The translations under genes and the position numbers were made by a program. DNA of 63,463 bases, the filler included, from Ministeria vibrans ATCC 50519 (lineage: Eukaryota > Protista > Filasterea): assembly GCA_943704425.1 (NCBI GenBank). It is 6 parts of 6 records of this genome, joined end to end, with 100 filler letters (N's around TTAATTAATTAA, not from the genome) between each part and the next. Parts side by side here need not be neighbours in the genome. Positions count along the whole stretch, not along the records: positions 12,968 to 28,964 come from CALSCP010002434.1; 5 more parts are not named here. One strand, 5' to 3'. The notes under the pieces were generated by a model, which made no database searches, was not told the DNA's origin, and saw only the letters and a program-made list of their open reading frames with translations. Shown here in pieces: positions 1 through 63,463 of this stretch. Positions within the stretch are counted from its first letter, which is position 1. Every line of letters begins with the position of its first letter.

Positions 1-59
1 TATTATTATAAAGGTAACACATTAATAAAATTGTTTTCTTTTTTGTGTGGTCTGTACAG

Positions 60-215
60 GTCACGTGCCCTCTGCCGCAGGCCAACTTCAGCATCTCAAA
101 GACCATCGATATCCCGGATAAGGTGCCGTCGGGCCACTACACGGGCGAGATCAAGGCAACCGATCAGACGGGCACTGAGATTTTGTGTCTGGACCTTGAC
201 CTTCACCTCAAGTAA
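60..215 (+). CDS. Last exon of an ML-domain (NPC2 / PG-PI transfer protein-like) lipid-binding protein
   Basis: After the AG acceptor at 58-59 it reads VTCPLPQANFSISKTIDIPDKVPSGHYTGEIKATDQTGTEILCLDLDLHLK*, matching the ML-domain C-terminal pattern CP...IP...PSG.Y......D..G.EI.C. Confidence 0.75.
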   Translation, partial: VTCPLPQANFSISKTIDIPDKVPSGHYTGEIKATDQTGTEILCLDLDLHLK

Positions 216-297
216 ACCAAACAGCATTCATTTTCTGTTTTTTCGTCGTGTGTAAGAGTGTATGAGAAAGAAAGGGGGAAAGGGGGCGTTGCATTGA

Positions 298-1890
298 CTA
301 CTTGCGCGAGACCAAAGGACGGGCTTTGGGGAACTTGACGGGCACTGGAAGAGTCGTGAAGCGCTCAGTGGTCTCGCCGCCATCGAGTTCGCGTGTCTTG
401 ATGGACGCGCCCAACGCACGAATGTACTTGGTCGCATCGCCACCACGCAGACGCAGGTCGCCCACGAGCGCTGCAAGATCGACAGCGAAGTCGCCGAGGG
501 CCAGGCCCAGCGCGAGCGCATGCAGACGCAGCTTGTCCTTGCTCGTCTGCGAGCAGATGTACGTTGTGCGCTCGCCGTCGCTGTACTCCTCGGCAAACCG
601 CTGCAAGAAGCTCTCCTACTCAAAAACAAAGAAAAACATAGGTGAGAGTGTGTGGGTGTGTGAGCCAAAACCAAACCCAAAAATAAAACCCAACCCCCCC
701 AAACGAGAATTCCTCACGCAACCCTCATCGTACCTTGACCAGTGCCGGCATACTCTGCCCCACATCTCCATCCACCAGCTCCTGAATCTTCCCATACGAC
801 CCAAACCGCAAAATGTGGCGCAAGTACCACAGCTGGTTGGCAAAGCGCGTCCGGGCAACGCCGCGGCGCATTCCCATGAGCTTGCTCTCACACAGCTGAA
901 GCACAAAACGCGGCTCGCGAATCTGTCCCGAGCGCCACTGCTCAATCTGCTCCCGCCCAATGTTCATCAACATGTGTGTTCCACTCGCACTTGCTTCCTC
1001 CGGCGGGGCAACTACACACAAAACATCTCTTAGTGCATCTTTTTTACGTGCGTATGAGTGAGAGCATGTGTTACGTTCGTCGAGACAGTACACTTCGGCG
1101 GGCGATCGGCCCTCTGGGTGGTGTGGCGGCATAGGCATCAGCTCACTGTCCACCTTGACCACATCCGTCCACACGGGCACCTCCGCCGCACGAGATGATG
1201 CCATTCTAAAGCAAAAGAAAAATACACACTCAGTGCATCTAGATACAAGTCGCGCACGCACTCTCTCTTTCTCTCTCCTTACGACATTGCTGCATCGACT
1301 GGTTTCAGCATGCCTGATGTCAGTCGGTTGCGTTTCTTAGACGCCATTGCATCTTGATCGCGTCTCGAGCCAAACGTGTCCACAAGCGCACTGGTGGCCG
1401 CTTCGCTCTTTGCCTCAAGCGCTCCTTCCTCCTCGAGGCGTCTCTTCTTCGTCTTGAACTGTTGCTCTACATTATCAAGACAAACAAAGACCACGCAGGC
1501 GTAAAACACCACTGCTGCTGTGCTCTTGGGGCGTACCAACATGGAATACAGTCGCGGGAAACACCGTCACTGTTCCTTTGCTTCTTCTGCACACGCCAAA
1601 CATGAACCTTGAAAAACGATTCCCCCCCCCACCACCAACGTTTAGTCGCGCCTCCTGTCGCTCGCGAGTGCGCACTGCCTTACTGTAGGTCGTCGTCGAC
1701 TCGGGAGCGCCCCACATAGTCCACATGCTGGCTCTGGTGCAGCAGAGCGGGCGCACCCGCCGAATCCAGACAGCGCGTGTAGTCGCCGTGCGCATCGCCC
1801 GCCGCCGGCAGTCGGCAGAGCGCGTGCACGCCATCCTGGTGCGTGCTTATCCTCAGCGTCACCTTGGCGGGCGCCTCTGCAGCACCAGAC
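298..1890 (-). CDS. RPA49: RNA polymerase I subunit A49 (RPA49/POLR1E), multi-exon; 5' end approximate
   Basis: Exons encode LLHQSQHVDYVG, FGVCRRSKGTVTVFPATVF, ALVDTFGSRRDQDAMASKKRN, PPHHPEGRSPAEVY and SKDKLRLHALALGLALGDFAVDLAALVGDLRL...LPVPVKFPK, colinear with the A49 family. Confidence 0.8.
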
Positions 1891-2402
1891 GCGTCGTTGC
1901 TATGAGAGAGAGAAAGAGAGAGAGAAGAGAGAGAGGAGAGAGAAAGTCGTTTCGAGTGTGCGAAATCAGTCTGGGAAAAATCCGTCTTTTATCGCCTAGG
2001 AGTGACTTACTGAGTTCGAGGCATGTGTGTGTGATATGGAGTAAAAAAAGAAGAAGAAAAGATTGTCATTTGAGTTTTGACTTTTGAGTTTTGACGAATA
2101 AAGTATTTTCATAAAAATAATTATTATTATTATTATTATGATTTATGGCTGGCCTATTGTAGACTGTAGTACGAATAAGTACGTGTAACGTGCGTGGCTC
2201 GGATTGTTGAAAGTGGATTATGATACTCTCACAAATGTGCGTGTGTGTGCAAAATAACACTGAACAAAACCATAATAATTAGCTTACATGATAAGGGTAG
2301 ATGTAAATTGTAAGAACTGTAATTATTATTATAATGATTATATTATTATTATTATTGAGTCTCAATTAATTTTAATTTTCTTATTTATATCTTTATTGTT
2401 GC

Positions 2403-4371
2403 TCAAATGACCAAACGATCTTGCTCTGTCACCTGCGTTGCCTCTCTGGCCAAATCACGCTGTGCGCTCTCGTGGCACTTCCGCTTGCACTCCATCAGTG
2501 CCCTACAAATCAAATCGCATTCATTCCTTCCCACTCTAAAAGTTGCTTTCGCCATACTGAAGATCAGTGAACAATCGCAATTGTCTCAAATTGGTCTCAT
2601 GCGACTCTCTCAGTGCCTTTAGCTCATCTTTCAGCTACACAATTCACAAACAACAACACAAAAATCAAGCTTAATTTCACAAACTTCCGCAAAGGAATGA
2701 CAAATTCATTACAAATTCAACTCACCTGACGACTGAGATTTTCTTGCTCCTGAATCTTCTTTGTGTATGCATCGCGATGCGACTTCTTCTTGGTCTCCGC
2801 CACCATATCGGCGTTTTGGACGTACGTGCGCGTCTCCTCACTCGCTCGCGCCAAACTACATTCACCGCAGATTACACACACATACACCATGAGTTCACTC
2901 CAATCGCACTTCCGCGCCCTTACTTGACATCCACAATGTGAATGAGTGCGCGCAGCTCATGATAGCGTGTTTCGTTGCGACGCACATCCGTCTTGAGCGT
3001 CTCCAGCTCATCCCCTACCGCCGTGCGGTTCCCATCCAATGCCCTCGCCAGTGCCTCGTACTGTCCCTTCTTCTCGGTGTGCTCCGCTTCAATTTCTTGG
3101 GCCTCGGCGCGCAGTCGTCGCAGATCCTTAATCACCGGGGCCAGCTCTGTCTTCTTACTGCTTATTGAGTGTGTCAGCTGCTTCACCATCTCACTCATCT
3201 CGGCCAGCGTCTCCCCTTTGCGATCGTCCACCTCACTCTTGAGAGCAGACACCTTTTCCAGCTCCTCCTGTGCCTCCGCATACCCCTTCACTCCGCGTTT
3301 CTCCGCCAATGACTCCAGTGCTGCACCAGCCGCCGCTTCCTGTCGCTCCAACACCGCCACAGTGCGCTCCAACACCCCACTTTCCCCCTCGCACCTCGGC
3401 CAGCTGTGCCTTTTTCTCCTTGTACTCACTGCTTTTTCCACGCAACGCCAACACATACTCTTTAAATTCATCCGCGCGCAACACCCGCTCTTTCGCCCCA
3501 CTTCCATTCCCTCCTTCTTCGCCCTCGCTTCGCTCCTTCAGCTCCTTTTCGCTCTAAATCAGTGATGAGTGTCAGGGGCCCGATTGATCTTATGTGGCAT
3601 TAATCTGAGTCATTAAAGTCTCATGAGCACTAGGCTATAGCCAGTACTCCTGGGTCTACTTTTTGCTACTTTGAACTTTCTACTCTTCCTACCGCAGAGA
3701 GCTCCTCCTGTGCTCTTCGCAGTGTCTCCGCAGCCGCCTCTTTCTTGCGTCCAATCAGTGTCGCCTGCTGTCGGAATATGGCCAGCTTGTCATGCGCCGG
3801 ATTCAACTGTGCGTTGCGCCGCTCCAAAAGCGCATTCAGATCAGTCGTGAGCTCACGCACTGACTGTTGCAGTGCCGTCAGCTCTGCTTCGCTCACAGGC
3901 GGCTCATCTAAAATTCGCTGCAGCTCATTGCATCGCTTCTTCTTCTCTCCAATATCTAGTACACAAGTAAAAGTAATCAGTATCACGAATGATAATTATT
4001 ATTATCATGTCTTCTTCTTCTAATATTATTGAGCCCTTTTTTTCATCTCTCACCCTTTGGTAGTTTGTCCGTAAGCAAATAGCGATTCAACTTTGCCTCC
4101 TCCTCCAGCTGCCTCAGCAATTTCTCCGCACCGCCCGCCCCCGTCGCCTCTCGCAGGTCTCTCAGCTGCGCCTCCGTCTGTCTCAACCGCTGTTCCGCTC
4201 CCAACAGCTGCTGCTTCTGACTGTGCAGTCCTTCGTGCAAATGCGCTGCGCGATCCCGTTCTGTCCTCAGTGCTCGCGCCGCATCCACCCACTTGTCCCG
4301 TTGCGGAAACGATTCAATCTACAAACAGCATTCACATGATTGATATTATTAATCATTGTTCATCATAAAAA

Positions 4372-4457
<86 letters not shown>

Positions 4458-5550
4458 NNNNNNNNNNNNNNNNNNNNNNNNNNNNNNNNNNNNNNNNNNN
4501 NNNNNNNNNNNNNNNNNNNNNNNNNNNNNNNNNNNNNNNNNNNNNNNNNNNNNNNNNNNNNNNNNNNNNNNNNNNNNNNNNNNNNNNNNNNNNNNNNNNN
4601 NNNNNNNNNNNNNNNNNNNNNNNNNNNNNNNNNNNNNNNNNNNNNNNNNNNNNNNNNNNNNNNNNNNNNNNNNNNNNNNNNNNNNNNNNNNNNNNNNNNN
4701 NNNNNNNNNNNNNNNNNNNNNNNNNNNNNNNNNNNNNNNNNNNNNNNNNNNNNNNNNNNNNNNNNNNNNNNNNNNNNNNNNNNNNNNNNNNNNNNNNNNN
4801 NNNNNNNNNNNNNNNNNNNNNNNNNNNNNNNNNNNNNNNNNNNNNNNNNNNNNNNNNNNNNNNNNNNNNNNNNNNNNNNNNNNNNNNNNNNNNNNNNNNN
4901 NNNNNNNNNNNNNNNNNNNNNNNNNNNNNNGTAGTAGAAAAATTCATAACCAGATGCACTATTAATTATGCATTATCATTATGTTACTGACAGATGCAAA
5001 GCGCAAGAAGAAAGACGCCATAAAAAATCAAACACAAAGAGACGAGAACAAGATGTACACACCAAATCCAAAGGAGGTAAAAAGAACAGAACTTTTGATG
5101 TTGATTGATTTGGTTGCCAACGAAACGAAAGGAAAACCGTATCTCAAAAAAGAGCCGCAGCAGCGCTCTTTTAGATGAATATCAAAGAGGAGTGGGAAAG
5201 CCGCATTTACGGCAAGATGTAGGGGTCTACTTTCAAGCGCGACGCGACACAGGGCTCAGTTTTTGGAAAACACCAAAGTCTTTTTTCAAACGTTGAGTTT
5301 TGCCATTTACCTGAGGCGAAAGTTCGGCAAAGACATCGGTAAGAAGCTGAAGAAGACTCAATGGATGAGCGCAGTACTGGTCGAAGCTCACGAGGGAAAT
5401 GTTCTTGTTGAACGGTGGTGAGTTGAGACCGTCGACAATCGCTTTGGCCTATATTATCAAACATGAACAGGTAAATGGCGTGTCGACGGGCAGACGAGTG
5501 GCGTGAGAGGGTTCTTGTTCATAATGCAATCTTCGTACGTCACTTGACAT
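2403..5550 (-). CDS. IFT81: Intraflagellar transport protein 81, multi-exon, spans an N gap; apparent 1-nt frameshift near 3385
   Basis: N-terminus MSSD|AKAIVDGLNSPPFNKNISLVSFD..LLQLLTDVFAELSPQ; middle DEFKEYVLALRGKSSEYKEKK and GYAEAQEELEKVSALKSEVDDRKGETLAEMSEMVKQL; C-terminus LMECKRKC...QDRLVI*. Confidence 0.92.
4374..4457. repeat. (AAT)n microsatellite running into an assembly gap; similar (AAT)n, (AG)n and (AC)n tracts occur in many introns of the window
   Basis: Direct observation. Confidence 0.95.
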
Positions 5551-5706
5551 TTTGTTGACTCTTGACAGAAAGATTGATTTTTGTTTTTGTTTTTTGACTT
5601 TTGACTTTTGTTTTTTGATTGATCTCAGAGTTGACTTGATGAACTTTGAACTTTGAGAGCAGTAGTCACAACTAAAATTTTTCATAATTTTTTTACTCTT
5701 TAGAAC

Positions 5707-7530
5707 ATGCTAAGAAAAAACAGGCCTCAGGCACAAACACCGGTGACAAAAGATGGTGCAAGCTCGCAATCGGTGTACAGTCGTCGGTTCAACGCACTGA
5801 CCGAATCGCACGGCGAAGTCGAAGCGGGCTCTGACGCCCGCCGGAGATGCATCAGGAGCTACGGCTCGCCCGAGTTTGGCTACGCCGAATGCATCAATGG
5901 CGGAAAGTCGCAGTTCAACGAAGATCAAGTAGGAAAACTGAGAGATTGAATGGAGTTTACCGAAAAAAAGAAAAGGGCAGTCGCTGCGATCCTGCGCGCC
6001 TTGTCTCTGCCGCTGCTTGCACGGCTCCCTATGCATACACACGCCTTGAAACCAACGAGATGTGGCTTGCGGTTGGGGGTTTCTTCTGCTTTCCCTTCTG
6101 TTTCTGCTGACGACACCCGCACATCCCACATCGGGGGAATCAGGACGGCTCGCCGAGCGCCGCGCATGCCCGTCGTGGATGTATTATGGGACTGTGTGCG
6201 TTGTGGCTGGCATGAGGGGCGCTCGATGTGCACCGTTTTCTCTATCGCTGTGCACAAACGTGAACTACGACACAAGTCACCCCTTTTTTGTCTCTCTCTC
6301 TCTATCACTTTGTTTCTCTCTCTCGCTCGCTCGCTCGCTCATCGTTGCACGTCTGTAGGTCGCTGCTGCTGCATGGACACGCGCATCCGACGGCGCCCAC
6401 TGTGCCATGTACGGCGTGTTTGATGGACACAATGGCTGGGATGCGGCGGTGGTCGCGTCCAGGACTCTCCCCGAGTGTGTTGAGGCGCGACTGAACACGC
6501 GAGATGCAGTGGTGGCAGTGTCGAAGCAGGGCGACGACGAGCGTTTTCAGAGTGGCGCTGCGGACAATGACGATGATGTCGAGGACAACCTGTTGCGTGC
6601 AGCGTTTCACGACACGGATGAGAGCCTGCGCAATGCCAACGTGCGTGCCGGCTCGACTGCACTGGCTGCCGTTCTGCTGCCAGGCGCCAGTGGCAGTATC
6701 CGCGTCGCTGTGGCCAATGCCGGTGACTGTAGAGCGGTTCTGGCACGCAACGGGGTTGCAGAAGTGCTGTCGGTGGACCACACACCCTTCCATGACCGTC
6801 AGCGCATGCAACATCTCATCCTGAGCAACCCACAACTGATTGGCCCGCACTTTCGCCGTCGGATATTCCTCAACAGTGTCAACGAGGCCTCTGTCGGAAC
6901 TGAGGTTGCAGCACTTGACGCCTGGTCAGAGTTGCCTCTCTTGGAAACAGTGAGTGCATCAGACATCAAGCTGACTCCGTTTATTGTGGGCGAAGGGAAA
7001 AGCGCAAAATTAATGGCTCGGTATGCATTACGAAGAAATTGTGTGTGTGTGCGCCTGTGTGATTAACACTCTTTGCCGCTTTTTCCTTTTCTGTCAATTT
7101 GTTCGGTCCTCATCTTTTTTTTTCCACTTTATACTTTCTCCCTTCTTTCTCTCTCTTTTTCTCTCTCTATGTATGTGTGTGCAATTGCAGACTGGGATGT
7201 GTGCGTGGGTTTGGGGACTTCCGCATCAGCACACTGCAAGCACCCGCCGTGCCACTCAAGCCACTCCTCAGCTGCGCACCGGATATTGTCCGTACGACAG
7301 TCAGCGCAAAGGATGTTGCGTCGTCCTTGCTCATTCTCGGTAGCGATGGTTTCTGGGATGTTTGTACCAACCAGTGTGCCGTTGACGAGGCAACGGCCTC
7401 CCTTGAGGCCGCTCCCAACGACTACCAGAGTGCCGCCCAGCGTCTCTGTCTACTCGCCCGCGACGCTCCTTCCGGCGACGACATTTCTGTTTTTGTCTGT
7501 TCCCTTGTCATTCCCACTGACATCAAGTAA
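5707..7530 (+). CDS. PPM1H: PP2C/PPM phosphatase of the PPM1H/J/M subfamily, multi-exon
   Basis: GYAECINGGKSQFNEDQ, YGVFDGHNG, VANAGDCRAV, flap insert ending LTPFIVGEGKSAKLMA, RGFGDF, LILGSDGFWDV, SGDDISV. Confidence 0.85.
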
Positions 7531-9054
7531 CTCCATCTCTCTTCATTCAAGCACCAGTTCTCTTGTCCCTCTCTTTTGTATGATACAGACAGACCTACAG
7601 TCATAATTATATTCAAAGCACGAATTGTGGCAAGTCTTTTGTAATAATAATTTGTGCTCGTTTGTGATTGATAATCAATTGGAAATGTCTTCTTCTTCTA
7701 ATAATAATAATTTGTGATTTCATTACTTCAGTTAGAACTCTAGTGAGAGTGAAACTGATAGGCGATAGCTGTAATTGTGGTTGATGTGATACTCTCAATA
7801 GGGCAGCAGTCGTTCCCTCATAGAAGCAACAGACCTTGAACACATCAAAAGGAGGAAGGAAGGGAAATGAACCAAGGAGGGTAGGGGTCCCGACTCTCGC
7901 CCGAATGTTGACTGTCGACTGACAACTGTTTGTTCTCAAGGCCCAAGTGCAGGACTTGCTGATCTGTTGTATAAGTGATTTAACTGTATTACACGACATG
8001 TACCTTACTTTGAAAGTAATTATTGTTTGTTTGCTTATATAAATTGATCCGTCTAATTATGCAATCTATGTACAATAGTGCCTGTTTCAGCCGACACTCG
8101 ATATATAGTTACTTCTTACTCGCAAATAGTCATTGTTATTGTGGTGAGTCTGGTCGGATAATAATAATAATTATTATCACATACACATATATAACATAAA
8201 AGAGAGACGTTTCTCTTTTGAGAAAAGGCTTAGGCGAAGACTTACTTCGATTGAACAATTTTCCATGAACAAAATATCCTCATCCCACGCTTGGGGTCGC
8301 ATTGCAGGTTCTATTCCTGCTTATGCACCCCAAGTGCAAGTCTTGCTGCTGTCCTTCTCTCCTCTCTTTCCTTTTTTTTTTCCATCTTTAGTCTTTCCGC
8401 TATAATTAGCCCATAACAATCTGCATTCACGCCAGTCGATACTCAATAAACCTAGCAACCAGACACCACTCACACCAGTAGTCCAGTACTGACCCTTTTG
8501 ATCAGAGTGCCAGAGAGAAGAATTCAAGTCACATCACACATATATATACCATAAAGAGCGACAGCGCCTGTTTGAGAAAAGGCTTGGGCAAAGACTTACT
8601 TCGAAACTTTTCCCAACGTAAAAACTCCTGTGATCGGGGACGCATGTGACGACGCAGGTTGTATCCTGCGTTATAACGTGCTCCCCATTACCAACCAAGT
8701 CTTGCTGCTGTCCTTCTCTCCTCCTCTTTTTTTTTTTTGTTTTTTTTTTTGTTTTTTTTTTGGTAAATGAATGAAAATAAGGACCATCAGCTAAGTAATA
8801 GCAGCACCATGCATCTGTCTGTCTGTCTGAGTGATGCATGACGCATGTGCCGCCATGGCCCATGTGGATTGTGGAAGCACGACACATGTTTAGAACATGT
8901 ACAAAATATGTACAGATATCTATATGAATGTACACTGTATCGTTACAATCATGAGGACTCAACTGTATTCTCAACTCTCAAGACAACACTCTATTTACTA
9001 TTAACTCATCAATCACAGCAAATACCATACCACACACCAGTGACACCACAATCG

Positions 9055-11460
9055 ATGGACGGACAGGGATCTAAGGCGCACACGCTTGACGAACAGAAGA
9101 GAAAGCGGAAAAGTGTGACAATCGAAGAGTCTCTGGAAGACTCGCCTGCGCCTGCGCCAAAGCGGGTGAAGGAAGATCAAGCCGAAGCGAATCTGGTCGT
9201 GGACACGACACGTACATTTCAAGATGCGAATCGTTCGTTTTCATTATTGATTTTCCTCTTGTACTTTTGACATGTAGAAACCATTGAATCGCTCGTTGCT
9301 ACGTTGTACAACGGTAAAGCTGGATTCGAGAAAAAGGAGGACGCTGTAGGTGTGTTAGGGAGCCTTGCCAAGGAGGATGACAACAAGAGAGCGGCGATTG
9401 CACGCGCAGGCGCAATTCAGCCGATTGTTGCGCTCCTTTTCGTTGGAACTGACAGCGCAAAAGAGAAGGCGGCGGAGACGCTGAGGATTGTGGCCCGCAA
9501 CGACGACAACCAAGTGGCCATTGCACGCGCAGGTGCAATTGAACCGATGATTGCTGTGTTGCGCAATGGAACTGACAGCGCCAAGGAGAAGGCGGCCGGT
9601 GCACTGTGGAACCTGGCTGTCAACGACGACAACCAAGTGGCCATTGCACGCGCAGGTGCAATTGAACCGTTGATCACTGTGCTGCGCAGTGGAACCGAGT
9701 GTGTCAAGAAAAACGCGGCGGGAGCGCTGAAGAACCTGGCTATCAACGACGACAACCAAGTGGCCATTGTACGCGCAGGTGCAATTGAACCGCTGATCGC
9801 TGTGTTGCGCAGTGGAACCGAGTGTGCCAAGAAGAACGCGGCGGGTGCGCTGTCTAACCTGGCGGGCAACGACAAAAAAGTGACCACTGCATGCGCAGGT
9901 GCAATTGAACCGCTGATTGCTGTGTTGCGCAGTGGAACCGACAGCGTCAAAGAGAAGGCGGCCGGTGCACTGCGGAACCTGGCCAACAACGACGACAACC
10001 AAGTGACCATTGCACGCGCAGGAGCAATTGAACCGCTGATTGCTGTGTTGCGCAGTGGAACCGACAACGCCAAGAAGAACGCGGCGGGTGCGCTGTCCAA
10101 CCTGGCTGTCAACGACGACAACGAAGTGGCCATTGTACGCGCAGGTGCAATTGAACCGCTGATCGCTGTGTTGCGCAGTGGAACCGAGTGTGCCAAGAAG
10201 TACGCGGCGAGTGCACTGTCTAACCTGGCGGGTAACGACGACATCCAAGTGGCCATTACACGCGCAGGTGCAATTGATCCGCTGCTTGCTGTGTTGCGCA
10301 GCGGAACCAACAGTGCCAAGCAGGAGGCAGCAAGTGCGCTGTTCAACCTGGCCAGCAACGACGACAATGAAGTGGCCATTGCACGCGCAGGTGCGATTGA
10401 ACCGCTGATTGCTGTGTTGCGCAGTGGAACCGACTGTGCCAAGGCGAGCGCGGCGGGTGCGCTGTCCAACCTGGCTTACAACGACGACAACAAAGTGGCC
10501 ATTACATGCGCAGGAGCAATTGAACCGCTGATTGCTGTGTTACGCAGTGGAACCGAGTGTGCCAAGGAGAAGGCGGCCGGTGCACTGCGGAACCTGGCCA
10601 ACAACGACGACAACCAAGTGGCCATTGCACGCGCAGGAGCAATTGAACCGCTGATTACTGTGTTGCGCAGTGGAACCGACAGCGCCCAAGAGTACGCCGC
10701 GAGTGCGCTGTCCAATCTGGCTCACAGCGACGACAATCAAATGGCCATTGTACGCGCAGGTGCAACTGAACCGCTGATTGCTGTGTTGCGCAGTGGAACC
10801 GACAGCGCCAAGGAGAAGGCGGCCGGTGCACTGCGGAACCTGGCCGACAACGACGACAACCAAGTGACCATTGCACGCGCAGGAGCAATTGAACCGCTGA
10901 TTGCTGTGTTGCGCAGTGGAACGGACAACGCCAAGAGGAACGCGGCGGGTGCGCTAGCCAATCTGGCGGGCAATGACGACAACCAAGTGGCGATTGCGCG
11001 CGCAGGTGCAATTGAACCGCTGATTGCTGTGTTGCGCAATGGAACCGACAGCGCCAAGGAGATGGCCGCCGGTGCGCTGGCCAACCTGGCGGGCAATGAC
11101 GACAATGAAGTGACCATTGCATGTGCAGGTGCAATTGAACCGCTGATCGCTGCGTTGCGCAGTGGAACCGACAGCGCCAAGGAGTACGCCGCGGGTGCGC
11201 TATCCAACCTGGCTATCAGCGACGACGCCCAAGTGACCATCGCACGCTCAGGTGCGATTGAGGCAGCGGTGGCTCTTCTGAACAGTGAGAGTGCACCCGA
11301 TCAGTCAAAAGAGACCATTGTGCGGCTCTTACTTCGATTGTCAAATGGCAATGGTATCAACAAGTCGGCCATCCAACAGAGTGGTGCCCTGGCCGCTCTG
11401 ACCAACATGGCTATTGCAGGGTCCGCGTTAGCCAAGGAAGCTGTCATTCGTCTTCTTTGA
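9055..11460 (+). CDS. Armadillo-repeat protein with about 15-17 near-identical 41-aa (123-bp) repeats; short first exon with basic NLS-like motifs
   Basis: Exon 1 9055-9211, GT..AG intron, then a long exon with repeats NDDNQVAIARAGAIEPLIAVLRSGTDSAKEKAAGALxNLAx. Confidence 0.9.
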
Positions 11461-11856
11461 TTCGAAATCGCCTGAGAGAACAGTATCTTTTATCATTCGG
11501 ATTGAGTATATGTATTATAATACAACAGAGAGTAATGGTATTTTCAATGCACTCAAATAAAGAACAACCTTTGTCCTGAACGAGACAACGAATTCATCCT
11601 GACGTGCGACACCAAGGAAACACAACAGTGCCCTCTTGGCTATGATGTGTGCTTTGCTGAATGCGTATAGAACGGAAGTTCGGATCATTCTTGTCTTATT
11701 ACTTGTACATTACTTGCTTAAGTACTTGCCTGTGTCTTCTGAGTCTTCAGGAATGTCAGGATGTATCCATAGTGGATCGAGCATTCAGCAGGATGGAGTC
11801 CATCATGGGACATGGATCGGGGGAATCTCGATGGATTATAGATTCCATATGGATTT

Positions 11857-12867
11857 CAGTGAGGAAGGGTAACGTTACTTAGGCGTTACTAGTAACGTTA
11901 CTAGTAACGGTAACGGTAATGTAACGGTAATGGTAATGGATCAGCCGAAATCGTTACCAAATCGTTACTTTTTTTTCTTTCGTTACTACTGGTGTTTCTG
12001 TGCTTGCTAGCCGTCATGGTGAAGGCCAGAGACCTCTACAAGCTCATTAAAGTGGACAATGAAGATCGGTGGAAATGCCAAGTTTGCGTTGCACTTGAAA
12101 AAAATGATGTGAAGACGTACAAGAACGGCAGTAGCACCAAGTCGCTGTTGGCCCACAACAGAAGCCATGCAGAGGCGGCTGATGCGGAAGAGGCGTGCGA
12201 AAAATGTCCTCTTTTCAAGGCATGGTGCGTTGAGAACGTCGACAAACGCCAGTCGCTCGCCGCGAGCCAAGCCGTGACAGCACCTGCAGCGAGAGCTCCT
12301 GCATCAGCCGCATCATCTACATCCCTTGTCACGTCCGCGAGCCGCGCCATCACCAGGTTCGCCGGCTTCGACGCCATGAAGCTGAGTGCGTTCGGCGGTC
12401 CTCTTTACCACCGAGACTTCCTCACCTTCTGCAACAACATCATCGACTTGCGCCCGCTTTCCACTACCACGTCCACCGGCGCGAAAGCGTACCAGGATTA
12501 TTTGGCGATGCAGCGCCAGGCCGTCCCGACACCCGACTCGGCGCGCCGTCTAATCGACAGACTCTACACGAAACACCTCGACATTGCCAAACGAGAACTC
12601 GCGCAACTACCCCATTGTAAGAACACCTTCTTATGCGTGCAAGATTCTACCTCGGTGATTTCGTTCAGGCTCTGTATCTGTCGTGTTCGACGCGTGGACA
12701 AACAAGAGGTTGGACAAATTCCTCAACATGACCATCGCGTACGCCTCTGGATTCTTCGAGGTTGAGCGACGCTCCCTCGGCACATTCTCAGCTCCCGAGC
12801 GACACACGGTATGAAATGGTATCTGTGGTTTAGTTGATAACAACGTTTCTTTTTGTAGGCTGAAGGA
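11857..12867 (+). mobile_element. hAT-superfamily DNA transposon, left end plus 5' part of an intron-containing transposase; truncated by the contig end
   Basis: CAGTG start followed by dense GTAAC/GTTAC subterminal repeats (11869-11987); BED finger WKCQVC...STKSLLAHNRSH; spliced catalytic strand SVVFDAWTNK...PERHT|AE. Confidence 0.8.
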
Positions 12868-12967
12868 NNNNNNNNNNNNNNNNNNNNNNNNNNNNNNNNN
12901 NNNNNNNNNNNTTAATTAATTAANNNNNNNNNNNNNNNNNNNNNNNNNNNNNNNNNNNNNNNNNNNN
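12868..12967. other. Artificial contig-join linker N..TTAATTAATTAA..N (also at about 28965-29064, 44688-44787, 52734-52833 and 55061-55160)
   Basis: The same 12-mer, with stops in all six frames and flanked by N runs, occurs five times. Confidence 0.95.
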
Positions 12968-13076
<109 letters not shown>

Positions 13077-13124
13077 TCTTATTATTATTATTATTATAAT
13101 CAGCATTCGTTCTTTAAATAAAAT

Positions 13125-14195
13125 CTTACGGCTGGTGTGTAGGGAGGAGTGGAAGATGTAATGTTCTGCCAGTCGACGCCGTCAAAGAAGGCGTGTGCCT
13201 TCAACTTGGCCAGACCCGAGCCACCGACGTGGTTGCCAGCGTCGTCTTCGTCGTCGCGGCCGAGTCGGTCGACACGCGAGCGACACAGACCCTCGATAAG
13301 AGAGCGGGTTGCGTCAGCAATCTCAATAGCGTTGCCATCTTCGTCTTCAATGTCGAATTTGAGTGAGTTTTCGTAGTCCATAATTTTGCCGTAGGTGCCG
13401 ACAAGCGACTCGGAGTAGAAGGGGGTCTCGGCGAAGAGCATTTCGTAGAGGACGACGCCCAACGACCACCAGTCACACTCACGGCCGTACTCGCCCTTGC
13501 CTTCGATAGACTGGAGGATCTCAGGCGAGATGTAGTCGGGTGTGCCAACGGCAACGGTCGAGCGAACAAGACCCGAAGGACCCACACGACAGCACGAGCC
13601 AAAGTCGGCAAGACGAACGTGACCCTGCGCATCGAGCAACACATTGTCGGGCTTGATGTCACGATGGATGAAGCCGCATGAGTGCACATGCGCAATGGCC
13701 AAGATCATTTCGGCAATGTAGAAGCGACAAGCATCCTCAGGCAAACGGTCGTCGTGCTTCGACAGCAGTGTCAGCAAATCACCACCGTTGTAGTAGTTCA
13801 TCACAATGTACAGATGCGATTCGTCTTGAAACGCAAACCGTAGTTCCGTCACCCACCTAAAATAAGAAGAACAAGAAGAAGAAGAAGAAGAAGAAGAAGA
13901 AGAAGAAGAAGAAAGAGGTGAGTAATAAGATGAAATGTCTACACATAATCTTCGTCCTTTTCGTACTGGGGATCGGCGACAACGAGTAGGTCACGTTCCT
14001 CACGGAAACAGGCAGTCTCCTGACGCTTGAGCATGTCCCACTTGTTGAGTGTCTTCATGGCGTAGATGGACCCGTCGTGTTTACCGCGAACCACTTGGAC
14101 TTCGCCAAAGGCACCACGACCAATCACTTTTAATGTTTCAAAGTCGTCCGGGCTCAGTCGCAACTCACGAATCTATCGACAAAACAAACACAAAC

Positions 14196-14230
<35 letters not shown>

Positions 14231-14629
14231 ATCAACAACAACAATAGGAATTGGTGAATAGGCAGGAGCGACGGACTGCGTGCTAGAGCTGCGTACCTTT
14301 TCGACGACGGGACGGTAACGTTCGAGGAACATTTGGATTTTCTTTTCGCGCTTGAGTTTGGGACCGGAGCACTCGTCAAAGAGAGCGCAAAACGAGTCAA
14401 CGAGCGCCTCGACGTTGGTCCGCGACACACCTGCGGAGGTAGCCGAGTCGACATCAACAATCCCATTCGTAGACGCGTCAAGGATGTCCCCAGTGACGCT
14501 TCCAGCGGCGCTAGCAAGCACCAGGTCGGCGAGTCGTCTAGCGCGCACCATCGGGTCCAAATCGACCGTTCCGGTGTCTGTGCCGACACGCCGTACGGGG
14601 GTGCGCGGAGGCACCGTCAGATTGGACAT
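13125..14629 (-). CDS. MRCK/DMPK-family AGC kinase (CDC42BP-like), N-terminal and kinase exons only; 3' part lost at the contig end
   Basis: [107 protein letters not shown]. Confidence 0.9.
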
Positions 14630-16002
14630 TTCCTGTACCCTGCAAATCAACAAGAGCCGCTGGGTGAGCCACTAGAGCAAGGCGTCATAATGCTCAAAAC
14701 GACACTAAAAAAGAGACGCAAGTCTCACAACTGGGAGAGCCGCCGACGATGCGAGACGCAATACCACACACCCCCAAGGAGTATCAGACACAAAGCACAG
14801 AGGTACACACCAACGGACGATAATCCAAAAAAAAAAAAGCGGACTCTGACTTTTGAAAAAAAAAAAANNNNNNNNNNGAGGTAGAAGAAATAGTGGTGGT
14901 CGCAGAACAACAGGTGGAGACGCATGAGGAGAGAAAAAAAGAAAAAGCAAGCAAGAGAGACGATAGAAGGGTGCTACGCGCCACTGGGGTGAACTAGCAT
15001 GTGTACGGAGTGTGTATCTTGCCGATTCAGGCAGCCTGCGACTGCGTGTGCCCCAAATCGGTCGTGAGGGAGAGGTGTAAAGTGCGCAAACGCGAACTGG
15101 CGAAATAAGCATTTCCAAAAGCGCTAAAATTTGCAATACAGAGAAGCATAGCCGCAGTGTTTCGGGATGAAGGTTCAAGGACGGTAAAGCGTGGGCCTTG
15201 TGAGGCAACAGATGGAGCGGGAGCGAAGGCAGGAGGGCGAAAAGAGAGGACAACAAGACATCAATCGCTTTTTTTTCAATCTCATCCTTCTCACTTGAAG
15301 AAGAGAAGTGACAAGAGCCGACGAGTCAAGGGAGTCCAAATGGAAGGGTTGTGAGAGCGCTGGGAGGACGGTTTGGCGTCAAATGGACACCTCGACTATA
15401 TAACCAAAAAGAAAAAAAAACCGCGACGGGCCAAAACGCCATCAGAAGGCACTGTGCGATCAAGGAGCGGGGTGTCGATGAAAGCGAGCAAGTCGTGTGG
15501 GTGGGGGCGGGACGGGTGGCAGCGAGCAAACGCCACAAGGGAGGGCGGACGGGCGACTGAGCGATATCGACAAAGATGCCCGAAACGAGATGATTTCCCA
15601 TACCAAAAGTTGTCGGTTGCGTATGGCGGAGGGCCGGTATTCGGAGAGGGGGCGTAGCGAACTGAATAAATTGGATTGGTTGTTTAATTTGCTTTTTTTT
15701 TGGAGAGAGAGAGAGTTATGGTTTCGACAAAAAGGATAATGCGCTCCAATCGAATCACGCAGAAGCGAATAATCAATAAGTCAATAAGAGTTATAAGTAA
15801 TAAGACGGTGTTGATGTTTAACTTGTTTGCTTTTTGACTACGGAATAGTGATTTGCTGATTTTCTTAGGGCTGAGAGATCAAACTATAATGATAATTACA
15901 TTCCTCGTTGACTCTAAACACTGTTGTCAATCAATTTTCTGTTGTTGACTCGCTTTGCTGCCACCTGGTTGGTAGAGGGCCCTGGTAGCATAGTGTGTGA
16001 GA

Positions 16003-17239
16003 ATGAAGTTTCGAGCCAAAATCACGCGGTCGCTTGAAGTGGCGAAGTTGACGCGTAAGAGTGAAACGCGACCAAAACGCGTTTTTGTCACATTCGTGTT
16101 TGACGCCGAGAAGAGACTACGCCGCGCGCTTCCTCTGCTGGACTTGTGCGTGTACGTGTCAGCTGGTCACTCTCACGCCGTGCTTTTTCCTCCTCTCCCG
16201 TCGTAGGCATTGTCACCACAATACAACAGCTTGTGCCCAAAGAGTGTGTTTTGCGACTGACGCCGACGAGCTTGCACTTTATCGTGACCGCAGACGCTGC
16301 CGAGGATGGTTCTTATCTGTGGAGTGAAGTGAGCAAGGTACGTGTGGCTGGTGGCCTGCACAAATCGTGGCGGTGAAAAAAACGATTCTTTTGCATTGCT
16401 GAAACGGTTTTTGGGGGGAGAGTAGGAGTCGCTTTTTGAAGAGTACAGTATTGAGAGTCGCCAAGAGAACAATGAGATTCTCGTTAAGCTTGTGATTGAT
16501 AATTTGGTGCGGTCGCTCAAGTCGGCGGCGTCCAGCGAGAGTGTCACTGTGAAAATTATCAAGCGCGACAAGATTCCCTATCTTGCCTTTGACATTTTGT
16601 CGGTACGACACGGGAGTCATTTCCATTTTACGTTTTTGATTTGTTCTATTTTCCCTTTGTAGCCAAGTACGTCGGGACGCACGCTCACCATTGTACAAAA
16701 AGTTCCCATTATGGTCCTCAAACACGACCTCAACGCACACTACCACGAACCCACACCCGCTCGACCCCACGTCAGCATCTACATGCCCCCACTCAAGCAA
16801 CTGCGCACCATTGTTTCACATTCGAAACAGCTCTCGAATCACTGCACAGTGGCCGCAAATCACGCGGGGGAAATGCGTTTGTGCTTTGAAACAGACGCTG
16901 TCGAAATGGAAACGCACTATCGCGACCTCAAACTCGCCCTCTGGAGTAAATATAACCAAGCCCCAATAGGAATCGAGTAGGAACAAAGCTAACTGTCTTT
17001 TTTTTTTGTTGTTTTTTTGTGGCTGTGTAGAGGACGGTCGAGCGACAGAGCACTCGCGCACACCGCAGCGCTTCTTCTCGGCAACAGTTGCCACAAAGAA
17101 GCTCAGTGCATTCCTTTTTGGCCATCAGTTGGGCGCAGACACTGTCATATGCAATGTGGTTGAAGAAATGGCCCTCATTTTCATTCTGGTCCATGGTGAT
17201 GTGACTCTCACCTATTACATTCCATCGCTGCAGCTCTAA
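16003..17239 (+). CDS. HUS1: 9-1-1 checkpoint clamp subunit HUS1, multi-exon
   Basis: MKFRAKI, CVLRLTP, LWSEV, FEEYSIES...NEI, PHVSIYMPPLKQLRTIV, ANHAGEMRL, LTYYIP. Confidence 0.93.
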
Positions 17240-17352
17240 CACCATTGAAGATATTGTAAAGAAAAATAAATCATATAATAATGAATGTGTACAACAAAAA
17301 CAAATTCAGAATCCACACAAAACAATTTGGTACAGCAAGCGTGTGGAATGAC

Positions 17353-18360
17353 TCAGACGACAATGTCACTGAATTCACGAGCAAGAGCCGCATTGAAAGA
17401 CTCGTGGTCGTCGAGGTAGAGGTGGTGGCCACCGGGAAGTGTGGCGACAGAGACGTCACGCATGGAAGGTGCATAGTGGTCGGCACTGCTACGCGACATC
17501 CAGTCGTATGTGCCGTAGTAAAACGAGACGGGGGTCGTGAGTTGCGACAGTCGCGGTCCAAGAGGGTTCCGTGCCCATGCTCCCACCTGAAGAATGCCGC
17601 ACATGGCATGCTCGCCACTCGCGGGTCCGTTCATGTTCGCGTGGTACGCATAGTCTGCCATCAGTGTGACAAGGTCGTCGTCGTGCCCGGCAAAGCGACG
17701 TCGCAACATTTTCAACGCAATCGAGGGACCTGCAGGACCAAGTACGCGCAGAAGCGCCTGTGGAGTCACGGCCTTGTCCCAGAGCCAACGGAAGAGGGTG
17801 AAGCGCCAGCCGAGACGACGCGCCTTGATCGCCTTCTCCTCCTCTTCGCGATCCGGAGCGGGAGGCACGCCAACGGGACTCACGAGTACCGCTTTGCGCA
17901 ACGAGTCGGGATAGCGCAAAGCAAAACAGCCCGTGATGAAGCCACCTAGGGAGTGACCAACAATCACGAGTTTCTCAAGTCCCATTGCCACACGCCATTG
18001 CTCGAGCGAGTCAATAAAAAAATCTTCGCCAGCCTGTGGGTCGGAGCGGGGAAATTCCGGTCGAGACGAGCGACCAAAGCCCAGCATGTCAATGGCAAAC
18101 ACACGGAAGCGAGAGTCTTCCGCGGCCTACACAGAAAACAATCATTTTTTCAGTAAAAAAATTAAGTGTATAATTTTGTGGTATAAGCGTACATGACTCA
18201 AATTACGACACCAAAACGCGAGTCCAGATGCAAAGCCGTGGACAAACACGACGGGGATGCGTGTGTCCGGCTGCTTCTCTGAAATGTCAGAAGGGATGCT
18301 GTGACTCGGTGGGTGGACTTCGACTGTGTTGATGAATGCTACAAGTAAGAACAAACGAGC

Positions 18361-18427
<67 letters not shown>

Positions 18428-18830
18428 GATGCTGCCAACAAAATCCCATGCAAGTCACAACCAAATCGAGTCGCCACTGGTTATATATTGGATTGACACA
18501 TCGGTCGGAACGACACACAGAGAGTCAGTGTGCGAAATGAGATAATGGCAACCAAGTGCCACGCAAGCCATACGAGACTCTCGCCGGGTAGTGGTGTACG
18601 TATGCGTCGCTGTATGAGAGAATGGGCCGGCGTTCAAGCGAAGAAAACGTGCTTGAGAGTCCCACAAACGCTTTGCGGCGCATAAGAAACCAAAAATAAA
18701 ACAAGACATGAATCGTACTGTTGTCGGCAATGGGCACCATGGTTTGCGTAATACGATTGTCGACGAACTGCCGGAGCAGGCGGTCCTCGGCACGCGCTGC
18801 AGCGGTGTCGCTGGTGGGAACCCAAGGCAT
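17353..18830 (-). CDS. ABHD4/ABHD5 (CGI-58)-like alpha/beta hydrolase, multi-exon; start may extend upstream
   Basis: WVPTS..AEDRLL, PVVFVHGFASGLAFW, AIDMLGFGRSSRP, GHSLGG nucleophile elbow, C-terminal GGHHLYLD (HX4D). Confidence 0.88.
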
Positions 18831-19627
18831 GACGGAGCGGAGAAAGGGTCGAGCAACGGAGCGCCGGACGGCAAGAACGGTCGAAATGGTCGCAGCAGGG
18901 GTCGTGCACGAGATCGTGGCCGGTGGGGCGCGTCGTGGATAGGCGACGCTGAGAAACCGAAACGAAATTGATCATTGATGTCAATAATAAATTAATTCAG
19001 TTTGATTCATTCGCTTGTCAGTCACCCGCACACGCCCGTCTAGCGTGCCTGTGGATCGTCAAACCGGTATGTATTGGTTTAGAGTCTCTCCATTCAGTGT
19101 CCTTGCATATGCGTTGAAGGGAAGGTGTCACAATGAATCTTCGTCTGGGACAAAGAGCATTATTTTTTATTTGGGGTCCACTAAATCGTGAGAACGTCAC
19201 TCTGTGTTGCCACTGTGGATGTATGGGTATATTTGGAGCATATGGTGACTTGTGCGCTGGCAAGATGCACGGAATATGTCCTGTGGGGGTCGCAATGGCG
19301 TCGTTTGTGTGTTGGACCAACATTTGGACTTGTTTGTGTCGTCTGCGCAACTCATCTGACGCAAATGGCCCGCTTTGCATTGCATTGCAGAGTGGAGTGT
19401 GTGGAGTGTGTGGTGTGTATGGACATGGCACCGCGTGTGTGTTGTTGTTTGGTTGTTTGTGAGTCAGTTCGTTTTGGTTTGTTTGAAAGTGGAGAGACGT
19501 AGAGTTCTCATTGGCTGGCACTCAGTTGATCGCTGAGGCCTCATAGAACCACGTTCCCTTGTGTGTGTGCCTCTGTTTGCTGTGATCCAGTTGTCACTCC
19601 TCACTCCTCTCTCTCGTGTCGTAGAAC

Positions 19628-22600
19628 ATGGCATTTGCTCAGAAGGGAAAGACAGTCGCATTTGTGCATAAGAATGAAGTTGCGCTCTTTCGGAAGTGCG
19701 AAGAGGGAACACAGCACATTGCGCACTCCATTGCGACGGTGAAGGAGGATATCCTTGTTCTCAGTCTGACAGTGAGAGGGGATGTGGTCTTTGCTTCAGT
19801 GGGAGATGATATTGTGCTGTGGTCACTCACTGAGCAGAAATGCGTCAAGAGACTCAAAGGACACACAGAGTACGAATTGGGTATGTTTGTGGATTGTTTT
19901 CTGACTTGAGTGTGTTTATAGGTTGGTGTGGTCTCTCAAAGTGTCGTCTGATGGAACGAAGATAGTGAGTGGATCATGGGACAAGACAGTCCGAGTGTGG
20001 GATATTCGCACTGGAACGTGTCTGTTCATTCTGGAAGGACATTCAAAGTACGATTTACCATTTGCAATGAGTGCCATTGGACTGATTTCCGTTTGATAGG
20101 TGGGTTAATTCAGTGGACATTTCCTCTGATGGAACCAAAGCACTGAGTGGTTCAGGTGACGNNNNNNNNNNNNNNNNNNNNNNNNNNNNNNNNNNNNNNN
20201 NNNNNNNNNNNNNNNNNNNNNNNNNNNNNNNNNNNNNNNNNNNNNNNNNNNNNNNNNNNNNNNNNNNNNNNNNNNNNNNNNNNNNNNNNNNNNNNNNNNN
20301 NNNNNNNNNNNNNNNNNNNNNNNNNNNNNNNNNNNNNNNNNNNNNNNNNNNNNNNNNNNNNNNNNNNNNNNNNNNNNNNNNNNNNNNNNNNNNNNNNNNN
20401 NNNNNNNNNNNNNNNNNNNNNNNNNNNNNNNNNNNNNNNNNNNNNNNNNNNNNNNNNNNNNNNNNNNNNNNNNNNNNNNNNNNNNNNNNNNNNNNNNNNN
20501 NNNNNNNNNNNNNNNNNNNNNNNNNNNNNNNNNNNNNNNNNNNNNNNNNNNNNNNNNNNNNNNNNNNNNNNNNNNNNNNNNNNNNNNNNNNNNNNNNNNN
20601 NNNNNNNNNNNNNNNNNNNNNNNNNNNNNNNNNNNNNNNNNNNNNNNNNNNNNNNNNNNNNNNNNNNNNNNNNNNNNNNNNNNNNNNNNNNNNNNNNNNN
20701 NNNNNNNNNNNNNNNNNNNNNNNNNNNNNNNNNNNNNNNNNNNNNNNNNNNNNNNNNNNNNNNNNNNNNNNNNNNNNNNNNNNNNNNNNNNNNNNNNNNN
20801 NNNNNNNNNNNNNNNNNNNNNNNNNNNNNNNNNNNNNNNNNNNNNNNNNNNNNNNNNNNNNNNNNNNNNNNNNNNNNNNNNNNNNNNNNNNNNNNNNNNN
20901 NNNNNNNNNNNNNNNNNNNNNNNNNNNNNNNNNNNNNNNNNNNNNNNNNNNNNNNNNNNNNNNNNNNCTTCTTATTATTGTTTTACTCTGTAGAACACTC
21001 TGCAAACTGGAATTCTCAACGGACCACCAAACACTCATCGTGCACTTTACAGACAACACCGCAGAGCACTTTCCCATCACTGACCTCATTCCGTACACTC
21101 AGCACACACAACAACAATCATTTCCTTCACACACAATTACCTATCCCGTTTCTCTATATTGTTGTTTTAGTGAACTGCCCACTGAGTCGAGTCACAAGAA
21201 GGCGTTCCTTTCGGCAATGGCACACGGGTGTGTCATCTCGCACTCGATCAAACTGCTGTTTCTGGGTGCAACCGAGGCAGGCAAGACAGCACTGCTTGCG
21301 GCACTGCAAGACGATACACTGCCCGGCAAAGACGACCGGTCAGTCGCCACTCGAATGCACCGCATGCGAATAGTCTTTGATGGCGAGACGGGCTACTTCA
21401 AGGCGGTGCCGCAGGAGGAGTTTCATTTGGCCAGTCTCATTGGCGAGCGCATGGTGGCAATGGAGACGGTGGAGGAAGAGGAGGATATCGCAGAGGAGAA
21501 ACACGACGACGTCGATTCAACTGACGAGTCAGGACCATCAACCGAAGTGGAGAAGACTGTGTCGAACCTTTCACCCCCCACACCCAGTGTCGCTCCCTCT
21601 CCACCACCACCAACGCCCACACCCACCATCGCTGCCACACCAGACACCCTTGAGATTGTGCAGTCTGTGCTGGAGACGGAACTGCGCGAAGAGCACGTTG
21701 ACATGGACTCGTTTGACTTTGCAGGTTCGTATATTGCACAAAGCCCAATCTATTTCTTTTTCTTCTTCTGACATCCGTTCTCGTTGATGTGTTTAGGTGA
21801 GTCGANNNNNNNNNNNNNNNNNNNNNNNNNNNNNNNNNNNNNNNNNNNNNNNNNNNNNNNNNNNNNNNNNNNNNNNNNNNNNNNNNNNNNNNNNNNNNNN
21901 NNNNNNNNNNNNNNNNNNNNNNNNNNNNNNNNNNNNNNNNNNNNNNNNNNNNNNNNNNNNNNNNNNNNNNNNNNNNNNNNNNNNNNNNNNNNNNNNNNNN
22001 NNNNNNNNNNNNNNNNNNNNNNNNNNNNNNNNNNNNNNNNNNNNNNNNNNNNNNNNNNNNNNNNNNNNNNNNNNNNNNNNNNNNNNNNNNNNNNNNNNNN
22101 NNNNNNNNNNNNNNNNNNNNNNNNNNNNNNNNNNNNNNNNNNNNNNNNNNNNNNNNNNNNNNNNNNNNNNNNNNNNNNNNNNNNNNNNNNNNNNNNNNNN
22201 NNNNNNNNNNNNNNNNNNNNNNNNNNNNNNNNNNNNNNNNNNNNNNNNNNNNNNNNNNNNNNNNNNNNNNNNNNNNNNNNNNNNNNNNNNNNNNNNNNNN
22301 NNNNNNNNNNNNNNNNNNNNNNNNNNNNNNNNNNNNNNNNNNNNNNNNNNNNNNNNNNNNNNNNNNNNNNNNNNNNNNNNNNNNNNNNNNNNNNNNNNNN
22401 NNNNNNNNNNNNNNNNNNNNNNNNNNNNNNNNNNNNNNNNNNNNNNNNNNNNNNNNNNNNNNNNNNNNNNNNNNNNNNNNNNNNNNNNNNNNNNNNNNNN
22501 NNNNNNNNNNNNNNNNNNNNNNNNNNNNNNNNNNNNNNNNNNNNNNNNNNNNNNNNNNNNNNNNNNNNNNNNNNNNNNNNNNNNNNNNNNNNNNNNNNNN

Positions 22601-24226
22601 NNNNNNNNNNNNNNNNNNNNNNNNNNNNNNNNNNNNNNNNNNNNNNNNNNNNNNNNNNNNNNNNNNNNNNNNNNNNNNNNNNNNNNNNNNNNNNNNNNNN
22701 NNNNNNNNNNNNNNNNNNNNNNNNNNNNNNNNNNNNNNNNNNNGTTGATCCTGCGGCGTTCCTGCGCACCCTTGAGCACCTGAGTCTGGTGTTCCGACAC
22801 GACGACCGACTTCTTGTGCCGATGCTGCTGCCCGACGACGCACCGTTTGTCGAGCAAGCTGTTGATCGACCGGCGCAGTTGTTCCTGTACCAGATGGTGG
22901 GTGGTGCGGTGTTGCCGGTGTCACTGGCGACTTTCCACTTGCTGGTGGTTGCACTGTGGCGGGAGAGTGTGGGGAATGCGGCGATCCAAGCGACTCAGCG
23001 GTGCACGAATGTGCTTCTGATGAAGGGCAATGGGATGGTGCCGGTGCGACTGCGACTGAACACGGGCGAGGCGTTTGTGCGTGTGGAGCTGTATGCGGAC
23101 ACACCTGCGGAGAATGTGCGTGACACGGTGGATGCGCTGATCGAGCGGGTGTGCCCGTCGACTGTGTCGCTGCGGTGGGGATGGCGTGGAGGGAGAGCAG
23201 TGGTCGTGCCAGCGCACCCGTTTGACACGACGCGACCGTTGTTTGAGGCTGAGCATGTGGTGGGGGCACCTGAGGAGCACCGTGAGGTGGGGCGGGTGAA
23301 TCTGGAGTTGATGGGACACGCTGGCGAACGACAGTGCAACGAACGTCTTGAGCTGTGGTGGTGCAACCAAGCAGGTCAGTTTATCAACCTTCTTTTTTTC
23401 GACCTGACCTTAACTTTAAACCTTTTTCATGTTAGTGACTGGCAAAGTGGCTGTATATTCACACGCAGCTGCACTGATTGTGGGTGTGAGTCGGTACAAG
23501 TCCTCCTCGAACCCTAACCTCGCTGAGTGCGATGATCTGCCGGGTGTTTTTAAGAGTGTGGTGGAGCTGAAGACTCTGTGGGAGGACCGCAATTTTACTG
23601 TGGAGACAGTGACGGACAGTCCGACCTCGAAGGTGACAATGGAGGCGATTGCTCGAGGCGCAAATGTGCTGGCGGGCAAGGCGGGAGAGTCCAAGACGTC
23701 GTTGCTAGTAGTTCATCTGATTGGACACGGCGCCGAGGACAGTGGCGGCGGACTCATTCTGAGCGACGCGAAGGTGATCACGAACAAGCTGTTGTCGCGC
23801 TTTGGTCTGCACTGTCTGGCGGGAGTTTTGCGGGAGCAAGTTCACTGGCGCGGATGCAACATTTTGGTGGTGTGTGACTTTTGCAACGCGGGAGCATTGG
23901 TGAGCGAGAACGGGGACCTCTCAATGAAAGCCAGCGTGGCACCTCTGCACGGCTATGCGCGACAAATGATTGCGTCGTCGATCAACGATGCATCTGCGTA
24001 TGCGTTGCCGGAGGGAACGCACATGACAAAAGCGCTGGTGGAGGCACTGGGGGGACAGACGCCGAGTGCCTTCCAAGCAGGCGAGACGGTGATCAGTGCC
24101 GTGGAGTTGTGTCGACGATTGAAGAGCGGTGGGCAGGGTATGCTGGTGGGACGCATTTGGAACGAGTGGGATCGCACAAGAAACGAGGGGGACATTTTTT
24201 TGTTTCGAGATGGAAGTGGAGTGTAG
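19628..24226 (+). CDS. WD40-repeat / Roc GTPase / COR-like / caspase-like peptidase C14 fusion protein (two internal N gaps)
   Basis: WD40 repeats (GHTE..IVSGSWDKTVRVWD, GHSK..ALSGSGD); G1 KLLFLGATEAGKT at ~21250-21290; G3 FDFAG at ~21712-21724; COR-like FLRTLEHLSLVF..LLVPMLLP; in-frame phase-1 intron 23375-23435 into ALIVGVSRY...LIGHG...CDFCNAG. Confidence 0.75.
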
Positions 24227-24564
24227 AATTGTGTTTTTTATTTTGATGATTACTTTGAGTTTCAGGATTTATATTTTCATCACTCGTATTTTGCCTATTC
24301 TTTCGGGCTAGTGACGTATTCTCCCACTTTGCCTTGCTTCGAACCCTCCTGCGCAGTGCTCCCGCCTCGTAGTGGATTCTCCGTTTGTGCACGGTACATC
24401 AGTCAAAATTCCACTCTGACGTCAACAGTGCCTGACCGCAATCCACCTCTCCTGCTGCTCTTTGTCTTCTGCTATGTTGCATTTGGGCGCATCCCAAGCA
24501 TTGTGGCTGTCGTTCGCGTCGTAATTCGCGCTTGTCTTGTTGCTCTGTAGATTGTGCGTGAGGA

Positions 24565-27500
24565 ATGAAGTCCTCCTCCTTTTGGTTGGGAATCTTCCTC
24601 CCGCTTGCTGTCGCTGTCAGCATCGTCGCAGCCTCTGATGAACCTTCGGACACGCTATTGGGTACGTTGCTCTATGCTGTAGAGGAGGCGATTTGATCTT
24701 ATTTCTGGTTTTTCGTTTTTTCCAGAGCAAAACGTCGAAGCACATTCTTTGCGGACACGACGCGAAGGACTCATGTGCGCCACGTAAGTCACACACCAGT
24801 CTCTTTTACATTTGAGCCCAACCCATTGGTGTGTTGTTTTCCGCCAGAATGTGTCTGAATGGGTTCACCTGTGCCACGGCGGGGGGCCCCTGCGACTGCC
24901 AGGGCAGCCCCTACTTTACCGCGCCCGACTGCGCCTTCCGCCGACTGTGCCCTTGTGCAAACGGCGGCAGTTGCATCACTTCAACGGTGACTGACCTTGC
25001 CAGTACCGCGTGTGTGTGTTCGTTTGAGTACCAGGACCAGCTGTGCACAACCATTGACACCTGCCTCAGCAGTCCCTGCTCCACTGGCGAGACGTGTGTG
25101 CTCAGAAACCACGCCTACGACATGGTATTGGTGCTTGACAACCGCGGTAGTCATGACAACATGACGCGATTGCTCATCGAGCAATACGCCATCACCTTGG
25201 TCAGACAATATTATTTTTGAATCACGAAAATAATAGAAAACGATCACTCAAAACGTCTTCACTTTTTTTCTTGGCTTCAGATTGAAAGTCTTCCCGACGA
25301 TGCACGCGCAACGCTTGTGGTCTATAGCGGTCCGCAGTACCCCGATTTGGCGAATCCCACTTTGGCGCGGCCATTACTCTCGCCAGGCTTTGTGGCGATG
25401 AACGAGATTGTGAGTGGAGGTCAGACGGGACGCGAGGTGCTGCTCAAGTCAATCGCAGAGACGTTCAGCGATTCTTTCTTGCCTTGGTCGGTTCTATGGG
25501 ATGCGCTGCATGACGCTATTGCGTATGCTCTGACTGCTGGAACGAGTGGCAAGAGTGTCATTGTGGCGCTGACGGACGGTGTCGACGAGGTGAGCGCACT
25601 CAACGAATACGCAGTCGACAAGACCAATTTCCCTGACGGCGATGCCATTGGCGCGACGGGTGCCAACGACGGCAATCCTCTCGACGACTATGCCACGGGC
25701 GTGTGCATGTCACCGCTTCCCCTCCACGTTGTCGGGTTTTCTGTGATCGATGCCAATTTGCCACTGCTTCAGGAGGTCGCTCTCACATCCAGTATGAAAT
25801 TTTCTATTCGTATTCATGGTGAAGATGCCGTCGTTTGACGTTGTTTTTGTAGATGGTGGTACCTATCAGCATTTTTCAAACGCTCCTCTGTACAACTTTC
25901 TGGGACCGTCGTTCTCCGTTGAGTCTGGCTACGATTGCGTGTCGAGAACGGGACCGTGTGCTTCGAGTCCGTGTCGCAACGGCGCGACGTGCAGGGACGA
26001 TGGCGTCGCATTTGTTTGTGCATGTGGCTGTGGCTATCAAGGAACGTTGTGCGCAACAAACATTGACGAGTGCGCGTCGAACCCCTGCCAGAACGGCGGG
26101 GCGTGTACGGATCGTTCGTGCGGGTTTTCGTGCAGTTGCCTGACAGGCTTTACCGGCAGTGAGTGTCAGACGAACCTGGAGGAGTGCGCGTCGAACCCGT
26201 GCCAGAACGGAGGGACGTGTGCTGATGGAGTGAATGGCTATGCTTGCACGTGCGCCTGTGGCTATGAGGGAACGCTGTGCGCAACAAACACCAACGAGTG
26301 CGCGTCGAGTCCATGTCAGAACGGCGGGGTGTGCTCGGACGGTGTTTGTGGCTACACTTGTGCTTGCCCAAGTGGCATTTTTGGGCCTGAGTGCCAGACC
26401 AACGTCGACGAGTGTGCTTCAAGTCCCTGCCAAAATAGTGCAACCTGTACCAATGACGTTGACAGGTTTACGTGCATTTGTGCATGTGGCTATGAGGGAA
26501 CGCTGTGCGCAACAAACACCAANNNNNNCATGTGGCTATGAGGGAACGCTGTGCGCAACAAACACCGACGAGTGCGCGTCGAGTCCATGTCAGAACGGCG
26601 GGGTGTGCTCGGACGGCGTGTGTGGCTACACTTGTGTGTGTTCGGTTGGATATGCTGGTGCAAGTTGCCAGACCAACGTCGACGAGTGCGCGTCGAACCC
26701 GTGCCAGAACGGAGGGACGTGTGCTGATGGAGTGAATGGCTATGTTTGCACGTGCGCCTGTGGCTATGAGGGAACGCTGTGCGCAACAAACACCAACGAG
26801 TGCGCGTCGAGTCCATGTCAGAACGGCGGGGTGTGCTCGGACGGTGTTTGTGGCTACACTTGTGCTTGCCCAAGTGGCATTTTTGGGCCTGAATGCCAGA
26901 CCAACGTCGACGAGTGTGCTTCAAGTCCCTGCCAAAATAGTGCAACCTGTACCAGTGACGTTGACAGGTTTACGTGCATTTGTGCATGTGGATATGAAGG
27001 CTTGCTGTGTGAAACAGCCATTAACGAGTGTGCCTCGAGTCCTTGCCAAAACAGCGGCGTGTGTTCAAGCAACGTTTGTGGTTACACGTGCGCTTGTTCC
27101 GTTGGATTTTCCGGGGCCGACTGCCAGACCAACGTCGAAGAGTGCGCGTCAAGTCCTTGTCAGAACAGTGCGACTTGTGTCGACTTAGTTGCAGGGTTTA
27201 CCTGTACCTGTTCCACAGCTTCAACGGGCGAACGGTGCGAGACGATTCTCGATGAGTGTGCTCAGCTTGCCATGCCGTGTCTCAACGGAGGTGTTTGTCT
27301 TGTGGTTTCGGGTGGTGTACCCGCATGCAGCTGTCCCCCAGGCTATACGGGCGAGGCGTGTCAGAGCCGTGTTGATGTGTGTGCCTCGTCTCCCTGTCCC
27401 AGTGGCTCTACATGCACGCTAGTGAGCCTGACGACTTTTTCCTGCGTCTGTCCGGCCGGTTTTGCAGGCGTGACGTGTGCCGAACTTGACGAGTGTCAGT

Positions 27501-28964
27501 CTTCGCCGTGTGCCACAAGTGCTACTTGCCTTAATCTGGTCGACACATTTCAGTGCGTGTGTCCCGTCGGCGCGACTGGTCTTCTCTGTGACCTCCCGGA
27601 TCCGTGCCTTTCGTCGCCCTGCCCCGCCTCGTCGTACTGCAACGTGTCGGTCGCAAGCGGCACCTTTACATGCATCCTTGCCTGCAGTCCATCGCCCTGT
27701 CTTAACGGTGGTACGTGCGTCACTGGCACCACTGCTGACACCTGTGTGTGTCCGGTGGGCTATACGGGCGCACTGTGTGCCTCTGTCGTCAATCCATGTG
27801 ATAGCAATCCCTGTCACAATGGCGCCACGTGCTTTCCTAACTTGCTTGCGCAGAATTTCACGTGTACCTGCCTTGCGGGGTTCAATGAGACCTACTGCGC
27901 CGGCGTGGTGGGCAGCACCGATGACGATGCGGCACTCAGCGCCACTCCCTTTAATGTGCCGCTGTGGATTGTAATACTTGTTGCCATGTCACTCTTGATT
28001 GTCTTGGCCATTCTCGTCCTGCTTGCCGCCGCACGCAAGCGCCGTCGTGAGGACAAGGAGATGCGTCGTCTCATGGCCAGCCACGAGGTGGATCAGCTCA
28101 CGGCGAACAGTCGACACAACTCCATTGCATCGTCGACCATGCATTCGACTTCAATGACCGTAGCGTCTCAGCATTGGACCAACGACACTCTGGGCAACGC
28201 CTCTTCCTCTCCAACCACGAGTGCAGGTGGTCGCAAGGGCTCGCGCACATCTGCCATCCTCCCGCCAACCCAAAACAACCCCAGCCAAGCAGCGACCTTG
28301 CCGCCTGCGTCGTCGGCACCACATGGCGTAGCGGGCAGAGGTAATGACGTGATGGATTCGTCGCCGCCGTTGCTCGTGACAAGCGGTCGCCATACATCGA
28401 TGGCGCGCTCTCGTCGCTCGAGCAGCCAAACGTTGGATCGAGACATGTCGACTGACTCGGTGTTTGAGTCGAGTCTCACGTCACTTTTGGCCGCATCGGG
28501 CTCGTCGTCGCGTGGCTACTCAAGCTTACCATCGGGCCCGGGGGGCAACAACTCGGTCTCCTTGCCTGGCCTCACTGACTGGATTGATGATACACCGATG
28601 TCGCCAAAGACCATTCGTGAAGAGGAAGAACCCGACGATGAGAAGACCAACTTGCTCGACTCTCGTCGATCAAGTTTCAAACGTGCTCCTCGCTCCATCC
28701 TGACCGCCTCGTTGGGTGCTGCCGTGGCTCAGGCGAGTCTCAGTCGTCGTGGGGGGTCATCTGCAGTCGATGGAGACGTGTCAGCAAATCCCGTTGCAGA
28801 ATGGCAACAGCAACGAAATGAGGCTGGCGACGCCACCTGGCTCGTCGATGCCGATGACGGTGGTTGCATGCAGGAGGAGGTGCAGCAGGTTGCCGCGCCG
28901 ATCGTGACGTCTGTTAGTGGTGGCAACGATGCCCCCCCTCCACCCCCGCCGCCTCGATCGGAAG
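24565..28964 (+). CDS. Type I membrane protein: signal peptide, EGF, VWA domain, about 17 (cb)EGF repeats, TM helix and long Ser/Pro-rich cytoplasmic tail; 3' truncated
   Basis: MKSSSFWLGIFLPLAVAVSIVAA; VWA DMVLVLDNRGS...IVALTDG...LHVVGF; repeats NVDECASNPCQNGGTC; TM VPLWIVILVAMSLLIVLAILVLLAAA-RKRRR. Confidence 0.88.
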
Positions 28965-29284
28965 NNNNNNNNNNNNNNNNNNNNNNNNNNNNNNNNNNNN
29001 NNNNNNNNTTAATTAATTAANNNNNNNNNNNNNNNNNNNNNNNNNNNNNNNNNNNNNNNNNNNNTTTTTTTTGCATAACCCACAAAATAACTCTGTGTGT
29101 GTGTGTGCGTTAACACCTGTCGTGTGATTTGAAACGCGCGGTGGGGGTGGGGTGTGTGCGCTCTGGGGCTTTCCCCATTGCGAATGATAGTTTGTGTCTC
29201 TAAAAAGTATTTTTAAAAACGTCTCTCTGTCGGCTCTGTAGACGCCCAGCAAGTCCGGCTCGACCCTCTCGCTCTCCACTGTGC

Positions 29285-30690
29285 TTGAGGGACAGGCGCG
29301 CCACGATTCAACAATCGTCGAATTTGAGGTGTGACGGGAAAAAAAAAGCTAAAAATAAGAGGAAACTTCAAAGCTCACTTTTTGCTTTGTATGTTTGTGC
29401 GTCTGTCGCTCAGGAGAGCCACGCGTTTGGCACTTCGCCTGGGGAACTTGTTGCCAAGCCAGCAATCCGTGGTGCAACGAGTGTGCCAGACTCACTCGAT
29501 AAGATTGGTCGTGACGACAGTCCTTCGTCGTCGCCGTCTGGCCGGCAGAGTGCCTCGGGTAGCTTTGGTCGACGTCTCTCGTCTCCCTTTCTGTCGGCTC
29601 TGAGAAGACTATCGTCAGGATCTCTTTCTGCTTCTCAAGATGATCTGATCAATCCAATGCGAAGCGGTACGCAGGAGACCCAGGTGGCTGTTGTTGATGT
29701 GACGATGCACACTTGTAGTGTTTGTTGAAGAAGCGCTCTCGAACCCATTGGAAGAGAGCACCTGGAACGAAGTATTTGACAATCCACTCTGCACAACACC
29801 CCCAACGATTGTCTCCATGGTACAGCCAAACAATATCAACTCTTCGTACAATGTGGCGACTCAATTTTTTGTGTTTAGTACGAAGAGCCGTTGCGCTCAC
29901 CGTGTCCCGGCTGGACTTACCACCCGACGGTCCTGAAGAACATTGACGCACTCAAACTCAGAGCAGAAAAAAACACAGCAGATCAAGTCAGAATTTAAAA
30001 ATCGTGGCCATAGTGATATAAACTAATTACGTGTGCATGTAGGATTCTGCGGCGATGCACTATAGCAAGAAAATGGCATCGAACACCAACACGCGCGTGT
30101 TTGTGCACCAGTACCGCACACCCGACTCGCACAGGTTGCGTCCGCTTGTCGTCACATCGCTCGCAGACGTCACGCACAATCTCACGCAGGTTCTTGTGTG
30201 GACGCAGGAGACAGTCAAGCTGGTTGTGTTGCCATGGAAACAGTCGGGTGTCTTTGCGTCCTTTTCGACTGCCCGTTCGATTCTCAAAGTAAGAGCCTCA
30301 TAGAAAGATAGAAAGGAAACAATGTGATAGAGGAGAGAAAATTCACATTAATTGACTGTGTCATGTGCATTTTTGGTGCAGAAACTGTCCGATCTGTACC
30401 GAGAAGATAACGAACTGAGCCACGAACTGCTCCAAATGCGCGAAGTGTCCAATTCGCCTGAACTGTCTATACTCTTTGTCAAGTTTGAGCGCGACCACTA
30501 CAAATTCTTCACAACGTTAGAGTATAAAATTGGAGTGATTTATGTCAAACGCGGTCAGCGGTTTGAGCAACAGTTCTTTGGGAATAACGAGGAGTCTCCC
30601 GCGTTCACTCAGGTAAAAGGGACTAAAAATGTTTTTTCTGCGTTCAAGTATGTGTCTATGTGTGTGTATGTGTGTATGTGTGTGACAGAC

Positions 30691-30726
<36 letters not shown>

Positions 30727-31559
30727 ACACACGCAGATATTGACTCATATTTCATTTTGGCTCAGTTTCTGCGACTTTTGGGGGTCAAAGTGCCGTTAAA
30801 AGGATGGCCGCATTTCAATGGAGGATTAGACGTAAAGAACGACACAAGTGGGTCACACTCAGTATACACGCGCTGGAAAGGAAATCAGATCATGTCAGAA
30901 CAATTTCTACTTCTTATTTTCACACTCTCACTCACCGTCTTCTTTTGTGTTGTTGTAGGTACCATGTATGCACTATGCTCCCACACAGCGAAAAGGACAT
31001 GGCGCAAGTACAGCGCAAGCGACACATCTCCAACGACGTGTGTCTAGTGGTGTTTAGTGAGGACGCAAGGGGTACCTTCGTGCCCTCATCTATTCAGTAA
31101 GGAGACGTGACAGATCACTCTATTCTATTTGACTCGTAGTACTCGTTTTTTTTTTCTCGACTCGTTCTCACTTCTACTTTCTCTTTTGCCCAGGACCCAC
31201 TTCCAACACGCCTGTGCTATTATCACTCCTGCAGGTCTCAGACAAAACGACAAACCACTGTACACTATCGACTTTGCGACTCGCGATGATGTGCCCTACT
31301 TTGGGCCAGACATGTCCTGGTACACACCACACATCCGAACACACATAGCTACACAAACACATGCCATAATTCACTTTTGTGTATTCATCTCAGGCAAACT
31401 CACGAGTGGGGACAAGAAATGCGCGACTTTCTGTTTGCTAAGTTGCTCAATGCGCAAAACGCTGCAATGCAGGCAGAAGGATTACGTGCACCCATGAGCA
31501 ACTACCGCCGCACTGCCCTGGATCACATTATTACTGTTGCCACCACAAAGGCAAAATAA
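29285..31559 (+). CDS. Rap/Ran-GAP domain protein (Rap1GAP-like), multi-exon; start approximate
   Basis: YKIGVIYVK.GQ, FGNNEESPAF..FL.LLG.KVPLKGW, GGLDVKND.SG.HSVYT, IMYHVCTMLP, QRKRHISND, FLFAKLLNAQNA. Confidence 0.9.
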
Positions 31560-31745
31560 CCTCACTTCTCTGTCTTTCTTGTTCTTGCATTGTAAAATTT
31601 TCTCTTCACTCTCGTCTCTACACTTTTCTCTTCCTGTTCTTTCATTGTAAAAACCTTCTCTTCACTCGTGTCTATACTTTTCTGTTCTTTCATTGTAAAA
31701 ACTCCACTTCACTCTCGTCTCTACTTTTCACTCTCACTCTCTATG
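31560..31745. repeat. About three diverged ~50-bp tandem repeats between the convergent 3' ends of RapGAP and SH3YL1
   Basis: TGTTCTT(T/G)CATTGTAAAA....CTTCACTC recurs three times. Confidence 0.8.
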
Positions 31746-31750
31746 TTGAG

Positions 31751-33022
31751 CTATTGAATGCACTCTTTGCAGTAGTTACGGGGGAACGTGCCGGATTCGC
31801 CAGTGCGTTGGTTTGTGCCTTGCCACCAATCATCCAGAGAAGGAGTGCTCTGCGTAACAGTGACAATGTCGCCTTCGACGAGCGCCATGTCACCTTCGGC
31901 ATCTGGTTCAAACGAAGCAAATGCAATGACTTGCTGGATGGTGTCGCCGTGATGTGAGCGGGGACGTGGACGAGGGCGTGGACGTGGAGCTGGAGTGGGT
32001 GAACCTGCCGGGTTGTCAGTGGTCGTGGAAGTGGTGGTTGGGGCTGTGTTGGTGGAGATGGGACGTGGTTTGATGGGAGGGGGAGCAGTGGTGGTGTTGG
32101 TGCTGGACGGACGAGGCTTAATGGGAGGCGGCGAGGCGAGTGTATTTGTCGTGGTGGTAGCGGTGGTGGTTGAGAAGGGTGCAGGCGGGCGTGATGGCTT
32201 TGAGCTGCTTTTGGGGGCAGGAGGACGGGCGGGCGGGGCATTGAGAGAGTGCTTGGAAGCAGATTGAGATGATTGAGATGTTTTGGTGGTTGTTGGTGTT
32301 GCTGTTTTTGTTTCTGTTGTTGTAACAGGAGCCCATGGGTTCACTGAGGCATCTACCTGAGACCAGTCAATCTTGGTAGGGTCCGTGTAAGGCAATTTGG
32401 ACTGCACTGCATCCCAACTGCTGTGTCTGCGATGGCTCGTCTTGACAGGCGGACGGTACCCGACACTCGCACGCGCGCCGCTCGTGTCCGTGCTCTTGAT
32501 GGGCGTTGCCTTGGCGCGGGGCGGAGGCGGTGCACACCGTTCTGCCTTGCTGCGTGACTTGGGTTTCTCTCCACGCGCCGCTGCCTCGTGTCCCCCCTTC
32601 TCACCCAAATGGAGCGTGTCATCATAGCTAAATGTGAGTGTGTTCGTGTGAGACCAGCAGTGTGAAGTGGAAAAGTGGCATAGCGTGTGTTATTTGGTAC
32701 CTTGACCGGTGTTCATAGCCCTGCAGGATCGGACCATCGCCCTTTGTGCTGCCCATACACGCTTCAAACAGTGCCCGATACAGAACCTGAAAAGTAAATA
32801 ATAATAAAAAGATAAAAGGAACTGATTTTTGCTCTTTTCTTCTCTCTTATGTTCTCTTTACTGTTGCTTCTTTGGGGCTCGGTTCGTCGCCACGAAGCAA
32901 CGCTTCTCCCCTCACTTCGTGTCCATACATTTTCGCGTTGGCGTCCTTGCGCTCAAAAAACCCACATGCCTAATACAATGATTGTATTATTATTATGATT
33001 GTTATTATTATTAGTATTATTA

Positions 33023-33059
<37 letters not shown>

Positions 33060-33309
33060 TACTATTATTATTATTATTGTCGTTATACAAGAGATTATAA
33101 TACTGTCAAAAATTAAGGCAATGTATTGTACCTCTAACGTAATGCCACCAAAGAGTCCTTTGCTCTTGCTGTATGCATAGACGGCGGCCGGCTTGATGGC
33201 ACGCACGTCTCCCTCGATATTGCGCCCGACTGGTCCAACGGCAACGGTCAAGTTTGCTAAGAGGAGAGCGTCGGTTGAGACACTCCAAAATATAGTCTCT
33301 CTCTCTCAC

Positions 33310-33400
<91 letters not shown>

Positions 33401-33945
33401 ACTGCTGTGGCTACCTCCAAAGGAGAAGTTGCTCGTTGCAAACGAGTCGACAGCTTGGACAGTGTTCAGAATGAACACAAAGTCAGTGACTTCCAGACCA
33501 AACTAAAACAGACAGTCCAAAAAACCCCCCAAAAAAAACAACACTTTTCAGACTGTGATTGGGAGAGAAGGAAAAAGGATAACCTCAAAGCCGCCGTTGA
33601 TGCCGGACATGCCAATGGCGGCAGGGGCGGTCCAGGTGCCGTTGGCGCGCTTGGCAATGGCGAGACCAGAGCCACCGCGCGCGCCCATGAAGAAGATGCC
33701 GGCCTTGACGACAGAGAGGACGGCGATGCCCTTGCAGTCGCGCAGGATGCCCTCGGGGATGATCCGGTCTGTCAGCTGCGCGGGGGGTGAGCGGGGCGCA
33801 AGGGCGCGTCAGAGGAGAGAGAGTGTGTGTGTGTGTGTGATCAAGTTCGGACCTTCTTGTCGGCTGCGAGCGAGCAGAACTCGCGGATGATGCTCGCCAC
33901 CTTGTGGCACTCGTCCTGGAGGCTTTTTGGTAGGGGTGTATGCAT
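31751..33945 (-). CDS. SH3YL1: SH3YL1/Ysc84-like protein (SYLF domain, Pro/Thr linker, SH3)
   Basis: MHTPLPKSLQDECHKVASII, IIPEGILRDCKGIAVLSVVKAG, GSGLVIA..GTWTAPAAI, TDFVFILNT, YAYSKSKGLFGG; SH3 ASFEPDAEGDMAL..GD...WWQG...GTFPRNY. Confidence 0.92.
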
Positions 33946-34172
33946 ATGGAATATATAAGATAAAACTATAATTATTATTATTATTATTATTAGAAAAAAT
34001 TTATAATAGAAATGTTATTCGTGTTACTCCTTCTTCTGATAAGAAACCCCCGATGAGATAAATTAGTTTAGTATTGTGCTGCTCTTTGTTTTGTATATAG
34101 TCTTGTTTTGACATTGAGTACAGCTTTCGATTCTCTATTTATTTTTCTTATTTTTATTATATAATTATACTG

Positions 34173-35936
34173 TTACTCAACACGATCCTTTCCCACCCGA
34201 AACTGAGGTCTGACCAGAATGTACTTGACGCCACTGCGCACCTCAATCTGCATGTACTTGCTGCACAAGCGCTTGAAAGCAGCCTTGTTGTCGCCCTCCT
34301 TCAGTTTGTACCCTAACATTCTGCGTGTGGGTGTGTGTATCAGTGAGCGATGAATTGAGCGATACAATTGAGTGAGCGATTGTCGAACACGAAACAATAA
34401 AGAAATACAACACGCAATCACACACAAAACAATTTATTATTCATTATAAGTATTACCTAATTCCGGCCACCAGCTTCTCAATGCGATACACAGTATTATG
34501 GACCTTTCGCAGCGAATGCAACACAGCCTTCGGAGTAAGCACCGCAGAATCACTCTGAGCGCGCACTGACTCGTCAGTGAGCGCACTCGTTTCAAAAGCC
34601 GCAAGTGACGCACTACTACCATTACTAGAACTACTTGTTGCTGTTGTTGCTGCTGTTGTTGTAGTGGTGGTGGTGATGGTGGTTGTGGGTTCGCCCTTCT
34701 CTTCGGCCGTCGCTCGTTTCGTTTCGACCTTCTTTGTGCGTTTCTTGCTTGGCTCTGCACTTCCCGGCTCATCTTCGGCCTTACGCTTCTTGCGTGTCGA
34801 TGCCGCAACCATCATAGCATCATCATCATCATCATCATCACTGTCATCACTGTCATCACTGTCCTCCTCCTCCTCCTCACTGCTACTGTCATCGCTCAGC
34901 TCCAGATCACGCTGCTTCTCCTCCTCCTCCGCGCGCTCATTGCGCTCCAACAACTCCATCATCTTCCGCTTGGCTCCATCTTCGTCGTCACTCCACTCCC
35001 CATCCCCATCCCCAATCCGATCCACCTCTCCCATCCCCCCTTGCATTCCATCGTCGACCACAATCCGCTCGTACTCCCGTGCATCCTCCCCTTCATCATC
35101 GCTCACTGCCAAGTCAAAGTCCAAATCATCCTCGCCTTGCTCCACCGCTTGCTCCGCCGAATTGTCCATCCCTCCCCCGCCGCCTCCCGCCGCCTCGTCA
35201 TCCCCGCCCCACTCCCCCTTCTTCTTCTTCTTTCGCTGTGCCGCCGCTGCCGCCGCCTTCTTTTTCTTCTCGTCTTCACTCTCCTCCCACAGGTGCGACA
35301 GCCCCTTTTCCAGCGTCGACTGTGGCGTAATCGAGTCCAACTCGGGCGTACGGTCGACGCGCGGTCGCAAATTGTACCGTCGGAAGTTGTACAGTGGCAC
35401 CACTGCACAGTGGTCCTTCTCCTTGACAAGCACAAAGTAGTGGCCCTCCATGGCCATCTCGCGCCCAATGTAGGTGCGAAACTTGCCAGACGTCGCCGTT
35501 GGCTTTGCGACACGCTCGTGAATCAAATGACTCAGGCGCACATCCGCCTTGCGCGGTCGTCCACCCCATCGCTCCTCACGCATCTTCTGTCGTCGCTTGG
35601 CGTCGCTCCCGCCAAACGTGCTGCCGACGCCCAGCTCAGGCTCAGCCGCAAGTTCGGCATTGCGCTGCTTCATTCGCTCGCGTGCCTCACGTGCCGCCTA
35701 CAACAACAACACCGGGTGTCGGAGGGCGCCACACAGCGTACAGGGGAGGTAGGGTGCTGGTGACGCGCGACAGGGCCCTGAGAAGGCCGCCTTACCTCGT
35801 CTTCGGGATCGGGCGGCTGTTCGCGCTCCGCTGCGACGAACAGCTTTCCATCTACCACTTGTGCACAGTCAAACGACGCCGCGTACACACGCCGCTCCGA
35901 TCCTTCCTTCTTCGACTGTACATACGCCCGGTCCAT
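34173..35936 (-). CDS. GTF2F1: TFIIF large subunit (RAP74-like)
   Basis: PELGVGSTFG, HYFVLVKEKDHCAVVPLYNFRRYNLRP, acidic DLDFDLAVSDDEG linker, C-terminal winged-helix-like FKRLCSKYMQIE. Confidence 0.75.
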
Positions 35937-36324
35937 GATGAGTGGCAGTGACGCGATGGGCTGAAAACAGGAAATCGAGAAAACGTTTCAAATCGGACGA
36001 AGAAAAAAAAAGAAAAAGTATTGTCAAACCTTGGGAGCGAAGCGCGCAGAGTTACTCCCTGATGCCGTAGCGGGGCCAGATTGAGGTTGGGAGTTGGACA
36101 TGAGGGGAAATTTTTATGAATAATGAAAATAAAAAAAAATATTATAATAAATTATTGTATTGTTTTAATCTTAATCTATCATCGACGTCTGAAGAGACTT
36201 TTCTAATTCATTCTCTTTTCAGTCTTACTCTCGGTCTTCAGCCTTTTTCCTCAAGGCTCGGGGGGTGTCTTGTTTTTGCAGTTATTTCAGTACTCTTGTC
36301 TTCTGCATTGAACGAAACTTAACA

Positions 36325-38160
36325 ATGCTTTGCGATCAAGGTCCACAAAAGTGAATCTGTCCAAATCTCAATCAAATCTGACACGCATGCCTCTGTTTTC
36401 CTCATAGAGTGGGCTGGAACGGAAGAATGCGTCCAATGGTCCGCAGCAGAAGAAGCTGCATTCATCGAGGCTCTTCTCGCAGGTGCGAACTTGTTATCGA
36501 GTTTTGCCGCGAATTATAGCTCATCCGCACTCGTAGAGCCCCTTGCAACCTCACTAATTACTAGAGGGTATGCAGTCGTTCCTTTTGGAGACGATCCCGA
36601 CGTCGAAGCAACTCTCTCCGAGTTTTACAGTGCGCTCGCAGACTTTTGCCATTTGGACATTGAAGACAAAGTTAAATTTGCCACTACCACTACACCCGGC
36701 GCCACCTTTACCCCCGATCAAATACATGGCTATTCCCAAGTGAATGGTAAAAATTTTGCACCTCAAAATTCGAAACTGATCGTTTTTATTCAAAATAACA
36801 GGTCTCAAAGAACAGTTCATGATTCGCGCCCAGGGCCCACAAAGCACTCTGATCTCGCCCGTCGGATCATTGCCCAGCCATCATTTTGGACGCAGTGCCC
36901 TCCAACTGTACCTTCACATGGACTCGGCCTGTCGTCGCATCCTCCACACAGTCGCCACACACTCTCACGTTCCGATCAGCCGTGTCAACGAAATTCTCGA
37001 TCCAGAATGCCCCTCTACAGTCGACAAACACAAATCCATCTCAGTCATTCCTGTAAGATTGTTCATTCAATATAATAATTATAACAACCCTTTTTTTTTT
37101 CTCTTAGTGTGACAATCCACAGTTTTGTGTGTGCTCAACCGAGTCTCTGTACCCGCACTACATTTCGACGTCACTTCTCGATGTATTCCACTACATCAAT
37201 CAGTTCCAAGACAAATCCAACGACGAACGGTTTGTCAACAACCACGCATCACACTCAGACTCAGGTGAGACATTGTTATTCAATTTGCACAATTGAATAG
37301 ATACAATAATAATACTAAAACAGTATATAATAATTTTACTATTCTTTAGTACTGTAATTAAAATGTCGTCTCTAATCTCTCTTTCTTTTTTCTTGTCTTT
37401 GTCTATTTTTTTCTCTTCTAATGGCAATTGATATCAAAATGCCTCGCTTCTAAGACCAGTCATTCAATAATCCTCAGAATAAATTGGATACATAAACTAC
37501 AAATTTTTGACTTTTTTGAAATTGTATTTTGCCATAATAATTATGATAATTATATAATTATGATAATTATTATTATATTAATGTTCAGTTGTGATGAAAC
37601 CTGGGGGGCTATGTGCACCATAATTATTACTATCTCTACTCTCTATTACAATTAAAATATTTTTGTTGTATTCTTATTGTTTAGGAATTCTTACGTTGGT
37701 TCCACTAGCGCCCATTCCAGGACTGGAAGTGCGCGATCTGAGCAGCGACCAGTGGCTGCCTCTCGAAGCTATGCTCCAACGCCACCTCACTTGCAGCAGC
37801 AGCTGTATTAGTAGTAGTAGTAGTGCCACGTCAGATACACTCGAAATGCACAACCCGTCCAAAACGCGTCCGAAACGCGTCGCGTGCGTGTTTTTTGGCG
37901 ATTCCATTCGCTATCTGTTGCCGCAACAGAAGCCATGTATGCACAGGGTTGCGCGCTGTACTGCTGAGCGCTACTCGCTTGTTTACAAGATGCGCACAAT
38001 GCCAGTAAGTCACTATTAATACGAATTGAAAATGAGAAAAAATGCGCAACATTTTTCTCCTTTTTAGGCAGCCACCGCTCCCCGATATCAAGAGGATTAT
38101 TTTTTAGCAGTGTTGCAGCAGAATGCTGTCGCAGAGGCCAACCGCACACCCGCTCAAGAG
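36325..38160 (+). CDS. 2OG-Fe(II) dioxygenase (IPNS/DIOX-like), multi-exon; ends approximate
   Basis: TRGYAVV, LLDVFHY, HSDSG|ILTLV (HxD), PGLEV..QW, FFGD, MHRV, RYSLVY (RxS). Confidence 0.85.
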
Positions 38161-38399
38161 TAATTAAAAATAATTAGAAGAAGAAGAAAAATTATTAATG
38201 AAAAATATATAATTATTATTATTATAATAACAATAATTATTATTATTATTAATTATGGCATGAAATAAACGTTAATTAATGGCTCGGGTGCCTCAGGCGC
38301 GCAAGAAGGCAAACAAGATCAATAGACTCTAAGACTGGCACACCGAACGTCTTCACACAACTTGACCAATTATAAGCGATACAATATAATATTTTGTAA

Positions 38400-38750
38400 T
38401 AAGAAGAAGAAGAAGAATTTAACCAATAATTAATTATTAATGATAATATTATAGGCACACAGGCAGACCGCTTTGCAAACTCAACCAAAACTCTAGATGT
38501 AACATGGCAGAACAGTGGCAGGTCAGAGTGCTGTGTCGACGCTATCCAGTGAGGCAATTGCAATGGTACGCCATACCCCCAGTGGAGGCTTAGGGCTCTG
38601 ACACCATGAAGGTGTCTGTCGGCAAGGAGTGTAAAGTCGAAGTCGTGGTTGAAACAATCGGTTCGGTGGTCGGCGGCGGCAAGGTCAGGTGGCTGCGGGG
38701 CGCTCCCGTGGTAACACGGGCAAGGCAGGGCGGCTGCAGGGCGGCTAAGA
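38400..38750 (-). mobile_element. 5'-truncated LINE-like 3' end, longest copy in the window
   Basis: Open frame ...LPCPCYHG...DHRTDC...VRALSLHWGYG...VEFAKRSAC followed by a degenerate AATAA and (TTC)n tail; homologous to copies at 38833, 39741, 55212 and 60193. Confidence 0.55.
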
Positions 38751-38832
38751 AGAATACAGACAACCTTAATAAACTAATAAGAATAATTAATTTTACGTAA
38801 GTTTGACATCTCTCGACTCTCTATTTATTTTC

Positions 38833-39150
38833 TGTCAGAGCCCTAAGCCTCCTCTGGGGGTATGGCGTACTATTGCGATTGCCTCACTGGACAGCGTCGA
38901 CACAGCACTATGACCTGCCACTGTTCTCCCATGTTACCTCTAGAGTTTCGGTTGAGTTTGCAAGGCGGTCTGCCTGTGTCTTCGCGTGGTGACTGTATCA
39001 TTAATAAATGGGTTGTATTCTTCTTCTTCTATNNNNNNNNTGTTCTCCCATGTTACCTCTAGAGTTTCGGTTGAGTTTGCAAGGCGGTCTGCCTGTGTCT
39101 TCGCGTGGTGACTGTATCATTAATAAATGGGTTGTATTCTTCTTCTTCTA
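38833..39150 (+). mobile_element. Second copy of the same element in inverted orientation (39041-39150 is probably an assembly overlap duplicate)
   Basis: Reverse-complement match to 38454-38603; ORF end ...RRSACVFAW*, then AATAAA and (TTC)n. Confidence 0.6.
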
Positions 39151-39740
39151 TTTATTTTCTGTATCATGAATAAATGGGTGACGTTTTATACTTTCTCTTC
39201 TAGAAATTATTAGCTTCTTAAATAAATTTATTTATTATTATTAGTATTATTTTTATTATTATTATTATTATTATTATTGTATTCTTCTTCTTCTTATTAT
39301 TATTACTTTTACTTTTGAGTAACTTCTACTTACTCCTTCCACCGCGCAGCCGACAGCACTAGTCTTTGGCCTCGGATCACAGAACACCGACATGATCATG
39401 AGTTAGAGTACCTTAAATATGCATGGAGACGTTGGAAACCCTCCGAGTACATCCCCCTGAGGACTTTAATTTCTGCGACGGTTATCTAAGGTAAAACAAT
39501 AATAATAATAATTATTATCATGTACCAAAAGATGATGACACTGCCGACCATCGGCGGGTATTGTTCGCAGTATGTCGCAACAAATATATCCATTAATAGT
39601 GCACTGCATGTCGCTCAAGTAATACTTCATCCCCACGACCAGTACGGCGACAGAGCGCTATTTTTGATCGATAAAATAATTATTATTAGTTTATAACAAT
39701 AATAATAATAATAATAATAATAATTATTATTATTATTATT

Positions 39741-39825
39741 AGAAGAAGAAGAATACAACCCATTTATTAATGATACAGTCACCACGCAAAGACACAGCCA
39801 GACCGCCTTGTAAACTCAACCGAAA
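39741..39825 (-). repeat. Short 3'-end copy of the same element
   Basis: AGAAGAAGAAGAATACAACCCATTTATTAATGATACAGTCACCACGC...AAACTCAACCGAAA. Confidence 0.7.
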
Positions 39826-40635
39826 TTATTAATAATATTACTTAGTAGCAAATTGTGTGCTCACCTAAAGCCCCGACATCTCTGCCCCTGACAACTTTAC
39901 ATGACCACACTTACAAAGTAGTACTTACTGTTCACTGCTCAGGCGCTCAATGTCCCAAAAGAATTGCGAACAGTACAAGGCGATGGTGGCCCGGCCGGAA
40001 CCCCGCGGGCGCAAGTGGGTGTGTCCCTTCACCAGCCGGATTTTCGTGTAAGGAAAAACAAAGGCAGACTCTTCGCGAATCAGACCATCCGCAAGCATGG
40101 GAACGAGACTGCCGGCTCAAGCAAGAAGGCCAAAGTGGTCCAAGACCCGCTCTTGCAGCTGACAAGCTTTAATAGGATAGAGCGCAAAGCTGAATAATCA
40201 TTAATGACAGCAGAGCGAGTTCAGAGCGAGAAGGGAGAAATGAAGGAGAAATAGATATGTTTGTGTTTGAATGGCTTTGGACGACAGGCGGAGGTCGTTA
40301 GACTTATGGCATATGGGCCTTATGGGGGTCTTTGAAGGCCTCCCATTGAAGCCAAACCGAAGAACTTTGGCCTGATTTTGGAGGTCTTTGGGACGACTGG
40401 ATGACTTTGCGGGGATGTAGGTTATATTCTTTGGATGACTTTGCGGGACTTTTGAAGTTCATGACAGAATGTCATTGGATCGAAAGCGAGATATCCAAGA
40501 TTGGTATATAAGTTATGACTGTCAGCAGTGCCGATCGGCAAGCTGAAATCGGCATGAGGGCGGCATGACTGCTGGATGACATTGAATAGGAAAAGATAAC
40601 GTTCTAATCACACATGACTGATCACTCTTTTAACC

Positions 40636-42067
40636 ATGTCCCAACTCACTCTCGACCACAACATCCAATTGCTTCCTCGGCTCAACGAACCCGCCTCGCT
40701 CTGGCGCTACTTCCTCGTGTGCACCGAGACGCCGCGCCCCAGTCACAATCTCGATGGATTTCGCAAACGTCTCTTCGCGATTGCGCGCGAACACAAATGC
40801 GACGTGGAAAGCGACGACGCAGGCAACGTCGTCATTCGCAAGGCCGGGGTGGGCACCCAGTCCGTGTGTGTCCAGTGCCACATGGATATGGTCACCAGGT
40901 AACGCGTGTGTGCCGCACTGCACTGCAAAACACTGAAACGTCCTTCGCCAGCAAAAACGACGACGTCTCGTTTGACTTTGCAAAGCAGCCCATCCTGACC
41001 GATATTGTCGCGGCGGACGACGGCCAGCACTGGCTCAAGGCTCGTGGCACTACGCTGGGTGCCGACGACGGCATTGGGGCGGCAGCGTGGTACGGAATTG
41101 CCCTCACTCCAATTCCCTCTGTGACGTCTTCCCTTCTCGCTTTGACAGTCTCGCTCTCCTCGACGAAGACTCGGTGGCCCTTGGGCTTCCGCCTCTTGAG
41201 CTACTCTTTACTGCCGATGAGGAGACCACGATGGGCGGCGCAGAGAACATTTCAGCGTCTCTCTTACAATCCAAAGTCCGTCAATGTGTCCCACCTCAGT
41301 CAGTGTGCTCACCCCCATCCCGTTCTTTGGCAGATCATGATCAACGTCGACAGCGAAGACGAAAATGAAATTTGCATTGGGTGCGCGGGTGGGTTTGAGC
41401 AGACACTGCATCGGCCGCTGAGCCGCAGCCACATTGATCGCTCTGAGTCGCAATCGCTCGTCCAATGTGCTCTCGTGGGCTTCCAAGGGGGTCATACAGG
41501 CGCACAGATCCACGAGTACCGCGCTCACCCCTTCAAACTGGCCGCGAGGATTCTACGCAATGCCCTCATCGACACACACACTGAGCTCTCTTTAGTGTCT
41601 TTCTCTGGAGGCACTGCCGTCAACTCAATCCCTCGCGAGTGCTCCTTCTCCTTCCTTATCCCTTCCAAATCCCTCCCTCAGTTTCTCACTGCCACCGAAT
41701 ATCACCTCAATCTTATCAAACAAGGTAAACTTTAAAGTGAAGATACGTCCAGTTCGACAAATGACGCCTTATTCCACAACTTTTTGCAGAATACGCTGCG
41801 AGTGAGAGCGAGATCACTCTTAAAACAAACACTAGCTCCACCAGTAGCGATGCACTCCCCCCCTTCGCTGTGTCGCCCGCGGAGTCTCTCTCGCTGCTCT
41901 CTTTTCTCACTCATGTGCCCCATGGCGTTCTGCGCATTCACCCCACCGTTCCCAATCTTGGTAATTAGTCTGAGACACTCACTAACAATGCTCTTACATC
42001 GTTCCACTCTTCCTATGACTTTCTTTCTCTCCCTCTGTCACTTTGCTTTCTCTCCCTCTGTCACTTT

Positions 42068-42161
<94 letters not shown>

Positions 42162-42594
42162 CAACTTACCTAAACTAAACTCACCCTTCCTTTCTAACTC
42201 ACTCGAACGTATTTACTAGTCGAGCTCTCTTGCGCCTTTTCTATTGTTGAATTGAAGGAACACGAGATGTTCTGTCATCTCTTTCCGCGCTCCTCATCAA
42301 ATTCTCTGCAGGACAATGTCCGTCATGATATCGACTCCTTTGCGACTCTCTCAGGTGAGTCAGTCACTCACACACTCACTGACACAGACAGACTCACGTG
42401 CACTACTTTTTTTTTATAGGATGCACTGCAAGTGCACCCTTCAATCCATTTCCCGGCTGGCAGCCCGATCTGTCCTCCGCAGCTCTTGCAGTGGTCCGCT
42501 CTGCCTTTAGCTGTGTCAACTCTCCGCGCCTCCCACACGTCTACGCCGTTCACGCTGGTCTTGAGTGCGGTCTTATTCAAAAGGTACACAACAC

Positions 42595-42640
<46 letters not shown>

Positions 42641-42937
42641 ATAGATATAAATTATAATTTATATAATAATAATTTATAATAATAATTATTATTATATATA
42701 CACAGAGGGAAAAGACATACACGCACACTCACTCCTCACTCACTCATGCATTTCTCCCATCTCTCTCACCTCCCTCATTCCCTCACACGCTCTCAGGTCT
42801 ACCCTGAGATGGACTGCGTCTCCATTGGACCAACCGTCCTTGGAGCACATTCGCCCGACGAGCGACTACACATTGAGTCAGTTCCCCGTTTCTATCAAGT
42901 CCTCTTGGAATCCCTTAAAGCATTCACAAAGATCTAA
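40636..42937 (+). CDS. pepD: PepD-type aminoacyl-histidine dipeptidase (M20C), multi-exon
   Basis: PRPSH, DDAGNV, QCHMDMV, GTTLGADDGIG, FTADEET.MGGA, NVDSEDE, GCAGG, GGHTG, FPGWQP, HAGLECG, SIGP...AHSPDE. Confidence 0.93.
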
Positions 42938-43289
42938 TCCCGTTAATACACACACAAGCCCTAATACTAAAGGCATTTTCATGATAATAAATATTATTGT
43001 TATTATTAATATGGGTGAGACTAAGTTTACTCACGGAGAAGAGTGTATAAAGCAATGAAGAATATGACAATGCTCATTACATTGGCGAGCCCCAAGAAAA
43101 TTGAGCACCGATAGACCCACAAATACGCTCTCGTGTCCGAGTGTACGAAGAATTCGAGGATATGGAGGATAATAATAAAATTGATACTATAAACTTGGCA
43201 TTGTATTGGTGATATTTACTAGAGACACTTCAAACCCTCTCTTTCTCTCTCTATCGCTCTTTCTCCCTCTCATTCTCTCATTACATGAC

Positions 43290-44687
43290 TTATTCCCATA
43301 CAGCATTGGCTCGCGCAACAGCGGGATCCTCACTGACGTCCGTATGCGCCAAATTATCGTCGAGCTCGGAAAGAGCCTCCATGGCCATATTACGCATGGG
43401 AATAGAGTCCTCGTCGCCAAAAGCGGGTTTTGAGCTTCCCTTGCGTGTGAATAGCCCACGAACAACGTCCATGCTAGTCACACTAGTGCCCCGACGTCCT
43501 GAGAGACGTGCGCCTGCGCCACTGCTTTCAGAGCCTCCGTCCTCCCGAACTCGAGACAGGCGCGCGGCAACGGGAGACGTCATGGGACTGGCAGGAGGTG
43601 AGTCGACAAGCGACACCCTGTTCGAGTTGGTCAGGCTGGCGCGCAAACGTCCAAAGATGGACGGTGAACGTACATCTCGGCGCAGAATCTTATCTTTCGT
43701 ACGCATCGTCAAATGCGCTGGCACACCCTGCTCGTTGCCAGTCGAAAGTGTATCATTCGGCAAAAGCACGATCTCCGAACGGTTCTGCCAATCGGGGACA
43801 AACCGCGACGTTCCATCGCCCGTTACCAAACTAGCCTCACCCATGTCAATAGTGGGCACTTGCGCAAAGTTCGGGTTGGATCCCCCATGGCTCGACTTGC
43901 GACGGCCATATCGCGACAGCAGACCTGACCCCGTCACCGTCGCAGGGCCCATAAGGGACTTTTTGCGACGGTCGTCGCGATCCTCATACAGCACTCCCTG
44001 ATGGTACAGGCCACAGCACTTTAGACAAATCAAAATAAAGCGAGGAAGCTGCAGCAGAAACCAGCCCACCATGACCGCCCAGTGCACCCAGATGATCGAC
44101 GTTGTAAGGTGCTGACGTGCGTCCATGTCCACCTCGTACTTGTTCAGGAACAAACAAGTCAAAAGGATCATAACAATCACGGAGAAGAGGCTGACCCATA
44201 TCTCAGTGATGAAGAATAGCAGTGACACAAACGGCCGGTAATACAGCACCAGTGCCAAATACACAATGTAGACAATGACCACACACACAAACTGTGTCAC
44301 AGCAGTCACATTAAATGTCAGAGCAAATGCTCCGACAAAACACCCCACAAGAATCTTCCGTACATACACCGCAATGTAGAACCAGCGGTGCTCGTCCGTG
44401 TACATCAGGTAAGACATGCCAATACACCGCTGTCGCGACAGCTCCACACGGACCTTTTCAGTGCGCGCCTGCAGCATTGCCGGGTCTTCCGGAATAATGT
44501 CGGGCGCCACCGAGTCCAGTGTGCCACGACGACGCATCCAATAGACATAAAACCCAAACACAAACAGCGTCCATCCCAACGTGAAGATGGTCAAAAACAG
44601 ACGGAACTGCGCACCGCTGTCGCTCATGTTGATGCGCGGGTCGCGTGACATCATTGCCAGCTGATATGTCCCCGCAATCCACAGACC
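43290..44687 (-). CDS. TRP-like (fungal FLC/PKD2-type) multipass membrane protein, C-terminal part
   Basis: G..Y..Y...RWF...VRKIL.G, QF..V...YL...YRPF pattern; about 6 TM segments then a disordered tail. Confidence 0.7.
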   Translation of the reverse strand, partial: GLWIAGTYQLAMMSRDPRINMSDSGAQFRLFLTIFTLGWTLFVFGFYVYWMRRRGTLDSVAPDIIPEDPAMLQARTEKVRVELSRQRCIGMSYLMYTDEHRWFYIAVYVRKILVGCFVGAFALTFNVTAVTQFVCVVIVYIVYLALVLYYRPFVSLLFFITEIWVSLFSVIVMILLTCLFLNKYEVDMDARQHLTTSIIWVHWAVMVGWFLLQLPRFILICLKCCGLYHQGVLYEDRDDRRKKSLMGPATVTGSGLLSRYGRRKSSHGGSNPNFAQVPTIDMGEASLVTGDGTSRFVPDWQNRSEIVLLPNDTLSTGNEQGVPAHLTMRTKDKILRRDVRSPSIFGRLRASLTNSNRVSLVDSPPASPMTSPVAARLSRVREDGGSESSGAGARLSGRRGTSVTSMDVVRGLFTRKGSSKPAFGDEDSIPMRNMAMEALSELDDNLAHTDVSEDPAVARANAVWE

Positions 44688-45384
44688 NNNNNNNNNNNNN
44701 NNNNNNNNNNNNNNNNNNNNNNNNNNNNNNNTTAATTAATTAANNNNNNNNNNNNNNNNNNNNNNNNNNNNNNNNNNNNNNNNNNNNTTCTGTGCAAGGT
44801 ATTTCTAACATGACAACATTTTCATGCGCATGTCTTGGTATTCTATTTAATGAGCCATGTATTATTTTCGTGTATATATATACTTTTTCTGCGCAACAAG
44901 TATAATAATTATATTCTTCCTTAGTGGCAACTCCATAATGTGAGCCGTAGGGTAGCTGATTTAACGGTTTCTACTCTGTTTTTTTAAGAAAGAAAGAAAA
45001 ACAGGAATCGGATAAGAAGAAGAATTGAAAAGCATTCGAAAACGCTTGAAAGACTTTACTCCGTACGAAGGTCTCGTACGAAATGTAGTAACTGTACGAA
45101 ATGTGGTAACTTCAATGAATAAATCGCTACAGCGCCCACAACATAGTCAGACTTTTCTTCTTCGAGCCAGGTATTGCACAGGGCAGTGCCCCAAGGATAA
45201 TGAGGCGAAAGAGTGTTTTGGTAGATGTAAAAGGGGCTGATTTCTGAGTGTTTACAAAAAAAAACGACCGTTGGCCCCCGCTCATTTTTCGCTTCGGGGT
45301 GCCCGCTGTATTTTTGGCTGCCCGCCGCAGGGAAGAGGTCTGTGACTGTTTATTGTACTAAAACCTCCACGCATTTTCGATTAG

Positions 45385-47112
45385 AGCGACTCCGAGAGCG
45401 AGAATGGCAGTGGAGACGAAATTGGTTCTGAAACGCAACACTTGTCGAAACAGCTCAAACGAACGCCCGCCCAAAGGCGTGAGTATCGCCTAAAATCGGG
45501 TGTTACGCGCTCTGACAAGAAGGGCAGACCAGCCTTGTTGTCTCTTGACAGGCTCCGCGCTCTCAGCGACTACGTAGACGTGCGTGCGAACTGTGGATGG
45601 CCTTTGCGTCCTGTTGAGCTTGACATTGCTCTCGCTCTGCTAACCGACCAGCCTAAAGTGTCGGAGCGCACCCATCGCACCGCTATGGCGCACCTACACT
45701 CCACCGGGTACGCTGTGCGCGCGGCGAAGGTGAAGAAAAAGAACAAGGATGGCCCCAGTGTGGACAGACTTGCGGACTCGTTTGACGACTACAAAACGAT
45801 GTTTGAGCGACACGCAGCAGACGAGCCAGGCTTTGGCCCCCGACGCGTACTCGTTGTGGACGAGACTAGTCTTGCAATGGAGACGGCAAATGCGGGTGGT
45901 GGCGAGCCTTCTGTCATTGTGCGACGCTCATCTGGGCAGAGAATCACGCTACCTGGCATTGAGAAGGGTGCGCTTCCGTCGTGCACCTACGTGTCTGTCG
46001 TGAACCTGCTGGGTGAGACCGTGTGCCACGGGTTCGTCTTCAAACGACGCATGTGGGTGGCTAAGGACTTCACTCGACAGTTCATACTCTGCCAGGGCGA
46101 GCACGCCTGCCTCTCGTTCGACGGGAAGGATGTGCTCGTCATCGGCAACGAGACTGGAAAGTTCTCGACGGACGACTACCATTTGTTCGTCGACTTTTCT
46201 CTGGCCCGCGCCCGTCTCAAGCTTGCACACTCGACTTCAGACTCGTTCATTTATGTCTAGGACAACGCGCCCGCCCACGAGGCCGACACGCTGCTCGACG
46301 AGACGTTTGCGACTCATCAAGCATCATGTGTCACGCTCGGTGGCGGCGTGACGGGCCTCATCCAGATTCACGATGTTGCACTGTTTGGTGGCTTTAAGCA
46401 CCGTGTCAAGACAGCTATGCTCAACCTGCGATCTGTGCTCTGTTTCACCGAGGCACAGCTGGGCGACCACTACGAGCTGACGATCATTTCGCCCGAGCAT
46501 CGTGCGCGTCAAAAAAAGTGGCTTGCAAACCCGACACACTACCAGGACGAGTTGGTCGCGGACGCCCATGCACGACTCCGAGGACACGATCCAAACATCA
46601 CCGTGCGGGAGATGGTTGTGCTTGGTGTGACTGACTGGCGACAGATGCTGGTGGAGCGCCCGAACCGCATCGTGGACGCCGCGGCCTTCCTCGGGTATTA
46701 TCCGCTCTCGATTGAGAAGTGGTTGGCGACGATGACAAACAAGAAGGAGCCCATCCACAAGCTCTTGGCAGCGGAGAAGGCGAAAGCACAAGCAGCGGGT
46801 GGCTTCACCAAGCTGCCTATTGACGCGCAAGAAGAGGATGCGAATGAGGAGGAGGAAGAAGAGGAGGAGGTATTTGGAGTTGAACCGGTTGCATACCAAT
46901 TGGAGCTCTCTGGCGTCCATCCTCGCTCTCCTAATTCACTCTCGGAGAGTGACCGCCAGCTCCTCCTACTCCACGGTGTGATGAAGACACTGTGCACCAA
47001 TTACGTGCCTGTGAGTGAGAGGCTCAGCACTGCATCTGTGCTCAGAGAGTGCATTGGTTTTTTCCAGTCGAAAATGCGTTGCAGCCATTTGAGACGATTC
47101 ACCGGCCAGTAG
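45385..47112 (+). pseudogene. Transposase A (pogo-like DD36D) with an in-frame TAG at 46258-46260; main exon begins after the AG at 45383-84
   Basis: GRPALLS HTH, VDETSL, YV*DNAPAH, IQIHDVALFGGFK; colinear with transposase B across the stop. Confidence 0.8.
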
Positions 47113-48511
47113 CCCGCGAGTGCCGCCACGTCCACCACGCGATTGACTTTCTCCTTCTCCAACACTCGCTTCCAGACGCGCACAGCCATGTTGACAATTT
47201 CTCGGGGGGTCATGGAGCCGTCGGTGTGCCCAAGGCGCTCGTAGCAGTCGTTGACGAGATGCGCCATGTTCTTCTCAACATCCGTGAGCCACGCGTCTTG
47301 ACGTGCGCGTCTCTCCGGGTCCACGAGCGTCAGCACGTACTCTTCATCGAGCGCATACTCGAAGCTCGACAGGACGTTGTGTACGGCAAGCATGGCGCGT
47401 TTCATGGCGACCTTGAACGGGCCNNNNNNNNTTCCGGGTCCACGAGCGTCAGCACGTACTCTTCATCGAGCGCATACTCGAAGCTCGACAGGACGTTGTG
47501 TACGGCAAGCATGGCGCGTTTCATGGCGACCTTGAACGGGCCAAAGAGACCAATGTCGTGGAGCTGGACGAGGGGCGTCACACCGCCCGCAAGCATCACC
47601 AGACTCGTTCGGTGCGTTGCAGCGGCGGCGAGTAGCTCGCGCGTGTCCCCATGTGCTGGGGCACTGTCGTGGACATAGATCATCTCGTCTGCGGTGGTTG
47701 CGGCCAGCGTCTTTCGCGCAGCGTCCAGAGCGAACTCGACGAAAATGTGGTAGTCGTTCTGCGTGAATTTGCCCGTCTCGTTGCCGATCATAATGATGTG
47801 CTCGTCCTTGAGACTGATGACACTATGGCGTCCAGTGTTGAATCTGTGCTTGCGCGCAAAGTCCCCTTGACTCCATTGGCGCCGCTGAAACACAAACCCG
47901 TAGCAAACGGTGACGCCGGTGAGCGAGACGACGTTGATGAAGGTGCACGACGGCAGTGCACCCTTCTCCATGCCTGGCACGACAATCCGCCCGTTCACTG
48001 ACCGCGGCACGTACACAACAGGTGCACCACCGCCAGCATTGGCTGTCTCCATCGCGAGCGACGTTTCGTCGGCGACGAGAATCAAATGAGGGCCGAACGC
48101 CGTCGACTTCTTCGTCGCCTCATTGACGGCGAACTCATACGCCGTAAACGACTCGCCCACACGCGTCGGATCGCCGACCGACTTCGCCTTTTTCGCCGAT
48201 TCTCCCTTCCTAGCAGTCACCCCATGCTTCTTAAAGTATGCTTTGGCGACGCGGCATTGGTGGTCCGTCGCACGACGACCAGTCAAGCGTTCAATCAACA
48301 AAGCCAACTCTTGCGGACGTACCGGCAACCCCTGGTCGAGTCGGAGCGCAACAATCGCACACAGAGTACGCAGATGCTCATCCGAGAGCACCATAGGCCG
48401 ACCCACTCGATCCTGATGCGTGCGTCCCGTTTTTCGGCGGTATTCTCTGAAGTATTGTGCCGACAAATAAGGCGCTTTTTGTGGCACCTCCGAATCTGAC
48501 TCGTCACGACC
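47001..48511 (-). CDS. Transposase B (pogo-like DD36D), apparently intact; the break at 47424-47431 is an assembly overlap; first exon upstream uncertain
   Basis: GRPMVLS HTH, ADETSL, YVHDSAPAH, VQLHDIGLFGPFK; 47314-47423 is duplicated at 47433-47542. Confidence 0.85.
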
Positions 48512-49553
48512 CTATACCATGCACAATTGTCACAACACCCTAACCCCCCTCTCACACAACCCATTGACGACGTCCGCAGCGTTCCTCGACGACGGGTGGG
48601 CGTCTTGGGAGATTGCGCGCGAGACAACCAACGGTCGTCGAACCATGATCCGCAATGACGCGCCTACCGACTGATCTGCCTCCATGGACACCTAGATATG
48701 GTCACGATACACACGTCCAGGGAAAGAGAAATGACTGATCATGAAGGGGCGCGTTGCAGGGCGCTTTTCAAATATGTAGCATGTATTCAGTGTGTAGCAA
48801 ATATTCAGGCGAACCTCCGTACGGAGTACACAACTCGTCTCGTTTCATTGTTTCTCATCTATGTGTTGTGGACGTTCATCTGTCTGTTACTCACGGCTTG
48901 ATGCCATTGCGGCAGAGTACGGAGAAGGAACAGTTTCACACCCTAGACGCACACTTTCCGTCCTTTGTTCGCGAGATTGTTTTTGTTCTTACTGCACTCG
49001 ACCTCGCTCCTCCGGGCTCCGGTATGGTTTCATGGCTTTCACCTTTTTCAGTGTTTTCCACCTTTTATATCCGCGTAAGTATGTGTTTCTCTCGTGAGTG
49101 GCCAGGATGGAAGCCCTCGCTTCTCTCCCTGGGATGCCAGATAGAGATTTTTCGCGAACAGTTTCGTCAATTCTCACTTCAACAAATATTCGTTTCAGCG
49201 CTTACCGTCTCCTGCCGTGCCCCTGTAGGGATATATAAGTTGTTTATTATCACAATTGAGTGAACGGCGTGGTTGTAGGGTGCGGGGATTTTGAGTGGTG
49301 GGCATTCTCGCTTATTTTGCGATTGCCGAGATTGTCGTTTTGGTGCATGGTATCGCCTGCCGTGCTCATGTAGGGGTGTAGGTGTGGTATGTAAGGTGTA
49401 TGGTGCAAACGGTGTGGTGGCAGAGTGCGGGAAATTTTGCGTGATGGCCGTGATGTGATTTTGGTACTTTGGTTGTTGTACTTACTCGATACGTTTCTCT
49501 CTTACAGCTCTTCTGCGTCCTATTACCGTTGAGAATTCTGCGGTGTATTAAGA

Positions 49554-50531
49554 ATGCTAGTGTTCTTGGTTGGTGCCATTGACTTATGGCTTACGCCACA
49601 TGTGTGGCACTTGTATATGTCGGCGAATGAGGAAGACAATATCAGCGGACACTGGATTGTGTTCTTGTCCTTGCTTGTCTGCGTGACCGTGGCTGCCGTT
49701 ATCCAATCTTTTATGGCTTCTGCTCCGAATTTAGACTTGCGCTGTGAGGTGAACCTCATGCCGCCTATGCTAATTCAGACAAACATTTTTATGTGTGTTT
49801 GGACTCTCGAGAACTTCGATTCAACCTCCCCTGCTGTTTTCACCGGATTAAATTCTACCTCCCGTGCTTTTTTCAACAGATTAAATTCTGACACCCCCCC
49901 CTCGGTTATCATCGCCCTTTCTTTAGGGGTATTTCACCTGGTGGGACTTACATTATCTTTAGAGGGTCTCTCTAGATTATTTCATGAATATCATCTCACT
50001 ACCAACATCAAAGCGTTTAAATGTATGGCTTACTCTCTGATTCTTTTCATTCTGAACGTTTGTTGGGGGACTTATCCGTTTCATCACTTGTTGAACGCTA
50101 TTATCACGGGGCTTATACCAAATCTTCATGACAATTTTAAGTCTTATGTGGTCCGAAATTATGAGCCTTACAAAGCGTGGATCCTTACCACGCTCTACCT
50201 CTCAGCCTTTGCAATTATCTGGCCTCTGTCTTGGTTTCCGGACGAACTCGGCGAGTATGTTGGATTTGTGCTGGGGCTTTTGACAAACACTGGGTTGGAG
50301 AAGGTATGGTCTGACAACGGGGAGAGGTGGCACTGTTGCCTTCGCTGGCTCGAACGGATTTCTCGTCTCGGATTTTTGGTATGCTCCGTAGCGTTTTACG
50401 GACATCTCTGCCAGAGGTTTTCTGTGCCTTTCGACAATTTTGACCAAAAACTTGCAGCACTTACGAGCTTCTTCCTGAGCGTTTCTGTGCAAGCGTACAG
50501 AAGCGGTCTCGTACATGAACATCTGGAATGA
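49554..50531 (+). CDS. Hypothetical multipass membrane protein
   Basis: 325-codon uninterrupted ORF with many hydrophobic segments; no family recognised. Confidence 0.55.
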   Translation: MLVFLVGAIDLWLTPHVWHLYMSANEEDNISGHWIVFLSLLVCVTVAAVIQSFMASAPNLDLRCEVNLMPPMLIQTNIFMCVWTLENFDSTSPAVFTGLNSTSRAFFNRLNSDTPPSVIIALSLGVFHLVGLTLSLEGLSRLFHEYHLTTNIKAFKCMAYSLILFILNVCWGTYPFHHLLNAIITGLIPNLHDNFKSYVVRNYEPYKAWILTTLYLSAFAIIWPLSWFPDELGEYVGFVLGLLTNTGLEKVWSDNGERWHCCLRWLERISRLGFLVCSVAFYGHLCQRFSVPFDNFDQKLAALTSFFLSVSVQAYRSGLVHEHLE

Positions 50532-50949
50532 ATAAAAAGTACTCCGTAATGATAATGTTATGTTAAACTCCGTTCGGTTCCCAGTTTCACTGAATTTATT
50601 GAAATAATTGCAATGAGCGCATCTCCCAATGGTCAATCGTGTAAGTACACCGTAGCGGCTATGTACCTCTTCTCTTCTCGACCATCATCCACAAATGCGC
50701 CCCTTGGGAAGGAAACCTAGAGTTACAACCTCCCATACCACAACCTCTTTGTCGACTCGTCCAAGCCCGAGTGGTCTGCGATCGTGTGAAACCACGTGCT
50801 TGGTAGAACATCCGACACATATCTTCTACTCGCTAAGAAATGAAACATATTATGAGCTCGAGGCCGCGTGTCGAAAGTAAACAAGCCAGTAGTAAAGCGT
50901 GATACACCGCGAACACTTTGAGAAAGAGGGTCATCCGTGAGTGCTTATC

Positions 50950-51897
50950 ACTTACCGAAGTATCGAATGGCAACATTCCGTTAAAGCGTGTTGCAGTGGC
51001 AAACATGAGAGACATGTCCGTGACACTCTGAGAAGCAGACCTGTTCGTGAGTGCTTGACGTCAAAGTCACTTACCGTGTCGTCGCCGCGAACCCTGAAAC
51101 GTTTATTTCGCGTCCAGACGTTCCAGACACTTTGAAAACTGTCGACGCTGCCCCCGCTGGCTCCTCTCCTGCGCTCGTCATAGCTGGAAAGGATACCTAT
51201 GCCTTCTCCCCTGCGCTGGTCACAGATGGAGAAGGAAATGTCGTCCATTTTGGCGCCCAAAATCAAAAATCAAAAATTATTTATCAGTCGCATGACAGAC
51301 ACAAATTTTCACTTTTTTTCTAAAAACTTAAAAGTAAGTTACTATTTCCATCACCACGGGGTGCAGGGGTTGTATACGCGTGTGTTGGGATGCGAAATGG
51401 GGTGTTGTGGTGGATATTTGTTTGCCAAGGATTTGCCGTTGGACGTAAGATAAGACATTTTTAGCTGTGATTTATTACCCGTTGTTCCACTTCCTCGGCC
51501 ACGGCACGGAAGATGGTTGCGTTGTTGTTATGGGACAACAACTCCCAAAACAAACAGTGATTGACGCACTGCAAGCAAGCACAGATCGTGATTGGTTGCA
51601 GAATTTGAAAGTCCCATTGGTCCACTGTCATGCCCATGCGGGTACAAGTTTGAGTAAGCTCCGACGCATTATTCCATCAATTTGAGATATTTGTCTTTAG
51701 ATGAGGCCTACCTGCATCAGACGATGACTTTCGTTGAAGTTCACACGAATGATTTGAGTTGTTTGACCAAATTCACTTGGAATATTCCCGGGAAGGTTTT
51801 CGATGAGAGCGACGAGATTTGGTATCACACGGGTCTCATGCCACATCTCCTTCGTAATGATCGCGTTCTTGCATACTTGGAGAAGTCAATTGAATGA
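50950..51897 (+). CDS. Hypothetical multi-exon protein with a possible His-Gly/Cys (clan CD-like) motif; boundaries uncertain
   Basis: ORF pieces flanked by AG/GT sites; FHFLGHG...LKVPLVHC. Confidence 0.35.
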
Positions 51898-52198
51898 AAC
51901 TCACTCTGGAAAACAAGAAAACAAAAACAAACAAAAAAACAAGCAGTAACTGACTCTCGACGGCGCAGTACTTCCTGCAGACAACCGAGTCGCGCAAAAC
52001 GTCAGATCTTGTATATTTCATTCCGTTTGGCGGCTTGACCGCATAAATGCATTTTCCTTCATTCTCCAATCTTGGGTGAGTTTTTTCCTGTTCCTCCTCC
52101 TTGCTCACAGGATCCTCCTCATTTAGTTGGTGAATATAGATATGAGGGACGAGCCAGCCTCCTGCGATTTTTCTTGTGTTACTTCGCTGCTGACTTCC

Positions 52199-52520
52199 AT
52201 TTCTCTTATAAGAGGTAGATGGGAAAAAGTGCCCAAGCTAAAAAGTCATAAAAGGAATAGAAAACTTATCAAATGCGCAGAAAATATCTCCTGATGTTTT
52301 TTTGTTGTTTTTGCAACATTTTTGCCGTCAGGAGAAATTCTCTTTGGGCACTTTTTCTGATTTCTCTTATAAGAGGTAGATGGGGAAAAGTGCCCAAGCT
52401 AAAAAGGCACAAAAGGAATAGAAAAATTATCAAATAAGCAAAAAAGAACGATTGCCTTCTCCTGATGTTTTTTCGTTGTTTTTTTTTGCAAATTAGTCAA
52501 GCTCCCAAAACTTTTCCAGG
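52199..52520. repeat. Two diverged ~160-bp tandem copies
   Basis: ATTTCTCTTATAAGAGGTAGATGGG.AAAAGTGCCCAAGCTAAAAAG at 52199 and 52360. Confidence 0.85.
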
Positions 52521-52684
52521 AGAAATTTTTTTTTCTGATCGTGAACCGTGCCACAAAGTACAAAATACAACCCTAATGACTATACCAAAATAACTATCTA
52601 ACCCATACATATGCTATTCCCTGTGTACATCAATAGGTATGCATATGTATACGTACTACACCTACATATGTATATGAATATCCC

Positions 52685-52724
<40 letters not shown>

Positions 52725-53181
52725 CTATAGTATNNNNNNNNNNNNNNNNNNNNNNNNNNNNNNNNNNNNNNNNNNNNTTAATTAATTAANNNNNNNNNNN
52801 NNNNNNNNNNNNNNNNNNNNNNNNNNNNNNNNNCGCTTGCTGTTGAAATCGGAGCCAAGCGAAATCAATGAGCAACTTACAAGTAGTCAAGAAGCCGCAA
52901 ATAACAATTAAAAATGACCAGTTTTGAACCATTGCATTGTATTATGACTACTATTACTCTACGATCTCCTTGGACTCGATTGTATTGAATACGATTTTAC
53001 AAAATTAACATAATAGTATTTTTTTGTGACCTCGTATTGGAAATGTCTTCTCCTGATAATTGATTCTTATTTCTTTTACATAATATTTTTCACATTGCGA
53101 CTTCTCGTCGCCCCCTTCCCCCCTACAGGCTTGAGCTAAGCAGATCCAGAGCGTGTGTCTGTGTGCGTGTGGGCCGGAGTG

Positions 53182-54784
53182 ATGAATCGAACGGGTCGCG
53201 ATGTCAAGTCAGTGCACGGAACCAATCCACAGTTTCTCGTCGAGAAGATCACCCGTCTGCGCATCCAGGAGTCCTTCTTCTGGCTTGAGTTTTGTTTTGC
53301 ACTCACAGGTAGAGCGACAGAGTGAGTGTATGTGTGTGTGTGTGTGTGTTTTTGGCGTGTTGTAGATTCTCGTCGCGACGTTTTTCCTCTTTCTGCTCCG
53401 CTTTCCCTCTTTCCCCTCGTTTCATTGCGTCTCATTATGATGACCATGTGCCAATGCTGCTGCCACACTGCCGTCTGCATGGAAACGGTCGTTGTGTTTG
53501 ATGGATTTAGAGCGTCCAACGGGTTTTCTGACAATGCACAACTGTGCGCTTTGCAGCGGAATCACTGGTCGAGCGTGCTGTTGAGCTGGACCACATTGGC
53601 GGCACCGTGTCGTCGACCATCAAGGTAAGGTGCACGCCGAGGGAGCGCTGTCGCCCTGACCGTTGTGCTCCTTCCTCCTGTGCAGCCAACGCCCTTCCTG
53701 TGTCTCGTCCTCAAGCTGCTGCAGCTGCAGCCAGAGAAGGAGGTGATCCTGCAGTACATCCTGCAGGACGACTTCAAGTACGCCCGTGTGCTGGGCGCCT
53801 TCTACCTGCGCCTCACTTGCTCGCCGCTCGACTGCTACAAGTACCTTGAGCCGCTGTACAACGACTATCGCAAGCTGCGCTTTCTCGTATGAAATTCTTT
53901 CTGATGGTACAATATGTTATCTTGATTCTGAATCTTTTTGTTTGTAGAATCCCGACGGTTCGTATGAACTGACGCACGTCGATGAGTTTATTGATACGTT
54001 GTTGCGAGACGATCGTGTGTGCTCAATTACTCTTCCGCGCATTCCAAAGGTAAATGTGAGGGGGGCGTGGGGGGTCACTCATCTCCCAAATTTGGTATTG
54101 TTTTGTTGTCGTTAGCGTCACGTAATGGAAATTAATGGAGATTTGGAGCCGCGGGAGTCGCTGCTGTTTGATGATTTGGGTAACGAAAAGGGAAGAGAAA
54201 TTGGAAAACGTGACAGTATTATTTTTGCAGAGGATTTGTTGAAGGAAGGAAAAGAGGACGAGGAGGAAGAAGAAGAAGAAGCGAAGGAGAAGGAAAGGGA
54301 GGAGGAGAAGGAGGAGGAACGAAGGGAGCGACGGAGGAAAGAGCGGAAAGAGGAGGATTCGATGCGACGAAGAGAACGCGACGAAGGACGAGAACGAAAC
54401 CGAGATCGAGACAGCGAGAGAGACAGAGACAGAGACAGAGACAGAGACAGAGACAGAGACAGAGACAGACGCGACTCGCACGACTCGCGCGACTACCATC
54501 GTCGAAGGGACTATGATCGAGACGGTGAACGGGACGACTATGATCGGGAGGAGAAGGAGCGCAGACGTGAGAGGGAGCGCAGGCGTGTGGAGAGTCGCTA
54601 TAGTGAGTCACGCGCAAAGGAATCTTCCAAGTCTGATCATCGCCTGCGGTACAAGTCATCGAAGGACAGTGCAGGTGGCAGTGGGGGTGAGAAGAAGGGG
54701 AAGGCGGAGACGACCGAGGCGGATGAAATTGCGGAGGCCAATGCGGTGCGCGCCCAGCTTGGTCTCAAGCCATTGCAATTGTGA
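53182..54784 (+). CDS. PRPF38A: Pre-mRNA splicing factor 38A with RD/RE-rich tail
   Basis: SVHGTNPQFLVEKITR.RI, PTPFLCLVLKLLQLQPEKE, DFKY.R.LGAFYLRL, YLEPLYNDYRKLR, EIAEANAVRAQLGLKPL. Confidence 0.95.
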
Positions 54785-54838
54785 AACTGATCAAATTCAA
54801 AAAATCAAAAATATACTTTCTCTTTGAAACTTCTCACC

Positions 54839-54881
54839 ATGTTTCTTGTTGACTGGTTCTGGGGCGTCCTGGGCTACCTTG
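54839..54881 (+). CDS. SAR1: First exon of the Sar1 GTPase (rest lost at the contig end)
   Basis: MFLVDWFWGVLGYL|G followed by a GT donor: typical Sar1 amphipathic N-terminus. Confidence 0.75.
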
Positions 54882-55211
54882 GTACGAAAGCGGAGGACAT
54901 GACACGTCGTAAATGTTTTCCCGTCCTCTCCGCAATTTGGACCCCTCTGTCTCCCTGTCTCTATGCCACCCTCAACGCAATCTTCTTGGCACCTTCTCGT
55001 GTGTGCGACATGTGAAATGGCTCAAGACGCGACCCCAAAAATAGAGAAAGAAGAAAAAAANNNNNNNNNNNNNNNNNNNNNNNNNNNNNNNNNNNNNNNN
55101 NNNNTTAATTAATTAANNNNNNNNNNNNNNNNNNNNNNNNNNNNNNNNNNNNNNNNNNNNAAGAAGAATAACAAAATAATCAGAGAATACAACCCATTTA
55201 AAAATTAAAAA

Positions 55212-55343
55212 AAGAATACAACCCATTTATTAATGATACAAAGACACAGCCAGACCGCCTTGCAAACTCTCGAGGTAACATGGGTGATGGGAGAACAGTG
55301 GCGGGTCATAGTGCTGTGTCGACGCTATGCAGTGAGGCAATTG
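55212..55343 (-). repeat. Another truncated copy of the LINE-like 3' end family
   Basis: AAGAATACAACCCATTTATTAATGATAC...GCTGTGTCGACGCTATGCAGTGAGGCAATTG. Confidence 0.75.
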
Positions 55344-55403
55344 AGTGGAAGAAAAAAATTATACCATCGTTACTTTTTTTTTTATTATCTTTCTTTCTCG
55401 ATC

Positions 55404-57144
55404 ATGAAGATCCTCGTTCTCGGGGGCTACGGGAGTTTTGGTTCGAGGATAGTTGAGAGACTGGCATGCGATCCGTTTGTGTCAGAGGTGATCATTGGTG
55501 GTCGTTCGAGCTCGGCAGCGCTGAAGTTGGCGGCACTCCTGGACGCACGCAAATCAACCACTGCACAGCTCAGGGGAGCCGCTGTGGATGCCAACGATCG
55601 ACAGGCGCTGCGCGAGTGTCTGCACAAGACCAAGGCCGACATGTGTGTGCACACAGCGGGGCCGTGGCACGACACGCGCGTGGCAGAGACGTGCATTGCG
55701 TCCCAAGTACACTACGTGGACATTGCGGACAATCGCGCCTTTGTCGCGGGCTTTGAGGCGCGCCTCGATGCACAAGCGAAGCAGCAGGGTGTTGTTGCGG
55801 TTGCCGGGGCGTCGTCGGTGCCGGGGCTTTCTTCGTCTGCTCTCCAGCACCTTGTCGAGCAGTGCGGCGTCTCTTCGCCCACCCGTGTTGAAATGGCAAT
55901 CTCGCCGGGAAATCGGACGGTTCGCGGACCCGCCGTGGTCGAGAGCATCATGTCATACTGTGGTAAGCTTATGCCCGTGTGGCGCAATGGGAAACTCGAC
56001 GCTGCCTATGGATGGTCAGAGGTATGTATGACAAGCAGGCGGAATACCATACGATACATTCTCTTCGCAGGTGCGTGCTCACGCCTTTCCCGGCTTTGGT
56101 CCGCGTCTACTTGCGCTGTGTGATGTACCCGATACGGACTTGTTGCACCGAGCTTTTCCGACGTTACGTGACGTGAAATTCGGAGCGGGCGTTGAGCTCT
56201 CCGTCATGCAACTCGGTGCTGTTGCGATGGGACTTGTTGCACGAGCGGGACTCGTACAAAACTGGTCGCGCTATGCACAGGCACTGACACGCGCGAGCTT
56301 GTTGTTCTGGCCGTTTGGCAGTGTTGATGGAGGCATGTATGTGCGTGTGAGCAACGACGCAGGAGCAACGGCGCAGTGGGATATAATGGCCGGGGACGGG
56401 GATGGACCGCAGATACCGTCGACGGGCGCAGTGCTGGTGTGTCGTCAGATGGCACGTCAGAGTGCCCGTTCGGGTGAGGCTCCTTTCACAGCGTCAGGGA
56501 AACCACTGAGTGCTGGCGCACACACGAGCGTAGGACTCTTCCCACTGCGTGTGTATGAGGAAGAGATGAGCGAATATGACGTGAGCACACACATTGCGCG
56601 AGGCACTGATGGCGATGTAGCGGACTCAAGGGATGCTGACGAGGCAGTCTACGTCAAGGTGGAGCCGGGAACGACACGATTGGAGCGATTCATGCTGAAG
56701 TACCTGCTGCACTTGCCCATCGAGTCCCCTTTCTACGTCGAGCACCAGAGCGACGCGGGTGAGACAGTGCGACTACGCAGTCTACTGATGGCTCTGTGGG
56801 GCGACGACCGCGCGACACGAGGCACGCTGGTCGGGCGCCATGCACTGAGGCAGGTGTCGCGGCAAACCACTGTCGCACACGGATCAGTGGCGTACACCAC
56901 GTACACATGCGATGGGTATACGATGGAGCAGCAGTGGCGAGCGCTTGCGACGGGCTCCACTACGCGTCCTTCGCTCGGCCTCCGCCGTGAGGTGACGCGC
57001 GTCTGGCTCTGTGGTCTGCCCCTACCTAAAGCGCTCACTCCTCGTTTGCGCTGGTACGACAACGGCAAAATCTTTTGCGGCGAGCGTGGCATTGCTCGCG
57101 CCATTCCCTCCTCGCAGCTCGAGGCTCATGCGACAATAAAATAA
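55404..57144 (+). CDS. Bacterial-type saccharopine dehydrogenase-like oxidoreductase with a C-terminal extension (possibly DUF4166-like); one intron at ~56022-56070
   Basis: MKILVLGGYGSFG, HTAGP, HYVDIAD, GASSVPGLSS, ISPGNR..RG, CDVPD, GDGPQIP. Confidence 0.85.
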
Positions 57145-57240
57145 AATTTGTATTGAATATTGTGAATATATTTATGTATTGTACGGAAACCTCAACGGTG
57201 GGTACAGTGTTGTCACACACACACACACTCTTTCTCTCTA

Positions 57241-57273
<33 letters not shown>

Positions 57274-57323
57274 ATCGCGTTCTTTCATTCTTCTATCTAT
57301 CTATCTCGCTATGTGCATGTATG

Positions 57324-58171
57324 TTACAGAGTCTTGTGAGTGAAGCGTTTCTCATGGAGATCAGTGATTTTGTCACGAACTCCTCCAAGTTTGTCCATGA
57401 GCGAGCGCAACATGCGCTCGTCCTCTTCAAAGTGTGAGAAAGGATTCTCTTCCTTGGGGGCCGTTGCGGATGCTGGGGGAGCTGTCGTGGAGGATGCGCC
57501 AGAGGGCGATGTGCTGTTATCTGCTGGGGTGGTTGTGTCAGCGTTGCTTTCGTCGTGTGCTGCTGTGGTTGATGTAGTGGTTGTCGCGGTGCTTCCTTCT
57601 GTGTTGACCGTCCATGCTGAGCGAGCAGTGAGTTCGCGACGAATGTGGTCGCTGACGAGTGCCTCTTGTTCTCGCTGGATGTCGTCCATGAGAGCAAAGA
57701 CTTCCTGTCACATACGAAACAGGAGTCAGGAGGGTGATGCGGATAGGAAAATGGGGTACCCTTGAGTCACGGCCAAAGGCATTCATGTCTCCACGAAGAA
57801 AGGACTGCTTGAGTGCGGCGAGTTCAGCTTCGATGGCAAGTGGATCGATTGAGGTGGTAGTGGTCGAAGGGGGCGCGGACGCACTGGAGGCTGTTGCAGC
57901 TGCACCAGCGGCAGCTGCTGTAGGCGGCACGCCTGTCGATGTGGATGTCGTCGCACCGGCGGCTGTGGTGCTGGTGCGAGTGACGGTGCTGGCGTAGGCG
58001 GGTGAGGACGACGACGCAGCAGGCGCGGGCGGAGTCGACGCCGCCGCTGCCACCAAGTCGTGCTCCTTTGCGGAGAACAGGCCAAACAGGTCTTCGCCTG
58101 TCGCTTTCTGGTACCTAAGAGTACATAGCCGGGGAGGAGTGTCAGTCCATGAGAAGCGAGGGCAAAAACCG

Positions 58172-58267
<96 letters not shown>

Positions 58268-59752
58268 GAGGGAGAAAGAAACAAAGTGATAGAGACAGAG
58301 AGAGAGAGGAGGGAGAAAGAAACAAAGAGAGAGAGAGACCCGGCAGTTTCATAGCTCGGCTGCGTCACTGGGCTTAAGCCGAATTTGGGCCTTGTTGGAT
58401 CATCGCTGGTAGTCGCGCCGCCTCCCAACAGACGCCTAGTTGCGGCTGTTTTGCTTAGTTCCGACATGCAAGTTGAAGAAAAGTAATAAAAAAATGAATG
58501 ATAAATGATTCATGATTATTGATTNNNNNNNNNNNNNNNNNNNNNNNNNNNNNNNNNNNNNNNNNNNNNNNNNNNNNNNNNNNNNNNNNNNNNNNNNNNN
58601 NNNNNNNNNNNNNNNNNNNNNNNNNNNNNNNNNNNNNNNNNNNNNNNNNNNNNNNNNNNNNNNNNNNNNNNNNNNNNNNNNNNNNNNNNNNNNNNNNNNN
58701 NNNNNNNNNNNNNNNNNNNNNNNNNNNNNNNNNNNNNNNNNNNNNNNNNNNNNNNNNNNNNNNNNNNNNNNNNNNNNNNNNNNNNNNNNNNNNNNNNNNN
58801 NNNNNNNNNNNNNNNNNNNNNNNNNNNNNNNNNNNNNNNNNNNTCTTGTTAATTAAGATTTTTATTTTTTGTCCATGGTCGGTGCTACAACTATTTGGTA
58901 CAGTGGCCCTGCTGTCCGGCAAGCAGGTCGGTGCGCAATGAATGCATGTCACTTAACATGCGATCGCGTTCGTTGGCAAACTGGGTGCGCAGGGAACGCA
59001 TAGATTCGCCAACAGACGCACTTAAGTGAGAACGTGAGGAGGTGATGTCTGACTCAAGAGACTGGCGGAATTGCTGTGCTTGCGAGTGAAGCATTGAGAA
59101 TTCTGAGATGGGAGACGATGTCGAGACTGTGTGGTTGGAGGAAAGGGAAGGGGGTGCGAGGAGAGAGGAGAGAAGGGAGGAGGAAGAAGAAGAGAGAGAG
59201 TGCGACGAGGAGACAGAGGAGACGCCGACTCGTTCGAGAGGCGACTCGCTTGAGCGTAGCGTGGCCAATGATGTTCCACCGCGCGCGACAGATGAGCGCT
59301 TGTACGTGCTCGCCTTGGCCGAGGCTCCCTTTGGCTTCTTCTTTGACGTGAGTAGCGTGTGGAGAATCGTGACAAGAGCACTTGGTGGTGGCTCATATTC
59401 AGGCGGTGGCGTGTCCCCTTTTTCGGGCTCGTCTGACTCGTTTTCCTGTGTATGTTCATCGATAGCGCTTGTCTCGCCCACTTCCTCTTCCCCCTCGTTT
59501 CGACCAGAATCCCTTTCCTCGTCAGTTGGGTCGCAAGATAGATTCACACAAGATCCAGCGGCGACATCTTCGCCGCATGTAGAATCAGGTGGCGGTGAGA
59601 ATCGAGAGTACCTTGATGCCTTCTCGTCCCCCGAGTGACCGCCAGATTCAGTATTTTGACTATTTTCAGAGACGATTCCGCTTTTTCCTTCTTCTTCTTC
59701 TTCTTCTTCTTCTGCGTTCTCTCCTACGTCTTCTTCTTCCTCTTCCTCTTCC

Positions 59753-59783
<31 letters not shown>

Positions 59784-60081
59784 CTTCTTCTTCTTCTTCT
59801 TCTTCTTCTTCTTCTTCTTTGACTTCATCAACTTCTTCTGCTTCTTCTGCTTCTTCTGCTCTCTCTTCTTCCGCTCCCCCTTCTTCTGCCTCCTCCCCTT
59901 CTTCCTCTGCTCCCAACTCGATGACCTTCCCCTTCCCTTCGTCTGAGTCTCCCTCTACATCTGGACCAGACTCGTTCGCTTCCCCTCCTCCTGTCCGTTC
60001 TCTCTCCGCCCTTGCTTCCTCTTGTACATAGCGATCCCTTAAAGCCTTCAGCTCGGCGAGACTCATGTTGCTGTAATCCAT
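57324..60081 (-). CDS. Hypothetical low-complexity/coiled-coil protein(s), multi-exon, spanning a gap
   Basis: Glu-, Ser- and Thr/Ala-rich exons with coiled-coil segments; no family recognised. Confidence 0.55.
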
Positions 60082-60243
60082 CGCATCGAGAACAAACGAA
60101 AACAAATAAAAAAGACTGGTTAATTAGTCTATAGAAGACTGAAGACTAGTAGTTATTATAATAATTATAATAATAATAATAATCATTATTAAAAGAAGAA
60201 GAATACAACCCATTAATTAAAAAAACTAAAATGGTTCTTGTAT

Positions 60244-62615
<2,372 letters not shown>

Positions 62616-63432
62616 TGCTCAACTGTGGTGTGTGGCGGTGAAGTGATGGAGGAGATTAAGACTAATAGAAAATAAATGTCCAGTGTCAACTGTTCACTGT
62701 CGTCTGTCAAGTGACTTATTTGAATAAGTGAATTTCGTTTTTCGAAACCAGTGCGAAACCATCATTGTTGAAACAAACCAAACTCACACGCTGCACTGAG
62801 TGCACAGCTCACTAATTCGTACGAACTACGAAGTACGGAGTACAGTTATAACAGTAAGTTGTGAGTTTGGTGGATGACAAGACCGGTACCATGAATAGCT
62901 CACGACTGACTCCTCAACTAATCGTGAGCAAGACCCCGCTATTCATATGGTACCCGGTCTTAGTCGTCTTAGTGATCTTACTTATTCTTACAGACGTCTT
63001 GACGGTCTTGTCAAGTTGTCATCCACCAAAGCACCAATCCACAAACCATCAGATTTTTGACTGAACTCACTCCTGAAGTTCCTTATGCATTCATCGGTTC
63101 CTTTTTTATGTCTGCGCCTCTACAGACTACAGTGATTCAGTGAACAGTCTTAGTCAGTCTACGATGGAAGTATTTAGTATTGTGCTGCTCTAAGTGCTCT
63201 TTGTTTTGTATATTGTCTTGTTTTGAGATTGAGTACAGCTCTCGATTCCACCTCAAAATCCTCTATAAATAAAAAATAATAATGACGTATTATTGTATTT
63301 TAGATAATAGATAGTTTTTCTTTTGTCTATCTAAACGTAAGATATTCGCGTGCGCTCTCGCCGTGTTCGCACAGATCATTGTCGTACACGGCCGTCCCTC
63401 TCCCATTCCAGATGAACAACTGCCTCCACGGG

Positions 63433-63463
<31 letters not shown>

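Follow-up and report, generated by a model that had tools for sequence, protein, structure and literature searches.

A WD40-Roc-COR gene ending in a caspase-like protease, and its lineage-specific family, in Ministeria vibrans

The filasterean Ministeria vibrans ATCC 50519 carries an expressed multi-exon gene (19628-24226, + strand) that combines WD40, Roc, COR and Peptidase_C14 regions in one protein. In order, an eight-exon WD40 propeller is followed by a divergent Roc GTPase, whose stretch from switch I to G3 is interrupted by a disordered insert, by COR-A/COR-B, and by a protease of caspase fold that retains its His/Cys dyad. Positions count along the window, i.e. the whole stretch of 63,463 nucleotides that was analysed, which joins six parts of the assembly GCA_943704425.1; the gene lies on the part from CALSCP010002434.1 (12,968 to 28,964). 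The architecture had been proposed from the DNA alone; profiles, folds, RNA and paralogs now lend it support. The original prediction missed two points: the gene is one of a family of 35 or more, and the intron it had flagged between COR and protease is also a mosaic breakpoint.

Gene structure and expression

The features of the gene are listed below with coordinates and strand. C2206 (L026) is a gap-free paralog and L030 a gap-free metagenome scaffold. The sequencing runs with matching contigs, of which X1, X3, X6 and X17 are cited, include marine, seawater and algal-culture samples.

19625-19869, +: first coding exon, N-terminal WD40 blades; start codon 19628-19630; weak beta-propeller Pfam matches
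19870-19921, +: intron, 52 nt, GT-AG, phase 2; joint 19869/19922 in X17 RNA contigs
19922-20047, +: WD40 blade exon, 126 nt, phase 2 at both ends; RNA joints at both borders; Pfam WD40 E 3.6e-10
20048-20099, +: intron, 52 nt, GT-AG, phase 2; joint 20047/20100 in an X6 RNA contig
20100-20160, +: 5' portion of the next WD40 blade exon, interrupted by gap 1; X1, X3 and X17 contigs read on as ...GDKTIRVWSL, like C2206
20162-20967, no strand: assembly gap 1; expected from C2206 to hold the remainder of the blade and three to four one-blade WD40 exons
20994-21092, +: last degenerate WD40 blade or linker exon; RNA contigs start here, preceded by the WD40 exon end ...INSFPLKxNSK; aligns with a WD40-like blade in L030
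21093-21170, +: intron, 78 nt, GT-AG, phase 2; joint 21092/21171 in X6 and X17 RNA contigs
21171-21724, +: Roc N-half exon; P-loop GATEAGKT at 21265-21288, switch I region, acidic/Pro-rich insert of about 90 residues, G3 DFAG at 21715-21724 plus the next exon
21725-21796, +: intron, 72 nt, GT-AG, phase 1; X6 and X17 RNA contigs exit at 21726 and resume with the letters of 21799-21805, then with DNA-contig letters past 21805
21797-23374, +: large exon, Roc C-half (G3 to G5) and COR-A/COR-B; 21806-22743 is the unread gap 2, in which the Roc-type G4 'GTHID' is placed from C2206
23375-23435, +: predicted intron, 61 nt, GT-AG, phase 1; conserved position and mosaic breakpoint relative to C2206
23436-24226, +: Peptidase_C14 (caspase-like) exon; His 23726-23728, Cys 23882-23884, stop codon 24224-24226
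24227-24249, +: 3'UTR and poly(A) site; an X6 RNA contig ends at 24249, followed by 23 A that are absent from the genome

Four introns of the gene were seen spliced in RNA contigs, all readable exons are open with intact splice sites, and the polyadenylated X6 contig matches 23468-24249 with 0 differences over 782 nt. Together with the paralog RNA and the conserved position of the last intron described below, this supports the proposal of a single transcript unit. The N-terminal WD40 repeats are likewise borne out by Pfam PF00400 (E 3.6e-10 at 19923-20096). The same piece of the assembly carries a multi-EGF gene.

At the 5' end, the match to the RNA contigs starts at the acceptor 19622-19625, and a different 5'UTR exon stands upstream of it. 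Since the C2206-type transcript has an in-frame TGA 15 nt before this junction, we take the ATG at 19628 as the start. The RNA-borne upstream exons were found neither in the window nor at any of the loci; either they derive from paralogs or the leader of the window copy lies elsewhere.

According to the original prediction, one transcript crosses both assembly gaps. Flank-anchored DNA and RNA contigs indeed stay in frame into the gaps, continuing the WD40 blade past 20160 and reading 567-1010 nt further past 21805, and C2206 is open; in the window copy, however, neither gap is bridged. The flanks of C2206 are 94-100% identical to the window, introns included, and free of N, and the spacing equivalent to the gaps is 805 and 941 nt in this paralog versus an estimated 806 and 938 in the window. 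Its gap-1 interval comprises four WD40 exons of 123-129 nt with phase-2 introns of 50-56 nt, and its gap-2 equivalent lies within one open 534-codon exon (L026:2269-3870, - strand). We infer from C2206 that the gaps of the window copy hold WD40 exons and an open Roc-COR frame, and by analogy with this paralog the protein would have about 1,300 residues. The same domain order is found, within 5.5 kb, on the scaffold L030.

The caspase-like protease and the proposed role of the family

The last exon encodes a predicted protease of caspase fold with an intact His/Cys dyad. Against a Peptidase_C14 Pfam cut-off of 21.4 bits, the window scores 23.7, a paralog 29.3 and the relative P0006 32.4. An AF2 model of the exon (pLDDT 88.5, pTM 0.91) retrieved 267 PDB matches at E <= 0.001 in Foldseek, led by MALT1, Yca1 and caspase-8 and including caspase-9 and caspase-1; paracaspase, metacaspase and caspase matches were tied, and identity to any solved C14 member is about 13-15%. 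The dyad named in the original prediction, His in LIGHG and Cys in DFCNAG, holds up, as the residues G96 H97 G98 and D147 F148 C149 are invariant in 24 of 24 sequences and align with HYSGHG and DSCHSG of Arabidopsis metacaspase-4. Look-alikes of the exon identified by features are bacterial caspase-domain proteins, and a homologue search with it yielded just short metagenome fragments of the same family and no full-length relative. Complex prediction with two copies of the protease domain scored 0.00, which gives no verdict on dimerisation either way.

At least 35 loci in the genome share the Roc-COR-caspase module, and homologues of the Roc N-half exon occur in at least 45 places. Members of the family have diverged to 45-60% identity, and some are pseudogenes. 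The propeller is built with one WD40 blade per phase-2 exon. One paralog has a TPR array within its reading frame, and LRR and Roc+NB-ARC reading frames stand just upstream of paralog C2822; some family members have TPR partners, and LRR/NB-ARC partners may exist. The family is lineage-specific, and a search among 1.84 billion proteins found two relatives outside it, both distant. Apart from the family, six canonical Roco genes were noted.

Because the family is large and divergent, includes pseudogenes, a TPR array in one paralog and LRR and NB-ARC frames just upstream of another, uses one-blade phase-2 exons and swaps modules at the effector intron, we favour, with a probability of roughly 0.55, the view that it constitutes a repertoire of intracellular receptors of the NLR or 'conflict system' type. 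A repeat domain, WD40 here and TPR in one paralog, would bind a trigger, and Roc-COR would turn this event into an altered oligomeric state that depends on the bound nucleotide. Either proximity or the lifting of autoinhibition would then activate the protease at the C-terminus, which would cut targets in the cell for defence or for a regulated form of death. The original prediction had WD40 ligand sensing drive Roc-COR dimerisation and with it protease activation, a scheme drawn by analogy; since the C. tepidum Roco protein tends to the monomer when GTP is bound, the switch may work in either direction. An immune role is not proven by the size of the family alone.

Rather unlikely, in our judgement, is that the same architecture provides processing proteases which are regulated by GTP and serve routine signalling, protein quality control, or the regulation of cell cycle or stress, its expansion being unrelated to conflict. 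Non-death roles are documented for metacaspases (PMC3734836), brown-algal ROCO genes are responsive to a range of stresses (PMC11378527), conservation of the Roc-COR-caspase core is high (65% mean column identity among paralogs), and the WD40 blades of the protein are not unusually alike. Yet 35 or more divergent copies, some of them pseudogenes, together with sensors that vary in their repeats and with swapped modules, are what one typically sees in conflict-driven families, and the near-lack of relatives among 1.84 billion proteins is unlike what housekeeping genes show.

Integrity of the window copy and the Roc-COR assignment

The 5' part of the window gene is 94-100% identical to C2206. 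At the intron 23375-23435 identity drops from 99% to unalignable, and the protease exon is just 74% identical. By this pattern, the gene is a recent mosaic with its breakpoint at the COR/caspase intron. The break could also mark a non-working copy, be it a chimera from a recent duplication or a locus mis-assembled in part, where the near-identical 5' part of a paralog was collapsed onto the protease exon, which is unique; the gaps might then hide disabling changes. Both gaps fall exactly in the multi-copy part, where the X1 depth is about 280-317 as compared with 68 on the protease exon, and the sharp loss of identity coincides with an intron whose RNA joint was not seen for this copy. We nevertheless regard a defective copy as improbable, given the error-free, polyadenylated transcript of the protease exon and the open readable exons with their intact splice sites. 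In addition, a DNA contig from an independent run (X3 rec 22) covers 23350-23491 without a difference and thus spans the shared exon, the window-specific intron and the protease exon.

For the GTPase part, Roc (PF08477) is the best Pfam match of the Roc N-half exon, but it stays below the cut-off (19.3 bits in the window and 19.3-20.7 over all exons searched, vs 27 bits, scored on separate exons of a domain that is split by an intron and carries an insert of about 90 residues). Neither the 534-residue exon nor the window piece matched the COR-A and COR-B profiles (PF16095, PF25497) at E <= 0.1. A PDB profile search reached E ~0.1, and several unrelated winged-helix and alpha/beta domains attained VIA Z 5-7 on parts of the Roc-COR model. 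One could read these values as a different Ras-like GTPase joined to an unrelated helical or winged-helix region, but this is very improbable, as all significant relatives, whether found through sequence or through fold, are Roco proteins. All 7 matches of the PDB profile search are LRRK2 Roc, and hhalign gave 96% to proteins carrying Pfam Roc+COR-A. In Foldseek, the top 28 PDB matches of the model are all Roco, among them 6hlu (3e-6), the COR-only structure 3dpt (1.6e-4), LRRK1 and LRRK2. VIA aligned 289 of 299 residues to the COR domain of the C. tepidum Roco protein with Z 10.7, clearly above the next families; the confidence of the model is middling (pLDDT 64) and TM-scores are low (~0.3).

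The motifs point in the same direction. GATEAGKT and DFAG (within FDFA(G), 21712-21724) are present in the window, and GTHID, a G4 of the Roc type THxD, and a GSAK-like G5 in the C2206 exon that spans gap 2. GxxxAGK[TS] and FDFA are invariant across 6 paralogs, with a variable insert between them. These data support a Ras-like GTPase with Roc-type G1-G5 motifs, followed by a COR domain as recognised by fold. Thus, the Roc and COR calls of the original prediction stand, though by Pfam the former is sub-threshold and the latter without a match.

The predicted intron 23375-23435 is canonical and joins the COR and caspase frames as proposed, and its position and phase are conserved in 16 of 16 distinct loci. 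Its removal, however, was seen only in RNA of the closest paralogs, C2206, C894 and C1606, to which the joints at this place belong; the RNA contigs contained no 23374/23436 joint of the window copy itself. Uninterrupted ORFs of 896 codons (C985) and 1044 codons (C2822) were rejected as independent evidence of fusion, because their introns (96 and 123 nt) are merely stop-free multiples of three. That the Roc-COR and caspase-like parts belong to two neighbouring genes, the protease beginning at an ATG at 23429 within the supposed intron that opens a 265-codon ORF, is the least probable reading even with the window's own splice unseen, since the closest paralogs lack such an ATG and splice their COR exon to the protease exon, the phase-1 intron keeps its place, and COR-like and caspase matches follow each other on the same strand at a distance of 61-113 nt in about 30 loci.

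Comparison with known systems and implications

The claim that the architecture is new holds for a eukaryotic WD40 variant with C14, but not for the general plan: Roc-COR-caspase proteins have been predicted in bacteria (PMC8195603) and ROCO-peptidase proteins in brown algae and other SAR (PMC11378527). The bacterial AP-GTPase (Roc)-COR proteins, with N-terminal LRR and C-terminal effectors including caspase, are predicted counter-invader systems (Kaur, Burroughs, Iyer, Aravind 2021, PMC8195603). They share with the Ministeria family the order of repeat sensor, Roc-type GTPase, COR and C-terminal effector, the many paralogs per genome and the predicted switch-plus-effector logic. On the other hand, they are prokaryotic, carry LRR at the N-terminus and vary in their effector, whereas here we find a eukaryotic family with many exons, WD40 (TPR in one paralog) and nearly always a caspase-like effector. 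Beyond the Roc domain, no sequence link between the two was detectable.

Brown-algal ROCO proteins were reportedly put forward as candidate immune receptors by Zambounis et al. in 2012. Among brown-algal and other SAR ROCO proteins, also considered candidate immune receptors, a subgroup has C-terminal peptidase domains, and in the brown-algal candidates each exon encodes one LRR and every intron is in phase 2 (Teng et al. 2024, PMC11378527). Common to both groups are an expanded protist ROCO family, one repeat per exon, phase-2 introns, a C-terminal peptidase (in a subgroup of theirs) and a proposed immune role. Their repeats are LRR, their peptidase is of the trypsin-like type IPR009003 and their Roc/COR is found by standard profiles, in contrast to the C14 domain and sub-threshold profile scores here.

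With LRRK2, LRRK1, DAPK1 and the C. tepidum Roco protein, the gene shares the Roc-COR tandem by fold and the THxD G4, and LRRK2 has WD40 as well. The output of the characterised Roco proteins is a kinase or death domain, however, and the WD40 domain of LRRK2 is C-terminal. We know of no characterised member of this group with a disordered insert inside Roc or with a protease output. The protease in turn has the fold and the HxxGHG and DxCxxG motifs of metacaspases, MALT1 and bacterial orthocaspases, with MALT1 and Yca1 as best structural matches; to our knowledge, no characterised protein of these groups is fused to Roc-COR.

The Apaf-1 apoptosome, NLRs and fungal NWD/HET-E proteins likewise combine a repeat sensor, an NTP switch and a death effector, and show lineage-specific expansion. 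These STAND receptors form NB-ARC/NACHT ATPase rings and recruit caspases by adaptors, whereas the Ministeria gene has a small-GTPase/COR switch and its protease in the same chain. Pfam detected neither NB-ARC nor NACHT in the window gene, and NB-ARC only in the frame upstream of C2822. The gene resembles the STAND/NLR/apoptosome family in working logic at most and is not a member of it. Tentatively, the receptor view may be extended to a one-chain apoptosome, possible rather than probable, in which a marine protist would hold a large repertoire for innate immunity or programmed death. Roc-COR would replace the STAND ATPase, with the executioner in the same chain; WD40 exons of one blade each would diversify recognition by being shuffled or alternatively spliced, and paralogs would trade effector exons by recombination at the conserved intron.

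Knowledge of Roco proteins comes almost only via LRRK2, with its kinase output and its connection to Parkinson's disease, and the transfer of the Roc-COR signal to the output is debated. A natural family in which Roc-COR leads to a protease offers a simple read-out, cleavage, for Roc-COR signalling. Standard profiles hardly register the family, and a search of 1.84 billion proteins barely does so either; repertoires of this kind in other protists are therefore probably being overlooked by annotation. If the receptor reading is true, eukaryotes would possess NTPase-switch immune receptors with built-in caspase-like executioners outside the STAND lineage, as predicted for bacteria.

Gene layout and probable continuity across the assembly gaps

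The gene lies on contig C2434 of a 29.7-Mb eukaryotic assembly of 2860 contigs. On the + strand between 19628 and 24226, open segments follow one another in the order WD40 blades, a P-loop exon carrying the motifs KLLFLGATEAGKT ... FDFAG, a segment of 210 residues that gave no Pfam match, and a Peptidase_C14 segment of 263 residues. The coordinates of the original prediction proved exact, and the main features lie as follows:

21265-21288, + strand: P-loop
23375-23435, + strand: last intron, GT-AG, phase 1
23726-23728, + strand: catalytic His
23882-23884, + strand: catalytic Cys

The upstream neighbours, both on the - strand, encode a protein kinase domain (13100-13852, E 2e-45) and an alpha/beta hydrolase (17353-18102, E 6e-20). 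A (GA)n microsatellite at about 18370-18440 reads as poly-Arg-Glu or poly-Leu-Ser in the ORF list. The downstream neighbour (25816-28964, + strand) is a very large EGF-repeat protein with at least 13 repeats (Pfam EGF E 2e-57), and the end of the piece cuts it short.

Two assembly gaps, gap 1 (20162-20967) and gap 2 (21806-22743, immediately 5' of the 210-residue segment), interrupt the gene, and neither is spanned by the window's own letters. Contigs of sequencing runs reach into both. Beyond 20160 the WD40 blade goes on in frame (GDKTIRVWSL) in contigs from three runs, and RNA letters 5' of 20994 are the end of another WD40 exon. Past 21805 the extension amounts to 718 nt in one DNA contig and to 567 and 1010 nt in RNA contigs, and 81 extra letters were found 5' of 22744. 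From about 19210 to 23374, exons and introns alike, the window shares 94-100% identity with the paralog on contig C2206, which contains no N there. In that paralog the intervals at the gaps measure 805 and 941 nt, compared with the 806 and 938 nt estimated in the window. The first interval holds WD40 exons (Pfam WD40 3e-12), and the second falls within a single open 534-codon exon. The same order as in the window gene (WD40 exons, G1 exon, a 546-codon exon, protease exon) recurs on L030, a gap-free 5.5-kb scaffold (5539 nt) of a separate metagenome assembly. Since L030 is about 73% identical at the nucleotide level to the paralog C2467, the family is, judging from sequence, also present in a related environmental organism or strain. 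Several lines, including C2206 and L030, thus indicate that the gene is continuous through both gaps. The window's own gap letters are unread, and this copy may hide a disabling change within them.

Transcription, splicing and mosaic structure

Positions 19400-24400 were compared with contigs from four runs, two of RNA type (X6, X17) and two of DNA (X1, X3). One X6 contig ends in 23 non-templated A after 24249, which identifies X6 as polyadenylated RNA. The RNA contigs show joints at 19869/19922, 20047/20100 and 21092/21171. From 21726 the RNA jumps to the letters of 21799-21805, after which it agrees with the DNA contigs past 21805; this places a fourth intron at 21725-21796. At the 5' end, an acceptor lies just upstream of 19625, where the RNA match starts; the RNA letters further upstream differ from the window. 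The C2206-type leader has a TGA in frame 15 nt 5' of the junction, so that ATG 19628 is the start codon and the WD40 domain is N-terminal.

The window copy of the protease exon is transcribed, with 0 differences across 782 nt. At the place of the last intron, 16 of 16 distinct loci have an intron of 44-84 nt that is GT-AG and in phase 1; in nearly all of them its acceptor lies 26 nt 5' of a HAAAL motif. One DNA contig from a separate run covers 23350-23491 without difference. RNA that matches to 23376 then carries letters located just 3' of the homologous intron in C2206, C894 and C1606, which demonstrates the splice for these closest paralogs; the window's own 23374/23436 joint appeared in no RNA contig examined.

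The close identity between the window and C2206 does not extend into 23375-24226: this intron is unalignable, and the protease exon that follows is 74% identical. X1 reads cover the shared part about four times more deeply than the protease exon. It follows that recent duplication or conversion has placed the sensor-switch part next to different protease exons, and the conserved intron marks the breakpoint. The multi-copy identity of the shared part also accounts for the assembly gaps.

Roc-COR region and protease

Exons were searched and folded separately, so the Roc domain was scored in pieces. Under these conditions Pfam Roc scored 19-21 bits, short of its cut-off of 27, and Pfam COR gave no match. 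The Roc and COR assignments of the original prediction therefore lack support from curated profiles, but remote comparisons favour them. A profile built from alignment A1, which comprises the large exon in 13 paralog copies, retrieved, among PDB sequences, LRRK2 Roc domains only (E about 0.1). Among 1.84 billion representative proteins six matched. Four of these are fragments of family members; the two from outside the family reach up to 89.7 bits for Pfam Roc with a weaker, sub-cut-off COR-A, one of them also with a weak COR-B, and hhalign aligned both with 96% probability over about 150 columns. The motifs GxxxxGKT and DFAG, the Roc-type G4 GTHID and a GSAK-like G5 fit Roc. The first 28 Foldseek matches of the large-exon AlphaFold model (pLDDT 64) are Roco proteins only, including the COR-only crystal structure 3dpt, and VIA-align of this model gave a Z of 10.7 with 289 of 299 COR residues aligned, LRRK1 and LRRK2 scoring lower (7-8). 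From these models and alignments we conclude that the GTPase region and the following segment represent a strongly divergent Roc-COR; fold and remote homology, though not curated profiles, place the gene product among the Roco proteins.

Between switch I and G3 (window 21440-21670), the Roc domain carries an acidic, Pro-Ser-Thr-rich insert of 70-110 residues, whose length and sequence vary in every paralog.

The C14-type domain with an intact His/Cys dyad was borne out. The window segment passes the Pfam Peptidase_C14 cut-off, relatives score higher, and the model of the protease exon (pLDDT 88.5, pTM 0.91) has structural matches to MALT1, yeast Yca1 and caspases-8, -9 and -1. All of the 24 sequences compared keep the GHG and DFC motifs unchanged, and these align to the catalytic motifs of Arabidopsis metacaspase-4. 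By every test applied to sequence and model the segment is a C14 peptidase.

The family in the genome and its proposed working

The gene has numerous paralogs. The COR-like segment matched 43 places in the genome, the protease 66 and the G1 exon 49; at about 30 loci 61-113 nt separate the COR-like match from the protease match on the same strand, and the G1 exon is found 1-1.6 kb upstream of them. The N-terminal WD40 exon is common to at least six loci. One WD40 blade corresponds to one exon of 123-129 nt, and the introns of 50-56 nt are all in phase 2 (window 19625-21092; C2206 locus, - strand, reverse-complement 3879-5340), so that skipping, duplicating or shuffling WD40 exons could leave the reading frame intact. 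One repeat per exon with phase-2 introns is also the layout reported for LRR exons in candidate ROCO receptors of brown algae (PMC11378527).

On C2371 (3429-6790, + strand) a long TPR array (TPR_12 E 2e-135) follows Roc-COR in frame, with a second partial COR-like segment and then a protease exon 3' of it. C2822 has three + strand frames (80-1546, 1582-4434 and 4542-7676): directly upstream of a family member come an LRR frame and a frame of 950 codons that matches Roc-like, NB-ARC and DUF7779 profiles. This may be one giant gene or a receptor-like gene cluster. A few copies, such as C85:1667-5499 and C2586:7963-9031, have in-frame stops and fragmented matches, one with seven TGA in the protease part; the C85 and C2586 copies are probably pseudogenes. 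Upstream of the paralog on C894 and on the same strand, a 1429-codon open frame (5610-9899, - strand) with DUF3638 (E 2e-58) and DUF3645 is parted from it by an assembly gap. The genome also holds six canonical Roco genes (C837, C2679, C1569, C1613, C1711 and C945), with open frames of 900-1870 codons and Pfam Roc and COR-A above cut-off.

Bacterial Roc-COR-caspase fusions, predicted earlier (PMC8195603), are a precedent for the same core, whereas here the host is a eukaryote and the core is joined to WD40. In brown algae, ROCO proteins fused to peptidases are described, and a role of ROCO proteins as immune receptors has been hypothesised (PMC11378527). Our literature search found no description of a eukaryotic WD40-Roc-COR-caspase family. 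Because it is without NB-ARC or NACHT, the gene product is not a member of the STAND/NLR class, although it may work like such a receptor.

Starting from the observed domain order, intact motifs and expression, we infer a mechanism modelled on Roco biochemistry, proximity- or release-activated caspase-fold proteases and bacterial AP-GTPase conflict systems. The repeat domain would bind a trigger, upon which Roc-COR would change both its bound nucleotide and its oligomeric state; in the end the protease at the C-terminus would be switched on, for defence or regulated death.
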